A stretch of 64,000 nucleotides of DNA from an uncultured archaeon (GCA_963782915.1 CAWALK010000020.1:1-64000); one strand, 5' to 3'; positions 1 to 64,000 are shown, numbered from the stretch's first letter. Made by a program: numbers and translations. Notes: generated from the sequence alone by a model not told the origin.

Positions 1-216
1 TCACGAGCAGCGACTTAATAGAAGTACCCAAGAAAGATTCCGTTATCGCTACGTACTCATTGTTCCAACTTTTTGTTGGAATAAGGAGCGTAGGTATTCT
101 ATTTTTCCAGTCCTTGTTATGGCTGAGGGTTTTTGCTCTGGTTTGGTTTTATAACGTGCTTTTCTGATTGATTTTTGATTTTTCATTTAGTTGTTATCAA
201 TCTTTTTTGTTCTTTG

Positions 217-430
217 TGGGGACGGGATGCGTAGGAGTTTCCCCATCCCATCGGGGGTTTGTGGGGGCGGTTGGTTTTTTGGTTTAGGCTGTTTTTCTGT
301 TTGCGTTGGGATGGGGCAAGAGGCTTTTTTATCCCATCCGCTATGTTGAACTATGTTGGGTGGGATGGGATGAGGATGGGGAAGTATGTTAGGTTTCTAT
401 TTTGAGGGTTGTATAGCTGTTATGTTAGGG
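217..430. repeat. Cluster of GGGATG(GG)/CATCCC motifs in both orientations plus TATGTT(G/A) direct repeats; iteron/origin-like
   Basis: gacgggatg 221, ccccatcccatc 241, tgggatgggg 307, atcccatcc 331, tgggatgggatgaggatgggg 361; ctatgttg x2 at 341/351, tatgttagg at 385 and 421; non-coding. Confidence 0.5.
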
Positions 431-599
431 TTACCTGTAGTATCTTATTGTGAGAAATTGGCTAAAGAGGTACACTAATTATAGAATTGAAACGGTTAAG
501 GGGAGCTATTTACACAAGGCAAACTTAAGGGTACTGATCGACAGAACAAAACCTTTCTCTTTAATGAAGTAATAAAAAAAGTTGTAGAAGCAGGTTTGT

Positions 600-989
600 C
601 TACTTCTTAACGTAGATGTTTCCTGTTTGAACAGCAGTGAAACCGTTATTTGTGATTGTGAAGTAATCGTCTCTGGGGAAGTTAAAAATTTTATATGTGC
701 CTAGGAGAGTGGTTGAGTTTACTATGCTCCATGTGCCAGAATATGCACTAAATTGTCCTGTGCCATTTTCATAGAGAACTATGGTGTATCCTGTTCCGCT
801 TGAAGTCTGCTCGACATATGTGCCAGCCATACTTGACATAGTTGGTGTTCCACTTGAAAGAGGCGGTGTTCCATTTGAACCTAGGGAATAAAATGCAGCT
901 GCACTAACGATTATTACGATCAAAATAACCGGCAATATAATGTAAAATTTTTTCTTGCTCTTTTTTACAACTAACTCTAGATTGCTCAT
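600..989 (-). CDS. Hypothetical membrane-anchored/secreted protein
   Basis: 129 aa ORF; basic N-terminus, hydrophobic helix, then Ser/Thr/Gly-rich beta domain. Confidence 0.7.
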   Translation of the reverse strand: MSNLELVVKKSKKKFYIILPVILIVIIVSAAAFYSLGSNGTPPLSSGTPTMSSMAGTYVEQTSSGTGYTIVLYENGTGQFSAYSGTWSIVNSTTLLGTYKIFNFPRDDYFTITNNGFTAVQTGNIYVKK

Positions 990-1334
990 TTTTTGATTCC
1001 TCCAGAATGTTTTTTTATTGAATTGTTTACAAAAATTGGGCTAATGCGCTACTAGGAAACAAGCCTTTGCTGCATATTAACCTTTGCAGTTTAACAATTT
1101 CTGGTGAAAATTACCTCTTAGGTTGAATTTTGCCTTAAATTTGCCGCTTGAGCTAATTTGGATGGGCATTGTTATAATCAATCAAGAATGCGAATTAGAG
1201 TATGCCCTGGTTTGCATGGTTGTAGTTGGGCTTTGTCTCAACAGTAAGTTGCAGCAGCATTTTATTAACCCAAAAAGACAAAGAAAGAACTGGAGCTAAA
1301 ATGCTTCTATACTTTATAAGGGATAAGAAACAAA

Positions 1335-1610
1335 ATGCCTTTAAAAATTGACAAAAAGAACTGTAATGTCGCTCTTGAAGATGGTGTTATCTGTATTAAC
1401 GCTAACCCTGAACTTGAAAAGTCGAAGCCAAAGTCTCCGGAAAATACCTGTGAAATGATTTGCTTTAATTCTGTTGAGATTAAGCCCCATATTACTAGAG
1501 TATGTGGTAAGGAGCATCGGTATGGTAGGATTCAGGTTACGGTTGATAAGTCGCTTATTGGTGAAATTGTTGATTTTAAGGTATTAGTAAGACGGGTGAA
1601 GAAGGTCTGA
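1335..1610 (+). CDS. Small hypothetical protein, C-terminus resembles DUF2080/AbrB-like fold
   Basis: 91 aa; GRIQVTVDKSLIGEIVDFKV resembles the DUF2080 pattern (judged by eye). Confidence 0.5.
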   Translation: MPLKIDKKNCNVALEDGVICINANPELEKSKPKSPENTCEMICFNSVEIKPHITRVCGKEHRYGRIQVTVDKSLIGEIVDFKVLVRRVKKV

Positions 1611-1731
1611 AAAAATGTATATACAACTCTTCAAACCTTCAGTTTTTACTGCGGTTTCCTAGGCTGGTCCTTTTTACCGTTTAGTATTCATTTTGGCACT
1701 AGATTAGACAGTTCACAAATCGGTTAATCAG

Positions 1732-1756
1732 ATTAGGGGGATTCGATCCCTCTAAT
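1732..1756. other. Hairpin with T-loop-like 7-nt spacer (possible degenerate att-like site or terminator)
   Basis: ATTAGGGGG-ATTCGAT-CCCTCTAAT, 8/9 stem, between convergent genes. Confidence 0.3.
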
Positions 1757-1825
1757 GATGTAGATATCACCTGAATCCCCATTTCAGTGTAAAATCAGCC
1801 CTATTTTCATAGTGGATTATTTTGG

Positions 1826-2164
1826 TTAACCGGATTCTCGTTTGGTGGTTTTGCATTTTGTGCATCTAAAGAACGTAATTGACGCATGGATAGTTTCGTC
1901 TGCTGCTTCGACGGTCCAAGTTTCGCTTTCGGTGTTTCCGCATGTTTCACAGACCATGTGAATTGTCGAGAGCTGTCTAAGCGATGCTTCTTTGTTTTGG
2001 TCTATGACGGCAATTTCCGCCGTTTTGCCGAGTCGTAGGCTTATTTTTTTGTTGGGTTCTTTATGTTCGGTTGGTTTATGGTACTTGCATTTGGGGCATA
2101 TAGCTATAGAAGAGTCTTTTTTTGCTGTTTGAAGCATAGATCCGCATTTTGGGCAAAAGTCCAT
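1826..2164 (-). CDS. Transcription factor S (TFS/RpoM) paralog
   Basis: MDFCPKCGSML N-terminal Zn ribbon; C-terminal CETC..AADE..TFFRCTKC ribbon; start moved to ATG 2164. Confidence 0.85.
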   Translation of the reverse strand: MDFCPKCGSMLQTAKKDSSIAICPKCKYHKPTEHKEPNKKISLRLGKTAEIAVIDQNKEASLRQLSTIHMVCETCGNTESETWTVEAADETIHASITFFRCTKCKTTKRESG

Positions 2165-2355
2165 TTGATTCACTTGCTTGAAGAACTCACTAAAATGATT
2201 TTTATGGTTTACTACTTTCACTTCATAAACTGAATGTTCAATATTCGATTTAGTGCAACTAAATTCTCCATCCAAAGGATATGTCACCTGCTTATCCCCA
2301 ATTTTTAAGAATAGCTCAGCAAGGCATTCGTATAGCTTTCAGTTAAAACATGAAA

Positions 2356-2404
2356 TGGTGCAGGGGGTTGGATTCGAACCAAACTCACATTTTTTTATCG
2401 GAAA
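2356..2404 (-). repeat. tRNA-Leu 3'-end copy (att-like site) plus class A flank
   Basis: tggtgcagggggttggattcgaacc matches 10732-10756 at 24/25; next 24 nt are 18/24 identical to 4763-4786. Confidence 0.9.
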
Positions 2405-2455
2405 ACCTTGCTGTCTCCCTTAAGCAATATATATTCTATAGAAATTAAGTACGCT

Positions 2456-3637
2456 ATGCAGTTACCGCATCCCCCCTTCAGATGGCTTGTCTTAATTTCT
2501 TATATTCTAACGGGGGTGCTTTCTCAGGTGATCTGGATAACTTTTGCTCCAATAATGTCCATAACTGCACAAACATACGGTGTCTCACAAACTGATGTGG
2601 GATACTTATCCACAGTGTTCCCGTTAATTTTCGTTATCATATCCATACCCGTCGGTTACTTCATAGACTCTCGAGGCTTTCGAAAAGCCATTCTATTAGG
2701 CACTGGTTTTATGGCTGTTTTTGGCTTGCTAAGAGCTTTCTCACCTAACTTCATTTATTTGCTTATTTTTCAGGCACTTGCCGGTGTTAGCCAACCCTTC
2801 ATAATGAACAGTATATCAAAGCTTGTGAAAGGCTGGTTTCCGGAAAAAGAAACCGGGCTTGCAACTGGATTAGGCAGTCTTTCACTTTTTATAGGCATGA
2901 TAATTGGATTAATTCTCACACCCATACTTGTTGACGTGTCCAGTCTCAACGAGATATTATTGATTTATGGGGTTCTTTCAGTGGTTGTTCTTGTTGTCTT
3001 CTACTTCTTAGGTAAAGAACCTACTTTGGCAGTGCACGAGAAAGAGCTTGTTAAGTTGCCAACTTTATTTGGTGTTTTTAAAAACCGAAACATCATCTTG
3101 CTTTCCGCATTGTTCTTTATCGGTATAGGAGTTTTTACGGCTTTCACCACTTGGATAGAACCCACCTTGGGACTTCAAAATGTAAATCCAGAATCCGCCG
3201 GGCTACTTGGAGGTATAATGATTATTGGTGGAATAAGTGGGTCGCTTGTTATCCCCGCTTTATCTGACAAGGTTAAAACAAGAAAGAAACCCTTACTGAT
3301 TTCCTTAGCAATCTCCGGAATATTATGGTATGCTATAACCATCCTGACTGATGCTTTCTGGATTGGGTTACTGATTTTTTGGTTGGGCTTCTTCTTTATG
3401 GCACTACTACCCCTTGGGCTGGAGTTATCCGCTGAATCAGTAGAAAAGAAATATTTGGGTTCAGCAAACGCGTTGCTTTGGGAGTTCTCTCAGATAGGCT
3501 GCCTTGTGTTTATCGTTCTGTACGAGTTTATAGGCAATAGCCAATGCTGGACGTTTACGCTAATGTTTTCAGCTTTAATTACGATAGCTGCTGTTCCACT
3601 TGCGTTTTATATTAAAGAAAAGTCGTTTGTCAAGTGA
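2456..3637 (+). CDS. MFS transporter
   Basis: About 12 TM helices, motif A GYFIDSRGFRK; likely ATG at 2456. Confidence 0.9.
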   Translation: MQLPHPPFRWLVLISYILTGVLSQVIWITFAPIMSITAQTYGVSQTDVGYLSTVFPLIFVIISIPVGYFIDSRGFRKAILLGTGFMAVFGLLRAFSPNFIYLLIFQALAGVSQPFIMNSISKLVKGWFPEKETGLATGLGSLSLFIGMIIGLILTPILVDVSSLNEILLIYGVLSVVVLVVFYFLGKEPTLAVHEKELVKLPTLFGVFKNRNIILLSALFFIGIGVFTAFTTWIEPTLGLQNVNPESAGLLGGIMIIGGISGSLVIPALSDKVKTRKKPLLISLAISGILWYAITILTDAFWIGLLIFWLGFFFMALLPLGLELSAESVEKKYLGSANALLWEFSQIGCLVFIVLYEFIGNSQCWTFTLMFSALITIAAVPLAFYIKEKSFVK

Positions 3638-3677
3638 TTGGGAATCTACTTTTTGCAAGGTTGTTGATTTATAAGAT

Positions 3678-3719
3678 TGGTGCAGAAGGTGGGATTCGAA
3701 CCCCTAAAACGCTGTGGAG
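3678..3719 (-). repeat. tRNA-Leu 3'-end copy (att-like site) plus class B flank
   Basis: tggtgcagaaggtgggattcgaaccc is 24/26 to the tRNA; followed by ctaaaacgctgtggag, shared with the 9946 site. Confidence 0.9.
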
Positions 3720-3917
3720 AATTCACCCGTAAAATCCTCTTTCCTTAATCACATGGCGAACTCTACCATTTCTTAAATATTGAAAAATTGAAAAGTTTGG
3801 ACATGCCCGCATTAAATTCTGAAATAAAAGCAGCTTTAGCCGAAAACGAATAACCGTCTCATTACAGCATTTTCAAGCTACGCCTTCAAACCAATTTTAG
3901 AAGTATAAAATAATGTT

Positions 3918-4070
3918 TTACTTCTTTGAATTGTCTGCTTGAGCCTGCTTCGAACGATTGGCATTAGCTTGTTTCTGCCTCGCACTATTGGCAGCATTTG
4001 CTTTTTTCGCTATACTGCCTTTGTTTGGGGCGGCTGATGTTTTTCCTTCTGTATAATTTTGTTTACGCAA
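3918..4070 (-). CDS. Small basic hydrophilic protein (50 aa), absent from ORF track
   Basis: TTG start, MRKQNYTEGKTSAAPNKGSIAKKANAANSARQKQANANRSKQAQADNSKK*. Confidence 0.5.
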   Translation of the reverse strand: MRKQNYTEGKTSAAPNKGSIAKKANAANSARQKQANANRSKQAQADNSKK

Positions 4071-4244
4071 AATATTCGCCTAAATCATATAGCACTTTGT
4101 TCTTCTTAATCTGTCTTGAGTACCCAAAACATGTTTTTATCCACAGTGGAGTGCGCATTTGGTAAATGGTTATTGGCGGGAACATGATATTGAAAGAGTC
4201 TGCCGCTGATGTAATTAACTGCGCTTAAGGTTGTCTGAGGTAGC

Positions 4245-4691
4245 TTGGTGAAAAAAAGAGATCCGCATGAGGTTGAGTGTAGAAGTGATATTGACGAGTT
4301 TATTCGCCGTGCCCAAAGATGGAGTCCCCTCTACGCAAGACTGGTAAATACTTTAGCTAGGCTTCCTGAAGAGGTTTATCGGTTTACTTTGGAGAATGTT
4401 TCTTTCCATGCAGGTCAAAGTCAGACCTTGGAAGTCAAAGAATTAAGCAAGTCCTGCATGATAATTTTGAAGCGAACCGATTCAGAGTCTTTAATAGCAC
4501 ACGAAATAGCTCACGCCTACCTTGGGCACGCAAAAACTAAAAGCAGAACCAAAAACATAGAGGCAGACGCTGAGGTGTTAAGAAAGAATTGGGGTTTTAA
4601 GAAAAAAGAAATCTGCCCAAGTTATCCCCGATGGTGCCTTCAATGCCATAATCCCCACTGCTCCGAAAGCCAAGCGGGAAAACTTGGCTAA
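4245..4691 (+). CDS. Putative zinc metallopeptidase (HExxH) with Cys-rich tail
   Basis: AHEIAHAYLGH followed by EADA; C-terminal C-x6-C-x2-C-x4-C. Confidence 0.65.
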   Translation: MVKKRDPHEVECRSDIDEFIRRAQRWSPLYARLVNTLARLPEEVYRFTLENVSFHAGQSQTLEVKELSKSCMIILKRTDSESLIAHEIAHAYLGHAKTKSRTKNIEADAEVLRKNWGFKKKEICPSYPRWCLQCHNPHCSESQAGKLG

Positions 4692-4738
4692 TATGCAAAC
4701 TAGCACCCGTTAGGACCCCATACCTTTTATTTATTGAT

Positions 4739-4790
4739 TGGTGCAGGGGTGGGATTCGAACCACACTCAGATTTTCTTTCCCGAAAGAAA
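4739..4790 (-). repeat. tRNA-Leu 3'-end copy (att-like site) plus class A flank with 8-bp inverted repeat
   Basis: tggtgcaggggtgggattcgaacc (one G short of the tRNA); flank contains TTTCTTTC-CC-GAAAGAAA. Confidence 0.9.
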
Positions 4791-4847
4791 CTCTGGGCAA
4801 AGAAAGGGGTTGGTTGTTGGTTTCGTTGTTCATCTTATTGTTTCTCC

Positions 4848-4913
4848 GTAACAACTTATGTTACATTAGCTTAGTTATCGATAGACTGATGTAAATGTAA
4901 CGTAATATGTTAC
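4848..4913. promoter_or_regulatory. Two GTAAC-N7-GTTAC palindromic boxes
   Basis: 4848-4864 and 4897-4913, same 7-nt spacing, just upstream of ORF 4930. Confidence 0.55.
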
Positions 4914-4929
4914 GCTATGAGGGTTTAGA

Positions 4930-5118
4930 GTGCATAAAGAACTTTTGAGCGATAAAGAACGGTCAATGCTAAAACAATACTTAGAAACAGGAGAGAAGGA
5001 TGAGCACTTTAGAATTTTAAAGATGAGAATTAAGAAAAGTTATCCTGCTATTAGCCTAGATTTTCAATTAATCACTCAGATTATCAATAAACTGGAAGAA
5101 TCTTCAAAGTCTAAATAG
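4930..5118 (+). CDS. Small helical protein, possible DNA-binding regulator
   Basis: 62 aa charged amphipathic ORF directly after the operator-like boxes. Confidence 0.55.
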   Translation: MHKELLSDKERSMLKQYLETGEKDEHFRILKMRIKKSYPAISLDFQLITQIINKLEESSKSK

Positions 5119-5141
5119 GGAAGTCTCAGTCATCTGCCTTT

Positions 5142-5549
5142 TCAGTATTTACTTGTCACATTATTAGGAGTGCTCGGTAATTGTATTGTCTGTTTCCTCT
5201 TAGCATTCCAATCGATTAAACGAATACCTAGCAAACCACCAAGAATAATACCTAAGAATACCGCAAATTCAAAGGTTAAGTCCAACTCGACAGCTATTAA
5301 AACTGTGCTTACAAGTCCTATTACTAGCAGCATAAATGACGTAAATAGAATACTATGCTTTTTCAAGACAGTATTCTCTTTAAGGTTCATCATGGCACTA
5401 AATACGCCGATTGCAGATAAACACCCCATAGAGAGTACAAAATATTGATTAGTTGTCAAGAGTTTTTCAACAGCAAGAATAAGTCCAACCAATAAGATAG
5501 GAAGCACTACCGCATTACTGGATGCCCATAATTTAGTTCGAGTTTTCAT
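5142..5549 (-). CDS. Hypothetical 4-TM membrane protein
   Basis: 135 aa, four hydrophobic segments. Confidence 0.65.
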   Translation of the reverse strand: MKTRTKLWASSNAVVLPILLVGLILAVEKLLTTNQYFVLSMGCLSAIGVFSAMMNLKENTVLKKHSILFTSFMLLVIGLVSTVLIAVELDLTFEFAVFLGIILGGLLGIRLIDWNAKRKQTIQLPSTPNNVTSKY

Positions 5550-5842
5550 TTGATTTACCTATAATATTTAGCTGATTTTTGCTTAAGTAATTTGTTATTA
5601 AAACGCTTTCTAAATAGTTCTTAGTTAATTCGATAGCTCAAAGTTATGAATAACCGAGAAACTTCCACATACGGCTGTTTTCATCATATTTCATTTTAGA
5701 ATTTACTTGTTAGCTTTTAGATACCTTTTTTCATAAGAGTGGGTATACCCCTGTATCAATCACCGAGTTTGAGGGTATAAAGTACTTTAGAAAACTGAAG
5801 CTTTAGCAGGCTTTTACACCCCCTGCTTGTTTGTTTGTATAA

Positions 5843-5895
5843 TGGTGCAGGGGGTGGATTTGAACCCACGAATACCTGCGCGATAAGGTCCTAAG
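5843..5895 (-). repeat. Long tRNA-Leu 3'-half copy reaching the anticodon loop (att-like)
   Basis: tggtgcagggggtggatttgaacccacgaatacctgcgcgataaggtcctaag aligns to 10732-10785 and ends at the anticodon loop. Confidence 0.92.
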
Positions 5896-5938
5896 TCAAA
5901 AACTGGCTTCCTTAGCTTTTGAAAGGGTTCTTTGGGAG

Positions 5939-8365
5939 TCATGTAATTAGACGTTGCAAGATGATGTATGCTGCCTTTTTATCTAATGGTTCGTTCCCGT
6001 TACCGCATTTAGGCGAGTATATGCATGATGGGCAACCTTCTTTGCATTCACAGGTTTCAATCAACTCGAGCGTTTTTTCCAGTAGCGGTTTTATGTTTGA
6101 GTAGAGGTTTTCTGAAATGCCAATTCCGCCCTCAAAACCATCGTAAATAAAAATCGTGGGTTTTCCCGTGTCCGCGTGTATGGCGGTTGACATTCCGCCT
6201 ATATCCCATCGGTCACACATTGCAAACATTGGCGCCATCGCAATAATGGCATGTTCAAGAGCATGCAAGCCGCCGTCGAAATTCAAGCCTTTCTCTTCTA
6301 TTTCTTCTCTGATTTGTTCAGGAACAATAAACCACAATCCCACCGTTGAGAAAGATGAAGAGGGCAAATCAAGCGTATGTTTTTTGATGACTACATCGTT
6401 GGATTTTACCACATAAGACGGATAGTTTTCAGTGATTGTTAATTCACCCATAGCAGTTTTGAGGTCTTTTTGTGTTTCCTGCAATGTTTTCTTGATTGCT
6501 ACTTCGACGGTTTTTTGGGTTTCAGTATAATAGTTGGTGCTCTCTTGCCGAACCGTTGCCGTCAAATTGTTGACATCCAGTTCTAGTGAGCGGTAAGTTT
6601 CGCCTTGATGTAGCAGAATTGCTCCCTCATGGGTTTCTTCATAAGCCTTGTTTAAGGGAAGTGTTTCAAGAATATGCCCGTTGCAAAGTACATTCACTGT
6701 TTTTCCGCTAATACTTTCAATATTAACAACTCTAGTTGCCCTTTCCAGCCCCGAATAAGTCCAACCTTGAGCCGCTTTTTTCAGAAGGTTCTTTTGTGCA
6801 AGGGCTTGAACGCTTTCTTTGAAGAGCTCTGGAAAATATTTTTGGTCAGACTCTGTAAGTGGCAACTCGTCAGCTGCGCACATAATGTGGCCTGAAGTGA
6901 TTTGATGATTATGCAGGTCAATGATTGCTTGCTCATGTGGTCTATCAAAGAAGTCCTGTGGGTGCTTCATGAAATATTGGTCAAGAGGATTTTGGAAAGC
7001 AACCAAAGTTACGGTTGAATCGCTTTTGCTTCTGCCTGCACGACCAGCTTGCTGCCACGTAGATATGACTGTTCCAGGATAACCCGAAATTATCACTGCA
7101 TCCAAAGAACCTATATCGATGCCAAGCTCCAATGCGTTTGTTGAAACCAAACCGATTAAGTCTTTGGTTTTTAGACGATTCTCTATGTCACGTCGTTCTT
7201 GAGGAAGGTAACCTGCCCTGTAGGCAGTTACTGAACCGTATAACTTAGGGTTTCTTCGTTTTAGGTCTTCTTTAGTCCATCTTGTTATAAGCTCAGCCAT
7301 TTGTCGTGAGGTTGTAAAGCAGAGGGTTTGCAAGTTTTTCATTACGCTTACAGTTAGCAAGTCTTTGGTTTCTTGATGGGTTGAGCGGCGAATTGTTTTT
7401 TCTGGGTTAATAAAGGGTGGATTCCAAAATACGAATGATTTTTTGCCTCTTGGGGAGCCATCGTTTGAAACTATTTCAAATTCTTTTCCAGTTAATTTCT
7501 TTGCGTGCTCCTGAGGATTAGCTATAGTTGCTGATGCGAGTATGATTTGGGGGTCTGCATGGTAAAAATTGCAGATTCTTAGCAGTCTCCTTAGAAGCAT
7601 GGCTACGTTTGAGCCAAAAACGCCTCGGTAAACATGCGCTTCATCAATTATGAGGTATTTTAGGTTTTGAAAAAAAGACCGCCAGAGCTTATGCCATGGA
7701 AGGTACAGATGCAAACCATAAGGGTTAGTCAAAATTATTCTGGAATTTTCCCGTATAAATTGGCGCTGCTCTTTTGGTGTGTCGCCATCGTAAACGTTAG
7801 AATCTGCTTTGATACCCGTACCTTTCTCAATTTCCTGTAAAACTTTAAGCTGATCATTTGTTAGAGCTTTCGAGGGATAAATATAGAGTGCAGTTGCTTT
7901 TTTATCGTTATTGAGGGCATCAAAAACGGGAATATTAAACGCCAAAGTTTTTCCCGAAGCCGTGTGGGTAGTAATAATCACATTTTTGCCTTGCCGTGCT
8001 TTGTTTATGGCTTCTGCTTGATGGGAATAAAATTTAATTTTTTTATTTTGTAAATAGGCGCTTATGTTTTCTGGAAGAGGTTTTTCTAACTCTCCAAAAC
8101 ATGCTTCTTGTGCGGGAATTTCTTGAGTGTGTGCAATAGGGGTTTGTTGGGTTTGCACTCTTGGCTGTGTGGTTTCTTTCTTCGGGAGGTTTACTGGTTT
8201 AGGTTTTAGCGGATTATTGATTGGGGTAGGTCTGAAATTGTTTGGTTTGCTGCCTTGTGTGAGAAAGGTTCCGCATTCTTTGCAGAATAAGCTCTGGGCA
8301 TATTCCTGATGAGTGTGGTTTTTGCCACATTTTTTGCAGTAGTAAGAAATTGGCAACTTTTTCAA
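5939..8365 (-). CDS. DEAD/DEAH-box helicase with DUF1998 (Hrq1/YprA/SftH family), N-terminal Zn ribbon
   Basis: TASGKT, DEAH, SAT, QQAGRAGR motifs; C-terminal CECKEGCPSC. Confidence 0.92.
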   Translation of the reverse strand: MKKLPISYYCKKCGKNHTHQEYAQSLFCKECGTFLTQGSKPNNFRPTPINNPLKPKPVNLPKKETTQPRVQTQQTPIAHTQEIPAQEACFGELEKPLPENISAYLQNKKIKFYSHQAEAINKARQGKNVIITTHTASGKTLAFNIPVFDALNNDKKATALYIYPSKALTNDQLKVLQEIEKGTGIKADSNVYDGDTPKEQRQFIRENSRIILTNPYGLHLYLPWHKLWRSFFQNLKYLIIDEAHVYRGVFGSNVAMLLRRLLRICNFYHADPQIILASATIANPQEHAKKLTGKEFEIVSNDGSPRGKKSFVFWNPPFINPEKTIRRSTHQETKDLLTVSVMKNLQTLCFTTSRQMAELITRWTKEDLKRRNPKLYGSVTAYRAGYLPQERRDIENRLKTKDLIGLVSTNALELGIDIGSLDAVIISGYPGTVISTWQQAGRAGRSKSDSTVTLVAFQNPLDQYFMKHPQDFFDRPHEQAIIDLHNHQITSGHIMCAADELPLTESDQKYFPELFKESVQALAQKNLLKKAAQGWTYSGLERATRVVNIESISGKTVNVLCNGHILETLPLNKAYEETHEGAILLHQGETYRSLELDVNNLTATVRQESTNYYTETQKTVEVAIKKTLQETQKDLKTAMGELTITENYPSYVVKSNDVVIKKHTLDLPSSSFSTVGLWFIVPEQIREEIEEKGLNFDGGLHALEHAIIAMAPMFAMCDRWDIGGMSTAIHADTGKPTIFIYDGFEGGIGISENLYSNIKPLLEKTLELIETCECKEGCPSCIYSPKCGNGNEPLDKKAAYIILQRLIT

Positions 8366-8468
8366 GCTACACCTACTTATGTTATTATAAAAGCACTATT
8401 GCAGAAATCCGCTTTTTGTGCATTCAAGTACTGGAAGGCAAATGCTCCACAATGTCCTGTTTGTTTCT

Positions 8469-8497
8469 AAATTGTCAAAGATGGAATTCGAATCCAT
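8469..8497 (-). repeat. Decayed tRNA-Leu T-arm-like site
   Basis: ATGGA-ATTCGAA-TCCAT: same 7-nt loop as the tRNA T-arm (GTGGG-ATTCGAA-CCCAC) with two compensatory pair changes; weak acceptor-stem similarity upstream. Confidence 0.5.
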
Positions 8498-8681
8498 TTT
8501 CTGGTTTCGAGTGTCACTCGCAAACACTTCTTTTCTTTATGCAGATGACTAAAAAGCGAAACACATTGGAACAAAAAAGCAGCCGCCAAATACTTTATTA
8601 TCACCTCATCTTTAATCGCTGGTATTATAATGAAAACACCGTTACCTGAAGGAGGATTAAATCACGGAATTCTTTGACCTT

Positions 8682-9425
8682 ATGAGCATCTCCCACCGCT
8701 ATATGGAATTACTCGATCCTACTACGCCTGAAAAAATTATACAGCTCGGCAAACTGCTTAAGTTGAAAAAAGGCAGTCGAGTTATCGATTTAGGTTGTGG
8801 TTGTGCCCAACCTCTCACTCTCTGGGCTGAGGAATTCGGTATTACCGGTATTGGCATCGATATATCCAGGGATTTCTGCGACCGGGCTAGAGATAAGCTG
8901 GCCAAGAGAGGGTTGTCAGGCCAAATCGAAATCGTATGCTCTCCCGGGACTGACTACGTGTTCGAAGAGGGGGCTTTCGATGCCGCAACGTGTATTGGGG
9001 CAACTTTTGTTTTTGGCGGCTTCCAGCAGACAATCCAGGCGATGAAGCGGGCTGTGCATCAGAATGGCCGCCTAGGCATTGGTGAAACTCATTGGCTTAG
9101 CAATCAAGTACATCCGCAATATGCCCAAAAACAGGCAACTACATTTACGGAACCAGAACTGGCTCAATTTACCCGAAATGAAGGTTTTGAACTTGAATAT
9201 ATTATCCGTTCCAGCCGCGATGACTGGGACAGGTATGTTTCGGATAGTTGGTATGGGCTGATACGTTGGCTTGAGGAAAACCCCAACCATCCTGATTATG
9301 AACAGGTATTCAAATACTTCCGTTCTGACCAGGATGATTATTTAGAGTTCCAAAGTCGACATATGGGCTGGGCTATGTACTGTCTTGCCCCTCTGAAATC
9401 CCATTTGCCCGGCAATCGATTATAA
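8682..9425 (+). CDS. Class I SAM-dependent methyltransferase (YjhP-like)
   Basis: VIDLGCGC motif I, GIDIS, FDAATCIGA. Confidence 0.9.
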   Translation: MSISHRYMELLDPTTPEKIIQLGKLLKLKKGSRVIDLGCGCAQPLTLWAEEFGITGIGIDISRDFCDRARDKLAKRGLSGQIEIVCSPGTDYVFEEGAFDAATCIGATFVFGGFQQTIQAMKRAVHQNGRLGIGETHWLSNQVHPQYAQKQATTFTEPELAQFTRNEGFELEYIIRSSRDDWDRYVSDSWYGLIRWLEENPNHPDYEQVFKYFRSDQDDYLEFQSRHMGWAMYCLAPLKSHLPGNRL

Positions 9426-9802
9426 AATACGAAATTTGATCATGAGCTACCTTTTTTTGGGCAGGTTGCTTTTTTTATCAGTGTTTTATCAAGCGAACAA
9501 GCTTAATCATCAAAAAAACCTTTTGGGTTTAGTGGGCAGACGGTTTCTTGTGAATTCTTTTCTAAACTCAACATGCCTCCACATCCACACCGCGATGGAT
9601 TCAACATACAACTATGTTGAGTGTGTGGAGAAAAACAGGTATCCCACACCGAAACAGGCGCCAAAAAACGTTGCAAACCCAAAAACCAATCACCCCCAGT
9701 TGCAGTCTTGTGGAAAATTAAAAACCCCCACACCCACATAAAGACAAAAAAGCTGAATCGCCAAGAAAGCCCATGTTCTAAATGCACCAAAACCCTTCAG
9801 GA

Positions 9803-9935
9803 TCTGCTTGCAGAAACCACCGCAACCAGCCTGCAACGCTTATTCACGTCTGAACCAAAAAAACAGCCTATAACACAAAGCGTTGGTTGTTGTTGAAATA
9901 AGAGGGGGTCTTGGAGCAACAACCAATATAGAAAA
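9803..9935 (+). repeat. Dispersed intergenic element, copy A
   Basis: TCTGCTTGC..CAACCAGCC-N53-GGTTGTTGTTG..AGCAACAACC; homologous to 39046-39178 (-) and 11075-11190 (-). Confidence 0.8.
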
Positions 9936-9945
9936 CAGTAAGGGT

Positions 9946-9983
9946 TCGTGCAGGAGTAGCTTTGAGTTCCTAAAGCGCTGGAG
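9946..9983 (-). repeat. Decayed tRNA-Leu 3'-end copy plus class B flank
   Basis: tcgtgcaggagtagctttgagttcctaaagcgctggag aligns with the 3678 site including the non-tRNA flank cctaaaRcgctg. Confidence 0.6.
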
Positions 9984-10054
9984 GTACCACCGCACTCTGA
10001 TAGACTAATAAGATTGCTTGCATAGACGTAGAATAGTCTTTAAGGAGTGTTTTT

Positions 10055-10351
10055 ATGCCCATAACAATCGGTGTGCTATTTAGAAGAATTATCAAAGATT
10101 TACAAACAAAAGACAACAACCCAAACAGCATTCTGAATAACCCAAAAAGCGACTTATACAACCCAAACTACGACATCAACAACCCAAACAGCACAATCAA
10201 CAACCAACACAGCAGCATTAACGATGCCTCAAACACTGAAAAGAACAAGGAACAGCGAAGGGATGCTCTGCGAGAACTCCTCAGAATGTATCTGTCCGAC
10301 TATTTGTCTGAAGAACAAGCACAGAAACTTGTCGAAGAATATATTCCTTAA
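10055..10351 (+). CDS. Hypothetical Asn-rich protein with 7-aa NNPNS-type repeats
   Basis: NNPNSIL NNPKSDL YNPNYDI NNPNSTI NNQHSSI. Confidence 0.55.
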   Translation: MPITIGVLFRRIIKDLQTKDNNPNSILNNPKSDLYNPNYDINNPNSTINNQHSSINDASNTEKNKEQRRDALRELLRMYLSDYLSEEQAQKLVEEYIP

Positions 10352-10367
10352 TCTCTGGGTGGTTTTT

Positions 10368-10700
10368 TTGGAGTCAGATTTTATACGGGTTGCTAGTGCC
10401 TCAGAGATACAAGAAGGCAAAATGAAAAAGGTCACCTTAGACGGCAACGAGATCCTTATCGCTAATGTCGCGGGGAAATATTATGCTGTAAGTGGTATGT
10501 GTACTCATTTTGGGGGCGACCTGTCCGAGGGCGTCTTGGAAGGAAAAGTTGTTACTTGCCCAAATCATAAGGCAAGCTTTGATGTCACAACTGGCAAGGT
10601 GGTTTCGCCTCCCACTGAAGCATTAGGGCATCCTGACATCGAGGATTTGCCCACTTTTTTATTGAAAGTTGCCGATAATGATGTTTTTGTGAAGCCATAG
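10368..10700 (+). CDS. Rieske [2Fe-2S] ferredoxin
   Basis: CTH and CPNH boxes; TTG start at 10368. Confidence 0.9.
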   Translation: MESDFIRVASASEIQEGKMKKVTLDGNEILIANVAGKYYAVSGMCTHFGGDLSEGVLEGKVVTCPNHKASFDVTTGKVVSPPTEALGHPDIEDLPTFLLKVADNDVFVKP

Positions 10701-10731
10701 GTTAGTTGAAAACAAGAAAATTTAGTTATAA

Positions 10732-10819
10732 TGGTGCAGGGGGTGGGATTCGAACCCACGAACGCCTACGCGATAGGGTCCTAAGCCCTACTCCGTTGAC
10801 CTGGCTTGGAGACCCCTGC
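10732..10819 (-). tRNA. tRNA-Leu(TAG)
   Basis: GCAGGGG/CCCCTGC acceptor stem, CTTAGGA anticodon loop, long variable arm, GGTTCGAATCC, encoded CCA. Confidence 0.97.
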
Positions 10820-10985
10820 ACACTACTGCGCGATAGGAGAATGCTGTGCCTCCTTTAATATTTATTTGCCCCCAAAACCGCTTGGTTATGCGTTGAATCC
10901 CCATGTTTTTTCATGTTGATGGCGCTGCTTGACCGTAACCTCTTTATTATAAGTCGCATTTGTTTTGGAACAAGACTTAGAATTT

Positions 10986-11062
10986 GCCTTCGTAGCCTAG
11001 CCCGGTGGGGCGTTACCTTGGTAAGGTAATGGTCGCGGGTCCAAATCCCGCCGAAGGCTCCA
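10986..11062 (+). tRNA. tRNA-Thr(GGT)
   Basis: GCCTTCG/CGAAGGC acceptor stem, TTACC-TTGGTAA-GGTAA anticodon arm, T-arm GCGGG-TCCAAAT-CCCGC, encoded CCA. Confidence 0.95.
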
Positions 11063-11074
11063 ATTCTTCTAATC

Positions 11075-11190
11075 AGTTTTTTATTAGTTGAAGAAGGCAG
11101 AGAGCCCATATTCCCTTCTTCTTCCTGTGGACTTTGCTGGCGGTTGCTTCTCTGTGTTCACATCTGGTTTGGGTTGCTGGCTGGTTGTGG
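11075..11190 (-). repeat. Dispersed intergenic element, copy C (covariant stem)
   Basis: CCACAACCAGCCAGCAACCCAAACCA nearly identical to copy B; 53 nt after CAACCAGCC comes GGAAGAAGAAG, pairing with CCTTCTTC. Confidence 0.75.
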
Positions 11191-11276
11191 GTTGAGCCTC
11201 AAGTTATAATTTGATAATTCAACTTTTTTCAAACATGGAACAAAAATCTTCGGGGGCACCCGATATTCAAGAGCAG

Positions 11277-11310
11277 GGTCACGAGTCTCCAAATCCAGTC
11301 GAAAGCTACA
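11277..11310 (+). repeat. Decayed tRNA-Thr 3'-end copy (att-like)
   Basis: ggtcacgagtctccaaatccagtcgaaagctaca vs tRNA ggtcgcgggtccaaatcccgccgaaggctcca: 26/32 plus a 2-nt insertion. Confidence 0.7.
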
Positions 11311-11555
11311 ACTTTGCTGGTTCATTGGAAAGGCTTGATTTTTAGCCATTGTGGTTACGGTGATTAAAACGCCAGAATAATTCAAGATACCTTAAAAAAC
11401 GTTTTTATGCAATGAAGGGCGAGTGTTTTTAGTTAAAATTTGCTCCTTTCCAATACTGATAACGAATGAAATCATTCATTTTTTCCTTGATTGATTTTGG
11501 GGTTCTGGAGATGGTTGCAGAACTTCCGTTTCTGAATTAAGAGGCGAAGGAAATC

Positions 11556-12788
11556 ATGATAAAAAATAAATCCAACTCGAATTCTAAGAAAAAGAGAATT
11601 GCGTACTTGAGCACTTATCCGCCAAGAGAGTGCGGAATTGCCACTTTTGTAAAAGATCTTGTGGATTCCATTGAAGGGCTCCAGACGTTTAAGCCTCCGG
11701 TGCTGATTGCAGTTAACGATAAAGAGGTCTATGACTATAACAAACGGGTTAAGTGGCTAATCGAGCGAGATGAAGCTGAGTCGTATCTGGAAGTCGCAGA
11801 ACAAATAAACGCTTCAGACATTGATGTCGTCAACCTTCAGCACGAGTTCGGGTTGTTCGGAGGAGAGTATGGCGAGTATATTCTGCAGTTTTTAGACGAA
11901 ATTGAGAAACCGGTTGTAACTACTTTACATACGGTTCTTGAACACTTTGACCCAGAGCCCCTTGCTGTACTCAAAAAAGTCGTCTCTAAGAGTGCGGCAG
12001 TGGTAGTGATCGCAAATGTAGCACTCAAGGTTCTGGCAGATCAAGGTGTTATCCCCAGAAGAAAAGCTGTCATTCCACATGGATGCCCCCAAATTAACTT
12101 CATATCAAGACACAGGGCAAAAGAGGGCTTAGGGCTTAAAGGCCGTTTTGTGTTGACAACTTTCGGCCTGTTGAGCAGAAATAAAGGGATCGAGTATGCA
12201 ATTCAGGCTTTGCCCCAAGCTCTCGAAAAGCAACCAAATTTAGTTTATCTTGTAATCGGTGAAACTCACCCCCAGGTAAGAAAAAAAGAGGGCGAGAGTT
12301 ATCGAAATAAATTAATAAAACTCGTTAAAGAGCTCAACTTGGAAGAGCATGTTCTGTTCCAAAATCGTTTTCTCACCAAGCGAGAACTAATAAAATTCCT
12401 CCAAGCTACTGACATCTACATTACACCATACGTTTCAGCCAACCAAATTAGCAGCGGAACACTTGCGTATGCCCTCGGTGCAGGAAGCGCAATAATATCC
12501 ACGCCATATCTCCATGCACAGGAAAACTTGGCAGATAACCGTGGACTGTTTTCAGAATTCAGGAATCCTCGTTCGATAGCTGGCTGTATAGAAAAGCTGT
12601 TAGATGACGAGGTAAGAGAGGCTATGGAAAGAAAAAACTATGAGTATAGTAGGCGATTTACTTGGTCGAATGTGGCTCAGGAATACGCAAAAGTGTTTAA
12701 TCTAGTATCAGCTGAACCAAAGACTGCAAGAATTAAGGTTCGGGAGAAGGCGTTTGGAATTACAGTTTCTGAGCCTTTTATCCATTAG
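11556..12788 (+). CDS. Glycosyltransferase family 4
   Basis: STYPPRECGIATF, QHEFGLFGG, SSGTLAYA motifs. Confidence 0.92.
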   Translation: MIKNKSNSNSKKKRIAYLSTYPPRECGIATFVKDLVDSIEGLQTFKPPVLIAVNDKEVYDYNKRVKWLIERDEAESYLEVAEQINASDIDVVNLQHEFGLFGGEYGEYILQFLDEIEKPVVTTLHTVLEHFDPEPLAVLKKVVSKSAAVVVIANVALKVLADQGVIPRRKAVIPHGCPQINFISRHRAKEGLGLKGRFVLTTFGLLSRNKGIEYAIQALPQALEKQPNLVYLVIGETHPQVRKKEGESYRNKLIKLVKELNLEEHVLFQNRFLTKRELIKFLQATDIYITPYVSANQISSGTLAYALGAGSAIISTPYLHAQENLADNRGLFSEFRNPRSIAGCIEKLLDDEVREAMERKNYEYSRRFTWSNVAQEYAKVFNLVSAEPKTARIKVREKAFGITVSEPFIH

Positions 12789-12942
12789 AAGAGTTGTTCA
12801 CTGGTTTCATAGATTGTGGAAAAGCCCCGTTTCAATCGATAATGTTTGCTATGAACTTGGTTTATTCAAGAGTTGATTAACTTTCCTTTCTTTGGGTTTC
12901 TTTTAATTTGAGCCGTACATACATAAGCGTTAAAAGCTTGAC

Positions 12943-13131
12943 ATGCAAAGAGCTTGCGGAAAGAGAGAGAGTGGAACCATGTTAGATAACTTCAAAGACC
13001 AAGTGACAATGGAAGAGCAGCCATGTATGCAATGTAAAAAGTGCATGCCTGTTGAGTGGTTAAGTGCCAATTGCCCTTGTGTAATGCTGCGTATGTGGGA
13101 ACATTATATGATGCACACAAAGTACAAATGA
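12943..13131 (+). CDS. Small Cys-rich hypothetical protein
   Basis: 62 aa with CxxCxxC and CPC; start uncertain. Confidence 0.35.
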   Translation: MQRACGKRESGTMLDNFKDQVTMEEQPCMQCKKCMPVEWLSANCPCVMLRMWEHYMMHTKYK

Positions 13132-13336
13132 AAGGATACCGGCTTGCCCCCCGATTATGCTTGCACTTGGGTTACCGATGGTTAAAAAAAGAATACCCAC
13201 TTGAATGGACTTTAACTCTTAAGCGAAAATGTCAGTGGCTTCATTATTTATTGTCCAATTTCCCCCGTAAACAACTTTGAATTTCACCCTAATCAAAAGC
13301 TCTATTTTCATCGGTTTGATGAGGTTGGATTTATCT

Positions 13337-13378
13337 TTGGTAGGTAATGGTCGCGTGTCTAAATCCCGCCGGAAGCTC
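13337..13378 (+). repeat. tRNA-Thr 3'-half copy from the anticodon loop (att-like)
   Basis: ttggtaggtaatggtcgcgtgtctaaatcccgccggaagctc aligns to 11018-11060. Confidence 0.88.
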
Positions 13379-13455
13379 ATAAATTACTTCTTGGCTGTTT
13401 TTTGTATTTGGGTTTTCCCTAAACCTATTAAACAACAGAAAAGAAAGTAGAGTTA

Positions 13456-14088
13456 ATGAAAACCAAAATTGACCTCAACAATTGGCCCAGACGCGACTAC
13501 TACAAGTACTTCGGCAGCTGTGACGACCCCTTCTTTGGGGTAGTAGTCAACGTAGACTGCACCAAAGCTTACGATTACTGCAAGAAGCATGAGGTATCCT
13601 TCTTTCTCTATTACATGCATGAATCTATTAAGGCGATTAATCGGGTAGAAAATTTCCGATACCGCATCATCGATGGGGAAATCTGGCTCTTCGACTGTGT
13701 CCACGCCAGCTCAACAGTCGGCCGCAAAGACCACACCTTTGGCTTCGCCTTCTTCGACTTCACCGACGACTTCGCTAGCTTCATAGAGAACGCTGAGAAA
13801 AAAATCGCTGAAGTACAAGAATATCAGGGGCTCAAAATAAACGAGAATACACGGCTGGATGTTGTGCATTACACGACGTTTCCATGGTTTAGCTTCACGG
13901 GGTTTAAGCATGAAAAAAACATCCGCTGCGAAGAGAGTATCCCAAAACTTGCATTTGGGAAATTCTTTGAGTCACGAGGTAAAAAGTTGTTGCCGCATTC
14001 TATTAACGCTAATCATGGGTTAGTGGATGCGTACCATATTGGCAAATACTTGGAGTATTTCCAAGAAGGGCTAAACAAAAACCCATAG
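13456..14088 (+). CDS. cat: Chloramphenicol acetyltransferase (CatA-like)
   Basis: IDLNNWPRRDYY start, PWFSFT, IPKLAFGK, HGLVDAYH catalytic motif. Confidence 0.85.
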   Translation: MKTKIDLNNWPRRDYYKYFGSCDDPFFGVVVNVDCTKAYDYCKKHEVSFFLYYMHESIKAINRVENFRYRIIDGEIWLFDCVHASSTVGRKDHTFGFAFFDFTDDFASFIENAEKKIAEVQEYQGLKINENTRLDVVHYTTFPWFSFTGFKHEKNIRCEESIPKLAFGKFFESRGKKLLPHSINANHGLVDAYHIGKYLEYFQEGLNKNP

Positions 14089-14115
14089 CGTAAATGCATG
14101 TTTGGGTTAGGCTAC

Positions 14116-14227
14116 CTCTCAGCTGCTACCTCCCCTCCCTTATTTAAAGGGCCAAAGAGCCAATCTCAAAACGGCTTTTGTTGCTCTCAGATGACCCCCT
14201 ATCCTCTATAAAAAGGGGCCAAAGTGC
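14116..14227 (-). repeat. Two tandem short copies of the dispersed element
   Basis: ctctcagctgctacctcccctcccttatttaaagggccaaagagc and ttgttgctctcagatgaccccctatcctctataaaaaggggccaaagtgc. Confidence 0.65.
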
Positions 14228-14248
14228 ATATATATGCATATGCGCATA
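14225..14248. promoter_or_regulatory. Adjacent palindromes upstream of vapBC (likely autoregulatory operator)
   Basis: TGCATATATATGCA (14225-14238) and TATGCGCATA (14239-14248). Confidence 0.55.
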
Positions 14249-14268
14249 GCATTGGTTGGCGATAACGG

Positions 14269-14499
14269 ATGACTAAAGTAATTTCCCTCTCTGAGAAAGC
14301 ATACGAAACCCTCAAAAACATGAAGAAACCCGGAGAATCTTTCTCAGACGTAGTTCTAAGAGTTGCAAAGGAGAAAAAAAAGAAGTCCCTGCTGGAATTT
14401 TCAGGCACATGGGTAGGTGACGATGCTGACGAAGTATTAGCTCAGATAATGAAAGATAGAGAAAATTCTACATCTCGACGGGTTGACTTATTCGAATGA
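14269..14499 (+). CDS. vapB: VapB-family antitoxin
   Basis: TKVISLSEKAYETL..K..GESFSDVVLR; overlaps the toxin start (ATGA). Confidence 0.9.
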   Translation: MTKVISLSEKAYETLKNMKKPGESFSDVVLRVAKEKKKKSLLEFSGTWVGDDADEVLAQIMKDRENSTSRRVDLFE

Positions 14500-14885
14500 T
14501 CCTTGACACCGATTTACTAATCGCCTTACTGAATGGAGCACCAGCAGCAAATGAGGCAATGACTTGCTTAGAAGAAAATGGCGATTTGGTCCAAACCACA
14601 ATGCTCAACGTATATGAATTGCTCAGAGGTGCCGCGATTTCTAGCCACCCCGAAAAAAATTGGGCTCAAGTCCAAGAACTCCTATCTAACGTTGAGATTA
14701 TCGATTTAACAATACAAGCTTGCGAAGAAGGATCAAAGATTTACCGTGAACTCCGAAAATCCGGCTGCTTGATCGGCGAGTTTGATACATTAATTGCTGC
14801 AATAGCAAAAGCCACTGGTACAGCCGTTCTAACTCGAGATAACCACTTCACGTACATTCAAGAAATAACTGTTGTCAAATGGTAG
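14496..14885 (+). CDS. vapC: VapC PIN-domain toxin
   Basis: ILDTD, YEL, FDTLIAAIA, LTRD..F. Confidence 0.92.
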   Translation: MILDTDLLIALLNGAPAANEAMTCLEENGDLVQTTMLNVYELLRGAAISSHPEKNWAQVQELLSNVEIIDLTIQACEEGSKIYRELRKSGCLIGEFDTLIAAIAKATGTAVLTRDNHFTYIQEITVVKW

Positions 14886-15040
14886 TTCTCATAACCTTTG
14901 CTTCAGGTAATGCACACACTTCTTAAAGTACAACTTAGAATCCTGCCCTTTTTACCTTCTATAAAGTAATGATAGTTTATCTGGCAAGTTTTTTTAAGTC
15001 CATTGACGCCTTGACTGATTGAGAGAGGGAATCAAGGTAT

Positions 15041-15901
15041 ATGCAGCAACTAAAGAGCCAATCACTCACACAGCTCAACGTCGGCATAAACAGTCGAATG
15101 ATAAAGGAGGTATGTGGCGGTCCAATCTCTGCATGCGCCGTCGATTTAATTGAAGTTAACATCGGCGACTCCGGTGTCCTCCAAAAAGATGGTATAGATC
15201 AGAGGCGTCTCGAGGAATTTGCCACTTTAAGCAACGGCTTCTCTGTTCATGGCCCCTTCATTCAAGATTATTATGGCAACGCAGTTAATTGGGGCCTAAA
15301 GAGCGAGCGAAACTTTGAGGTCATGGAACGTGTCTTTAAAATTGCTGATTACCTCGGCGCAGAATGCGTCGTACTTCACGGTGACCAAGTCCAAAGTGAC
15401 CACCATGAAGCCTTCCTCAACGTCATCGACAACTTCAAGCGGCTATCAAAGATGGCGGCTGATTACTCACAGATAATCCTGTTTGAAAATGTGCATCGCC
15501 AAAAGAATGTTGACCGAATCGGAGTTTTGCCACTCGAGGTTTTGCAAGTGATTCAGGCAGTTAATGCCGAGAACCTGAAATTCTGCTTTGACATCGGCCA
15601 TGGTACACTCACCGCTAATGAGCACGGTTTTGACATCATAGAATTCGTTAAAACACTATCACCTTACCTCTATCATATGCATATCCATGACAATCAGGGC
15701 ATCCCCGAAGTGGTTGATGAACGATTTGGGGATCAGCATATGCCGCTGGGACAGGGCAAAGTTGAGTATCAAAGAATCTTCAAAGCGGTATCTGGCTTGG
15801 GTGTTAAGAACATGGTGTTGGAGCTTCGGCCTAAACATGGCAGGGCAGCGGCGGAAAAGAGTATCTCTATACTCAGGGCACACCAGAGCAACAAAGCTTA
15901 A
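15041..15901 (+). CDS. Sugar phosphate isomerase/epimerase (AP endonuclease 2 TIM barrel)
   Basis: FEN, CFDIGH, HMHIHDN, DQHMPLGQG, LE motifs. Confidence 0.88.
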   Translation: MQQLKSQSLTQLNVGINSRMIKEVCGGPISACAVDLIEVNIGDSGVLQKDGIDQRRLEEFATLSNGFSVHGPFIQDYYGNAVNWGLKSERNFEVMERVFKIADYLGAECVVLHGDQVQSDHHEAFLNVIDNFKRLSKMAADYSQIILFENVHRQKNVDRIGVLPLEVLQVIQAVNAENLKFCFDIGHGTLTANEHGFDIIEFVKTLSPYLYHMHIHDNQGIPEVVDERFGDQHMPLGQGKVEYQRIFKAVSGLGVKNMVLELRPKHGRAAAEKSISILRAHQSNKA

Positions 15902-15995
15902 CCTATTGCTTATATTGGCTGCTTTGCCGCGGGGGAACTATTTGGAAAAAGCTTCTTATGCCATGGCATCGAGTATCTCACAGAGAGGGTGAACC

Positions 15996-17271
15996 TTGGT
16001 TAGCTTCTCGTTTACCAAACGCGAGGTCATAAGTGTAGCTGTCTTGCTGCTAGCCGCCTTCATAGTTAGGGTTCTTCTGTTTCCTTTGCAAGGTTACCAA
16101 AATGACATGGCAACCTTCACTTACTGGTTCCACACAGCCACAACGCAGGGTATACGACCCTTCTACACCTACGTCATGGCAAACGTGGGCTGGGTAGATT
16201 ATCCACCTTTCAACGTTTATATCTTCTATGTGTTCGGCTCCTTAGCCAACGCAGTTTCTTCATGGGGCATAAGCGCTTCATACATCGTAAAGTTGGCGCC
16301 AACCCTCTTTGACATAGCCACCTCAGGCGTCATCTACCTCTTCGTCCGCAAACAACTAAGCCTTAAAGAAAGTCTCTTAACAACTGCGCTCTATGCCTTT
16401 AATCCAGCCATAATTTTTAACGTCGCTGTCTGGGGGCAATTCGATGCAATCTATACGTTCTTCCTCGTGCTCTCGCTTATGCTTGCTCTCAAACGCAAAC
16501 CCGAATTATCCGCAGTCATCTTCGCCATAGGGTTGCTGACTAAGCCTCAGGGCATAGCGTTGCTGCCGTTGATTGCGCTTGTGATTTATAAGAAGGATGG
16601 CTTAAAGCGGCTGCTGACTTCCGTGGTGGCTTTTACGGTTACGGTGTTCATTGTTATTTTGCCGTTTGAGTGGAGTAACCCCGTTTCTTTCCTAAGCGGC
16701 ATCTACTTTGGCGCATACGGCGGATACCAGTACACTTCGATTAACGCTTTCAATTTGTGGGGCATGTTTGGATTATGGATACCTGATGGGAACCTCTACA
16801 TCGTGGGCTGGGCGCTTTTCGGAGCCTTCGCAGCTTTCACATTGTATGTGTTGCATAAGCGGTTCCATGTGTCAGGGGATATGCTTGCGATATTCGCGGC
16901 TTTCCTGCTCTTCTTCGCTTTCTTCATGTTGCCCACAAGGATTCATGAACGGTACCTCTTCCCCGCCATCAGCATGCTCGTGTTGCTATTGCCGTTCTCC
17001 AAGAAAATCCGGCCGCTCTACGTGGCGTTAACAGCTACCTTATTTGTCAATGAAGCTTACGTGCTCTATTACCTTAACATGAACGCGTTTATTGCGCCGC
17101 GGAGATTGGGTGGTTCTAGCGGTAAGCGTTATTAATTTAGTGATGTTCCTTTATGCTTCAGTGCTCCTGTGGGATGAGCTAAAAGGTAGGCGGTTGCTTA
17201 AAACCGCTGAATCGCCAAACCCATCGGAGCAGTTGAGCCCAACTACAAAGAAAGGTGAGTTGCCGAAGTGA
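15996..17271 (+). CDS. GT-C fold membrane glycosyltransferase (frameshift near 17100)
   Basis: DYPP, WGQFD, TKPQ, HERYLFP motifs; multi-TM; tail continues to a TGA overlapping the next start. Confidence 0.8.
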
Positions 17272-19136
17272 ATTTCGACTTAAAATTAACTAAAATCGAT
17301 GTTTTAACGATTGTTTTACTCTCGATCCTCTTCTTCGGCATGACCGCTTGGAATGTCGGCAGAATAGACAATCCAGTTACAAGCTTCCAGAGTACGACAA
17401 ATACGAGTTTCTACGTTGATTTAGGCTCTAATCAGCAGGTTTCAACCCTTTACATGTGGGTTAAAAACGGAAACGCAACAGTAACAGTCTCCTCCGGATC
17501 ACCCAATGGCGCTTGGTCACAGATCGGAACGTTTGCACTACTGCCAAGAGCTACAGACTACGCCGTACAAGTACCCTACACGGTAAACGTGAATACGCAG
17601 TACCTGCGTTTTGACATGAACGCTACCGTGTATGATTCTAGACCTGACTTCTCCAGTTGGGGCGTAACTAACCCCGGTGACGTGCAACCCTCAAATTACA
17701 TGTGCGTCAGCGAGATAGGTCTTGCCAACGTCGAGATGCAGCAGGTTCCAATCGTTGGAATAACTGGAATAAACACTTCCGACTCCACCCTCTCAGCATT
17801 GGTTGACGAACAAAACAAACTGGAAATCCCACCGACATACATGTCAAAAATGTATTTTGACGAAGTCTACTTTGCACGCTCAGCCGAAGACATAGCCAAC
17901 CACATGATACCCAAAGAACGCACCCACCCATCCTTTGGCAAACTAATCCAAACCGTCGGTGTATTGGCTTTTGGTGAAACGCCGTTTGGCTGGCGCATAA
18001 TGGGCGTCATATTTGGCACATTAATGGTGCCCCTAATGTTCCTGTTGGGAAAGAAACTGTTCGGCACATGGATAGGCGGCTTCTCAGCGGCATTCCTCTT
18101 CAGCTTCGATTTCATGCATTACACAATGTCAAGAATCGGCACCGTAGACACTTACATGGTGTTCTTCACGTTGCTTTCCCAGTTCCTGTTCCTGATTTAC
18201 TTTACAAGGGTCCTCAAAGATGGCTGGAAAAAAGCCTCCGTTAAGCCGCTGCTGTTGGCGGTGGTGGCTTTCTCTTTGGCGTTTGCAACCAAATTTGGGT
18301 TCCCCCTCTTTAGCGCCTTAGGTTTGCTTTCGCTTTTGGCAGTTGTACGGTTAAGAGATATCAGAAAACTAAAAGGCAGCTTAAGCGACAAATATGTTGC
18401 CTTCTTCGACCGCCCCTTCATGCTGCTCTTAGCCTGCATAGGAGTCGTCGCCGCAATCTACTTCGCCACCTACATCCCCGAGATGATATTTGGCGATTCG
18501 CCGATGACGATTCTTAATTTGCAGAATGCCATGTTTGGTTTCCACACGGGCACTGTAACGGATCCTGCTTCTTCGCCTTGGTGGTCTTGGCCACTCATGT
18601 TTAGACCCGATGGCGCAAATGTGCCCCGATGGTTTGACATAACCCGAAACTTACCGGGCAACACTGTGTCCACGATTACTGCGTTCGGTAACCCGGCGGT
18701 TTGGTGGATTGGTTTTGCCGCCATGATTATTCTTGCGCTTAGGGCATTCCATGTTGAATTATTATTTACTAAACTCTGGGGTTACATTTCCAAGTCATCG
18801 GTAAAGCAGCATATTAGCCTCCGCGGCAACGGTTGGGAAGTCCCCGCCATCTTCATAGTCGTCGTTTACGCATTCAGTTGGTTACCCTACGTCTTCATCG
18901 GTCGAGCCGCATACATTTACCATTACTACAGCGCCGTACCCCTGCTCTGCTTAGCCATAACATACTTCATAAACCGGTACTGGCATAAACCCCTTGGCAA
19001 AGTCGCCGCCATAGCCATATTCGCCGCCGTAGTAGCCATGTTCCTATTGTTCTACCCCGTATTTTCAGGCGCACCCGCAACACTTGAGTACATAAAGAAT
19101 TTGAAGTGGTTCCCAAGCTGGTACTTTGCATCATGA
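17268..19136 (+). CDS. Dolichyl-phosphate-mannose:protein mannosyltransferase family (PMT/GT39)
   Basis: YFDEVYF, THP..GK, FGWR, SSPWWSWP, GNPAVWW, YIYHY. Confidence 0.88.
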   Translation: MNFDLKLTKIDVLTIVLLSILFFGMTAWNVGRIDNPVTSFQSTTNTSFYVDLGSNQQVSTLYMWVKNGNATVTVSSGSPNGAWSQIGTFALLPRATDYAVQVPYTVNVNTQYLRFDMNATVYDSRPDFSSWGVTNPGDVQPSNYMCVSEIGLANVEMQQVPIVGITGINTSDSTLSALVDEQNKLEIPPTYMSKMYFDEVYFARSAEDIANHMIPKERTHPSFGKLIQTVGVLAFGETPFGWRIMGVIFGTLMVPLMFLLGKKLFGTWIGGFSAAFLFSFDFMHYTMSRIGTVDTYMVFFTLLSQFLFLIYFTRVLKDGWKKASVKPLLLAVVAFSLAFATKFGFPLFSALGLLSLLAVVRLRDIRKLKGSLSDKYVAFFDRPFMLLLACIGVVAAIYFATYIPEMIFGDSPMTILNLQNAMFGFHTGTVTDPASSPWWSWPLMFRPDGANVPRWFDITRNLPGNTVSTITAFGNPAVWWIGFAAMIILALRAFHVELLFTKLWGYISKSSVKQHISLRGNGWEVPAIFIVVVYAFSWLPYVFIGRAAYIYHYYSAVPLLCLAITYFINRYWHKPLGKVAAIAIFAAVVAMFLLFYPVFSGAPATLEYIKNLKWFPSWYFAS

Positions 19137-19873
19137 CAAAAACAAACCCAAATGAGTCCGTGCAGGTTTCAGTGGTGCTTCCCGCCTACAACGAAGTGGA
19201 CTACCTAAACCCGGCTGTAGAGAAAACCATCCAAACCCTGAATGCATTCACGGATTCCTATGAAATAATTATCGCTGAAGACGGCAGCACCGATGGCACT
19301 GCTGAACGCGCTAAAGAACTCGCTCAAAAGTATCCCTGTGTCCGCCATATCCATCGAGAAGCACGGTTGGGCAGGGGAACAGCGCTTAACAACGCTTTTT
19401 CTCAGAGCCATGGCGAAGTCATGGTTTACATGGATTTAGATTTAGCCACCGACCTCAAATATCTCCAGCCTCTAGTTGAAGCCATCACAAAGGAAGGTTA
19501 CGATTTCTCAACAGGCTCACGCATGATGACGGAAAGCAAAGCAGAGCGCACCTTCAGCAGAGGTTTCAGCTCTAAAACTTACAATTTCCTCGTACGCCAC
19601 ATGCTGGGCTCCAAACTCCGCGACCACCAATGCGGCTTCAAAGGCTTCAAACGGGAACCGCTTATGAGTGTGATGGGTGAAGTTGAGGCGACTCATTGGT
19701 TCTGGGACACCGAAATCATGGTCCGGGCCCACCGCCATGGCTACAAAATTAAGGAGATTCCGGTTGAGTGGAAAAGCGGCAAAGACACCAAAGTCAACTT
19801 AGCCAAGGATTCATGGAACATGTTCTGGCAGATACTTTCGCTGTGGTGGACTCTTAAAATTAAAAGGAAATAG
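19133..19873 (+). CDS. GT2 dolichyl-phosphate glycosyltransferase
   Basis: VVLPAYNE, EDGSTDGT, DLD, DHQCGFK, WFWDTE. Confidence 0.9.
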   Translation: MTKTNPNESVQVSVVLPAYNEVDYLNPAVEKTIQTLNAFTDSYEIIIAEDGSTDGTAERAKELAQKYPCVRHIHREARLGRGTALNNAFSQSHGEVMVYMDLDLATDLKYLQPLVEAITKEGYDFSTGSRMMTESKAERTFSRGFSSKTYNFLVRHMLGSKLRDHQCGFKGFKREPLMSVMGEVEATHWFWDTEIMVRAHRHGYKIKEIPVEWKSGKDTKVNLAKDSWNMFWQILSLWWTLKIKRK

Positions 19874-19878
19874 TTTTT

Positions 19879-20448
19879 TTAGCGTTGAGCAAGCAGCACA
19901 AAGGACCTTGCGAGTAGGGCTAAGCCGAAAATCAAGATTATTCCTGCCCAAAACACGAACCATTCCCCTGCAATTGTCATGTTGACTAGGTAGGTTATTA
20001 TGAGGTAGCTTGTTCCGAGCCAGAATACGATGTTTTCTATGGTTTCTGCTTTGCGCGGAATAGGCGATTGCAACAGCACCCGTAGGACCAGAACCACGAT
20101 TTCTATGATGCCTATTGCTATGGCGAATTGGAATGCCGCCGTGTAAAGCTCAATGTGTGCTGCTGGGTTTGAGGGGGCAGGCAACGCGATGCCGGTTCCG
20201 GGAACAGGCGCTAAAGTCAGGGACATGAAGAAATTGAGTATTTGATCCCAGATGCTACTTGGAAGATGCGCAATGTAGATTACAGCTAGGATGATAAAGA
20301 TGGAGCCGATATAAATCGCAGTTAACAGATTTTCTTTTTTTTTCTCAGTTAACCCGTGTCCTATGCGGGCGTTAAACAAGCCGTCTTCTCCACAAAAAAT
20401 TCTGTCGTGATAACTGATATATGTTTCTCTACCAGCGTTAGGGTGCAT
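19879..20448 (-). CDS. Conserved membrane protein, paralog of 56764-57267 (start uncertain)
   Basis: Shared LPAPxxPAAH, AIGI, SP.R/K.AET..N.VFWLG. Confidence 0.7.
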   Translation of the reverse strand: MHPNAGRETYISYHDRIFCGEDGLFNARIGHGLTEKKKENLLTAIYIGSIFIILAVIYIAHLPSSIWDQILNFFMSLTLAPVPGTGIALPAPSNPAAHIELYTAAFQFAIAIGIIEIVVLVLRVLLQSPIPRKAETIENIVFWLGTSYLIITYLVNMTIAGEWFVFWAGIILIFGLALLARSFVLLAQR

Positions 20449-20496
20449 GTTTTAAATAGCAAGAGCGGGTAAATTGTATTTAGGGTAGAATTTGTA

Positions 20497-20886
20497 ATGT
20501 CGTATTGTCCAAAATGTGGCAATCCAGTCGATGAGTCAATGACGTTTTGTCCCCGCTGTGGCAATTCACTAAAGGGTGTTCCGCCTCCAGTTGCGCCCGC
20601 TCAACCTTACCGCAGAAAAGATGAGAAGAACGAGAAAAACGAAAAGAACGAGAAGAATGAGGACCGCGAGAAACAGGAGAAGGGCGAACGAGGCTTCGTT
20701 GGCTTTTTGATCGGCGGATTAATTTTGATCACATTCGGCTTGTTCTCTGTATTGCAGTTAAGCAATGCGTTGCCTGATTCAGGTCAGAACTGGGCAATTA
20801 TGCTCTTGATAATCGGCGTTATCATCATAGTCGGCGCAGTCTACGTTGCCACAACCGCACGCAAACATACACCAACACCGCATTAA
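20497..20886 (+). CDS. Zinc-ribbon membrane protein
   Basis: YCPKCG..FCPRCG, EKN repeats, two TM helices. Confidence 0.8.
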   Translation: MSYCPKCGNPVDESMTFCPRCGNSLKGVPPPVAPAQPYRRKDEKNEKNEKNEKNEDREKQEKGERGFVGFLIGGLILITFGLFSVLQLSNALPDSGQNWAIMLLIIGVIIIVGAVYVATTARKHTPTPH

Positions 20887-22025
20887 AGCAGCCAACCCAA
20901 AAATGCTCGGTACAGCCGATGCTCCAAAACGGTAGCGGTGTTGTTTCTTCCGAATATGCGGAAATAGTTTTTTCCTGCCGCTTCAACCATGTCGCCGATG
21001 TCATAACGCGGCAGCATACATGATGAAACGATTAGTCTGCCCCATTCGCCCCGTTTTAGTTCATGGAGCATTTTAACGCCTTTACCTGTAGCAACTTCAA
21101 AGAGGTAAGCGTCATAGTTCGGGGTTATGTATGGGTAATCGTCCAGTTGCTGCCCAAACACGCCTTCGGTGGCAGTGTACATTTCCACGATGGGTGCGTC
21201 GCCATAGTATTTTTTGAGGATGGGACCGTATTTGAATTGGATTTTGCGTACGCTGGTGCAGAAGAGGGCTTGGGGTTTCCAGATGTCTTTGGGTGATTTG
21301 CCATATTTCTGTTTGATGTATCGTGGCGAAGCTCAGGATAACAGGGGTTACTCCCATGGTTGCGGTGACGGTTTGGTCCTTTAGCCATTTCGTAGACGAG
21401 GTCGAAGCGTTTTTCCCAGTCTTTTCTGCCAATCCCGCTGCCGAGTTTATCGATTTCTTCTTGGCGGGGCAGGAGGCTGACTCGGTCAAACATGGGGTTT
21501 AAGCGGGCGTAGGTGCCGCTGCTGTAGCCGTAGGTGACTTCTTTGCCGTCCATGTTCATGGTGTGGACGCTTGAGGGAAAATTCAGGTTTAGGATGACGC
21601 CTAAGAAGACGTCGTATTTTTTGCGTTTGTAGGCGAAGTTGATGATGGCTCTTGCTCCGCAGCTGTAGATTTGTTTTAGGTGGGTTTCGTGTTGCGGGGA
21701 GGACTTTGCTGTTTCCTGTGGAGCCGCGGGTCATAACCCAGGTTTGGGGTGGTTCAGGCAAAAACGCTTTGAAACTGCGTTCTCTGACTGCTTGGAGGTA
21801 CGGGGCGAGCCTTGCATAGTTGATAATGGGGAAATTCGCCTGATAATCGATGAAACTGCTTATTTTGGAGGCGTTATATTTTGCGCCATATTCAGTTGTG
21901 GCATATTTGGGCAGCAAATCCGATAGAACCTTCTCCTGTGCTTTCTGCGGGTTCTCGATGGAGTCATACCATGGCTGCACATACGGTTCCAAAATGCTGT
22001 TAATGCTATCAGGGTCAGGCAACAT
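20883..22025 (-). CDS. GH3-family acyl-adenylate/amido synthetase-like protein (frameshifted)
   Basis: TRGSTGNSK..P, EMYTATEG, PRYDIGD motifs spread over several frames. Confidence 0.8.
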
Positions 22026-22110
22026 AGCGCTCACAACATTGATGGTTGGAATCTGCTTATATGCTTCTCCACAAAATACTAGCATATCCACTGCTTTAAG
22101 GTTGAAGATT

Positions 22111-23034
22111 ATGGGTGACTCTGTAGAAGTTACGGCTGAAAAGATTCGCAGAATTGAAGTTCAAGGCGCAAGAAACGTTGCCATCGCTGCTATCAAAGCA
22201 TTTCAAACGTTGGCTGAGCAAACTAAGGCAGAAACCAAGCCGCAACTGCTGTCCGAATTGAAAGATGCACAGGCGCTGTTTTCTATGCCACGAGAAACCG
22301 AGCCGCTGATGCGCAATGCAATGCGATACATAATCAACCAAACCCAAAACGCACGAGACCGAAAAAGTTGGTGCCCTCCGCGAAGTGGTGATTGACAAAC
22401 GCTGACAGGTTCCTCAAGGATTTGGCAGCTTCAAGCGAACGTGCCGCCGAAATCGGTGCCAAACGCATCGGCGACGGCTCAGTCGTATTCACCCACTGCC
22501 ACAGCTCAACCGTCACCCGTATGCTCGCTAAAGCCAAAGCAGACGGCATAGACTTCCGCGTAATCTGCACCGAAACCCGCCCAGCCTACCAAGGAAGAAT
22601 AACCGCAAAAGAACTCGTCGGTTTAGGCATCGATACCACGTTTATCGTTGATTCAGCTGCCCGGACCTTCATGGGCGAAGTGGACGTCGCCTTTGTAGGC
22701 GCTGACGCCATCACCTCGGAAGGTAATGTGGTTAACAAGATTGGCACAGGCGGCATCGCAGTAATCGCCAGTGAAGCCCGGTAGCCGTTCTATGTGGTAT
22801 CTGAACTGCTCAAGTTTGACCCTGAAACCTTGAAGCGGCGGCTGCGAAAAAATCGAACAACGCAACCCCGCCGAAGTCTGGGCAGAAGCACCGCCGAACC
22901 TGACAGTGCGCAACCCCGCTTTTGATGTTACCCCAAACCGCTACATCCACGGCATCATCTGCGAAGAAGGCATAATCCCACCCCAAACGGTCTTGGAGGT
23001 TATGCGAAAACGGTACCCATGGGTTTTCCCATAA
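22111..23034 (+). CDS. e2b2: Ribose-1,5-bisphosphate isomerase (eIF2B-like; frameshifted)
   Basis: EVQGARNVA, RETEP, THCHSS, ETRP, GADAI, NKIGT, NPAFDVTP. Confidence 0.88.
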
Positions 23035-24055
23035 TTCCCTTTTTAGAGCTGAATATTACGAAAAGAATGGCTGCAAACAACAGAGCCACTGCCCAGACTG
23101 AGAACTCTGGTATAGACGGTGCTGGGCTCTCGCTTAGGGGCGGTGTGGGTAATGATGCAACTTGTATTTCGTATGGGTTATAGAGAGGATAACGGTCAAC
23201 TAAAGTCGCGTTGAAATCTGTTTGTATTAAATAGCCTGTATTCCATATGCCTGAGTTATCGACCACTGAGGCGTTGCTGTATCTTGCGGTGAAGTCGCTC
23301 CAGTAGTTGCCGCCTGAAAAATACCCATCATCCCACGGCTCAAGGTCGCTTAATCCTGACATGCCAAATAGGTAGAATTGGCCTCTGCTCTCCAGCAATT
23401 GGCTTAGAAAATTGTTATGGTAAACCTGTATAGTGCTATTGTTGTCGGTGCTTATGAATGAGGCTGTCTGATTGGTGAACACCAAGTTGTTTTCTTGGAT
23501 TATGACGTCTCTACTTTGGCTAATCCAGAATGCACTCACATAGCCATGTGTATGAACCTCGTTTTGTTCGATGTTAATGTGGGACGCTTGAATTCGTATG
23601 TAGCTAACGAAGTTTTGGGCAATCCTGTAGTTGTTACCGTAGACTGCTATGTCTTGGTTGTTGTTTTGGAATTGGTTGCCGATTATCTGATTGTTGTCAA
23701 ATACGCCGAGGACACCCACTTGCCAGTTGGCAACAACAAAGTTCTTGACGGTTACGCCGATGCAAGTTAGGTTTATGGCTGCCTGATTGTTAGTGTAGCT
23801 TGCGCCTTGGATGGTGAATCCTTGGCCATCAAGCACGAGGTTGCTTTTTTCTACAATTATTGGAGTGTTGAGGTTGGCTGTGGCTTTGTAGATGTTGCCG
23901 TCTACTTGGAGGGGAGCGTTGGATGGTTCTATGGAGCCGTCTGGTAGAATATGGATGGGAGTTGCTGATTGAGCGGTTGCAGGTTGGGTTTGGATGCCAC
24001 AGAGTGCAAATGACGCTAAAAGGAAAACCGCTAGCAGAATGGTTTGTTTACTCAT
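23000..24055 (-). CDS. Secreted right-handed beta-helix (NosD-like) protein with PEF-type C-terminal anchor
   Basis: Signal peptide, GGNYWSD, DRYPL, IPEF plus TM plus basic tail. Confidence 0.8.
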   Translation of the reverse strand: MSKQTILLAVFLLASFALCGIQTQPATAQSATPIHILPDGSIEPSNAPLQVDGNIYKATANLNTPIIVEKSNLVLDGQGFTIQGASYTNNQAAINLTCIGVTVKNFVVANWQVGVLGVFDNNQIIGNQFQNNNQDIAVYGNNYRIAQNFVSYIRIQASHINIEQNEVHTHGYVSAFWISQSRDVIIQENNLVFTNQTASFISTDNNSTIQVYHNNFLSQLLESRGQFYLFGMSGLSDLEPWDDGYFSGGNYWSDFTARYSNASVVDNSGIWNTGYLIQTDFNATLVDRYPLYNPYEIQVASLPTPPLSESPAPSIPEFSVWAVALLFAAILFVIFSSKKGIMGKPMGTVFA

Positions 24056-24159
24056 GCTTCCACCGTACCCCCTTAATGGGTTGGTGGGCTATTACTCTAC
24101 AGATGGAACGGTTTGTTCCAAAGCTGGAACACACGGGACAAAAACAAGCCGACTGAACC

Positions 24160-24307
24160 ACTGCAAACGTGCACAGATCCCCAACTATCCCCAACAACCA
24201 TTGAAGCAACATAACATCCACTCAACGAATGCAGATTACTTCAACGCATTAACATGCAACTGTTATTATATATATAAGGAAGGGGGTCCTCGGCAGAGCA
24301 ACAAAAC
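24160..24307 (+). repeat. Dispersed intergenic element (TATA/G-tract subfamily)
   Basis: TGCAACTGTT..TATATATAAGGAAGGGGGTCCTCGGCAGAGCAACAAAAC, shared with 50907-50958 and 53949-54002 (-). Confidence 0.8.
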
Positions 24308-24312
24308 AGTGA

Positions 24313-26089
24313 CTAAGTCATGAATCGTCTTGGGTCAGTATCAATATCCACAATCGTTGGCTTAGTAGATTTCAGTGCCTTATCAACAGCTGCTTCCAGT
24401 TCCTGTGGCTCCCTGACTTTTATGCCCATTCCGCCTGAGTGCTCCGCGAAGTCGGCGAAGTTATAATCATGCAGTTCCGTTTGCCAGCCCTCGTAGCCTT
24501 CGACTTTCTGTTCCTGCATAATCATGCCCAAGCCGTTTGTTGTTGATGACGAACACTTTTACAGGCAAATTATATTTAAGGCTGTTAAAAAGTCGCCGAG
24601 CACCATAGTTAAACCGCCATCACCCGTAATGCAGACAATTTGTCTTTCTGGATACGCCAATGCCGCAGCCAAAGCTCCGGGCAAACCAAAACCCATCGTC
24701 GCCAAAGTGCCACTCATCACCATCTTCTGCGTTTTTTTCATGCCGAAGTTGCGTCCAAACCACCAGCAGTTCTCGCCCACATCAAGCGAAATTACTGCGT
24801 CAGAAGCGATTTTTTCGTTGAGCACTTTCATGATGTATGTGGACGGATGGGTTTCATGGTTGGGTCTGCTTCTTTTTCGAGTTGGGCTCGCCACGCTGTT
24901 TGAGTCGCCCAATCTCTGCAAGTATAGCCGCATTGTTTTTCTGCGCAACCTTCTCAGTTAGCTTGGGAATCAAAACGGCACTGTTCCCAACAAACCAACC
25001 TCGACTGGGTAACGCCGTGCAATCATCAAAGGGTTAATGTCGATTTGCACCATGCGTTTCTGAGGAATCTGCGACAAATCCGAAAATGAAGCGCCAATAG
25101 CTATAAGCAAATCGGTTTTATCCATCAGTTCACCTGCTGCGGTTGAGCCGACTCCGCCATGGCAACCCACATAAAGCGGTTCGCTGTCATCAACGAAGCC
25201 TTTAGCGCGGAAAGTCGAAATAATTGGCGCCCCAATCTTCGATGCCAGCTTCAGCAGTTTAGTTCCCTGCCCACGGCAGCCAAAACCATGCAAAATCACT
25301 GGTCTCTTCGCTGAATCAACAACTTTAGCGGCTTTCTCAATAACCCAGTCTTCTTGTCCATAAGCCAAATTCGGCATTCTGCCCTCAAACGGCAACACTC
25401 CGCTTCATAGGGCAGCTTCTGCACATCATTTGGAATTCCAATATGTGCTACACCTTGATCTAACAATGCATGTTTAATCGCTAAAGTCGCCAGCGAGGTG
25501 GTTTGGTCTTCCGTCATCAAGGTTTTGTTGTAAACGCTTAATGGGTTCAAAGAAGGCTTGGTGGTCAATTTCCTGTAGGGCACCTCTGCCCAATCAGTTT
25601 GCGTGGCACCATACCCGTCAACGCCAAAACAGGCGAATGATCCAATTGCGCATCATAGAGTCCTGTGGCGAGGTTGGTTGCGCCTGGACCAGAAATCCCC
25701 AGAACAAGCTGCTACATGCCCAGTTAATTTGCCATAGGCTGAAGCCATGAACGCTGCGGTTTCTTCATGGCGAACTTGGATGTATTGGACTTTGCCGTTG
25801 GTTTTGCGTATGGCATCGACAACGCCCAGGGTGGATGTGCCTGGGATTCCGAAGACGTATTTTACTCCCCAAGCAGCAATCTGGCTTATCAGCACATCGG
25901 AGACCGTGCTTTCAGTTTTCTTCTCAGCTTTAGCCTCTTTGTCCCCTTTCTCTTCAGAAAGAGCACAAAAGCCGATTTGGGTGCGCCACAGATTGGGCAA
26001 ACCCATTCCTTCGGTAAATCAGTAAATTTCACTTTTTCTTTAGCATCATCATAAACCCAGTTGCAGACTGTGCATCTGTATTTCGCCAT
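24313..26089 (-). CDS. Rubredoxin-fused TPP-dependent enzyme (pyruvate oxidase family; frameshifted)
   Basis: CTVC..CPIC rubredoxin; FGIPG, RHEE, GPG, GDGG motifs. Confidence 0.85.
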
Positions 26090-26204
26090 AAATAACCCTC
26101 AAAAACACTTAAAACTAAGCTGTTTCGTCCTTATCAGTTTTTGCTCACCCGAACAATTCATAAACTTCTCCAACCCACTATTCAACAGTAGAGGATGCTT
26201 ATTC

Positions 26205-27139
26205 ATGGAGAATTGGGATGTCATAATCGTTGGCGCTGGTTCAGCCGGATGCGCCGCAGCCATCTATGCAGTACGCAGTGGACTAAAAACATTGGTTTTA
26301 GACGAGAAATTTGCTGGCGGAACAATCGCCGATGCCCCAACCATAGTGAACTATCCTGGGTTCGCTGAAATCAGCGGCGGCGAATTGGCGCAGAAAATGG
26401 TTGACCACGCACGAAAACTGGGCGCAACTATCCATGACATAGAAGCCGTAACCGCCATGAACCTTATCAGGCGAATCAAAAACAGTAACCACAACCGCAA
26501 CCACTTACGAAGCCAAAGCCGTCATCGTCGCCACAGGCTCCCACTACAAAGAGATCGGTGCAAAAGGCGAAAAAGAGTTCCGCGGCAGAGGAGTCAGCTA
26601 CTGTGGAGTCTGCGATGGACCCTTCTTCAAAAACAAGAATATTTTGGTGGTTGGCGGAGGAAACTCTGCTTGCATAAGTACGCTTTACCTTTCTGGGTTG
26701 GCAGCGCAAGTTACGGTTATTCATAGACGGGAAATGTTCCGTGCGGAAGAGTTCCTTGTCAACGACATCAGCACCAAATCCAACGTCAAAATCATCTGGA
26801 ACACAGAAATTCAAGAAATCAAAGGCGACAAACAAGTCCGCTCTGTCACTTTAATGGATAACTCCACTGGGCAAACCAGCGAATTAGCTGTTGATGCGGT
26901 GTTTGTGCAGGTCGGCGAAGCTCCAAACAGCCAACTTGCAGCGGCTGCATGGTGTGGAAGTGGATGAGCATGGCTACATCAAAATCGACATACGCCAACA
27001 CACTAACGTTGATGGCGTTTTTGGCGCAGGCGACATCACCAATCATCCAGTCAAGCAGGTTGGTACAGCTGTTGGGCAAGGTATAACTGCGGCATTGGAA
27101 GCCTATGCTTTCATACGTAGACCTTACTACAAAAAGTAG
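26205..27139 (+). CDS. trxB: Thioredoxin reductase (frameshifted)
   Basis: GAGSAG, GVSYCGVCDG, GGGNSA, GAGD. Confidence 0.9.
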
Positions 27140-27180
27140 TTGTTTGTCACTAATTTACTTGACAAACAACCTTTTGTCAA
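27139..27180. promoter_or_regulatory. Perfect 11-bp inverted repeat plus third half-site (operator or terminator)
   Basis: GTTGTTTGTCA-N10-TGACAAACAAC followed by TTTGTCAA. Confidence 0.5.
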
Positions 27181-27366
27181 CAACGCCACCATTCCCACTT
27201 GACTCAAAACCCGCCAGATGATACGTTTGTTAACCTCGACTTTTATAGGGGATTTTCATAATTTCTAGAGGAAGGATTATATGATTCAAAAAGCCTTTTT
27301 GTGTTTCCAGTTTTAGCCAACACGCTAAAGCCTTAAAGTTAACCAGGGAAATGAAGAGGTTTACCA

Positions 27367-28573
27367 ATGAGTGAGAAATGTCTCGCTGTAGTTGAGATTA
27401 ATCAAGACTTGTGCAGTAGATGTTACGTTTGCCAATCCATCTGCCCCTATGAAGCCATAAAACGTGATGAGAGGGCAAAGTAAACGTCAACATAGAGGAT
27501 TGCCAAGTATGCGGCATCTGCTACAGTGCTTGTCCAGCTTCAGCCATAAAAATGCAATATTACACTTACGATAACCTGTCCGATTATCTAAAACAGGCGC
27601 AAGCGAAAGCTCCGAAGACCGAAACCTTGGTTTTGATGTGCAGAGGCAACTCGCCAAACACTGGTGAAGTGCAAGATATCCTAAAAGAGCAAGGACTCAA
27701 AGTCGACGATTATCTTGCATTGCGGTTGCCCTGTGCAGGCAGAGTTCCAACAGACTTCGTCTTTGAAGCACTAAACTTAGGCATAAAAAACATCGTTTCC
27801 ATTCAATGTGAAGATCCATTCTGCCGCTATAAAGAAGGCACAAAAATCAACACCCGCAGACTCGCACTTGCAAAGAATGTGCTTAAACAACTTGGCTACG
27901 ACGAAAACGCGTAAAAGTCATAAAGTACTCCCGCAAAGCAGTCTACGACGTCTTGGAATGTGTTGGCTGCGACAAATGCATATTCATCTGCCCATACAAA
28001 GCATTAGAATTCGAACCCTTCGCCACACCCAAAAATTAATGAAGAGAAATGTGTCGGCTGCGGCGCATGCCAACTGGTCTGTCCACACCATGCCATCCAA
28101 GTGAAAGGCTTCGAATTCGAAGATGTCTTCAAACGTTACGGTGACTGCGCAGCACAACTCAATGCCCAAGGCAAAGGCCCCGCAGTGTTCGCATTCATTT
28201 GTCAATGGTCAGAGTTCTCAGCACTGGACAATCCTAACAAAGCTTTTGAGGGCAAAAACGTGTTGGCACTTGAAGTTCCATGCTTCAAATCTCTTGACCC
28301 CGTCCACGTAGTCAACGCATTAAACTGCGGTTTCGAAGGAGTCATGGCAGTGGTTTGCTCCTCAAAAGACTGCAAGCTACAGGAAGGCAGAGACACAGCA
28401 GAACGCAACTTGAGTGTAATGCTTGATGTCCTCAAAAAGAAAGGCTTACTAGACAGATTCGAACTCTACGAGGAATCCCCACGATGCGAAGGCGACTTCA
28501 AGCAGAAACTTGATGCTTTCTACCAGAAAATCTCTAGTTTACCAAAAACGCTAAAGCGGAGGAAAACCAATAA
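27367..28573 (+). CDS. Polyferredoxin with two MvhD-like [2Fe-2S] domains (frameshifted)
   Basis: Four CxxCxxCxxxCP motifs; LPCAGRVP..CEDPFCRY and FICQW..PCFKSLDP..CSSKDC. Confidence 0.75.
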
Positions 28574-29397
28574 TGTACAAAATAGTCACCAAAACCGAGC
28601 TTGTCCCAAAAATAAAACTCTTCGAAGTTGAAGCCCCCGACATTGCCGCAAAAGCACATCCTGGACAATTCCTAATCGTAATCCACGGCAAAACAGGCGA
28701 ACGCATCCCATTAACCATCTGCGGCTATGACGCCAAGAAAGGCACGGTTTCGTTTGCTTTCCATGAAGTCGGCAAAACCACCAAAGACCTCGGCAAACTT
28801 GAGCAGGGACAAGAAATCGACAACGTCACCGGTCCATTAGGTAACCCATCTGAAATCAAAAATTTTGGTAAAGTGCTCTGTGTCGGCGGCAGCGTCATGA
28901 TTGCTCCGTTACTGTTGCAGTCTAAAGCTATGAAGGAAGCCGGCAACCACGTAACCACCGTTATCGGCGCACGTTCTGAACCATTCATAATGATGGAGGA
29001 AGAAGCTAAACATACAGTCACAAAGTCTACGTCGCCACAGACGACGGCTCAAAAGGCTACAAAGGCTTAGATTTCCTAAACGAGTTGCTTAAGAAAGAAA
29101 AGTTTGACCGCTGCGTCGTTATGGGCCCAGTTATCCTCATGAAAGATGTCAGCGCCATCACCAAACCCTACAACATCCCCACAGTCGTGACTTTGACGCC
29201 AATTATGATTGACGGCATGGGCATGTGCGGTGTTTGCCGTGTTACAGTCGGCGGAAAAATGATGTTCGGCTGCGTTGACGGACCAGAATTTGACGGTCAC
29301 CAAACAGATTTCGACGAATTAATTTTACGTCAACGCACAATGCTTCCCGAGGAACGGTTAAGCAGTGTTTTAGGAGAAATGAAGGGAGGATGCAAGT

Positions 29398-29417
<20 letters not shown>
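28573..29417 (+). CDS. nfnA: NfnA/SudB subunit (frameshifted)
   Basis: PGQF, GERIPLTI, GPLG, DGMGMCGVCR..CVDGPEF. Confidence 0.9.
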
Positions 29418-30807
<1,390 letters not shown>

Positions 30808-30873
30808 GCAATTAACCGTTGCTTTTTCTTTTCTTTCCTAAATAAGGAAAACGATTTTTTTTTCAATTCAAAG

Positions 30874-32082
30874 CTACTGCTTGCTTGTTGTGCAGGGTTC
30901 TTTTACAAGTGCAATCCAGACTACAGCGCCCAATATACCCAAACTGCCTAAAACCAGCCCCACTGCTTGATAGCCATAACTATTGAGCATGAATCCTGCA
31001 ATAAGCGAAGACAACAGCATGCCCACATTCATGAATGCCGTATTAAGCGACATCATGGTGCTTCGGAATTTGGGCAGTTGCTCGATGATTAAACTACCTC
31101 CTGCCGAGAGTGTCATTGCAGCGAACCAGTAGCGTAGAATGCTAACGGCGGCTGAAAGTTCAGCAGTTGGCATAAACATAAAAACCAAAGTAAGTATACC
31201 CGTAACTACGCAGGCGATTGTACCTAATCGTTTGCGTCCCATCATATTTACCAGTAAACCTGTGACGAAGCCGCCAATGGCACCTACGAGGCTTCCTATC
31301 AAAACGAAAGTTGATCCCCAAGCAACAGTCATGCCGAATTCTTCCCTAAAGAAACTGAATAATATGCTATTGCACCCTCACAAAGCATTAGCACAGTTAC
31401 AGAAAGGGCGGCAATGGTTGATAGGTTGGAGAAAGCTTGTTTGCAGCCAAGGAAAAATGGTTCCTTCGGAAGTGAAGGGATTGTTTTGAGCCTATTTGGA
31501 ATTACTATGGCTGCCTAGGGTAAGGCTTACTAATGAAAATGGCAGTGATAAGAGAATCGTTGCTGTGCGCCAATCGCCAAAAGTAGATATTAGTGCGGTT
31601 GCTGGTCCACCGACAAGGTATTCAAGCGTTATAGCCGCAACCATAACACCGACTGCTCTGCCTCTTTTCTCCAATGGATACACGTCACCGATTATAGAAT
31701 AAGCCATGGCGGTAACCATAGCTATTCCAGCGCCTACACCAATGTTGGCCGCTAAAAGCACGTTGAAATTTGGCGCAAAATAGTATCCCAATGTAGCTAT
31801 GCTTGTACAGGCAAGACCAATCAACAGAAACAGTTTATGATTATAGCGTACACATAAAACAGCCATCAATAAGCCAAAGAAGACGCCGGATACGGAGCCA
31901 ACAGAAGCTGTCATGCTTGCGGTTCCAACTTGAATCTGGAAGCTATGTGCTATGTCAACCATGAGTAGTTGGAAGGTGACAGTGATTAACCAAGTGGATA
32001 GTGCAGAAAGTGCCAAAACTGGAAGTAGAAGCCTACTATAACCAGTTTTTTCACTGGAACCTGCCGATGTGCCCCTTGCCAT
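30874..32082 (-). CDS. MFS transporter (frameshifted)
   Basis: Two six-TM halves; GDVYPLEKRGRA, GRKR motifs. Confidence 0.8.
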
Positions 32083-32357
32083 GTCAGCGTCATTTAAAAA
32101 GAAGATGTATTTAAAACATGCATATTATTAAGAAATGGAAAATGTATAATTTGCTCTTTTAACCAACGCACCAACCAAATCGCTTGATATCAGCCGGCGA
32201 AACTTTTCTCAATCATCAAACTCTTCAGGCTCACTAGGATCGGTTTCTTAGTAGTCGCCTGCGTGTGCGTTGCTGGTTCTCTTCACCCATAGATGGCGGA
32301 AAGCAATGTCACGGAGAACACCATAGCATAATATATTATCAAAGCTAATCCTGTCGT

Positions 32358-33092
32358 ATGCGTAAGATTAAAGCGTCAAGTAGCTACCTCAAGAACCAAA
32401 CAAGAAAAAACCTTGCCAAAGCCGTCCTTTGTCTAATTGTATTTGGCGTTGTTTTGGCAGTAGTTATCTTTGGGATGCTTTCTTTGGTGCAGATGGGGCT
32501 TTTTAAAGAGATTGGACTGGTTTTTCTGATAGGGCTCATCTTTATGGTAGCGGCGCTAATCGGTTCCTACTATTATCTGCGCAAATACCACATTTTCAAC
32601 GGCGGCTATCAGGGCGAAAAACAAGTAGCTAAACTGCTAAGCAATAGCTTAAGCGATGATTACTACCTCATAAACGACCTCTACTTACGTGAAGGCGGCG
32701 GAGACATCGACCACATCGTTTTGGCTCCGGGCGGCGTGTTTGTGTTAGAGACCAAAAACTGGAATGGCAGCATATCCGTTAGCGGGGATGAGTGGCATAG
32801 AGGTGGAAAACATGATTCTTCTTCGAGCCCAAGCCGCCAAGTTAACCGTAACGCTGGAAGAATTAAGCGCATAATAGATTCCTCGCCGAGTTTGCGGTCT
32901 TTAGGCATCTGGGTTGAAGGCATCGTCGTATTAACCAACAAACATTCAACATTACACGTAAACAATCCAACGGTGCCCATTCTCAAGCTTCCACAGCTAC
33001 CAAACCACTTATCCACACATGGAAGCGCCCGAAGATTCAGCCGTGAACAGTTAGAAGCAATAGGAAAAGAAATTGCTAAGCAAAAAGCTTAG
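32358..33092 (+). CDS. NERD-domain protein with N-terminal TM segments
   Basis: G..GE, DIDHIV, VLETKNW, SP..QV. Confidence 0.85.
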   Translation: MRKIKASSSYLKNQTRKNLAKAVLCLIVFGVVLAVVIFGMLSLVQMGLFKEIGLVFLIGLIFMVAALIGSYYYLRKYHIFNGGYQGEKQVAKLLSNSLSDDYYLINDLYLREGGGDIDHIVLAPGGVFVLETKNWNGSISVSGDEWHRGGKHDSSSSPSRQVNRNAGRIKRIIDSSPSLRSLGIWVEGIVVLTNKHSTLHVNNPTVPILKLPQLPNHLSTHGSARRFSREQLEAIGKEIAKQKA

Positions 33093-33783
33093 GCTGCTTA
33101 GGTTCAGGCGGAGTAATCTTTAGCCAATCTTTCCTTGCCACGAAGGCAAAGGACATTATGCCTGTTATGAATAAGCTGACTATTCCAAACGAGTTAGGTA
33201 ACCATCGGGTGAAATCATCGGCAATGGTTGAGGCAAGAATTGAAAGGGAACAGTACATCGCAAAGATCCCGGTGACAAAGGTAGCTACATGAAGACCCAT
33301 TTTTATGCAGCAAGCCTTAGTTTTTATCCAATTCAAACAGAACTCAGTTCTCCTCGAAACATCAGGTAAATCATCCAGCAACATAGCTAACCCTGCCAAA
33401 AAGAACACTCTCGCAGCGTTAACCGGTATATCGTTAGAGTCTACAAAAAACAAACTAACAGCCGAAACAGGCGTCAAAACAGTAACTAACACTGAAGTTA
33501 TCGCTAACACAAAAAAGCCATAAACATAATGGTGAAAGAGAAATCTGCCCGTATGAAGTGATCTGCCTGTTGCAGCGGCTGGGAAGACACAGATTATGCC
33601 TGCGGCGAGTGCCAACAAAAACAGGTTTCCATCAAGCAGATAAGGCGCATATGGATGCCACTGCGGGTTTGATCTGTAGAATCCGTATAGAATGCCGGCG
33701 ACTGTAGCTATAGTGATTAGCGCATTAAAAATTAACGCTAAACTGAAGATTTTCTTAAGTATTACCCAGACGGAGTCAGCCAT
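33076..33783 (-). CDS. Hypothetical membrane protein
   Basis: 235 aa multi-TM with FHHYVYG and LDDLPD motifs. Confidence 0.75.
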   Translation of the reverse strand: MADSVWVILKKIFSLALIFNALITIATVAGILYGFYRSNPQWHPYAPYLLDGNLFLLALAAGIICVFPAAATGRSLHTGRFLFHHYVYGFFVLAITSVLVTVLTPVSAVSLFFVDSNDIPVNAARVFFLAGLAMLLDDLPDVSRRTEFCLNWIKTKACCIKMGLHVATFVTGIFAMYCSLSILASTIADDFTRWLPNSFGIVSLFITGIMSFAFVARKDWLKITPPEPKQPKLFA

Positions 33784-33994
33784 GTATATGCCATGCCCTA
33801 AACTTAGCCTTTAGCTGTAATTTTAGTAACATGGTTTAGTTTGGCGTCTTTTATAAGTAACGCATGTTTACCCGTAAAATTTCCCTTAACACTCCAGCGA
33901 ATTATACGACAATGTAAGCTCGCTTGGAAAAATCAAAATCCTTTATACACCATATTCAAAATTTTTTTAAGCAAGCAACAACTTAGATAGGACA

Positions 33995-34944
33995 GTAAAA
34001 AATAAATTAGCATCAAAGGTTCTAATCTTAACTATAGTGGCAGTTCTGAGCACAATCATTTTAGTTGGCAGCATCAGCGGCACCGCAAACGCGCAGTAGT
34101 TCTGCAAGACGGATTCGAAACGGACTTCTCAAACTGGATCACCAAGGCTCACCCAGCATCGTTTCAACACACTTCGGAGTAAATGCTAGTTACATCGCCC
34201 AGTTACCAGTATCCACGCATTCATACATACAACACTCTTTCACAACAAGCGAAACAGTGACACTCGATTACTTCTTCAGAATAGACTCGACAAACATGAA
34301 TCCTGGCAATTCACTGAAATTTGCAGAAATCGTAGATAGCCAAGGCGGTCGAATCAGCAGTTTATCCATAGCTTGTAACGGCACCGGCGACTTCGGATGG
34401 CAATTCATTGACGCACAGGAAACGCCATATTGATTCCCCAAGGTATAACCAAAACGTCTGGTACCGAATCACTGAAACACAAAAGACAGGCACAGGCACC
34501 GCAGCCTATCAGCTTTGGATCGACAGTGAATTGGTTTTCTCAGCTCAACGGTAACGCCCTAACCCAGCAGCAGGCATAAACATCGGCGCTCTCTCCAAAC
34601 AGGATACGACAGCGCTAACATTTACCTTGACACTTAACCTTAACAAACACACTTGACCCCCTGCCAACACCGACTCCAACAGCGACACCTACACCCACAG
34701 AAACACCCACAGAAGCCCCAACAGATGCCCAACACAAACAGTCGCACCCACAGTAGCCCAACTCCAACCCAACAGCAACCCCAATCGCAAATGAAACAGC
34801 AGCTTTCCCAGTAACCACAGTAATAATTATAGTAGTTGTTATTGTAGCAGTAGTTGCTGTAGTTGCAGTTGTTGGTTATGATGAAAAAACGCAAGCCCAC
34901 TGCAGCAAACGATTGCCTCCTCCACCACCACCGCCACCAACTAA
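33995..34944 (+). CDS. Secreted/anchored protein with Pro/Thr linker, TM helix and poly-Pro tail (multiple frameshifts)
   Basis: Signal peptide, beta-rich domain, PTPT repeats, TM, then KKRK..PPPPPPPPT*. Confidence 0.6.
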
Positions 34945-35023
34945 AATTTCCACTTTTTCATTTTTTCTTTTTATCCTTAATTTTTTAAGCAAGACACCGA
35001 TCAAGACATAAAGGATGAGAAAA

Positions 35024-35723
35024 ATGAAGTTCGAAATCAAATACAAACCCTCATACGCCATGCCTAGTCGCCAATCTAGAGCAAGGCGAAATGATTACAG
35101 CTGAATCAGGCGCCATGACCTACATGACACCTAACATTGAAGTCCACACTCGCAAAAGAGAAAAAAGCCTCTGGGGCAGCTTAGGCTTAAGCATAATCGG
35201 CGGCCAATCATTCTGGGTTAACGATTTCACAGCAACCAACGGTGCAGGCGAAGCAGCATTTGTAGCCGCACCAGTCGGAGACATAAAACAACTCGACATT
35301 GCACCCGGCAGCGGCTACATCATCCAAAAATCCGCGTACATAGCCTCAACTCAGGGCATAGATTTAGATGTCAAATGGGAAGGCTTCACCAAAGGCCTCT
35401 TCGGACAAGGGCTCTTTATGATACGCGCCACTGGCAGCGGACAAATGTTCATCAATACCTTCGGCGCCATCGACACCCACACCCTCCAACCAGGTCAAAC
35501 CCTTGTCGTAGATAACTTTCATTTGGTTGGTTTTAGCGAATCCTGCAGTTACAAAGTCACCCGTGTCGGCGGCATAAAAGAAACTTTGCTAAGCGGCGAA
35601 GGCTTAGTCACCCAAATCACGGGCCCGGGAGAAGTGCATATCCAAACCAAGAACCTCCAAGAATTCACGGAGTGGCTCTGGACTCTGCTTGAACCTAAAG
35701 TCAGAGCTGAACGGTCAAGATAG
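35024..35723 (+). CDS. AIM24/TIGR00266 family protein (frameshift near start)
   Basis: MKFEIKYKP, AESGAM, FGAI, VDNFHLV, SGEGLV..GPG. Confidence 0.88.
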
Positions 35724-35769
35724 AACAATCTTTTTATTTTCTTTTTTCTTTTAAGCATCGCTAATTGAT

Positions 35770-36135
35770 GTGAACAGCTTGGGCAGTGTTGGATTAGGCG
35801 CATTAGTAGGCTTCATAATAACCGTTATCATAAGCATAATGTATCCCGGAGTCGGCCATATTTTGGGCGGCTTGCTGGGTGGACTCGTCGCTGGGCTTAT
35901 CGCTCGAGGCGTGATTGGCGGAACCATCGCGGGTATCCTCGCCGGCATCGCAAGCGCAGTTATACTGGGCATTTTGGCGCTGGTTGGTTTTGCATGGTTC
36001 GGCGGCTCAACCTATGGGATCCTGGGCGCATTCCTCGCAGGCATAGTCGGCACCGCACTAAGCATAATCGTTAGCATCATCGCAACCATCGGTTCAGCAA
36101 TCGGCGGCTTCTTCGGCGGATTAGTAACCCGATAA
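35770..36135 (+). CDS. Gly-rich membrane protein (DUF5518-like)
   Basis: GGLLGGLVAG repeats. Confidence 0.7.
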   Translation: MNSLGSVGLGALVGFIITVIISIMYPGVGHILGGLLGGLVAGLIARGVIGGTIAGILAGIASAVILGILALVGFAWFGGSTYGILGAFLAGIVGTALSIIVSIIATIGSAIGGFFGGLVTR

Positions 36136-36151
36136 ACCGCTACTTTCAATT

Positions 36152-37711
36152 TTACCTATCTAGATTGAATGTTTTTTCGTGCGTTGTCTTCTCCGGAATG
36201 GTATCGAGCACCATTTTCTCTTCAGGCTTATTGCTCAGCACAATCGGCGACAATTGATTTGCCAGTTCTAAGGCTGCAGCGAGTTTACTTGCTCTTTCAG
36301 CATAAACCTCAAACAACACACCATCTTTACGCACGCTCTCGCCCAATTTAGCATGCAAAACTACGCCTGCACCCTTCTCTTTAGGAGCGCCTGCCATACG
36401 TGCAATACGCACAATATCATCCGTACTCAACCACAACACCTTCCCCGCTCGGTCCGAATGTACTGCGGCATGTTTAGGTCCAACAGGCAAATCATCCGGT
36501 TTCACGTTTGGGTTTCCGCCTTGAGCACCGATGATTTCACGCATCTTTTTCTCTGCTTTGCCTGAATCAACCATTTCCTCTGCCATGCCCCGTGGGTTCT
36601 CGACGCCGACCATATCAAACAGCATCGTGGCTAAGCTGATGGCTTTTTCACGTAGGTCCGGTGGTCCGCCGCCCATTAGTGTGGTTAGGGCTTCTCGGGC
36701 TTCTAATGCTGGTCCGATGCTGCAGCCCAGCGGTTGGTCTCCGAAGGTAAGGGCGCATTGGATGGTTAAGCCGAGTCGTTTGCCTAAATCAACAAAGTCA
36801 GAGGCGAGTGTGTAGGCTTCTTGGCGGGTTTTAATTTTTGCTCCCATGCCCGTTGGTATATCTATAACGACATAGTTGGCGCCGATAGCTTTCTTTTTGC
36901 TCAAAATAGAAGGCAAAAGCATGGGGTCGATTCCAAGTGGGTATTCGACTTGTATGAAGAGGTCATCTGCGGGTGCAAGCTCCAATGAGCCGCCCCAAAC
37001 GAGGCATCCGCCTGTCTTTTTGACAACATCCTTGATCTCGTCTATTGCCAAGGTGACTGGGCAGAGTGTTTCAACCCGGTCAGCCGTTCCGGCGGGTGAA
37101 GTGATGGCTCGGGAAGAAGTTTTGGGAATGGTGAAGCCTGCCGCTGCCACGATGGGCACGACAAGCATGGACGTTTTGTCGCCGGGGATGCCGCCGACGC
37201 TGTGTTTATCGAGGATTGGTCCTGCACCGAAGTCAAGTGTTTTGCCGGTGGTGATCATGGCGCGGGAGAGCGCTTCGGTTTCGGCTGTGCTTAAGCCATG
37301 AATGCTCAGCGCTGTGAGGAAACCGGCGATTTCAACAGTGCTTAGGTGGCGTTCAACTACGTCTTTGACGATGGCGACTATGTCTTTTTCGCGCAATCGT
37401 TCGCCATGCAGCTTAGCGCGGATGTTATAGAGCGATTCCGGCAGCGGAGCCAATGTAACCTGTACCGGTTCGTCGTCTTTGATGCCTTCAAGCGCCGCTT
37501 CGGTTTCCTCGAAAAACCCAACCCGGTTGTCGGGGTAGTGCTGTGCAATGTTGGAGATGGCTATCATTTCTCTGGCGCCATATGTGATTTTTATTCTGTC
37601 TGAACTGTGCACGCCAAGCAGATTTGCGGTTTGTTGGCTTATGACGGCGATTCTGTTTCCGCCAGTAGTGATGTTTAGAAGTTCAACAAGTAGCTCCATA
37701 GCTATCCACAT
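36152..37711 (-). CDS. deoA: AMP phosphorylase
   Basis: DKHSVGGIPG, PKTSSRAITSPAGTAD, ILSKK, GPALEARE; divergent from RuBisCO. Confidence 0.93.
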   Translation of the reverse strand: MWIAMELLVELLNITTGGNRIAVISQQTANLLGVHSSDRIKITYGAREMIAISNIAQHYPDNRVGFFEETEAALEGIKDDEPVQVTLAPLPESLYNIRAKLHGERLREKDIVAIVKDVVERHLSTVEIAGFLTALSIHGLSTAETEALSRAMITTGKTLDFGAGPILDKHSVGGIPGDKTSMLVVPIVAAAGFTIPKTSSRAITSPAGTADRVETLCPVTLAIDEIKDVVKKTGGCLVWGGSLELAPADDLFIQVEYPLGIDPMLLPSILSKKKAIGANYVVIDIPTGMGAKIKTRQEAYTLASDFVDLGKRLGLTIQCALTFGDQPLGCSIGPALEAREALTTLMGGGPPDLREKAISLATMLFDMVGVENPRGMAEEMVDSGKAEKKMREIIGAQGGNPNVKPDDLPVGPKHAAVHSDRAGKVLWLSTDDIVRIARMAGAPKEKGAGVVLHAKLGESVRKDGVLFEVYAERASKLAAALELANQLSPIVLSNKPEEKMVLDTIPEKTTHEKTFNLDR

Positions 37712-37781
37712 AGATATTGGTTGGTTGGGTAGTTAAAGATTTTAAGGCAAAACGCGATGGTTTAGTTAGCGAGGATTCTGT

Positions 37782-39005
37782 GTGAGGTATCTTGACTTTA
37801 TCGATTTAGCTTACAAGCCTAAAGGAACCGATTTGCTGTGCACTTTCTATGTGGAACCTGAAGGCATCAGCTTAAAAGAAGCGGCCGGTGGGGTGGCTGC
37901 TGAAAGCTCGGTTGGTACATGGACAGAACTCAGCACAGAGCAGCCCTATGTACAGCGGCTAGCTGCCCACGTTTACAGCATAGAAGGCAACGTCATCAAG
38001 ATTGCGTATCCCATTGAACTCTTCGAAAGCGGCAACATGCCCAACATCTTAAGCAGCGTCGCCGGCAACGTATTCGGATTAAAAGCGCTCAGAAACCTGC
38101 GCTTGCTCGATATCGAAGTGCCCAAAGTCCTCCTCGCAGGCTTCAAAGGACCCGCCTTCGGTATAGAAGGAATCCGAAAACTCCTCAAAATCCCAAAACG
38201 CCCACTCGTCGGCACCATCATCAAACCCAAACTCGGCTTAAACACAGCTGACCACGCCAAAGTCGCCTATGACGCATGGCTAGGCGGCTGCGATGTCGTA
38301 AAGGACGACGAAAACCTCAGCAGCCAAAAATTCAACCCATTCGACCAACGCCTCATCGAAACACTGGAGAGCCGCGACAAAGCCCAAGACGAGACAGGGG
38401 AACGCAAAGTTTACATGATTAACGTCACCGCCGAAACCAGCATCATGCTCAAACGTGCACAGGCTGTGGTGGATCAAGGCGGCGAATACATAATGGTTGA
38501 CATCTTAACCACCGGTTGGTCAGCACTCCAAACGCTCAGGGACCAAAACTTCAAACTGGTTATCCATGCCCACCGTGCAGGTCACGCCGCGTTTACCAAG
38601 AACCAACTGCATGGCATCGCCATGAAACCCATCGCGTCAGTCGCCCGAATACTCGGCGTAGATCAACTCCACGTTGGCACCGTTGTGGGTAAAATGTCAG
38701 AGACCAAAGCGGAAGTGCTCGAGAACATCACGGCATGCAAGGGTGAATTGGGCGGTTTGAAGCCTGTGTTGCCAGTTGCGAGTGGCGGTTTACATCCACG
38801 ATTAGTTCCTGCACTGCTGGATTACTTTGGCAACGATGTTGTTTTGCAGGCAGGCGGCGGTATCCATGGGCATCCAGAAGGCACTGTTGCTGGTGCTAAA
38901 GCTATGCGGCAAGCAGTGGATGCAGCACTCGAAGGCAAAACATTGGAAGAATACGCTAAAAGCCATAGTGAATTGGCGCTTGCCCTACAGAAATGGACGG
39001 TTTAG
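37782..39005 (+). CDS. rbcL: Form III RuBisCO large subunit
   Basis: AESSVGTWT, IIKPKLG, KDDE, HAHRAGH, SGGLH, GGGIHGHP. Confidence 0.96.
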   Translation: MRYLDFIDLAYKPKGTDLLCTFYVEPEGISLKEAAGGVAAESSVGTWTELSTEQPYVQRLAAHVYSIEGNVIKIAYPIELFESGNMPNILSSVAGNVFGLKALRNLRLLDIEVPKVLLAGFKGPAFGIEGIRKLLKIPKRPLVGTIIKPKLGLNTADHAKVAYDAWLGGCDVVKDDENLSSQKFNPFDQRLIETLESRDKAQDETGERKVYMINVTAETSIMLKRAQAVVDQGGEYIMVDILTTGWSALQTLRDQNFKLVIHAHRAGHAAFTKNQLHGIAMKPIASVARILGVDQLHVGTVVGKMSETKAEVLENITACKGELGGLKPVLPVASGGLHPRLVPALLDYFGNDVVLQAGGGIHGHPEGTVAGAKAMRQAVDAALEGKTLEEYAKSHSELALALQKWTV

Positions 39006-39045
39006 GCTCTTTTGCTCCTAAACTGACTTATCCTGTTTGTTGCTT

Positions 39046-39178
39046 GTTTTTCTACAGTGTGTTGTTGCTGAAAACCGCCTATACACAACAACAACCAGCC
39101 GAGTTGGCTGTGGCGTCTGTTTTGGTTTCTGCGTTTGGTTTGGGTTGCAGGCTGGTTGTGGCGACATCCGCAAGCAGA
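39046..39178 (-). repeat. Dispersed intergenic element, copy B
   Basis: TCTGCTTGC..CAACCAGCC-N53-GGTTGTTGTTG..CAGCAACAAC, between convergent genes. Confidence 0.8.
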
Positions 39179-39212
39179 ATAAAAAAGAGCTTGATCACTT
39201 GACGAATTAAAT

Positions 39213-40433
39213 CTAGCGTTTATGTTTTCTCCAAACAAACACAGCCACAATCACTAACACAACCCCAACTACGCCGCTTATCGCCGCTGGCAAGAAATTT
39301 TGGCTCCAGACAAAACCAACTTGCCCTGTAGCATCATCTATTGCGGGGACAGGGGTTGGATCAGTTGGGATAGTTGGCGCATTAGGATCAGGCGTTTGCA
39401 GGAACGGCTCAAAAATTATCGCACCAGAGTAGTTGTCGTCGTGGTAGAGGGTTTGTTTAATCGCTGTCTTGTTGTTTGTGCCCCACCAGTTATTGGTAGC
39501 ATCTAAATCGCCTAAGTGGATATTTTCAACATTATATTGGCTATTATTTTGGAAGTTGTTGTAAGATACTTTAGCAGCTAATCCAGGGCCACATTGCAAA
39601 CCCACGACGTTGCCCACAAACGTGTTAGAGGATAAATCTATGCTATCCCAAAATTTTACGCCTACCTCGTTGCCAAAGAACAGGTTATGGCTAACTTTAA
39701 CGTCGTTTTCGCTTGCTCCGCCAGCGTCAGAGTATAACCCGAGGGTGCAGTTGAGAATTTGGTTGTTAATAATGGTGGCTGAGCTTATCCGTAGACTTAC
39801 GCTTATGCCCGGGGCTATGTTGTTGCCGAATATTTTGTTGCCAGACACTTCGCCATGAGTTCCCATAATTAACAGCCCAACAAAGCCGCTTTTGGTCCCT
39901 ATATCGTTGTTAGTTATGGTTACTGCTCCACCTGCTGCATCTGCCTGAATGCCATCGGAGATTAAGTTGTTAGAAATCGACGGTGAACCTCCTTTTACGA
40001 TGATTCTGCTGTCTATTTGGTTGTTGTCAATTTGATTCGACCCTGAAATTAGAACCAAAGAGACTGAAGAAGGCATAATGGTATTTTGTATTCTGGAACC
40101 GGTTGTGTTTGAATCTAAAATTATGGTGCCATTATTGAACTGAATTTTTTCCGTGAGGGTTCCTTGGGCGTCTAGTGTGCCGTTTATGATTAGGGAATAA
40201 CCGTTTAAGTTGACGGTGGCTCCGGGTTCTATGGTTAATGTTGAGATGCTGCGCAAAATGATGTTGCCCATGAGACTGTAGGGGCTGTTTGTTTTTGTCC
40301 ATGCGGTGTCTGAATTCAGGGGACCCGCCGTCTTGGTGGCAGCTGTGGCTTCTCCAAAAATGGTGACACTAAAAACGCAGCTACTAAGAAGAATGAATAC
40401 GATGAAGGTTAAGGGCACCCTTTTTGATTGCAT
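39213..40433 (-). CDS. Secreted right-handed beta-helix protein with C-terminal TM anchor
   Basis: WT..NSPY, LTIEPG, Asn/Ile repeats, DATNNWWG. Confidence 0.82.
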   Translation of the reverse strand: MQSKRVPLTFIVFILLSSCVFSVTIFGEATAATKTAGPLNSDTAWTKTNSPYSLMGNIILRSISTLTIEPGATVNLNGYSLIINGTLDAQGTLTEKIQFNNGTIILDSNTTGSRIQNTIMPSSVSLVLISGSNQIDNNQIDSRIIVKGGSPSISNNLISDGIQADAAGGAVTITNNDIGTKSGFVGLLIMGTHGEVSGNKIFGNNIAPGISVSLRISSATIINNQILNCTLGLYSDAGGASENDVKVSHNLFFGNEVGVKFWDSIDLSSNTFVGNVVGLQCGPGLAAKVSYNNFQNNSQYNVENIHLGDLDATNNWWGTNNKTAIKQTLYHDDNYSGAIIFEPFLQTPDPNAPTIPTDPTPVPAIDDATGQVGFVWSQNFLPAAISGVVGVVLVIVAVFVWRKHKR

Positions 40434-40646
40434 ATGTGGCTTTTTACTGGTAGGGCAATAAAAGCGTATTCGTCAAGGTTTCTTGACTAAACAGGCTCCA
40501 AAAGCCAAAATTCAGCGGTAAAGGGGCTTAAAGTTGACTGAAACATTGAAAAACAAAAACAGCAACCAGCCGAAATTCCACCGATTAATGTCGCAAGCTT
40601 TTTAGGGTATCCTAGCTCGCAAGTTAACTACGCTTAGGGGCTGCTG

Positions 40647-43283
40647 ATGAGTCAACCGCATACACGTCAGCCACAGGATGTGGCTTCAGCGTTAGGCTCC
40701 AACCCGGAGAGGGGCTTAACGGAGCAGGAGGCAGCAACGCGGCTAAACAGGTACGGCAAAAACAGTTTGGTTCAGGAACGAGAAATTCGTTTTTTGGGGA
40801 TTTTAAGAGAAGAAATCACTGAACCCATGATACTGCTGCTTTTGGCCATTGGCGTTGTATACAGTGTTTTAGGGGTAGTGACTGGTCGCGGATTAACAGA
40901 TGCCGCTACAATCATAATCATAATCATTATTCTCGTGTTGGCTGAGGTTTGGAATGAATATAGGGCTAAGCGTTCGGTAAATGCGCTTCGACAGTTGGCT
41001 CCGCCTACTGCTACTGTGCTGAGGAATGGGCAACAGGTGGAAGTGCAAACAGCCAATCTGGTACCCGGCGATGTACTGTTGCTTAAGGTTGGGCAGCGTG
41101 TGCCGGCAGACGCCCGAATCTTAGAAGCTTACGGTTTAGAAGTAGACGAATCCTCGTTGACGGGGGAATCGTTCCCAGTTGCAAAAGACGCTTCCGCTGT
41201 GCTATCGGCTGAAACTCGGGTAACCGACCAAACCAACATGGTCTTCACAGGCACAGTCATAACAAGAGGCAGAGCAAAAGCCCTCATAACCCAGACAGGA
41301 ATAGCAACGGAGCTGGGCAGAATCGCCGGCATAACCAAAGCCGCCAAAGAATCCAAAACGGCACTGCAGGTGGCGATGAAGCAACTCTCCAAAACGCTGG
41401 TTTGGGTAGCGCTCTTCTTTGCTATACTAATCCCAGTTCTGGCTTACATCCGAGGACTGCAGGGTCCTGTACCTCTTAGCGCCGGTGATGCTGTGCTTTA
41501 TGGGCTTTCGCTGGCGTTTGTTGTTATCCCCGAGGAGATGCCTATAATCATCACCATGGTCTTGGGTGTCGGCAGCTACGCATTGTCACGGAAAGGCGCG
41601 ATTGTAAAGCGATTGCGTGCAGCTGAAACCTTAGGCAACGTAACCGTCATCGCCACAGACAAAACAGGTACCATCACAGAGAATAAACTGCGAATCGAGC
41701 ACCTATACTTCGACGGCGCCATACGTCCTTCAAGCCAGTTCAAAGAGAATGAGAAAGCTGCACTGAGAACGGCGTTTTTGGCAAGTGATGCGGCAGGCGC
41801 TTTGGGCAATCCATTGGCTAAGGCGATTTCGGAGCGTCTCAGGCAAGACGGCGTCGATACGCAGACGTTGACGAATGGGTGGGTGCTTAAGGATGAGTTA
41901 AGTTTTGATGTTAACCGCAAACTCGCCTCTTACATTTACCAATACGGAAACTCGACAGTGGTTCTCTCAAGTGGTGCCCCTGAGCGAATCCTTGAAAGGT
42001 CAAATAGAATTCTTTTGGAAGGACAAGAAACACCCCTCACCGATGAGTTGCGAAGCAGTGTTTCCAAGGCAGCAGCGCAAATGGCGCATACAGGCGAGCG
42101 CCTCTTGGCATTTGGCTACCACCGCTTACCCACTGATGCCGCTAACGCAGACATCGAGCAAGAAATCGTTTTAGTAGGCATCATCGGCTTCATCGATCCG
42201 CCCCGCAAAGAAGTAGGCGAGGCCATTAAAACCTGCCAGCAAGCAGGCATACGCATCATCATGATTACAGGCGACCACCCAGAAACCGCCAAAACCATCG
42301 CTGGACAAGTCGGCATCAACAACACCCGAGTCTTGACTGGCAGCGAAATGGCAGCGATGACTGACGACGCTCTAAAAGACGCTTTGAGGAGCACTCATGT
42401 GTTTGCCCGTGCAACCCCAGAGGATAAACTGCGTTTAGTCCGTTTGTTAAAGGTAAATGGGGAAATCGTAGCGGTTACGGGAGACGGCATCAACGATGCT
42501 CCGGCACTTAAAGAGGCGCATATCGGCATCGCTATGGGTGTCCGAGGCACCGACGTAGCTAAAGAAGCGGCATCCATGATACTGGTTGACGACAACTTTG
42601 CCACTATCGAAACTGCGGTGAGTGAGGGACGCAGGCTCTACAGCAACCTCCGTAAAGGCGTCCGCTACTATTTAGCATGCAAAGTTGCGTTGGTTTCAAT
42701 CTTCCTTGTCCCAATCATACTGGGCATTCCGTTGCCGTTTGCGCCAATTCAAATCATCGTCCTCGAATTATTCATGGACTTAGCCGCTTCCGCCACCTTC
42801 GTCGCTGAACCCCAAGAAAAAGGCGCCATGAAAAAACCGCCAAATGACCCCGCGGAGAAATTCATGGACAAACGGATGCTAAGACCCCTATTCATAGGTG
42901 CCTTAAGCCTATTCTTAGCGGTCACAGCAACTTACCTGTTCACGTACTACACGGCAGCGGCAACAATGACTATTGAAAACGCAACATTGTATGCTCGGAC
43001 GGTGGCGTTCGCAACTTGGATGTTTGGTCACATCTTTTTAGCGTTGAATTTCCGCTCAGAAAACGTGCCGCTGCTCAAGCAGGGCATCTTAACAAACAAA
43101 GTTATGCTCCTATGGGCGCTAATAGTGATTGTTGTGTTAGGGTTGGGTACCTCAGTGCCGTTTATGCAGGCGGCACTTCAGATTACCGGTTTGGAGCCCT
43201 CGGCCTGGGCTTTGGCGATTGGCGTGTCGTTTGCGGCGACGTTTTGGATGGAACTCAAAAAGATGCTAACCGGCAAAATTTAA
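40647..43283 (+). CDS. P2-type cation-transporting ATPase
   Basis: TGES, DKTGT, TGD, GDGINDAPAL. Confidence 0.95.
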   Translation: MSQPHTRQPQDVASALGSNPERGLTEQEAATRLNRYGKNSLVQEREIRFLGILREEITEPMILLLLAIGVVYSVLGVVTGRGLTDAATIIIIIIILVLAEVWNEYRAKRSVNALRQLAPPTATVLRNGQQVEVQTANLVPGDVLLLKVGQRVPADARILEAYGLEVDESSLTGESFPVAKDASAVLSAETRVTDQTNMVFTGTVITRGRAKALITQTGIATELGRIAGITKAAKESKTALQVAMKQLSKTLVWVALFFAILIPVLAYIRGLQGPVPLSAGDAVLYGLSLAFVVIPEEMPIIITMVLGVGSYALSRKGAIVKRLRAAETLGNVTVIATDKTGTITENKLRIEHLYFDGAIRPSSQFKENEKAALRTAFLASDAAGALGNPLAKAISERLRQDGVDTQTLTNGWVLKDELSFDVNRKLASYIYQYGNSTVVLSSGAPERILERSNRILLEGQETPLTDELRSSVSKAAAQMAHTGERLLAFGYHRLPTDAANADIEQEIVLVGIIGFIDPPRKEVGEAIKTCQQAGIRIIMITGDHPETAKTIAGQVGINNTRVLTGSEMAAMTDDALKDALRSTHVFARATPEDKLRLVRLLKVNGEIVAVTGDGINDAPALKEAHIGIAMGVRGTDVAKEAASMILVDDNFATIETAVSEGRRLYSNLRKGVRYYLACKVALVSIFLVPIILGIPLPFAPIQIIVLELFMDLAASATFVAEPQEKGAMKKPPNDPAEKFMDKRMLRPLFIGALSLFLAVTATYLFTYYTAAATMTIENATLYARTVAFATWMFGHIFLALNFRSENVPLLKQGILTNKVMLLWALIVIVVLGLGTSVPFMQAALQITGLEPSAWALAIGVSFAATFWMELKKMLTGKI

Positions 43284-43349
43284 GTTCCAAGTTTTACCAA
43301 CCGTTTTTTTGTCAAATTTTATTTAGGGGTAGCACGCTACAATGGATGG

Positions 43350-44438
43350 GTGAGGGGTGGTGGAGTGGGGAGTTTAGAGACTAAACCAGCTGCTGCAAAC
43401 TATTCTATCGATATAATCCGTTTCTTCGCCATTGCCATGGTTATTCTGCTTCACTGCTCAGGTTTCCCCTACCATTTCACAAACCCACAAATCACCTCTA
43501 TAGACATCGTAAACTGGTTCACAACCGACGTTTACGCAGCCTTTGGCATGCTCGGTGTACCCTTATTTGTTATGTTGACGGGGGCTTTGCTGCTTAACCC
43601 AAACAGGGAAAATGAGCCTCTGCGAGTGTTTTATAGAAAACGGCTTGACCGCATTGCGTTGCCGTTTATTTTTTGGACCATAATCTACTTTGCATGGAGC
43701 TTCACAATTCTCGGCAAACCTTTTACATTAACTAAAATCGGGGAAGGCTTGCTGGGCGGCTCCTATGCTCATTTGTGGTATCTGTATTTGCTTATGGGAC
43801 TATATGCTCTTACGCCTGTGCTGCGGGTGCTGGTGAAGCATTTAGACCGTAAATTATTCACTTACCTGCTTGTGCTGTGGTTTGCAGGGACAATTGCTAC
43901 CCCAATTATCCACAACCTTACCAGCTTGAACTATTTCCCTTACACCTTCATCGTAGTCGATTGGGTGGGGTACTTCCTCATAGGCGCCTACCTGCTCGAA
44001 ACTGAGTTTCCGCGTTCAAAAGCCATCCTCATCGCTTCCGCAGGCGTCATAGCCACAATAGTAGGCGAATGGCTCCTCACAGGTACAATGGGAGAAAAAT
44101 ACACCGGTTTCCTACACAGCTATGTAAGCCCCACAGTCATGGTTGCCAGCATCGCGTTGTTCTTTGTTCTGATTTCGTGGGATTCAAATCGACTAGCCAG
44201 CCACACCAAACTCGGCGGCGTTATCCATTGGGTAAGCCAAAACACGCTACCAATCTATCTCATTCATATGTTGGTGCTGGTATCGCTGTGGATTAATGTG
44301 GGCGGTATCTGGCTAAATTCCATGACGTTTAGTCCATTGTTTGATGTTCCCATCTACGCCGCCATAGTGTTCGCAGTGTCTGCTGGGCTTGTTTATGTGC
44401 TCAAAAAGATACCCCTCGTCAAGCGTTTGGTAGGCTAA
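43350..44438 (+). CDS. Acyltransferase family 3 membrane protein
   Basis: ID..R..A...VI..H, VPLFVMLTG, HLWYL, IYLIH. Confidence 0.88.
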   Translation: MRGGGVGSLETKPAAANYSIDIIRFFAIAMVILLHCSGFPYHFTNPQITSIDIVNWFTTDVYAAFGMLGVPLFVMLTGALLLNPNRENEPLRVFYRKRLDRIALPFIFWTIIYFAWSFTILGKPFTLTKIGEGLLGGSYAHLWYLYLLMGLYALTPVLRVLVKHLDRKLFTYLLVLWFAGTIATPIIHNLTSLNYFPYTFIVVDWVGYFLIGAYLLETEFPRSKAILIASAGVIATIVGEWLLTGTMGEKYTGFLHSYVSPTVMVASIALFFVLISWDSNRLASHTKLGGVIHWVSQNTLPIYLIHMLVLVSLWINVGGIWLNSMTFSPLFDVPIYAAIVFAVSAGLVYVLKKIPLVKRLVG

Positions 44439-44567
44439 CGCCAATTATCCATGGTTATCAGGGTTTAACAAGGTGCTCGGCTAAAGTTATTGCCGAAAAG
44501 CATTGGGGAAGCACTTGATTTTTTAATGTAAACAACATATTCATCTGCAAACGGAAGAGGGAAAGGT

Positions 44568-44975
44568 ATGCCGATTAAGTATTTTGAAGCTCCGGAAATC
44601 AAGCAGCAAGTCGATCAGTTGGCAGCGGAATGCGAATTTTTCCATGTTGTGCCCCAATTCGTCTTCTGTGTCCGCAGCAGAGGCTCCAAGGCACGTCGTA
44701 CAATCGCCCGCATCCATGGACTGGGCAAAATCTGGCAAGGCGTACTGAACCTGCCGCCATCTTACACCATCGAAGTTATCTCGGAAATCTTTGATAAGAT
44801 GTCTGCTGAAGACAGAGAACGAACCCTCATCCATGAATTGATGCATATTCCCGGCGGATTCTCAGGCGGTTTCCGACCGCACAAGGGCTATGTTGAACGC
44901 AAAAACGTGGATGCCGTCTACAAGAAACTCCAGAGTGACCGCGCAGCAAAACGCCAAAAACGGCTTTTCTCCTGA
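44568..44975 (+). CDS. Putative metallopeptidase
   Basis: HELMH motif; RSRGS..ARIHG. Confidence 0.8.
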   Translation: MPIKYFEAPEIKQQVDQLAAECEFFHVVPQFVFCVRSRGSKARRTIARIHGLGKIWQGVLNLPPSYTIEVISEIFDKMSAEDRERTLIHELMHIPGGFSGGFRPHKGYVERKNVDAVYKKLQSDRAAKRQKRLFS

Positions 44976-45117
44976 TTAAAAAGTAGCGGTAGTGTCAAAG
45001 TTTTTAAGCTTCGCAGACGGGGTTAATGAAAGTTGCAGCTTTATCAACGAAAAACCTATAAGTTATAGTTGGCAAAGAAACAAGAAAACTTTGCCGCTAC
45101 ACGGGGTATATTGAGTT

Positions 45118-46740
45118 ATGAAACATGTTATGAAAAGTCTAAAGCACAACGGCATATACGTTCCCCCATATGACCTTAAAGGCTTCAACATAAAAATCCA
45201 AGGTCAATCAATTAAGCTTACAGAGAAATCTGAGCCTATGGCTGTTGCTTGGACACGCCGAGTCCTATCAACCACCATACCAGCGCCAGATAAAGTCTTC
45301 ACTAAAAACTTTATGAAAGAATTTCTTGAGCAACTACACAACGAGAACCCTCAAGCAAAATACCTCAACAGTTTCACCAGTAAATATCTTGACAGCATCG
45401 AAAATCAGCCTGCTACACAGAACAACGGTGGACAGAGCCTCGACATAGACTTCACCGAAATCAGAGCATTCATTCTTGACGATAAAGCCAAAAAAGAAGC
45501 CATAAGCAAAGAAGAGAAAAAGAAGCAGGCTGAAGAACGCAAAGTCAAACGATTAGAATACAAAGAAAAATATGGCTACGCCCTAGTCGATGGTCAACGC
45601 TTAGAAGTCGCTAACTGGACCTCAGAACCCAGCTGCCTCTTCGCAGGACGCGGCGACCACCCACAACGCGGCAAATGGAAAGAAGGACCAACCCAAGCAG
45701 ACATCACACTCAACCTCTCACCAGACGCACCCAAACCTGAAGGCTGGAAATTCACTTGGGAACCCAACAAAATGTACGTTGCCAAATGGATCGATAAACT
45801 CACTGGCAAAGTCAAATACGTCTGGTTTAGCGACACCGCGTTTCTTAAGCAGAACCGTGAGATGGAGAAATTCCAGAAAGCCGAAACCTTAGGCAAGCAA
45901 ATCAAGCAAATCGAAACTCATATCCTCAAAAACACAGAATCTAAAGATGTAGAACGCCGCAAAGTAGCTACGGTTTCTTGGCTTATACTTGTCCCCAACA
46001 TGAGGGTTGGCGACGAAAAGGACCCAGACGAAGCCGACACAGTAGGCGCCATCACCCTGCGCTCCGAGCACATAAAAGTCGTCGGCGACACCTTGCACTT
46101 TGACTTCTTAGGCAAAGACAGCGTCCGCTGGGTAAAAGAATACCCTGCACCCCCCTCAGTCATCAAAAACATCCAAGAATTCTCAAAAGACACAACCAAA
46201 GAATACCTCTTCCAAGGCATCGACAGCAAAAAAGTCAGCCGCTTCCTCATCGAAAAAATGCCCAAATTAACCGCCAAAGTCTTCAGAACATGGAGATGCA
46301 CAAAAACCGTCAAAGAAGAACTCGAAAAAAGCGGCGTAACCAAAGAAGACCCCGACTACAAGAAAAACTTTGCAGCAAAAATGGCAAACTTTAAAGTCGC
46401 CGAAGTCGCAAACCACAAACGCAAAATCCCACCCACCTTCGACCAACGCGTCGCAGACAAAGAAGCCAAACTCAAAGACATGCAAGAACTGCTCAAAGCC
46501 AAAACCAAAGAAGGCAAAAAAATCGAATCTCTCCAAACCCGCATTGAACGCGCCAAACTCGACTTAGAATTAACCAAACTAACCCGCGAATACAACCTTG
46601 GCACCTCACTGAAAAGCTACATTGACCCAACCGCCTACGTGAAATGGGCAAAGAAAGTCAAATTCGACATCGAAAAATTCTATCCCACAACACTTCGCAG
46701 CAAATTCAGTTGGGCACTACAGCAAGGGCAAAAAGGCTAA
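45118..46740 (+). CDS. DNA topoisomerase IB (eukaryote-like)
   Basis: LKHNG, GRGDHP..G, RVGDEK, FLGKDS, AKVFRT, NHKR, TSLKSYIDP. Confidence 0.95.
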   Translation: MKHVMKSLKHNGIYVPPYDLKGFNIKIQGQSIKLTEKSEPMAVAWTRRVLSTTIPAPDKVFTKNFMKEFLEQLHNENPQAKYLNSFTSKYLDSIENQPATQNNGGQSLDIDFTEIRAFILDDKAKKEAISKEEKKKQAEERKVKRLEYKEKYGYALVDGQRLEVANWTSEPSCLFAGRGDHPQRGKWKEGPTQADITLNLSPDAPKPEGWKFTWEPNKMYVAKWIDKLTGKVKYVWFSDTAFLKQNREMEKFQKAETLGKQIKQIETHILKNTESKDVERRKVATVSWLILVPNMRVGDEKDPDEADTVGAITLRSEHIKVVGDTLHFDFLGKDSVRWVKEYPAPPSVIKNIQEFSKDTTKEYLFQGIDSKKVSRFLIEKMPKLTAKVFRTWRCTKTVKEELEKSGVTKEDPDYKKNFAAKMANFKVAEVANHKRKIPPTFDQRVADKEAKLKDMQELLKAKTKEGKKIESLQTRIERAKLDLELTKLTREYNLGTSLKSYIDPTAYVKWAKKVKFDIEKFYPTTLRSKFSWALQQGQKG

Positions 46741-46779
46741 GGCAGATGAAGCATGCCCCGATTCTGAGTGCATAACTGC

Positions 46780-47061
46780 ATGAGCATAAAAGAAACCAAA
46801 GAGGGCATTGTCCTCTCCATTTTTGTTAAACCCAACAGCCCCAAATTCAAAATCGAACTCGACGGCGACGAAGTGGTTGTTTATGCTACTGAAGAGCCTG
46901 AGAAGGGCAAAGTAAACAAGGAAATCATGAAGGAAGCGGGGAAGCTTTTGGGGTTTAGGGTGGAGATTATTTCGGGCTTAACTTCAAAGCAGAAGATGCT
47001 GCTTCTGAGAGGCGCAAGCAAGGCTTCAATTGAAGCTAAAATGACCGCTTTAAGTAGATAA
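46780..47061 (+). CDS. DUF167/YggU family protein
   Basis: VKPNS, PEKGKVN, ISGLTSK. Confidence 0.85.
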   Translation: MSIKETKEGIVLSIFVKPNSPKFKIELDGDEVVVYATEEPEKGKVNKEIMKEAGKLLGFRVEIISGLTSKQKMLLLRGASKASIEAKMTALSR

Positions 47062-47099
47062 TGCCAAACTTCATATGGATGCCAGTTCAAGCCTAAACT

Positions 47100-48417
47100 A
47101 TGAATAGGCGTCTTGCAGTACTTGCGAGCATATTCTTAATTGCTGTAATCGTGGGTTCCACGGTTTGGTATATTGAAACGCGATTGCCTGGAACCGACAA
47201 AGGAAGCATCATTTGGGAAACTGACCTTCCATCTACTGCAACCGACATAGCAGTTGCAGACCAAAAAATCTTCTTAGCCGACAAAAGCACACTATACTGC
47301 TTAAGCGCAACCGACGGCAGTGCCCTTTGGAACACCAGCTACGGATTTGCAGACTACGGTTCAAGATTAACCGTTTACAATAACAGAGTCTACGTTGCCA
47401 CAGTTGGCTTAATGATTAGAAGCTTCAACGAAAATACGGGTCAAGCCGAATTCAATTATACCGCACCACCGACTGGCGTCAACGATCACAAAAGAACAGC
47501 TAACATTCTGTTGGCTGAAGGGAAATTATTCGCTTACGGCGCTGGCACTACAGTTTATAATGCGGCAAATGGGCAAGAACTATGGGAACAATCAGGACGC
47601 ACTTTGTACAAACCTCAAATGAGCGATGCAGCACAAAAGCTACCGCCCAGCAATTATACTTACATTGTAGGTCCTTCACGAGTTAACCCAAACACTGGCG
47701 AAACAATCTGGTCGTTCCCCGCCGCTACTAGTTACCCGCCCATAGTTTACCAAGACAAAGTAATTCTATGGAACTACGCTTCCAAGTATAACTATCCGCA
47801 AACTGAACATGCAATTGTGTGTTTGAACGCCGATACCGGGGAGCAGCTTTGGAGAGTCGATCCAGAAGCTGCTAAGTTTCCAGCCGAGCGTTTCAGGTGA
47901 TTTGCTGCTTTTTGCATCTCAAGATGGCAATTTTTATGCATTTGATCTTTCCAACGGTAGTCAAGAATGGAAAGTTGGTATCGATGATTTAGAGATCATA
48001 AAATCATATAACCAAACGATACGCTCAGGAGACCGTAGTTTAATAGAATACGTCAATCCTTCACCACCACTAATCGACGCCGAACACAATAGGCTCTTTT
48101 GGAGCGTATTCGATAGCCAACAAGTACAGGATAACAAGACTAATCTAGGTTCGTTTATGTGCTTAAACATTCAAAGTGGAAGTAGAGTTTGGTATAAGGC
48201 AGTTGTCAATGACACATCTTTTCATTGGGGCGGGCAAAGTATGGCTGTTTTAAATGATGAGTTGTTTATTTCAGGCAATTATGGGGTTATTTGTTTGAAT
48301 GCGGCTAATGGGGATGTTCAATGGGTGAGACATCTGGATAGTTACTTTTTCACGCCTCTTCTGGTTGGCGATAGAGTGTATCTTTTATCGGATAAGCATC
48401 TGATAGCCTACAAATAA
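47100..48417 (+). CDS. PQQ-type beta-propeller membrane-anchored protein (frameshifted)
   Basis: Repeated L.A.TG...W blades. Confidence 0.8.
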
Positions 48418-48513
48418 GACCTAACGATTACACTGGAACTTAGCGTTCATAAACTTAGAACACAACAAACCATAAAAGCGCTAACAAGGTAAGGTTTTCT
48501 TGTTGGGGAAGAA

Positions 48514-48951
48514 ATGAAAGCAGACCAAAAAACACAATCCGAAGTAACACAGTCCCTAAAGGGAATGTTTGAAGCATACAAAAAACGGGACCTCGAAGGT
48601 GTCCTGTCGTTTTGGGCTCCTGACCCAGACATAATGGTTATCGGTTCAGGCGAAGACGAGAAAGGAATTGGTTTAGACCAGTTTGCTGCGAGTTTAAAGA
48701 GGGATTGGGCGCAGGCAGAGATAACTGCAATCGGCGTTAAGGACTTCAGAGTTTCAGCCTCAGGGTTTGTTGCTTGGTTTGGTGCAGATTTGACCTTTAG
48801 CTTCTCGGTCGGGGGCAAAGAGTCAGCGGTTCCAGGGCGATTAACTGGCGTTATGGAGAAACGCAACGGCAAATGGCTTTGGGTACAGATGCATTTCTCG
48901 ACACCGAGCCGTGAGCAGAAGCAAGGGCAATCTTGGCCAGGCGCTGAGTAA
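48514..48951 (+). CDS. SnoaL/NTF2-like protein
   Basis: RLTGVMEKRNGKWLWVQMHFS. Confidence 0.85.
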   Translation: MKADQKTQSEVTQSLKGMFEAYKKRDLEGVLSFWAPDPDIMVIGSGEDEKGIGLDQFAASLKRDWAQAEITAIGVKDFRVSASGFVAWFGADLTFSFSVGGKESAVPGRLTGVMEKRNGKWLWVQMHFSTPSREQKQGQSWPGAE

Positions 48952-49191
48952 TAGAAAGGATATTTCGTGTTTCGGAATATGCCTTATATGCAAAAGCTGC
49001 CCAATGATAATCAGTAGCGTATTGTAGTTCAAAGGGAGAGGGACTTACACCCTTTCACCTTACCCCAAAACCTTCTAAACAATTTACCTCTATGCAGATT
49101 GCGTTTTAAGTATGGATTAACTGCAAAATTAAAATAAACGCGTTTATATCCTCTCAAAGCTAAACCGTATCGAACTCGAGAGGATTAACAA

Positions 49192-50778
49192 ATGAGCAGC
49201 AACGACGATAACAGAATCATTCCAAGAACAATGTCCACCCAGCATCCAGACAACGCAAACACCCCTGACTGGAGCCGAGACGAAGTAATCGGCGGCAACG
49301 CAGAGGTTTTGGAAGCCTTCAACGCCTACAGTATCCTTGGCTGCCAGGAAGTCATGTGGGATTCGGAAGGCAAAGATGCTGATACCCGCGTCGTGCGAAA
49401 GCTGCTTCAGAAGTACTGGGACTATTTTGCAGGCCACACCATCGGCGAAGACCTATTTTTGACTTACCGTGTTCCTAACCCCAAGATCGAGGGTGCAGAG
49501 AAAAAAATTATCGTCGAAACTCTGCAGAACATACCCGTCGCCTACGACGTAGCCACACTGGTTTACAAACGAGAGGTTTCCCCCCTCTTTGAAGTCATCT
49601 TACCCATGACCACGGAAGCCAAAGAAATCATCATGCTATTCAACTATTACAAAAAAGCCATCGTTGAAGCAGAAGACGCCAAACTCTACGAGGAAACAAC
49701 CGTTAAAGACTGGATGGGCGTCTTTAGGCCTAAAGCCATAAAGGTAATTCCGTTAGTCGAAGACTTCGATAGCATACTAAACGTTGACCAAATAGTTGCT
49801 CCCTACATCAAAGCGGTTAAGCCGAAGCAGCAAAGAGTCTTCGTTGCACGCTCAGACCCCGCATTAAACTACGGTTTCCTATGTGCTGTTTTACTCTCAA
49901 AAATTGCATTAAGCAAACTCAAAGCATTGGAAAAACGGTTTGACACAACCATTCACCCCATCCTCGGAGTAGGATCCAAACCATTTAGAGGCCACCTCTC
50001 ACCAGACAATGTCGACAACTTCCTACAAGAATACAAAGGCCTCTCCACCGTAACCATCCAATCCGCGTTCAGATACGATTACCCAGCCGAGCAAGTCAAA
50101 GAAGGCATACAAACCCTAAACCAAAGATTACCAAACGGCACACCCGAATTCATCGATGAAGCAGAAGAAAAAATACTATTGGGCATACTGGGCAAATGCA
50201 GACAAGAATATGAACGCCAAATCGAAGTCATTGCACCCTTCATCAACGCCGTAGCAGCCTATGTACCAGCCAGGCGCACAAGAAAACTCCACATTGGTTT
50301 ATTCGGTTACAGCAGATGCGTTGCCGGCGTATGCCTCCCCCGAGCTATCTCGTTTGCTACAGCACTCTATAGTGTGGGGATTCCACCAGAATTTCTGGGT
50401 ATGAAAGCGCTTAACCAGCTTAGCGAGCAAGAATGGAAGACCCTAAACAAGCATTACCTCAAGATGCAGTATGACCTAAAAGTAGTCGGCGAATACGTCT
50501 CGTTCAACAACATTAACATGCTCGTTGAAATGAGTCAGGCAGCCGCTAAGCGGTCGGGTATGGGCGAAGAGAAACTCAAGGATGCCCTCGCAACGGTGCT
50601 GGAGGACCTTAATACTGCTGAGGAAAAGCTGGGTATTAAGTTGGGCCCCAGAGGTTTTGCACAGAGAAGACATGAGAACTTTACTAACAACTTTTTGTTG
50701 TCTTTCTTGCAGAAGCAGGATGCTGAGGCGAAGTTGGCGTTGACTGAGTCGGCTAAACTCAGAAAATGCCTGGGCTAA
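49192..50778 (+). CDS. ppcA: Archaeal-type phosphoenolpyruvate carboxylase
   Basis: IPRTMSTQHPDN, MWDSEGK, ARSDPALNYG, FRGH, LPRAI. Confidence 0.95.
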   Translation: MSSNDDNRIIPRTMSTQHPDNANTPDWSRDEVIGGNAEVLEAFNAYSILGCQEVMWDSEGKDADTRVVRKLLQKYWDYFAGHTIGEDLFLTYRVPNPKIEGAEKKIIVETLQNIPVAYDVATLVYKREVSPLFEVILPMTTEAKEIIMLFNYYKKAIVEAEDAKLYEETTVKDWMGVFRPKAIKVIPLVEDFDSILNVDQIVAPYIKAVKPKQQRVFVARSDPALNYGFLCAVLLSKIALSKLKALEKRFDTTIHPILGVGSKPFRGHLSPDNVDNFLQEYKGLSTVTIQSAFRYDYPAEQVKEGIQTLNQRLPNGTPEFIDEAEEKILLGILGKCRQEYERQIEVIAPFINAVAAYVPARRTRKLHIGLFGYSRCVAGVCLPRAISFATALYSVGIPPEFLGMKALNQLSEQEWKTLNKHYLKMQYDLKVVGEYVSFNNINMLVEMSQAAAKRSGMGEEKLKDALATVLEDLNTAEEKLGIKLGPRGFAQRRHENFTNNFLLSFLQKQDAEAKLALTESAKLRKCLG

Positions 50779-50809
50779 CCCCATTTTTACCTCTTTTTGT
50801 TAAACAGTC

Positions 50810-50958
50810 AACTGCAAACGACTATCTAACCAGCCGCTAAGTCAGCACTCGACTAGAGTTAAACCAAAAAATAAGGCAGATGCAGACAAACCTGTTAATT
50901 ATTCTCTGCAACTGTTAAGTCTATATATAAGGGAGGGGACCCTCGCCAAGAGCAACAA
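50810..50958 (+). repeat. Dispersed intergenic element (TATA/G-tract subfamily)
   Basis: TGCAACTGTTAAGTCTATATATAAGGGAGGGGACCCTCGCCAAGAGCAACAA next to the aRF1 stop. Confidence 0.8.
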
Positions 50959-50960
50959 GA

Positions 50961-52259
50961 TTAACCCTGCTGCTTAAAGCGCAGGAAAGCTGCGATGCCG
51001 CCAAACGCGTTTCTAAGCATTTGGCCCTCTTCAGTTTCTGTGGAGATAACCTCAACTTCCACATTAGTCATTTGCGCCAACTCTGCTATGTCGTCTACGA
51101 TGTCTTTTTTGTCGGCAATAGTTATTGATGGTGCCTTGCAGCCGCTACATGGTTTCCCAACCAGTCCTTGCTCAAAGGCTTGCATGTCTTTGCCTTTGAC
51201 TGTGTGTTCCTCTTCGGTATTGCATGCGCCGCATTTTACGATAACACGGTATAAGTCAAGTTCTTCGGATAATAGTACTGTGCGTACTGCGCCTGAGAGC
51301 ATTAAGCGTCGGACTTCTGCTTCACCATAAGTTATGAAGCCGGTGTCGTGGCCGACTTCGTAGAGGAATTTTTGCATTATTTCTTTTTCTTCGATGTAGC
51401 GGACTTTCTTCATGATATCAGGCGCTTTATCAACGACTTCTTTCACGCCCTGTTCTTCCACGTAAGCTGTGTCTACTACGTCGATGATTTTGCCCATCAA
51501 TTGATACTGTAGGTAGTTGCCTTTCTGGAAATCATATTTTGTTGGGCCAGGTCCACCGAGGATGATGCCTTTTAGGTTTTCCATGGGCAAAAAAACGTCG
51601 TTAGCGTGGTTTCCGACACGGGTGAAGTATTCGTTTAGTTGCATGTCCCGCAGACGTTCATAACGTCTTGCTGATTGGCCGCCTGCTTTGGTTTTGCCTG
51701 TGACACCGCTATGCATCTGCATAACAATGTTGAGGTGCTTGCCCTGCAAGGTGGCGACGGTTGCGTTGTTGGCGTCTACGAGTAAGATGCCGTAGGATTC
51801 TTTTTCGCGGAGCATCTCTTGGAGGTGCTCGGTGTGGAATCGGCTGTCGCATCGGTAAAGGAAAATCCTGATTGGTTCCGGCGGAACAATAACGTAGGCT
51901 TCCATGCGTTCGGTTCCGGGTCCGCCGCCAGGCTGTGGCAATGCACCGGTGAAGATGACTATGCCTTTTTGGCCTGGGTCCTTGAAGAGTTTGAGTTTCT
52001 GCTGAGCTTTTGTGATAGCGTCTAATACGTTTTTGCGGGTTACGTTGGATTTGATGTTGCTTGCTGTGCCGTACTCATTACGTAATAGGTTAAGGGCATC
52101 GCTGATTTGTTTATCAGGCGGCACATAGATGGTGATTAATTCTGTGTGACTGCCTTCTTTAGTGGCTAAGCTATTGATTGTTTTTCTTAGCCTGAATAGG
52201 TCAAGAGAGCTCTTTTTTTCGGTACTCAAACTGAAGTCACTGTAAATGTTATAATTCAA
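50961..52259 (-). CDS. prf1: Peptide chain release factor aRF1
   Basis: NIKS, YRCDSRF, GGQS motifs. Confidence 0.97.
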   Translation of the reverse strand: MNYNIYSDFSLSTEKKSSLDLFRLRKTINSLATKEGSHTELITIYVPPDKQISDALNLLRNEYGTASNIKSNVTRKNVLDAITKAQQKLKLFKDPGQKGIVIFTGALPQPGGGPGTERMEAYVIVPPEPIRIFLYRCDSRFHTEHLQEMLREKESYGILLVDANNATVATLQGKHLNIVMQMHSGVTGKTKAGGQSARRYERLRDMQLNEYFTRVGNHANDVFLPMENLKGIILGGPGPTKYDFQKGNYLQYQLMGKIIDVVDTAYVEEQGVKEVVDKAPDIMKKVRYIEEKEIMQKFLYEVGHDTGFITYGEAEVRRLMLSGAVRTVLLSEELDLYRVIVKCGACNTEEEHTVKGKDMQAFEQGLVGKPCSGCKAPSITIADKKDIVDDIAELAQMTNVEVEVISTETEEGQMLRNAFGGIAAFLRFKQQG

Positions 52260-52314
52260 TACTTTACGTTAAGATGAGGAAAATAAAAGTTCCTACTCAA
52301 AGAAACGAGTGAGG

Positions 52315-53331
52315 TTATGCTTTTGGTGCTTTAGCTGCTTTTTCCGGTGCTGCTGCGGGTGCTTCTGGTACACCGATGGCGTCTTTGAGGTACGCTTTGA
52401 ATGGACCCAGTTTGCCGCCGTAGTTGCCTGCCGAAATCTTGAGGATGCCTGGGCAAGTAAGGGCTGCTTGTACACCGACTGCCATGGCTTTCTTTACTGC
52501 GTCGAGTGTTAAGCCGTTGATGACGATTTCCAGTACGCTGTTAGCGCCTTCTGGAACCACTGTGTCCGGCACGATGCTGCGCAAGGTTGGGCAGTAGGTG
52601 TGGTTTGTTGAGGCTTTTAGTTTGTATTTTAGTGAGCCGGCTTTGCTTCCTGAGCGGCATAATCCGCCTGGGAATGGCATGATAACATCCGGTACTTGTG
52701 CACGGATCGCATCTGCTGCTGCTTCTGAAGCTGCTAAGCATTCAGCGTCGGTTTTAGCGAATATCATAAAGTTGCCGCCTGCAACCGCTTCTGTAGCGCC
52801 AAAGCCATCTTCAACGATGAAGTCGCCTTCCATAACGGGGATTCTCCAGCATTTGCGTCCGCCAACCATGGCTTTCTTTTGGAAACCATCGCCGAAGTAG
52901 CGGAGACTGCTGCCGATGAGCAGGACACGTTTGCCTAAGAGGCCGTTGAAAGCGGCTGTTGTTGGGCAAGTCATAGTGCATTGACCGATGCGGCCCATGA
53001 GTGAATGTTTGAGTTCAAAACGGTCTTTGTTATAAATTTGAATTAGAATACCCGGTCTTTTGTCCGGTGTTTCGCTGGCTGGAACAGTGCGTTCAATGGC
53101 TGCTTCAGCTGACGCGGCGATGACGCTTGTTGCGTAGCCGGTTGTGGTGTTTGCAGCGATTTGTGCCCATTTATCGTTATAAGCAGTGATGAGAACTCTG
53201 GCTGCCCAAAGCGGGAACATCTCAGCGAATGTATCCTGAACCTTCACTGTGCCTGAAGGGGTTTTTACAAGGTACATTTTTTCTTTATCGTCGTAACCTT
53301 GGATTTCAAGCTTCTTACTGTTTGATGACAT
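52315..53331 (-). CDS. ftr: Formylmethanofuran:H4MPT formyltransferase
   Basis: DTFAEMF, TPDKRPG, RIGQC, FGDG, RSGSK, SAGNYGGKLG. Confidence 0.93.
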   Translation of the reverse strand: MSSNSKKLEIQGYDDKEKMYLVKTPSGTVKVQDTFAEMFPLWAARVLITAYNDKWAQIAANTTTGYATSVIAASAEAAIERTVPASETPDKRPGILIQIYNKDRFELKHSLMGRIGQCTMTCPTTAAFNGLLGKRVLLIGSSLRYFGDGFQKKAMVGGRKCWRIPVMEGDFIVEDGFGATEAVAGGNFMIFAKTDAECLAASEAAADAIRAQVPDVIMPFPGGLCRSGSKAGSLKYKLKASTNHTYCPTLRSIVPDTVVPEGANSVLEIVINGLTLDAVKKAMAVGVQAALTCPGILKISAGNYGGKLGPFKAYLKDAIGVPEAPAAAPEKAAKAPKA

Positions 53332-53464
53332 GAACGGGACCTTGCCAGTTCAGTGGGGTTTTGTATAATTTAAGAGTTTTCATGGTTTTTCTGGTTTCAA
53401 CTTGGCCAATTTTATGTTTGCAAACGTGGGCTTTTACCCTTATGGCGCGGTTTTAGCCTAAAAT

Positions 53465-53834
53465 CTATGGTTTGCTAGCTGCTGATGGTTTAAGAATTAA
53501 GGTTGACTTGTCAGTTGTAGCCAACTCGAACTCGCAAGAGTTGTGTATGCATTTTTTTGGGCAAACCTCAGCACAATGATAACAGAACACGCATTTACCC
53601 AAGTTAAGTTGCGGACATTTCTTTTTGCCGCATTGCACCATCTCGATGGCTTTAGCTGGGCATTCTCTGCTGCATAACCCGCAGCCTATACAAGCTGAGA
53701 AGTCAAAGATTGGTTTACCACGGTAATCCTTTTCTAGACAGGGTTTCTGTTTGGGATACATTTCAGTGGCTGGTTTAGAAAATATTGTACGCAGCTGACC
53801 TTTTTAGTGCTTTATCGATTGAGTTTTTCGCCAT
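53465..53834 (-). CDS. 2[4Fe-4S] protein (NuoI/EchF-like; frameshift near start)
   Basis: KPATEMYP, RGK, two CxxCxxCxxxCP. Confidence 0.85.
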
Positions 53835-53948
53835 TCAAATATCCCATCACTCAAATTAGTGTAAAAGGAAAATTTTTACTTTGCTCAAATAAATAGGAGT
53901 TTTTCAAGAAAACTTGGGCTTTTCTGCAGCTATCAATAAAGATTGAGG

Positions 53949-54100
53949 TTTTGTTGCTCTGCCGAGGTACCCCCTCCCCTATATATAGACTAGGCACTTG
54001 CACACTCAAACTAGTTTACCGCCTGCATCCATTGAGTCAAAGCAGAGAAAGATAGCTGAATGCAGGGCAGAATCGGTTTTGTGTATGCACTTGCAGCAGT
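53949..54100 (-). repeat. Dispersed intergenic element (TATA/G-tract subfamily)
   Basis: Reverse complement TGCAAGTGCCTAGTCTATATATAGGGGAGGGGGTACCTCGGCAGAGCAACAAAAC; also shares ACTCAA.G.ATGCAG with the 24160 copy. Confidence 0.8.
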
Positions 54101-54269
54101 ATAGTTAGCATTAGTGCAACAGAACTAAACCCCTTAGACACTATCTCCCGACAATTTATAAAACAGCCGAGATAAATGCCGCCGTTGTTGCTACATCACG
54201 TAGCCACGCATCGATATAACCCATAAACCCAACCGTATTTGGTAGCGAATTTCTTGGGAGGTGTATTTG

Positions 54270-54380
54270 TTGAGCAAAGATGAAGAAAAAGGCAAAGAAA
54301 AACAGGCAGAAGGCAAAATGAAAGAGACCGAAGGAAAAATGCAGGAAGAATGGGGCAAACTCAAAAAGAAAGCTGATTAA
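54270..54380 (+). CDS. Small CsbD-like protein (36 aa), absent from ORF track
   Basis: GGAGGTG SD, TTG start, MSKDEEKGKEKQAEGKMKETEGKMQEEWGKLKKKAD*. Confidence 0.7.
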   Translation: MSKDEEKGKEKQAEGKMKETEGKMQEEWGKLKKKAD

Positions 54381-54392
54381 GCAATAATCAGC

Positions 54393-54635
54393 CTATTCCC
54401 TTACTGTTTTAACGGTTTTTTCTGCCGTTGAGGCACTAAAAAGCAAATCATCGATGGTAGCGGTAAAAGTAGCCAGTTTCCCGTCGCATTCAATCACCGT
54501 GATTACTCTGTTATTTTCCCTGACTGTTTTTACCTCTAAACCCACGGGTGTTTTAAAGTTGTCAGGCGAAACAGCCTGTGCAATCGCCTCAGCCGTCTTT
54601 TCATCTTTGTACTCAAGCTGGATTTTTGCTTGCAA
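54393..54635 (-). CDS. pcc1: KEOPS subunit Pcc1
   Basis: A..A.SPDN, TIDDLL; follows rps15 and the DHH gene. Confidence 0.85.
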   Translation of the reverse strand: MQAKIQLEYKDEKTAEAIAQAVSPDNFKTPVGLEVKTVRENNRVITVIECDGKLATFTATIDDLLFSASTAEKTVKTVRE

Positions 54636-56080
54636 GCTTCTCGCCCTTTAATTGCCTACCGACCAATTCATCGGCCATTTTTATGAAGGATTCAACTTTA
54701 TCCAGCGGTACTTGTGAGCCAGCTGCAATGTTGTGTCCGCCGCCTTGGCCGCCGTTTGCTTCAGAAGCCACGCGCATCACGTCGCCAAGGTTCACGCCCT
54801 TCATTAACGCCGCCTCGGTGGTTCTGCCCGAAAATTTGGCTGCTTTCTCAGCTTCAATGTTGGCAAACGCTATGAGGGGTTTTAGGTTGTTGGCGAGGCT
54901 TGAGACGATGATTGAGGAGACTGTGCCGATGATTTTTTCGTTGATAAAGTTCTCGCCGTAGATGACGTAGATGTTTTGGAGTTCTCGCATGCGTTCTGGT
55001 TTTTCGCTTACCCATCCGAGGTATTTGTTGATGTTTTTGCGGTAATCTTCCAAGGATTTTGTTGGATTCTTCGAGGGCTGCTTTGCGGTCTCCCATGCAG
55101 ATGGCGATGCCTAAGCTGGGGCGGTCCATGCGGCCAGTTGAGTTGAGCAGTACCGAGAATTCTCTGCCGTCGCGGAGGGCGGTGTTGGGTTCTTCTTTGG
55201 TTAATATGTAGATGTTGCCGATGAGGTTTTCAACTTCCAAATGCAACCCCTTTGATAACAGGTAATCGGCTAGGGCTGAGCATAGTTTTTTGCGTTCCTC
55301 ATCATTCAAGTCGCAGAGCGAACGCAGTTTGTCGCCCTGTTTTAATGGAATTCCTAAGTTGGTAACGAAGTTGAGGGCTTCGGTTTCTTGACCGCTTAAA
55401 CCTGGAATAAAAGGGTTGGTGGTTGTTGCCAGCATCCTGTGTATGGGGCGGGTTTCCCTGCCAAAGAACGTTAAATCCTTTACAACTTTGAGCAGTCCTG
55501 CTTCGACGGCGTCGTTAACTATTAACTCGTTTAACCCTTTCAAACTGCGCTGTTCATATTTGTCTTGCATGTCGCCTAAAGCGCCGACTAATGCGATTGG
55601 GGCGCAGTCAACGTTTGCTGGGTTTACGGCTTTGGCTGCGAAGTATGCTACGCCTGAGCCGCTGACTTCTGTTGCTCCGTCGATGCCGTAGACATGTGGG
55701 TTGAGCATGGTAAAGTTTGGGTTTTTTGATGTGCCGTTGACTTGGTGATGATCGAGAATGACTATTTTGTTATTGGGGATTTTTTCGTTGAGTAAATCTA
55801 TGTAACCGCTGCCAAAGTCAGTCATGATAACTAATTGGGGTTTGTCGGCGGTGACTTCTGCGATGATTTTTTCGTCTACCCACTGCATGACACGTATGCG
55901 GTATCTTGCGTCGAGGCGGGTGAGCATTTTGGCGATGACGCCTGCTGCGGCTACTCCGTCGGCGTCGAGGTGTGAGAAGCAACTGATGAAGCCGTCTTTT
56001 TCTGCGGTTTCTTTGATTACTTTTGCTGCTTCGTCTGCTTGAGCTAAGAATTTTGTTACGTTTTCTGGTTGCTGCGCCAT
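54613..56080 (-). CDS. DHH phosphoesterase (RecJ/Cdc45-like; one frameshift)
   Basis: HLDADG, DFGS, DHH, GDMQD, GGGHNIAAG. Confidence 0.9.
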
Positions 56081-56230
56081 GCTAGGTCACTTCTTGCAGA
56101 GAGTGTGGTTGAAGGGATTTAAAGCTGGTGCATCAACAATTCGCTCAAAGAACAATAAGGGTCAAGACTGCTCTTAAAAGAATAAACTAAAAAATTATAA
56201 TTTAATTAATAAATTAAAGGAAAAGGACGT

Positions 56231-56671
56231 TTAGGTTACGGAAGCGATTTTCGCTGCGTACTTAAAGTCTTTTGATATAACGCCTTCACGCTTATAGTAG
56301 CGGCTGAGCTTGTGGATTTGTGCTTCGATGATTTGCATGTTGCGTTTGTTGTGGAGGTCTTTCTTGTTTTTGTCCATGTGAACTGCTAGTGATTGTGCTT
56401 TCTTCATCATGTTAGCGAGGTCTTCTGGCAGGGTTGGCATCAGGTTCGCGGCTTTTATTGTGTCGCTTATGGATTTGCCTGTGATTGGCTTTACTAGTGG
56501 AATAGCGTATTGGTCACGCAGAATGGTGCCTATGGCGCTCATGTTGTGGCCTTCTTTGGCTAATTTTATGATGAAGGCTTCTACTTCTTCAGGCTGGTAT
56601 TTGCACCAGCTTGGTGGGCGTCTGCTGACTGGGCGAATTGAATGTGATTTACCTTTTTCTTGCTTTGGCAT
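56231..56671 (-). CDS. rps15: 30S ribosomal protein S15 (uS15)
   Basis: KGKSHSIRP, IGTILRDQY, PEDL, KDLH, RYYK. Confidence 0.96.
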   Translation of the reverse strand: MPKQEKGKSHSIRPVSRRPPSWCKYQPEEVEAFIIKLAKEGHNMSAIGTILRDQYAIPLVKPITGKSISDTIKAANLMPTLPEDLANMMKKAQSLAVHMDKNKKDLHNKRNMQIIEAQIHKLSRYYKREGVISKDFKYAAKIASVT

Positions 56672-56763
56672 CCGTTACACCTTGTGATTGTGCACCTAAA
56701 CCACACCGCACCAATATTTAAAAGTAGCTAGTGCAGGGCACCAAAAAATTGAGACCCATCTGC

Positions 56764-57267
56764 CTATGCGTATCGTTTGTTGCGTGTTGCTAAGTAAACG
56801 AAGAACTGCGCAATCAACGAGGCACCAGCAAGTATGATAAGTGCTGGCCAAAACGTAAACCAACCAGTAAGCGTACCCGCCATTAGGTATACGTTTGCTA
56901 CTACTGCGCCGCCTAACCAGAACACTGTGTTGCCGACTGTTTCAGCGATTTTTCTAGTAGGCGAATGAACCCATAACCGCGCTGCCAATATGACAATCTG
57001 CAAGATGCCTATGGCTAACATGAAGTTGAAGACTGCTTGGTAAACTTGAGAGTGTGCTGCTGGGTGGGCGGGTGCAGGTAAAACAATCGCACCATTAATT
57101 GCAGGATAAGTTACTCCTGTAAAGTCGCTGAAGAAATCGCCAAGTGCACCAGTTATACCTGGCGTTAACCCGAAAACTACGCCGACGATGATGAAGAAGC
57201 CGCCGAATGCTAGTGCAGTGATTAAGCCTTCATGTAGCGCTCTTTCACGGTGAGAAGATTGAGTCAT
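56764..57267 (-). CDS. Conserved membrane protein, paralog of 19879-20448
   Basis: LPAPAHPAAH, AETVGN.VFWLG. Confidence 0.75.
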   Translation of the reverse strand: MTQSSHRERALHEGLITALAFGGFFIIVGVVFGLTPGITGALGDFFSDFTGVTYPAINGAIVLPAPAHPAAHSQVYQAVFNFMLAIGILQIVILAARLWVHSPTRKIAETVGNTVFWLGGAVVANVYLMAGTLTGWFTFWPALIILAGASLIAQFFVYLATRNKRYA

Positions 57268-57313
57268 GCCCTTACCCTACTATTGCTATTGAGGGCTATG
57301 TAATATAACATTT

Positions 57314-57940
57314 TCAGTGCTGTTTAACGTACCATTCTGCGAATTTGCGTATGGCGTCTGCTCGGTGTGAGTAACCGTTTTTTTCTGTGATGGTCATTTC
57401 TGCGAATGTTGTGCTGCTGCCTGCTGGTTGGAAGATGGGGTCGAAGCCGAAGCCTGATTTGCCCTGTGCCCTGCGTTCGGTTGCGGTGATTTCTCCTTTG
57501 GATTCACCCTGAAAACTTACGGGTGTACAGGGGGTTTGGTCGTCGCAGTATGAGATAACGGAACGGAAAATAGCGCTACGATCTGCAACACCTTCCATGA
57601 GTTTTAGGATGCCGCTGTTATGGATGGTTTTATAGACGTAGGCGGCGTATGGACCAGGAAAACCGCTTAGTGAATCGATGAATAAACCTGCGTCTTCCAC
57701 AAAAATGGGCAACCCGCTCTTTTTGTAGGCGTATTGGACGCTTTTTTCGGCAATCTCTTGGAGGCTGTCACTTTGGATTTCGTCGCCTTTGAGCTTTAGC
57801 ATGCCCACTGCTACGCCGTAGCTGCCAAGGATGCGTCTGGCTTCATTAAACTTGTTAACGTTACCCGTAGCGAAAAAGACTACTTTGCCCTTAAACGGAA
57901 AGTCACTGTTACTGCTTGCGTTCTTCAATATAGCGCCCAC
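57314..57940 (-). CDS. rdgB: Non-canonical purine NTP pyrophosphatase (RdgB/HAM1)
   Basis: ATGN..K, EDAGL, FPGPY, GFGFDPIF, SHR. Confidence 0.93.
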   Translation of the reverse strand: MGAILKNASSNSDFPFKGKVVFFATGNVNKFNEARRILGSYGVAVGMLKLKGDEIQSDSLQEIAEKSVQYAYKKSGLPIFVEDAGLFIDSLSGFPGPYAAYVYKTIHNSGILKLMEGVADRSAIFRSVISYCDDQTPCTPVSFQGESKGEITATERRAQGKSGFGFDPIFQPAGSSTTFAEMTITEKNGYSHRADAIRKFAEWYVKQH

Positions 57941-58577
57941 GCCTCTCTATCTCACGGGTTTTCTCATAAACCTTTTCCGCCAACTCGACACCCAGAACCG
58001 AGGTATAGCCGCAAAGCACGGCTTGGAAGCATTCTTCCCAGAACATGTAATGCGTGCTCTGGAGTGCCCGTTTGAGAAGGTGCAAATCTACGCCTTTGGC
58101 TTCTAATTCGATGTTTTTTTCGCCGAGTCCGAAGTCTACGAAGAAGATTCTGCCGTCGGGGGCTTGTATCATGTTGGAAGTGGTTAAGTCGCCATGGATT
58201 AAGCCTGCTTTGTGGAGATGCGCGACGGATTCGCCGATTGCAACACAGATGGCATGGCGGTCGATTTTTGCGGCTTGGTTGAGCAGCCCTTTCATCTGTT
58301 GCCCTTCGATGTATTGCATGATGATGGTGGATTCGGGCACGTTTACCATGTAAATCAGCGGTGTGGCTACCCCTGCGGCTTTGGCTTCATGCATCAACTG
58401 GGGCTCGTGAACGGTGCGGTAACTGCGGATTTGCTTGTCCAGCGCTTCGGGTCGGTACCGTTTGGGGATGCGGACTTTGATGATGGCTTTTCGGTTATGC
58501 CACTCTGTGAGGAATAGGCTGGCTTCGGCGCCCTTCTTGATTAGCCGTGTTTGGGGGGTTTTGTCTATTGTATCCAT
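57909..58577 (-). CDS. bud32: KEOPS kinase Bud32
   Basis: GAEA, HGDLTTSN, DFGL, RGRY; start moved to ATG 58577. Confidence 0.93.
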   Translation of the reverse strand: MDTIDKTPQTRLIKKGAEASLFLTEWHNRKAIIKVRIPKRYRPEALDKQIRSYRTVHEPQLMHEAKAAGVATPLIYMVNVPESTIIMQYIEGQQMKGLLNQAAKIDRHAICVAIGESVAHLHKAGLIHGDLTTSNMIQAPDGRIFFVDFGLGEKNIELEAKGVDLHLLKRALQSTHYMFWEECFQAVLCGYTSVLGVELAEKVYEKTREIERRGRYIEERKQ

Positions 58578-59605
58578 GGTACATCCACCTTGTCTACTCG
58601 CCAGCGTAGTTTGACGTAGCTTTCCTCGATTGGCGTCAATGAGCCCATGCCTGATAGGCGAGGGTTCCTGTCCACGCAATCATGGCGCCATTATCGGTTG
58701 CGTATTGGAGCGGGACTACGTTGAATTTGGCGTCATGCTCAGCGGCGATTACTGCGAGCATGGCTTGGAGCCGTTTATTCGCAGCTACTCCGCCTGTAAG
58801 CAGAACTTCTTTCTTTTCAGTATGCGCCAATGCGCGTTCAGTGACTTCGGTTACCATAGAAAAAGCATGCTCCTGCAAACTATAACAGACATCTTCCAAT
58901 CGGTCGCCCTTCTGGAGTTGAGTTGACGCCGCAGTTACCAAGCCACTAAGCGACAAATCCATACCCTTCACAACATAAGGCAACGAAACCAGCTTCTCAC
59001 CCTTCAAGCGCCAGTTGTTCGATGGCTGCTCCAATCGGCAACCCCTTCTTAGTCTTCAACCCTGCTTCCCTGCCAAAAACATCTAAGCAGTTGCCCAATG
59101 CGATGTCGAGTGTTTCGCCGAAAACGCGGTATCTGCCTGACTCGTAGGCGGTGACCATGGTGTTGCCTCCTGATGCGTAGAGGGTGACGGGGTCTTTGGC
59201 GCCTGTTTGGAGTTTGCCGATTTCTATGTGGGCGACGGAGTGGTTGACGCCGACAAGCGGAATTGTGAGGTATGAGGCTAAGGCTCGGGCGACGGTTGCT
59301 CCTGTGCGCAGTGAGGGTCCGAGTCCTGGTCCTTGTGAGAAGGCAATGCAGGTTAACTCTTTGGCTTTGATCCCTGCTTTGGTTAGGGCTTCTTGGAGGA
59401 CTACATCGGCTACTTCGGCATGGTGCCTCGCTGCTTCCCTTGGATGAATCCCGCCCTCCGTTGGGATGTAGCTGTCCGATTTATTTGCCAAGATTTCTCC
59501 GCTAAACGCTGCTATGCCCACGCCGAAATCGTCAGCTGAAGATTCAATGCCCAAGCAGTACTTGCCCACTAAATGTTGATCTGTGTTAATCATTCCGTTC
59601 CACAT
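58565..59605 (-). CDS. kae1: KEOPS t6A synthase Kae1 (frameshifted)
   Basis: LGIESSA, GIHPRE, GPGLGP, HSVAH, SGGNT, GGVAAN, DNGAMIA. Confidence 0.93.
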
Positions 59606-59674
59606 TTTTTCAGGGATACATATTTTTATGTGAATCCAACGCTTATATTACTGTATTATTCGGAAGATGCTAAA

Positions 59675-60130
59675 ATGCCAAAGCGTAACGATCTTGAACA
59701 GAAAGCACTGCATTATGTGGTAAACACGGGGTACCAAGGCGTGCTTCAGTCAGACTTATGGCGGGAACTCGGAGCAAGCAGCAGAGAGGGCTCCCGCGTT
59801 TCAATAAAGTTAGAAGAGAAAGGGCTTATCAGAAGAGAGAAAGAACTGCAAGACGGCAGATGGACATATCGGCTTTACCCTAAACGGTTGCCTGCGTCGA
59901 TTGAAACCATCATCGATTGCCCATGCTTGTTGTGTCCAGATAATGCACGATGTGACCCAACAACCGCTATCTCACCAAAAAGTTGCCCCCGATTAACCGA
60001 TTGGATACTTAACTTAGGAAAAGAAGCTCCCGCACCAGCAGCTCCTGAAGGTCCAAGCGCAGACGTAGATGCACCCGAAGAACCAGATACACCAGAGGAT
60101 GATAGCGACGCCGAAAGCTTGGATACGTGA
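59675..60130 (+). CDS. TFE-beta / RPC34-like winged-helix plus FeS protein
   Basis: GVLQSDLW winged helix, then PC..C.....C......P..C..L..W. Confidence 0.8.
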   Translation: MPKRNDLEQKALHYVVNTGYQGVLQSDLWRELGASSREGSRVSIKLEEKGLIRREKELQDGRWTYRLYPKRLPASIETIIDCPCLLCPDNARCDPTTAISPKSCPRLTDWILNLGKEAPAPAAPEGPSADVDAPEEPDTPEDDSDAESLDT

Positions 60131-60741
60131 AAGAAAAAACGAGTATTATTATAAGAAATCAAAAGAAGAAAACTATCGAAGCCGAAGCACCTACAAACTG
60201 ATTCAGGCTAACGAGAAGTATGGCTTCATTAAACTACGCGATGTAGTTGTCGATTTAGGTGCCGCTCCAGGCGGTTGGATTCAAGCAGCCAGAAAAATGA
60301 CTGGCAAACACGGCTTCGTCTTAGGCGTAGACCTAAAACCCATCGAACCCTTCACACAGGAATACATTCGCACAATCATCGCCGACTTAACCGAACCAGA
60401 CATCGCAGAACAAATCCTTTCATTCCTACCACGCAGACCAGACGTAGTCATCTCCGATGCTGCACCAAACGTTACAGGCGTCTGGGAAGTAGACCACGAA
60501 AACCAAATCGACTTAGCCATCTAAATCCATGGAAATCGCAAAGTGCCTCCTAAAACCAGGCGGCAACTTCTTCGTCAAAGTCTTCCAAGGCGGGCAACTA
60601 GACGAATTCATGCTAAACGTCAAACACAATTTCGACAGCGTCAGGATTGTTAAGCCACCTGCAAGCAGAACAAAAAGCAGCGAAGAATACCTTTTGGCTT
60701 TAGGCTTAAAAACCAGCTGTGAAGCGTCAACAGAAACCTAA
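60108..60741 (+). CDS. rlmE: 23S rRNA Um2552 methyltransferase RlmE/FtsJ (frameshifted; start uncertain)
   Basis: YRSRSTYKL, DLGAAPGGW, SDAAP, KVFQG, KPPASR..S.E.Y. Confidence 0.9.
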
Positions 60742-60779
60742 TTCTGCCACGCCCACCTCCTTCTTTATAGGTGTAGACT

Positions 60780-61470
60780 GTGAGGGTTATCTCCGCTGAT
60801 TCAGGCGCAGCCATCTTAGATGAGCAGTTTAAGCCGTTGTTTCTTGTTGCTTCTGTTTCAGTGCTCGTTGAGCCACCTTACCGTGAACCTTCAACGCGGA
60901 TTGCTGAACCGATTTTTAGGGAGGTTGATTCCATCTTTCGATGTTATTGTGCATGAAGCGCAGCTCTGCCAAAACCTGCTGAGTAAAGTGGCGGCGGATG
61001 TGGTGCATCTTGACATGACCTTGGGCGGCATAAGCGTTGAAGAATTATCGCCTGTAGAACTGCTCAACATGCGCGCTTCTAAGGCTGGGCGGCAGAATAT
61101 CCTTAAAATTTTGCCCAGACTACGAAAAATCGCTGCAGAAATCAAGCGGGTACACGGCATCGATATGCTTGCTATCGGCAAAGAAAGCGTGCCTGTGCGG
61201 ATTGCCGAGTTAACGGCTGGTGCAGAAGCCATACTATACGCTTGCCAAAGAGCCGATGATACACAGGAAGATGTGCTTTTAGGGTTGCCTCTTAACTGCC
61301 AGCCCCACTTACTCGATGACCGTGTGTATTTGCAATCATTGATTTCAGGTGAGCATGACCTGAGAAGTTACGCGGTCGATACAGAAAAGATACTGGCAAA
61401 GGTTAAATTGGCAGAAACCTTAAATCCAGTAGCAAGAGGTTTCCGCGCATTAAAAATAGCGCCAAAATAA
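60780..61470 (+). CDS. Conserved archaeal protein (DUF4152-like; frameshifted)
   Basis: RVISADSGAAIL, VHLDMTLGG, AIGKESVPVRIAE, NPVARGF. Confidence 0.7.
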
Positions 61471-61488
61471 CAAGAGGAAATAATACAC

Positions 61489-62074
61489 ATGAATTATCCC
61501 CAATTCTGGTTAACTGCTTCGCCACGCCGAAAAAGAATCTACTCAGTAGTCTTTATCCTCTTTCTTTCCATATTAGCCACTGTAGCAGGCACCTTGGTTC
61601 CCATCAGCCAACAAGATGCACAGGTAATAAGTGACCAACTAAACCAAACAGTAACTCAGGGCACATCAGGCGGCACCCTAATCCCAGACATTTTCATCAA
61701 CAACTTCTCCTTGTGCCTACTCATGTTCATTCCACTTGCTGGATTAGGCATCGGCTTATTCATACTGTTCAGCACAGGCATGGCATTTAGAGCTATCTTT
61801 GAAATACAAGCAGCCAACGGACTCTCCAGGTGCAACTACAAGCAACATTGACCCAACAACAGCGTTCTTGGCTTTAGCGTTAATCGGCGCAGTTTTCCTA
61901 CTCGAATACGTCTCCTACACCATCGCTATGACAGAGAGCGTATGGCTGTTCAGAAGGATAATGCAGAAGCGTTGGAGCGAACTAAAAATCACTGCAGCCG
62001 TAATTGGCATCGTTGCCCTATTGTTAATCATAGGTGCAGTCGTTGAAACGTATGCACTATCAATACCCCTTTAA
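61489..62074 (+). CDS. SpoIIM-family membrane protein (frameshifted)
   Basis: IFINN..CLLMFIP, LE..Y.IA, LL.IGAVVE. Confidence 0.8.
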
Positions 62075-62118
62075 GGGGCAACCACTTCTATTTTTAGCGG
62101 TAGTTTTAGGGTGACTTT

Positions 62119-62667
62119 ATGAAGTTTAATTTGCCGTTCTGGCACAATGCATCCCCAAAACGGAAGCGCATCTACTCAATTCTGCTGGTTTTCTTAGTCG
62201 CTGTCTTAGCCCTACTAATTGGCACCTTAACAACACTTAGCCACAGCCAAGCCCAATACATAAGCGACAACCTAAACCAAACCCTAAACCAAAACCGCGC
62301 CAACAACACCCTAATCCAACACATATTCCTAAACAACTTCATAATTTGCCTACTAATGTTCATCCCATTAGTCGGCGCTGGATTGGGATTATACATACTC
62401 TACAACACAGGAGTCGCCCTTAACGCCTTAGCCTCAATACAGGGGTACCCAGTCTACATGGGTATCTTGAATTTGGTGGCTACGCCGATTTTCTGGATAG
62501 AATTCGCTGCCTACGCAATCGCTATGGCTGAGAGCATTTGGCTCTTTAGAAGGCTTCTGCAGGGACGGTGGGGTGAATTAAAATGGACCGCCATATCCAT
62601 CGGCGTCTGCGCGTTGCTGCTTATCGTTGGCGCAGTTGTTGAGACTTGGCTAATAACCGTCGGTTAG
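62119..62667 (+). CDS. SpoIIM-family membrane protein, tandem paralog
   Basis: Same motifs; FW..ASP.RKRIYS shared with the upstream gene. Confidence 0.82.
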   Translation: MKFNLPFWHNASPKRKRIYSILLVFLVAVLALLIGTLTTLSHSQAQYISDNLNQTLNQNRANNTLIQHIFLNNFIICLLMFIPLVGAGLGLYILYNTGVALNALASIQGYPVYMGILNLVATPIFWIEFAAYAIAMAESIWLFRRLLQGRWGELKWTAISIGVCALLLIVGAVVETWLITVG

Positions 62668-63519
62668 CTCTTGATTATTTCAAGGCTGATGTCAAGCGCT
62701 TTGACGCTGTGGGTTAACTCGCCCATGCTTATGATGTCAACTTCTGCCGAGGCATATTCAAGCAGAGTTTCAGCTGTTATTCCTCCGCTTACCTCAAGCA
62801 GCACACGGTCAAACCCTGCCTTGCGCAGCTCCTCGCCTGCTTCTTTGGCTTGTTTGGGCGAAAAATTATCCAACATAACAATATCCGCGCCTGCTTTGGC
62901 AGCTTTGAGTGCGTCTTGGATGTTTGTTACTTCTACCTCGATTTTTTTGGCGAAGGAGGCGTTAGCTTTGGCTTTTTTAACTGCTTCCTCTGCGCTGCCA
63001 ACGATGGCAAGGTGATTGTCTTTTATGAGGACCATATCGTCTAAGTGTAGTCGGTGTGGGTCGCCTCCGCCGATGGCTACTGCTTTTTTGTCAAAGTAGA
63101 GTAGTCCTGGGGCGGATTTGCGTGTAGCTGCAATTCGGGCTTTAACTTTTGCTTTAGCCAGTTGCTCTGCTAACGTGTGGGTTTTGGTTGCTATGCCGCT
63201 CATTCGGGATAAAAGGTTGAGTAGGGTGCGTTCGACGGATAGGATGGTTTGGGCATCCCCTGAAAGTTCTAGGAGGACCTGCATGTTTTTCACTTTGCTG
63301 CCATCAGCTACTTTTGAGGTCTACTTTGAGCCCCATGGATTCTGCAAGAATGACGGCTTCTTCGATGCCTGCAACTATGCCTTCTGCTTTTGCAATCACT
63401 TCAGCCTTCACCATCAGATTCGCTGGGATAATGGCTGCTGCGGTTACATCGCCCTCGCCCAAGTCTTCCGCGAGGAACTCTCGGAGTTTCTCCTCCACAA
63501 TCCGTCTTGGCATAAACAT
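62664..63519 (-). CDS. nadC: Quinolinate phosphoribosyltransferase (frameshifted)
   Basis: EDLG.GDVT, ERTLLN, ATRK, HRLHLDD, KDNH, MLDN, SGGI. Confidence 0.93.
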
Positions 63520-63615
63520 GTCATCTACTCTCTCTGCCTACGCTTAAAATGCTTACCGTCACTCGCTTGAACCAAGCTAGAGAATAAATAGAATCAGCCA
63601 CTTTCTAGTCTAATT

Positions 63616-64000
63616 ATGCGACTGCTACTGAGCTGTGCTGAATTGGGGTTAGGTCATGTTTCAAGGATTATTCCACTTGGCAAAAGGCTCGAGAAGCAGG
63701 GGCATGAACTGTTCTTTTTTTCAGGCGGCAAAGCCTACGAGTTGCTGGAGAAAGAATTCAAAAACGTTAACAGGATAACGCCGATTTCTTGGTATGAGAA
63801 TGCGCATGGAATTTTGACTTCGGCGTCATTGCTTAACATGTTCATTCCCCTACCGCTCTTTAACATGGAGCTTAACAAGTTCGAAATAAAAAATTCAAAC
63901 GCATACGAAACCATCCACCGCTACTATGACCTAAGAGAAAACATCCGCGACATCTCGCCTGACGTACTCATATCAGATGGCGACATCAACGCGCTTAGGT
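63616..64000 (+). CDS. GT-B glycosyltransferase (MJ1255/GT28-like), runs off the window
   Basis: LGLGHVSR, PDVLISD. Confidence 0.75.
   Translation, partial: MRLLLSCAELGLGHVSRIIPLGKRLEKQGHELFFFSGGKAYELLEKEFKNVNRITPISWYENAHGILTSASLLNMFIPLPLFNMELNKFEIKNSNAYETIHRYYDLRENIRDISPDVLISDGDINALR

What the first reader, a model, noticed from the sequence alone, without database searches (positions are those of the whole stretch)
1732..10819. Integron-like array of 1-2 gene cassettes separated by tRNA-Leu 3'-end copies
Seen: downstream of tRNA-Leu(TAG) are same-orientation copies of its 3' end at 9946 (decayed), 8469 (decayed), 5843, 4739, 3678, 2356 and possibly 1732. All are intergenic. The units between them are small and functionally unrelated: Rieske + Asn-rich ORF (~0.75 kb), methyltransferase (~1.45 kb), DUF1998 helicase (~2.6 kb), membrane protein + regulator (~1.05 kb), HExxH protein + small basic protein (~1.0 kb), MFS (~1.3 kb), TFS paralog (~0.6 kb). 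No integrase is recognisable in any unit or elsewhere in the window. Established: tyrosine integrases duplicate tRNA 3' ends on integration, and tandem islands occur, but these usually are larger and carry integrase. Inference: non-autonomous gene cassettes captured in series at the tRNA by a recombinase acting in trans, i.e. a tRNA-anchored gene-capture platform functionally like an integron. The alternative is a graveyard of eroded islands.
Basis: partly seen in the sequence, partly recalled or inferred. Interest (0 to 1): 0.9.

Follow-up and report, generated by a model that had tools for sequence, protein, structure and literature searches.

The report
Stacked mobile-element remnants beside tRNA-Leu
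Downstream of a leucine tRNA gene in a Bathyarchaeia genome lies a stack of small gene packets, each bounded by a copy of the tRNA's tail; it looks like the worn-down record of repeated mobile-element insertions at one hotspot, not a new integron-like machine.

Summary
Four strong copies of the tRNA-Leu(TAG) 3' end (2356, 3678, 4739, 5843) and two half-decayed ones (1732, 8469) lie in the tRNA's orientation; 9946 is weak. No integrase is detectable in the window.

The copies begin in the T-loop (25-28 nt) or at the anticodon loop (53 nt), positions I recall as usual for tyrosine-integrase att sites. Many carry a conserved ~45-nt arm motif.

A tyrosine integrase family sits directly beside tRNA-Leu(TAG) in 22 of 46 loci, 42 of them titled Bathyarchaeia, Bathyarchaeota or Bathycorpusculum. 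Relatives and metagenome contigs show it intact, frameshifted, halved, or as 35-88-aa stumps.

Same-genus genomes carry 0-6 extra sites. Unit content varies, breakpoints fall at the sites, and the newest unit lies next to the tRNA. G000 units recur in G014 in another order, at 83-87% identity against 65-77% for core genes.

Best reading (0.62): serial site-specific integration followed by loss of integrases, leaving CIME-like remnants.

Not excluded (0.22): the integrase-less units are still moved in trans, as a cassette pool.

It is not an integron. There is no IntI or attC, and the genes point both ways.

Arrays with about 1-kb units are common here and were not found described in three full-text searches. 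Novelty: new member of a known kind.

The parts
10732..10819 (-). Intact tRNA-Leu(TAG), the integration target (attB side; 3' end at 10732). It is the only tRNA-Leu(TAG) that ARAGORN finds in the genome.
9946..9995 (-). Weak, decayed att copy with an arm-like motif at 9986; left boundary of the Asn-rich/Rieske unit.
   Evidence: Not found by the profile. Positional homology with the G001 site upstream of the same gene. Motif seen.
8469..8540 (-). Half-core (T-loop part) plus conserved P-arm motif; left boundary of the methyltransferase unit.
   Evidence: nhmmer E 0.017 genome-wide and 0.0016 in the 320-kb set. Intact core at this site in a contig of run X1.
5843..5895 (-). 53-nt copy of the tRNA 3' part, starting exactly at the anticodon loop; left boundary of the helicase unit.
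   Evidence: G014 has the homologous fragment beside the same helicase.
4690..4766 (-). P'-arm motif (4690-4734) followed by a 28-nt core copy (4739-4766) and a 'type-2' right flank shared with site 2356.
   Evidence: P' profile built from 22 integrase-bearing elements: E 0.0018 and 1.3e-5. Core. Shared flank (D11).
3678..3754 (-). 26-nt core copy plus full P-arm motif; left boundary of the HExxH unit.
   Evidence: nhmmer E 5e-12 genome-wide
2356..2404 (-). 25-nt core copy (24 of 25 identical) plus 'type-2' flank; left boundary of the MFS unit.
1725..1792 (-). Half-core plus P-arm motif; left boundary of the TFS-paralogue unit.
   Evidence: nhmmer E 0.005 genome-wide and 0.0005 in the 320-kb set
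1826..2287 (-). Zn-ribbon RPB9/TFS-like paralogue. A further core-less P-arm-like motif lies at about 2275-2310.
   Evidence: PF02150 E 3.7e-8; motif read
2408..3637 (+). MFS transporter. The unit is absent from the second array version on contig C24 and from 119 other genomes of the genus.
4245..4691 (+). HExxH protein (only sub-threshold SprT/M78/Lit-like hits). The unit is 85.9% identical to G014 and 95.8% to C24.
5142..5549 (-). Small membrane protein with no family hit. The unit is absent from the C24 version.
5939..8365 (-). DEAD/DEAH helicase with MZB (DUF1998) and Hrq1-type winged-helix domains.
   Evidence: only generic helicase hits in PADLOC
8682..9425 (+). SAM-dependent methyltransferase, followed by dispersed repeats at 9567-9751 and 9803-9935.
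10055..10700 (+). Asn-rich ORF (10055-10351) and Rieske protein (ORF 10224-10700): the unit nearest the tRNA.
   Evidence: A contig of run X3 joins about 9518 to the tRNA 3' end without this unit.
10986..13371 (+). Mirror situation on the other side: tRNA-Thr(GGT), a glycosyltransferase (11556-12788) and a 30-nt tRNA-Thr 3' fragment (13342-13371).

Best explanation
The region is an integration hotspot. Small integrative elements of Bathyarchaeia carry a tyrosine integrase that recombines an element site (attP) with the 3' part of tRNA-Leu(TAG). The crossover lies in the T-loop, or for another element type in the anticodon loop. Each insertion rebuilds the tRNA from the element's own copy and pushes the old 3' end, together with all earlier insertions, one step away. 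The result is a stack of same-orientation tRNA tails with the newest unit next to the tRNA. Elements that keep a working integrase can leave again; those that lose it are trapped. Internal deletions then shrink the trapped elements to one or two retained genes plus their end sequences. These are CIME-like remnants, and the process matches the 'gene capture' described for archaea. In this genome all seven or so units have reached that stage, and the array is probably static. Shown here: the att anatomy, the cognate integrase family and its target, variable occupancy with breakpoints at the sites, and the decay series. Inferred: that every unit of this window once carried its own integrase, and that deletion rather than trans-capture produced the small size.
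For: (1) Anatomy. The copies start in the T-loop (25-28 nt) or exactly at the anticodon loop (53 nt) and all lie in the tRNA's orientation. A profile from other genomes finds the sites; 33 of 33 non-tRNA sites in 15 loci share the orientation of their tRNA. (2) Integrase. G005 and G017 encode intact integrases (55% identical to each other) immediately beside the tRNA-Leu(TAG) 3' end. In genome contigs, 46 loci encode this family; tRNA-Leu(TAG) follows on the opposite strand in 22, Leu(CAG) in 5, His, Cys, Arg or Ser in 7, and no tRNA was found in 12. (3) Decay series. Intact: G005, G017, L126. Frameshifted, in a 2.7-kb element: L089. C-terminal half only, in a 0.9-kb unit: L178. Stumps of 35-88 aa abutting a site or a tRNA: G005, G012, G023, L135, L142, L146, L169. 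(4) Window units match parts of larger units elsewhere. The HExxH module opens a 7.1-kb G014 unit that holds an integrase remnant, and homology stops right after the ORF. The Asn-rich gene lies just inside the most distal site of G001's 11-kb array, in a 0.56-kb unit bounded by a second site. A 0.3-kb G021 unit equals the first 0.3 kb of a 1.06-kb G012 unit. (5) Serial order. Blocks shared between genomes end at sites, and genomes differ by extra units on the tRNA side (G012/G021, G001/G010, G002/G023/G010). (6) Horizontal origin. Units shared with G014 are 83-87% identical, core flanks 65-77%. (7) Literature. Tandem integration at one locus and integrase loss after integration are on record for archaea (PMC8371274 and PMC6563490, passages read). 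The integration, decay to CIME, accretion sequence is described for bacteria (PMC5704250, passage read).
Against: No integrase trace of either family exists in any unit of this window. Overall, only 4 of 35 units in the genus set hold an integrase-family hit, as do 2 of 44 units (8 of 81 loci) in the metagenome/IMG-VR set. So for about 90% of units prior possession of an integrase is inferred, not seen. The att cores, which are neutral once displaced, are still recognisable, so the integrases must have been physically deleted rather than mutated away. In 13 of 15 genomes the sequence abutting the intact tRNA lacks the P'-arm motif of the integrase-bearing elements. Deletions would therefore have had to end within a few bases of an essential tRNA, unless these units came from other element subfamilies. 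Units are strikingly small: median 1.3 kb in the genus set and 0.9 kb in metagenome contigs. Their cargo is host-like (histone, Alba, TFS, nitroreductase, Rieske) rather than element backbone; these labels for relatives' genes are read from their sequences and were not run against a library.
Confidence: 0.62

Rival explanations
1. Trans-mobilised cassette pool. The integrase-less units, each carrying one core-plus-arm site, are excised by recombination between neighbouring cores and re-inserted at the tRNA by integrases of co-resident or incoming elements. The array would then behave functionally like an integron, without being one.
For: About 90% of units have no integrase trace. A conserved 45-nt arm accompanies unrelated cargo at 21 of 35 sites in the genus set and 117 of 126 sites in the metagenome/IMG-VR loci, the latter having been seeded with that motif. 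Integrase-less units abut the intact tRNA without a P' motif in most genomes. The same single-gene unit, a nitroreductase-like gene, is bounded by sites in G002 and G013 in different array contexts. The order of the HExxH and helicase units is reversed between G000 and G014. Two units with the same unusual 'type-2' flank and the best-preserved cores (MFS, membrane protein) are present in the window but absent from the 90-96% identical second version on C24.
Against: No intact integrase of the family exists in this 93.5%-complete assembly, only fragments on C25, C11, C15, C23, C12 and C9. The C24 junctions lie in arm motifs and leave no intact core, as short-repeat deletion would and core-by-core excision would not. 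No circle-type joints appeared in the contigs laid, but contigs cannot show rare forms. Every intermediate of integrase decay is seen. Order differences are equally explained by independent acquisitions.
Confidence: 0.22
2. A true integron or integron-derived platform in an archaeon.
For: Serial small units of unrelated function separated by a repeated site.
Against: No integrase at the platform or anywhere on contig C20. The sites are direct copies of a tRNA 3' end, not attC-type imperfect palindromes. The one candidate pairing, arm with acceptor strand, shows no compensatory change. Genes point both ways.
Confidence: 0.01
3. Mixed origin. Some units came in with integrases of other families or architectures, for example SSV-type 'suicidal' integrases that are split by integration, or a recombinase encoded elsewhere. 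The family-A decay story would then cover only part of the array.
For: The 53-nt anticodon-loop copy at 5843 and the 'type-2' flanks at 2356 and 4739 differ from the T-loop/P-arm type. On the tRNA-Thr side, G014's 7.1-kb element has perfect 45-nt repeats, an SSV-like integrase ORF starting beside the distal fragment (PF16795, E 7e-5, below the cut-off) and an ORF reading through the tRNA at the other end. Arm-bearing sites also occur beside Asn and Ala tRNAs, with Gln and Arg tRNAs further off on two contigs.
Against: No PF16795 hit and no homologue of the G014 protein in the window. No recombinase of any kind is seen in the helicase, MFS or membrane units.
Confidence: 0.12
4. Assembly artefact, or local duplication unrelated to recombination.
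For: The window starts at a contig end. Contig C24 is chimeric and carries a second version of part of the array.
Against: Equivalent arrays occur on long or single-contig genomes of 12 relatives and on 27 of 81 metagenome/IMG-VR loci. The copies have defined ends at tRNA structural positions.
Confidence: 0.02

Closest known systems
Tandem accretion of integrative elements and CIMEs (cis-mobilisable elements), e.g. ICESt1-related islands of Streptococcus (PMC5704250, passage read; the primary papers Pavlovic 2004 and Bellanger 2011 were seen only as references there)
   Same: Site-specific integration into the 3' end of a target gene. Decay to elements that keep att sites but lack integration genes. 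Later integration of another element at the site that holds the gene end, giving arrays with internal att sites.
   Different: The host is archaeal. The units are far smaller (median about 1 kb) and more numerous (7 or more sites in 9 kb). No conjugation genes are present. Cis- or trans-mobilisation was not tested.
Archaeal integrated elements at tRNA genes and 'gene capture' (She et al. 2001, 2002, 2004: seen only as references, otherwise recalled; reviews PMC8371274 and PMC6563490, passages read)
   Same: Partial tRNA repeats flank integrated elements. Tandem integration at one locus occurs. Integrase loss after integration traps the genes.
   Different: The classical capture model rests on SSV-type integrases that split on integration. 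The family at tRNA-Leu here is unsplit and sits next to the tRNA. The lineage is Bathyarchaeia. A conserved 45-nt arm motif is present. Arrays of this density were not mentioned in the passages read.
Integrons (IntI, attI, attC cassettes)
   Same: An ordered stack of small, functionally unrelated units separated by a repeated recombination site, with the newest unit at the anchor.
   Different: No platform integrase, no attC, mixed gene orientation, and no common promoter logic. The sites are tRNA-derived direct repeats.
Composite SCC/psi-SCC arrays at rlmH(orfX) in staphylococci and IMEX arrays at dif (recalled, no call)
   Same: Several units sharing one chromosomal att site, many without their own recombinase, separated by repeated att copies.
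   Different: Different recombinases and targets, and bacterial hosts. In those systems recombinase action in trans is experimentally shown; here it is not.

Membership tests
Integron | IntI-type tyrosine recombinase gene adjacent to the insertion point | tested here: not met
   PF00589 search of the whole genome: 4 weak hits, none on contig C20. Family HMM on six frames of window 1-16000: best E 2.2.
Integron | attC sites (imperfect inverted repeats recognised as folded single strands) at cassette ends | tested here: not met
   The boundaries are direct copies of the tRNA 3' end plus a conserved arm. The candidate arm/acceptor pairing shows no compensatory change across 16 sites (read by eye).
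Integron | Mostly promoterless, co-oriented cassettes read from a platform promoter | tested here: not met
   Unit genes lie on both strands: TFS -, MFS +, HExxH +, membrane -, helicase -, methyltransferase +, Rieske +.
Tandem site-specific integration at a tRNA gene (tyrosine integrase) | Direct repeats equal to the 3' part of the tRNA, in the same orientation, downstream of an intact tRNA | tested here: met
Tandem site-specific integration at a tRNA gene (tyrosine integrase) | Repeat block begins at the T-loop or anticodon loop (sublocation rule of Williams 2002: recalled, and cited in the PMC6563490 passage) | tested here: met
   The 25-28-nt copies begin 2 nt before the T-loop, and the 53-nt copy begins at the first base of the anticodon loop.
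Tandem site-specific integration at a tRNA gene (tyrosine integrase) | A cognate integrase encoded next to the same tRNA in occupied sites | tested here: met
   Met in relatives: G005, G017 and 22 of 46 genome-contig loci. Not met in the window itself.
Tandem site-specific integration at a tRNA gene (tyrosine integrase) | Variable occupancy among relatives with breakpoints at the att copies | tested here: met
   0 to 6 extra sites in 14 same-genus loci. Shared blocks end at sites. A contig of run X3 lacks the unit nearest the tRNA.
CIME-like decayed element | Flanked by att sites but lacking integration genes | tested here: met
   All window units. The HExxH unit also keeps a P' arm.
CIME-like decayed element | Derived from an autonomous element by deletion | tested here: inconclusive
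   Supported for the HExxH unit (G014 comparison) and by the decay series in other loci. No trace in the other window units.
CIME-like decayed element | Mobilised in cis or in trans by a neighbouring element's integrase | not testable with these tools
   Only contigs of distant relatives were available.
SSV-type 'suicidal' integrase capture | Integrase gene split by integration into parts at the two element ends | tested here: not met
   No PF16795 hit on C20 and no homologue of the G014 SSV-like ORF in the window. The pattern is suggested only for G014's tRNA-Thr element.

The most novel reading that the evidence does not exclude
In Bathyarchaeia, tRNA T-loop att sites with a conserved 45-nt arm mark a pool of 0.3-3-kb, integrase-less one- or two-gene cassettes. 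Integrases of a widespread element family excise and re-insert them in trans. Several tRNA genes (Leu, Thr, Asn, Ala and others) would then serve as integron-like gene-shuffling platforms that trade host-type genes between species.
Probability: 0.2. Interest if true: 0.8.

Novelty: new member of a known kind. Interest (0 to 1): 0.42.

Why it matters
It identifies a tyrosine-integrase family of Bathyarchaeia, its main target (tRNA-Leu(TAG)) and a sequence signature (core plus 45-nt arm) that finds its insertion scars. They form unusually dense arrays that hold species-specific accessory genes. That gives a practical handle on horizontal gene flow in an uncultured, globally abundant archaeal class, and a concrete set of substrates (integrase, intact tRNA site, integrase-less unit with both arms) for testing whether trapped remnants can still move. 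If they can, the arrays would be a second, independently evolved cassette system. If not, this is a clean natural record of capture and erosion of mobile elements.

Tried and rejected
1. Mini-tRNA or hairpin idea. The arm motif contains a near-complement of the acceptor 3' strand, but across 16 full sites the variants do not compensate. Rejected.

2. Arm as coding sequence of a split SSV-type integrase. The spacer length varies and a stop occurs in the alignment, and there is no PF16795 hit in the window. Rejected.

3. P-arm versus P'-arm asymmetry: 21 against 4 of 35 sites, with cross-controls at 0. I first read this as proof that the right ends are truncated. It is weakened because the P' profile, built from tRNA-Leu(TAG) elements, finds 0 of 81 metagenome/IMG-VR loci, even where integrase stumps abut a tRNA (L142, L146, L178). 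P' is therefore subfamily-specific, and the asymmetry is inconclusive.

4. Integrase in IMG/VR: only a 31-aa remnant at a contig end, uninformative. The arm pattern in IMG/VR gave one contig.

5. 'Type-2' flank of sites 2356 and 4739: not found elsewhere in the genome or in any fetched locus. The one weak hit (L070) is another tRNA-Leu-like gene.

6. Sequencing runs: no run holds more than 7% of the sampled words. Laid contigs come from relatives at 88-95% identity. Parts without cover (MFS, membrane and Asn/Rieske units) are no evidence. The X6 joint 4992 to 10728 has only 21 letters on its shorter side and is disregarded. No circle-type joints appeared, but contigs cannot show rare forms.

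7. PADLOC gave only generic helicase-domain hits (DruE, SngC, BrxH, DrmA) and a methyltransferase hit. No defence system is claimed.

9. Source tRNA of the half-cores at 8469 and 1732: no convincing alternative tRNA. The best ungapped matches are 17-18 of 30-34.

10. Whether C24 and C20 are two haplotypes or a duplication within one chromosome could not be resolved.

Supplementary files of the papers were not consulted; the tables of PMC6563490 and PMC8371274 may list comparable arrays.

12. No structure, complex or Rfam job was run, since none bore on the question.

Full report
THE OBSERVATION

The window is the first 64 kb of contig C20 of a 3.28-Mb, 25-contig assembly (93.5% complete, 2.35% contamination). 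tRNA-Leu(TAG) (10732-10819, minus strand) and tRNA-Thr(GGT) (10986-11062, plus strand) form a divergent pair.

Local alignment of the tRNA against the whole window finds four same-orientation copies of its 3' end: 2356-2380, 3678-3703, 4739-4766 and 5843-5895. With up to 3 mismatches the 25-nt core occurs three times in the window, against none in 100 shuffles.

The short copies begin 2 nt before the T-loop. The 53-nt copy begins at the first base of the anticodon loop. From memory (Williams 2002, also cited in a passage read), these are the two usual places for tyrosine-integrase crossover in tRNA genes.

The three 'decayed' copies needed outside evidence:
- In relatives, the sequence just inside each short copy carries a conserved motif about 45 nt long. 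I call it the P arm.
- A profile built only from 7 sites of other genomes was run over the whole genome. It recovered 3676-3754 (E 5e-12), 1738-1792 (E 0.005) and 8481-8538 (E 0.017) on the same strand.
- A metagenome contig of a relative (run X1) has an intact 26-nt core at the 8469 site.
- The 9946 copy is not found by the profile. It only sits where G001 has a clear site upstream of the same Asn-rich gene.

All sites lie between the long ORFs. No integrase is detectable:
- PF00589 and PF16795 have no hit on C20.
- An HMM of the cognate integrase family scores at best E 2.2 on the six frames of window 1-16000.
- The same HMM finds 20-45-aa remnants in relatives.

WHO MAKES SUCH SITES

Two same-genus genomes (G005, G017) encode intact tyrosine integrases, 55% identical to each other. 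Each gene reads towards the 3' end of tRNA-Leu(TAG) and stops 70-240 nt short of it.

A scan of one genome per prokaryote species found 46 loci of this family; 42 are in records titled Bathyarchaeia, Bathyarchaeota or Bathycorpusculum. The tRNA found next to the integrase:

| tRNA next to the integrase | Loci (of 46) |
|---|---|
| tRNA-Leu(TAG), opposite strand, directly downstream | 22 |
| tRNA-Leu(CAG) | 5 |
| His, Cys, Arg or Ser | 7 |
| none found by ARAGORN | 12 |

So integrase-bearing elements that target exactly this tRNA are common in the lineage. The present assembly holds only fragments of the family, on C25, C11, C15, C23, C12 and C9. It also lacks a Xer-sized hit, so mobile DNA may have been lost in binning.

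WHAT RELATIVES SHOW

I fetched 20 kb downstream of tRNA-Leu(TAG) from 14 same-genus genomes.
- The profile finds 0 to 6 extra sites per genome: none in G007, G019 and G017; 6 in G012; 5 in G021. All 33 lie in the orientation of their tRNA.
- With two hand-added sites this gives 35 units in 12 loci. Median size is 1,322 bp, and 20 of 35 are at most 1.5 kb.
- Blocks shared between genomes end at the sites, and genomes differ by extra units on the tRNA side. For example, the unit next to the tRNA in G012 is the second unit in G021, and the same holds for G001/G010 and G002/G023/G010. That is the signature of serial insertion at the tRNA.
- The conserved chromosomal flank beyond the arrays (clusters c2-c1-c0-c16-c3-c6-c7) lies, in this assembly, on contig C24.

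G014 shares the TFS, HExxH, helicase, methyltransferase and Asn-rich modules with the window. TFS and the Asn-rich module are 71-75% identical; the others are 83-87%. Core genes next door are only 65-77% identical. The order differs: in G014 the HExxH module is nearer the tRNA than the helicase unit, whereas in the window it is farther. The units therefore moved between lineages after speciation and were acquired, or rearranged, independently.

EROSION OR CASSETTES?

For erosion:
- Every stage of integrase loss is seen in other loci:
  - intact: G005, G017, L126;
  - frameshifted, in a 2.7-kb element: L089;
  - only the C-terminal half, in a 0.9-kb unit next to tRNA-Ala: L178;
  - stumps of 35-88 aa abutting a site or a tRNA: G005 (in a 265-bp unit), G012, G023, L135, L142, L146, L169.
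- The window's 1.06-kb HExxH unit keeps both end motifs. In G014 the same module opens a 7.1-kb unit that contains an integrase remnant, and homology stops immediately after the ORF.
- A 0.3-kb unit of G021 equals the first 0.3 kb of a 1.06-kb unit of G012.
- Integrase loss after integration and tandem integration are on record for archaea (PMC8371274 and PMC6563490, passages read).
- The sequence of integration, decay to a CIME, then accretion of the next element is the standard account of such tandems in bacteria (PMC5704250, passage read).

For cassettes moved in trans:
- About 90% of units carry no integrase trace: 4 of 35 hold one in the genus set, and 2 of 44 in metagenome contigs.
- Their cargo is host-like rather than element backbone (the labels for relatives' genes are my reading of the sequences).
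- A nitroreductase-like single-gene unit is bounded by sites in two species, in different contexts.
- In 13 of 15 genomes the sequence abutting the intact tRNA lacks the P' motif of the integrase-bearing elements.

The last point is weaker than it looks. The P' profile also misses loci where integrase stumps abut other tRNAs.

A SECOND VERSION OF THE ARRAY IN THE SAME ASSEMBLY

Contig C24 is a chimera. Its first 5.8 kb has 65-75% G+C, and it joins archaeal DNA inside the helicase gene. It carries the distal chromosomal flank, a further site (C24:9958-9988) with two more units, and then TFS (89.7% identical), HExxH (95.8%) and the 3' part of the helicase (92.7%). It lacks window 110-1822, the MFS unit and the membrane-protein unit.

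The two units that are missing there share an unusual right flank, have the best-preserved cores, and were not found elsewhere. The MFS unit's DNA matches 0 of 119 other genomes of the genus.

The C24 junctions lie inside arm motifs and leave no intact core. That is what deletion between short repeats would leave, not core-by-core excision. Whether C24 and C20 are two haplotypes or two parts of one longer array could not be settled.

HOW WIDESPREAD

In the 81 loci returned:
- There are 126 profile sites, 123 of them in the seeded orientation.
- 27 loci hold two or more sites.
- The 44 units have a median of 910 bp.
- 8 loci have integrase-family hits.
- Sites also lie close beside tRNA-Asn, Ala and Leu(CAG)/(GAG), with Gln and Arg tRNAs further off on two contigs.

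In this genome a second array sits beside an intron-containing tRNA-Leu on C12. A 30-nt tRNA-Thr fragment at 13342 bounds a glycosyltransferase unit on the other side of the divergent pair.

COMPARISON WITH KNOWN SYSTEMS

It works like tandem accretion of integrative elements with decay to CIME-like remnants, and like archaeal 'gene capture'. It is not an integron: there is no platform integrase and no attC, and the genes are of mixed orientation (see the membership table).

Three full-text searches and the passages read turned up no description of such dense arrays, of this integrase family's target, or of the arm motif in Bathyarchaeia. Supplementary tables were not seen.

VERDICT

The mechanism is most likely ordinary in kind: serial site-specific integration, then loss of integrases and shrinkage (0.62).

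A still-active, trans-driven cassette pool is not excluded (about 0.2) and is directly testable.

Interest is moderate: a new member of a known kind, with an unusually compact and widespread form.

Noticed in passing
window 201-390, 9567-9751, 9803-9935, 11077-11190: Four short dispersed repeats (about 115-190 bp) with many copies at 72-93% identity on most contigs of the genome; MITE-like. The ORFs listed at 9436-9896 lie in two of them and are probably spurious.
   Followed up: partly
window 11062-14088: The tRNA-Thr(GGT) side mirrors the Leu side. A glycosyltransferase (11556-12788; 87% identical to G014's copy, against 65% for the next gene) lies between the tRNA and a 30-nt tRNA-Thr 3' fragment at 13342-13371. 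Just beyond it lies a CAT-family acetyltransferase gene (13456-14088; PF00302, E 1e-25). G013 and G014 have further Thr fragments of 36-45 nt.
   Followed up: partly
G000 contig C24:1-24000 (outside the window): Chimeric contig: bases 1-5843 have 65-75% G+C and join archaeal DNA inside a helicase gene. The archaeal part carries a second, 90-96% identical version of the distal array that lacks three segments of the window, plus the conserved chromosomal flank at 16677-22628.
   Followed up: yes
G000 contig C12:384800-396700 (outside the window): A second array in the same genome: four same-orientation sites (384861, 389354, 390615, 393184) and an integrase N-terminal fragment (392831-393112). 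They lie beside an intron-containing tRNA-Leu (anticodon loop reads UAA) that ARAGORN misses.
   Followed up: partly
L040 (G014) 1423-8675: A 7.1-kb element at tRNA-Thr with perfect 45-nt repeats. It has an SSV-like integrase ORF (PF16795, E 7e-5, below the cut-off) beginning beside the distal repeat, an ORF reading through the tRNA at the other end (as if the gene had been split by integration), and ABC-3C-type genes (DUF2326, CTD10, HNH).
   Followed up: partly
window 8469-8500 and 1725-1760: The half-cores keep inverted repeats that differ from the tRNA-Leu T stem: ATGGA/TCCAT at 8469, which changes both sides of two pairs, and a 9-bp near-palindrome at 1732. No other tRNA of the genome matches convincingly (17-18 of 30-34). 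Unexplained.
   Followed up: partly
G000 C19:112414-112459; C12:218381-218428; C18:206515-206546; C23:177355-177374; C24:154700-154741: Other tRNA fragments in the genome: Thr(GGT) 46 nt at 100% identity on another contig; Pro(TGG) 49 nt about 0.7 kb from its tRNA; Met; Pro(GGG); and a 42-nt 5' fragment of Gly(TCC) beside a PF16795 hit. Small att-bounded segments are general in this genome.
   Followed up: no
window 10114-10234: Five 21-nt tandem repeats inside the Asn-rich ORF, encoding NNPNS-like repeats.
   Followed up: no
window 5958-8118 vs C20:141043-143204: The array helicase has a paralogue elsewhere on the same contig (73.6% nucleotide identity over 2.2 kb).
   Followed up: no
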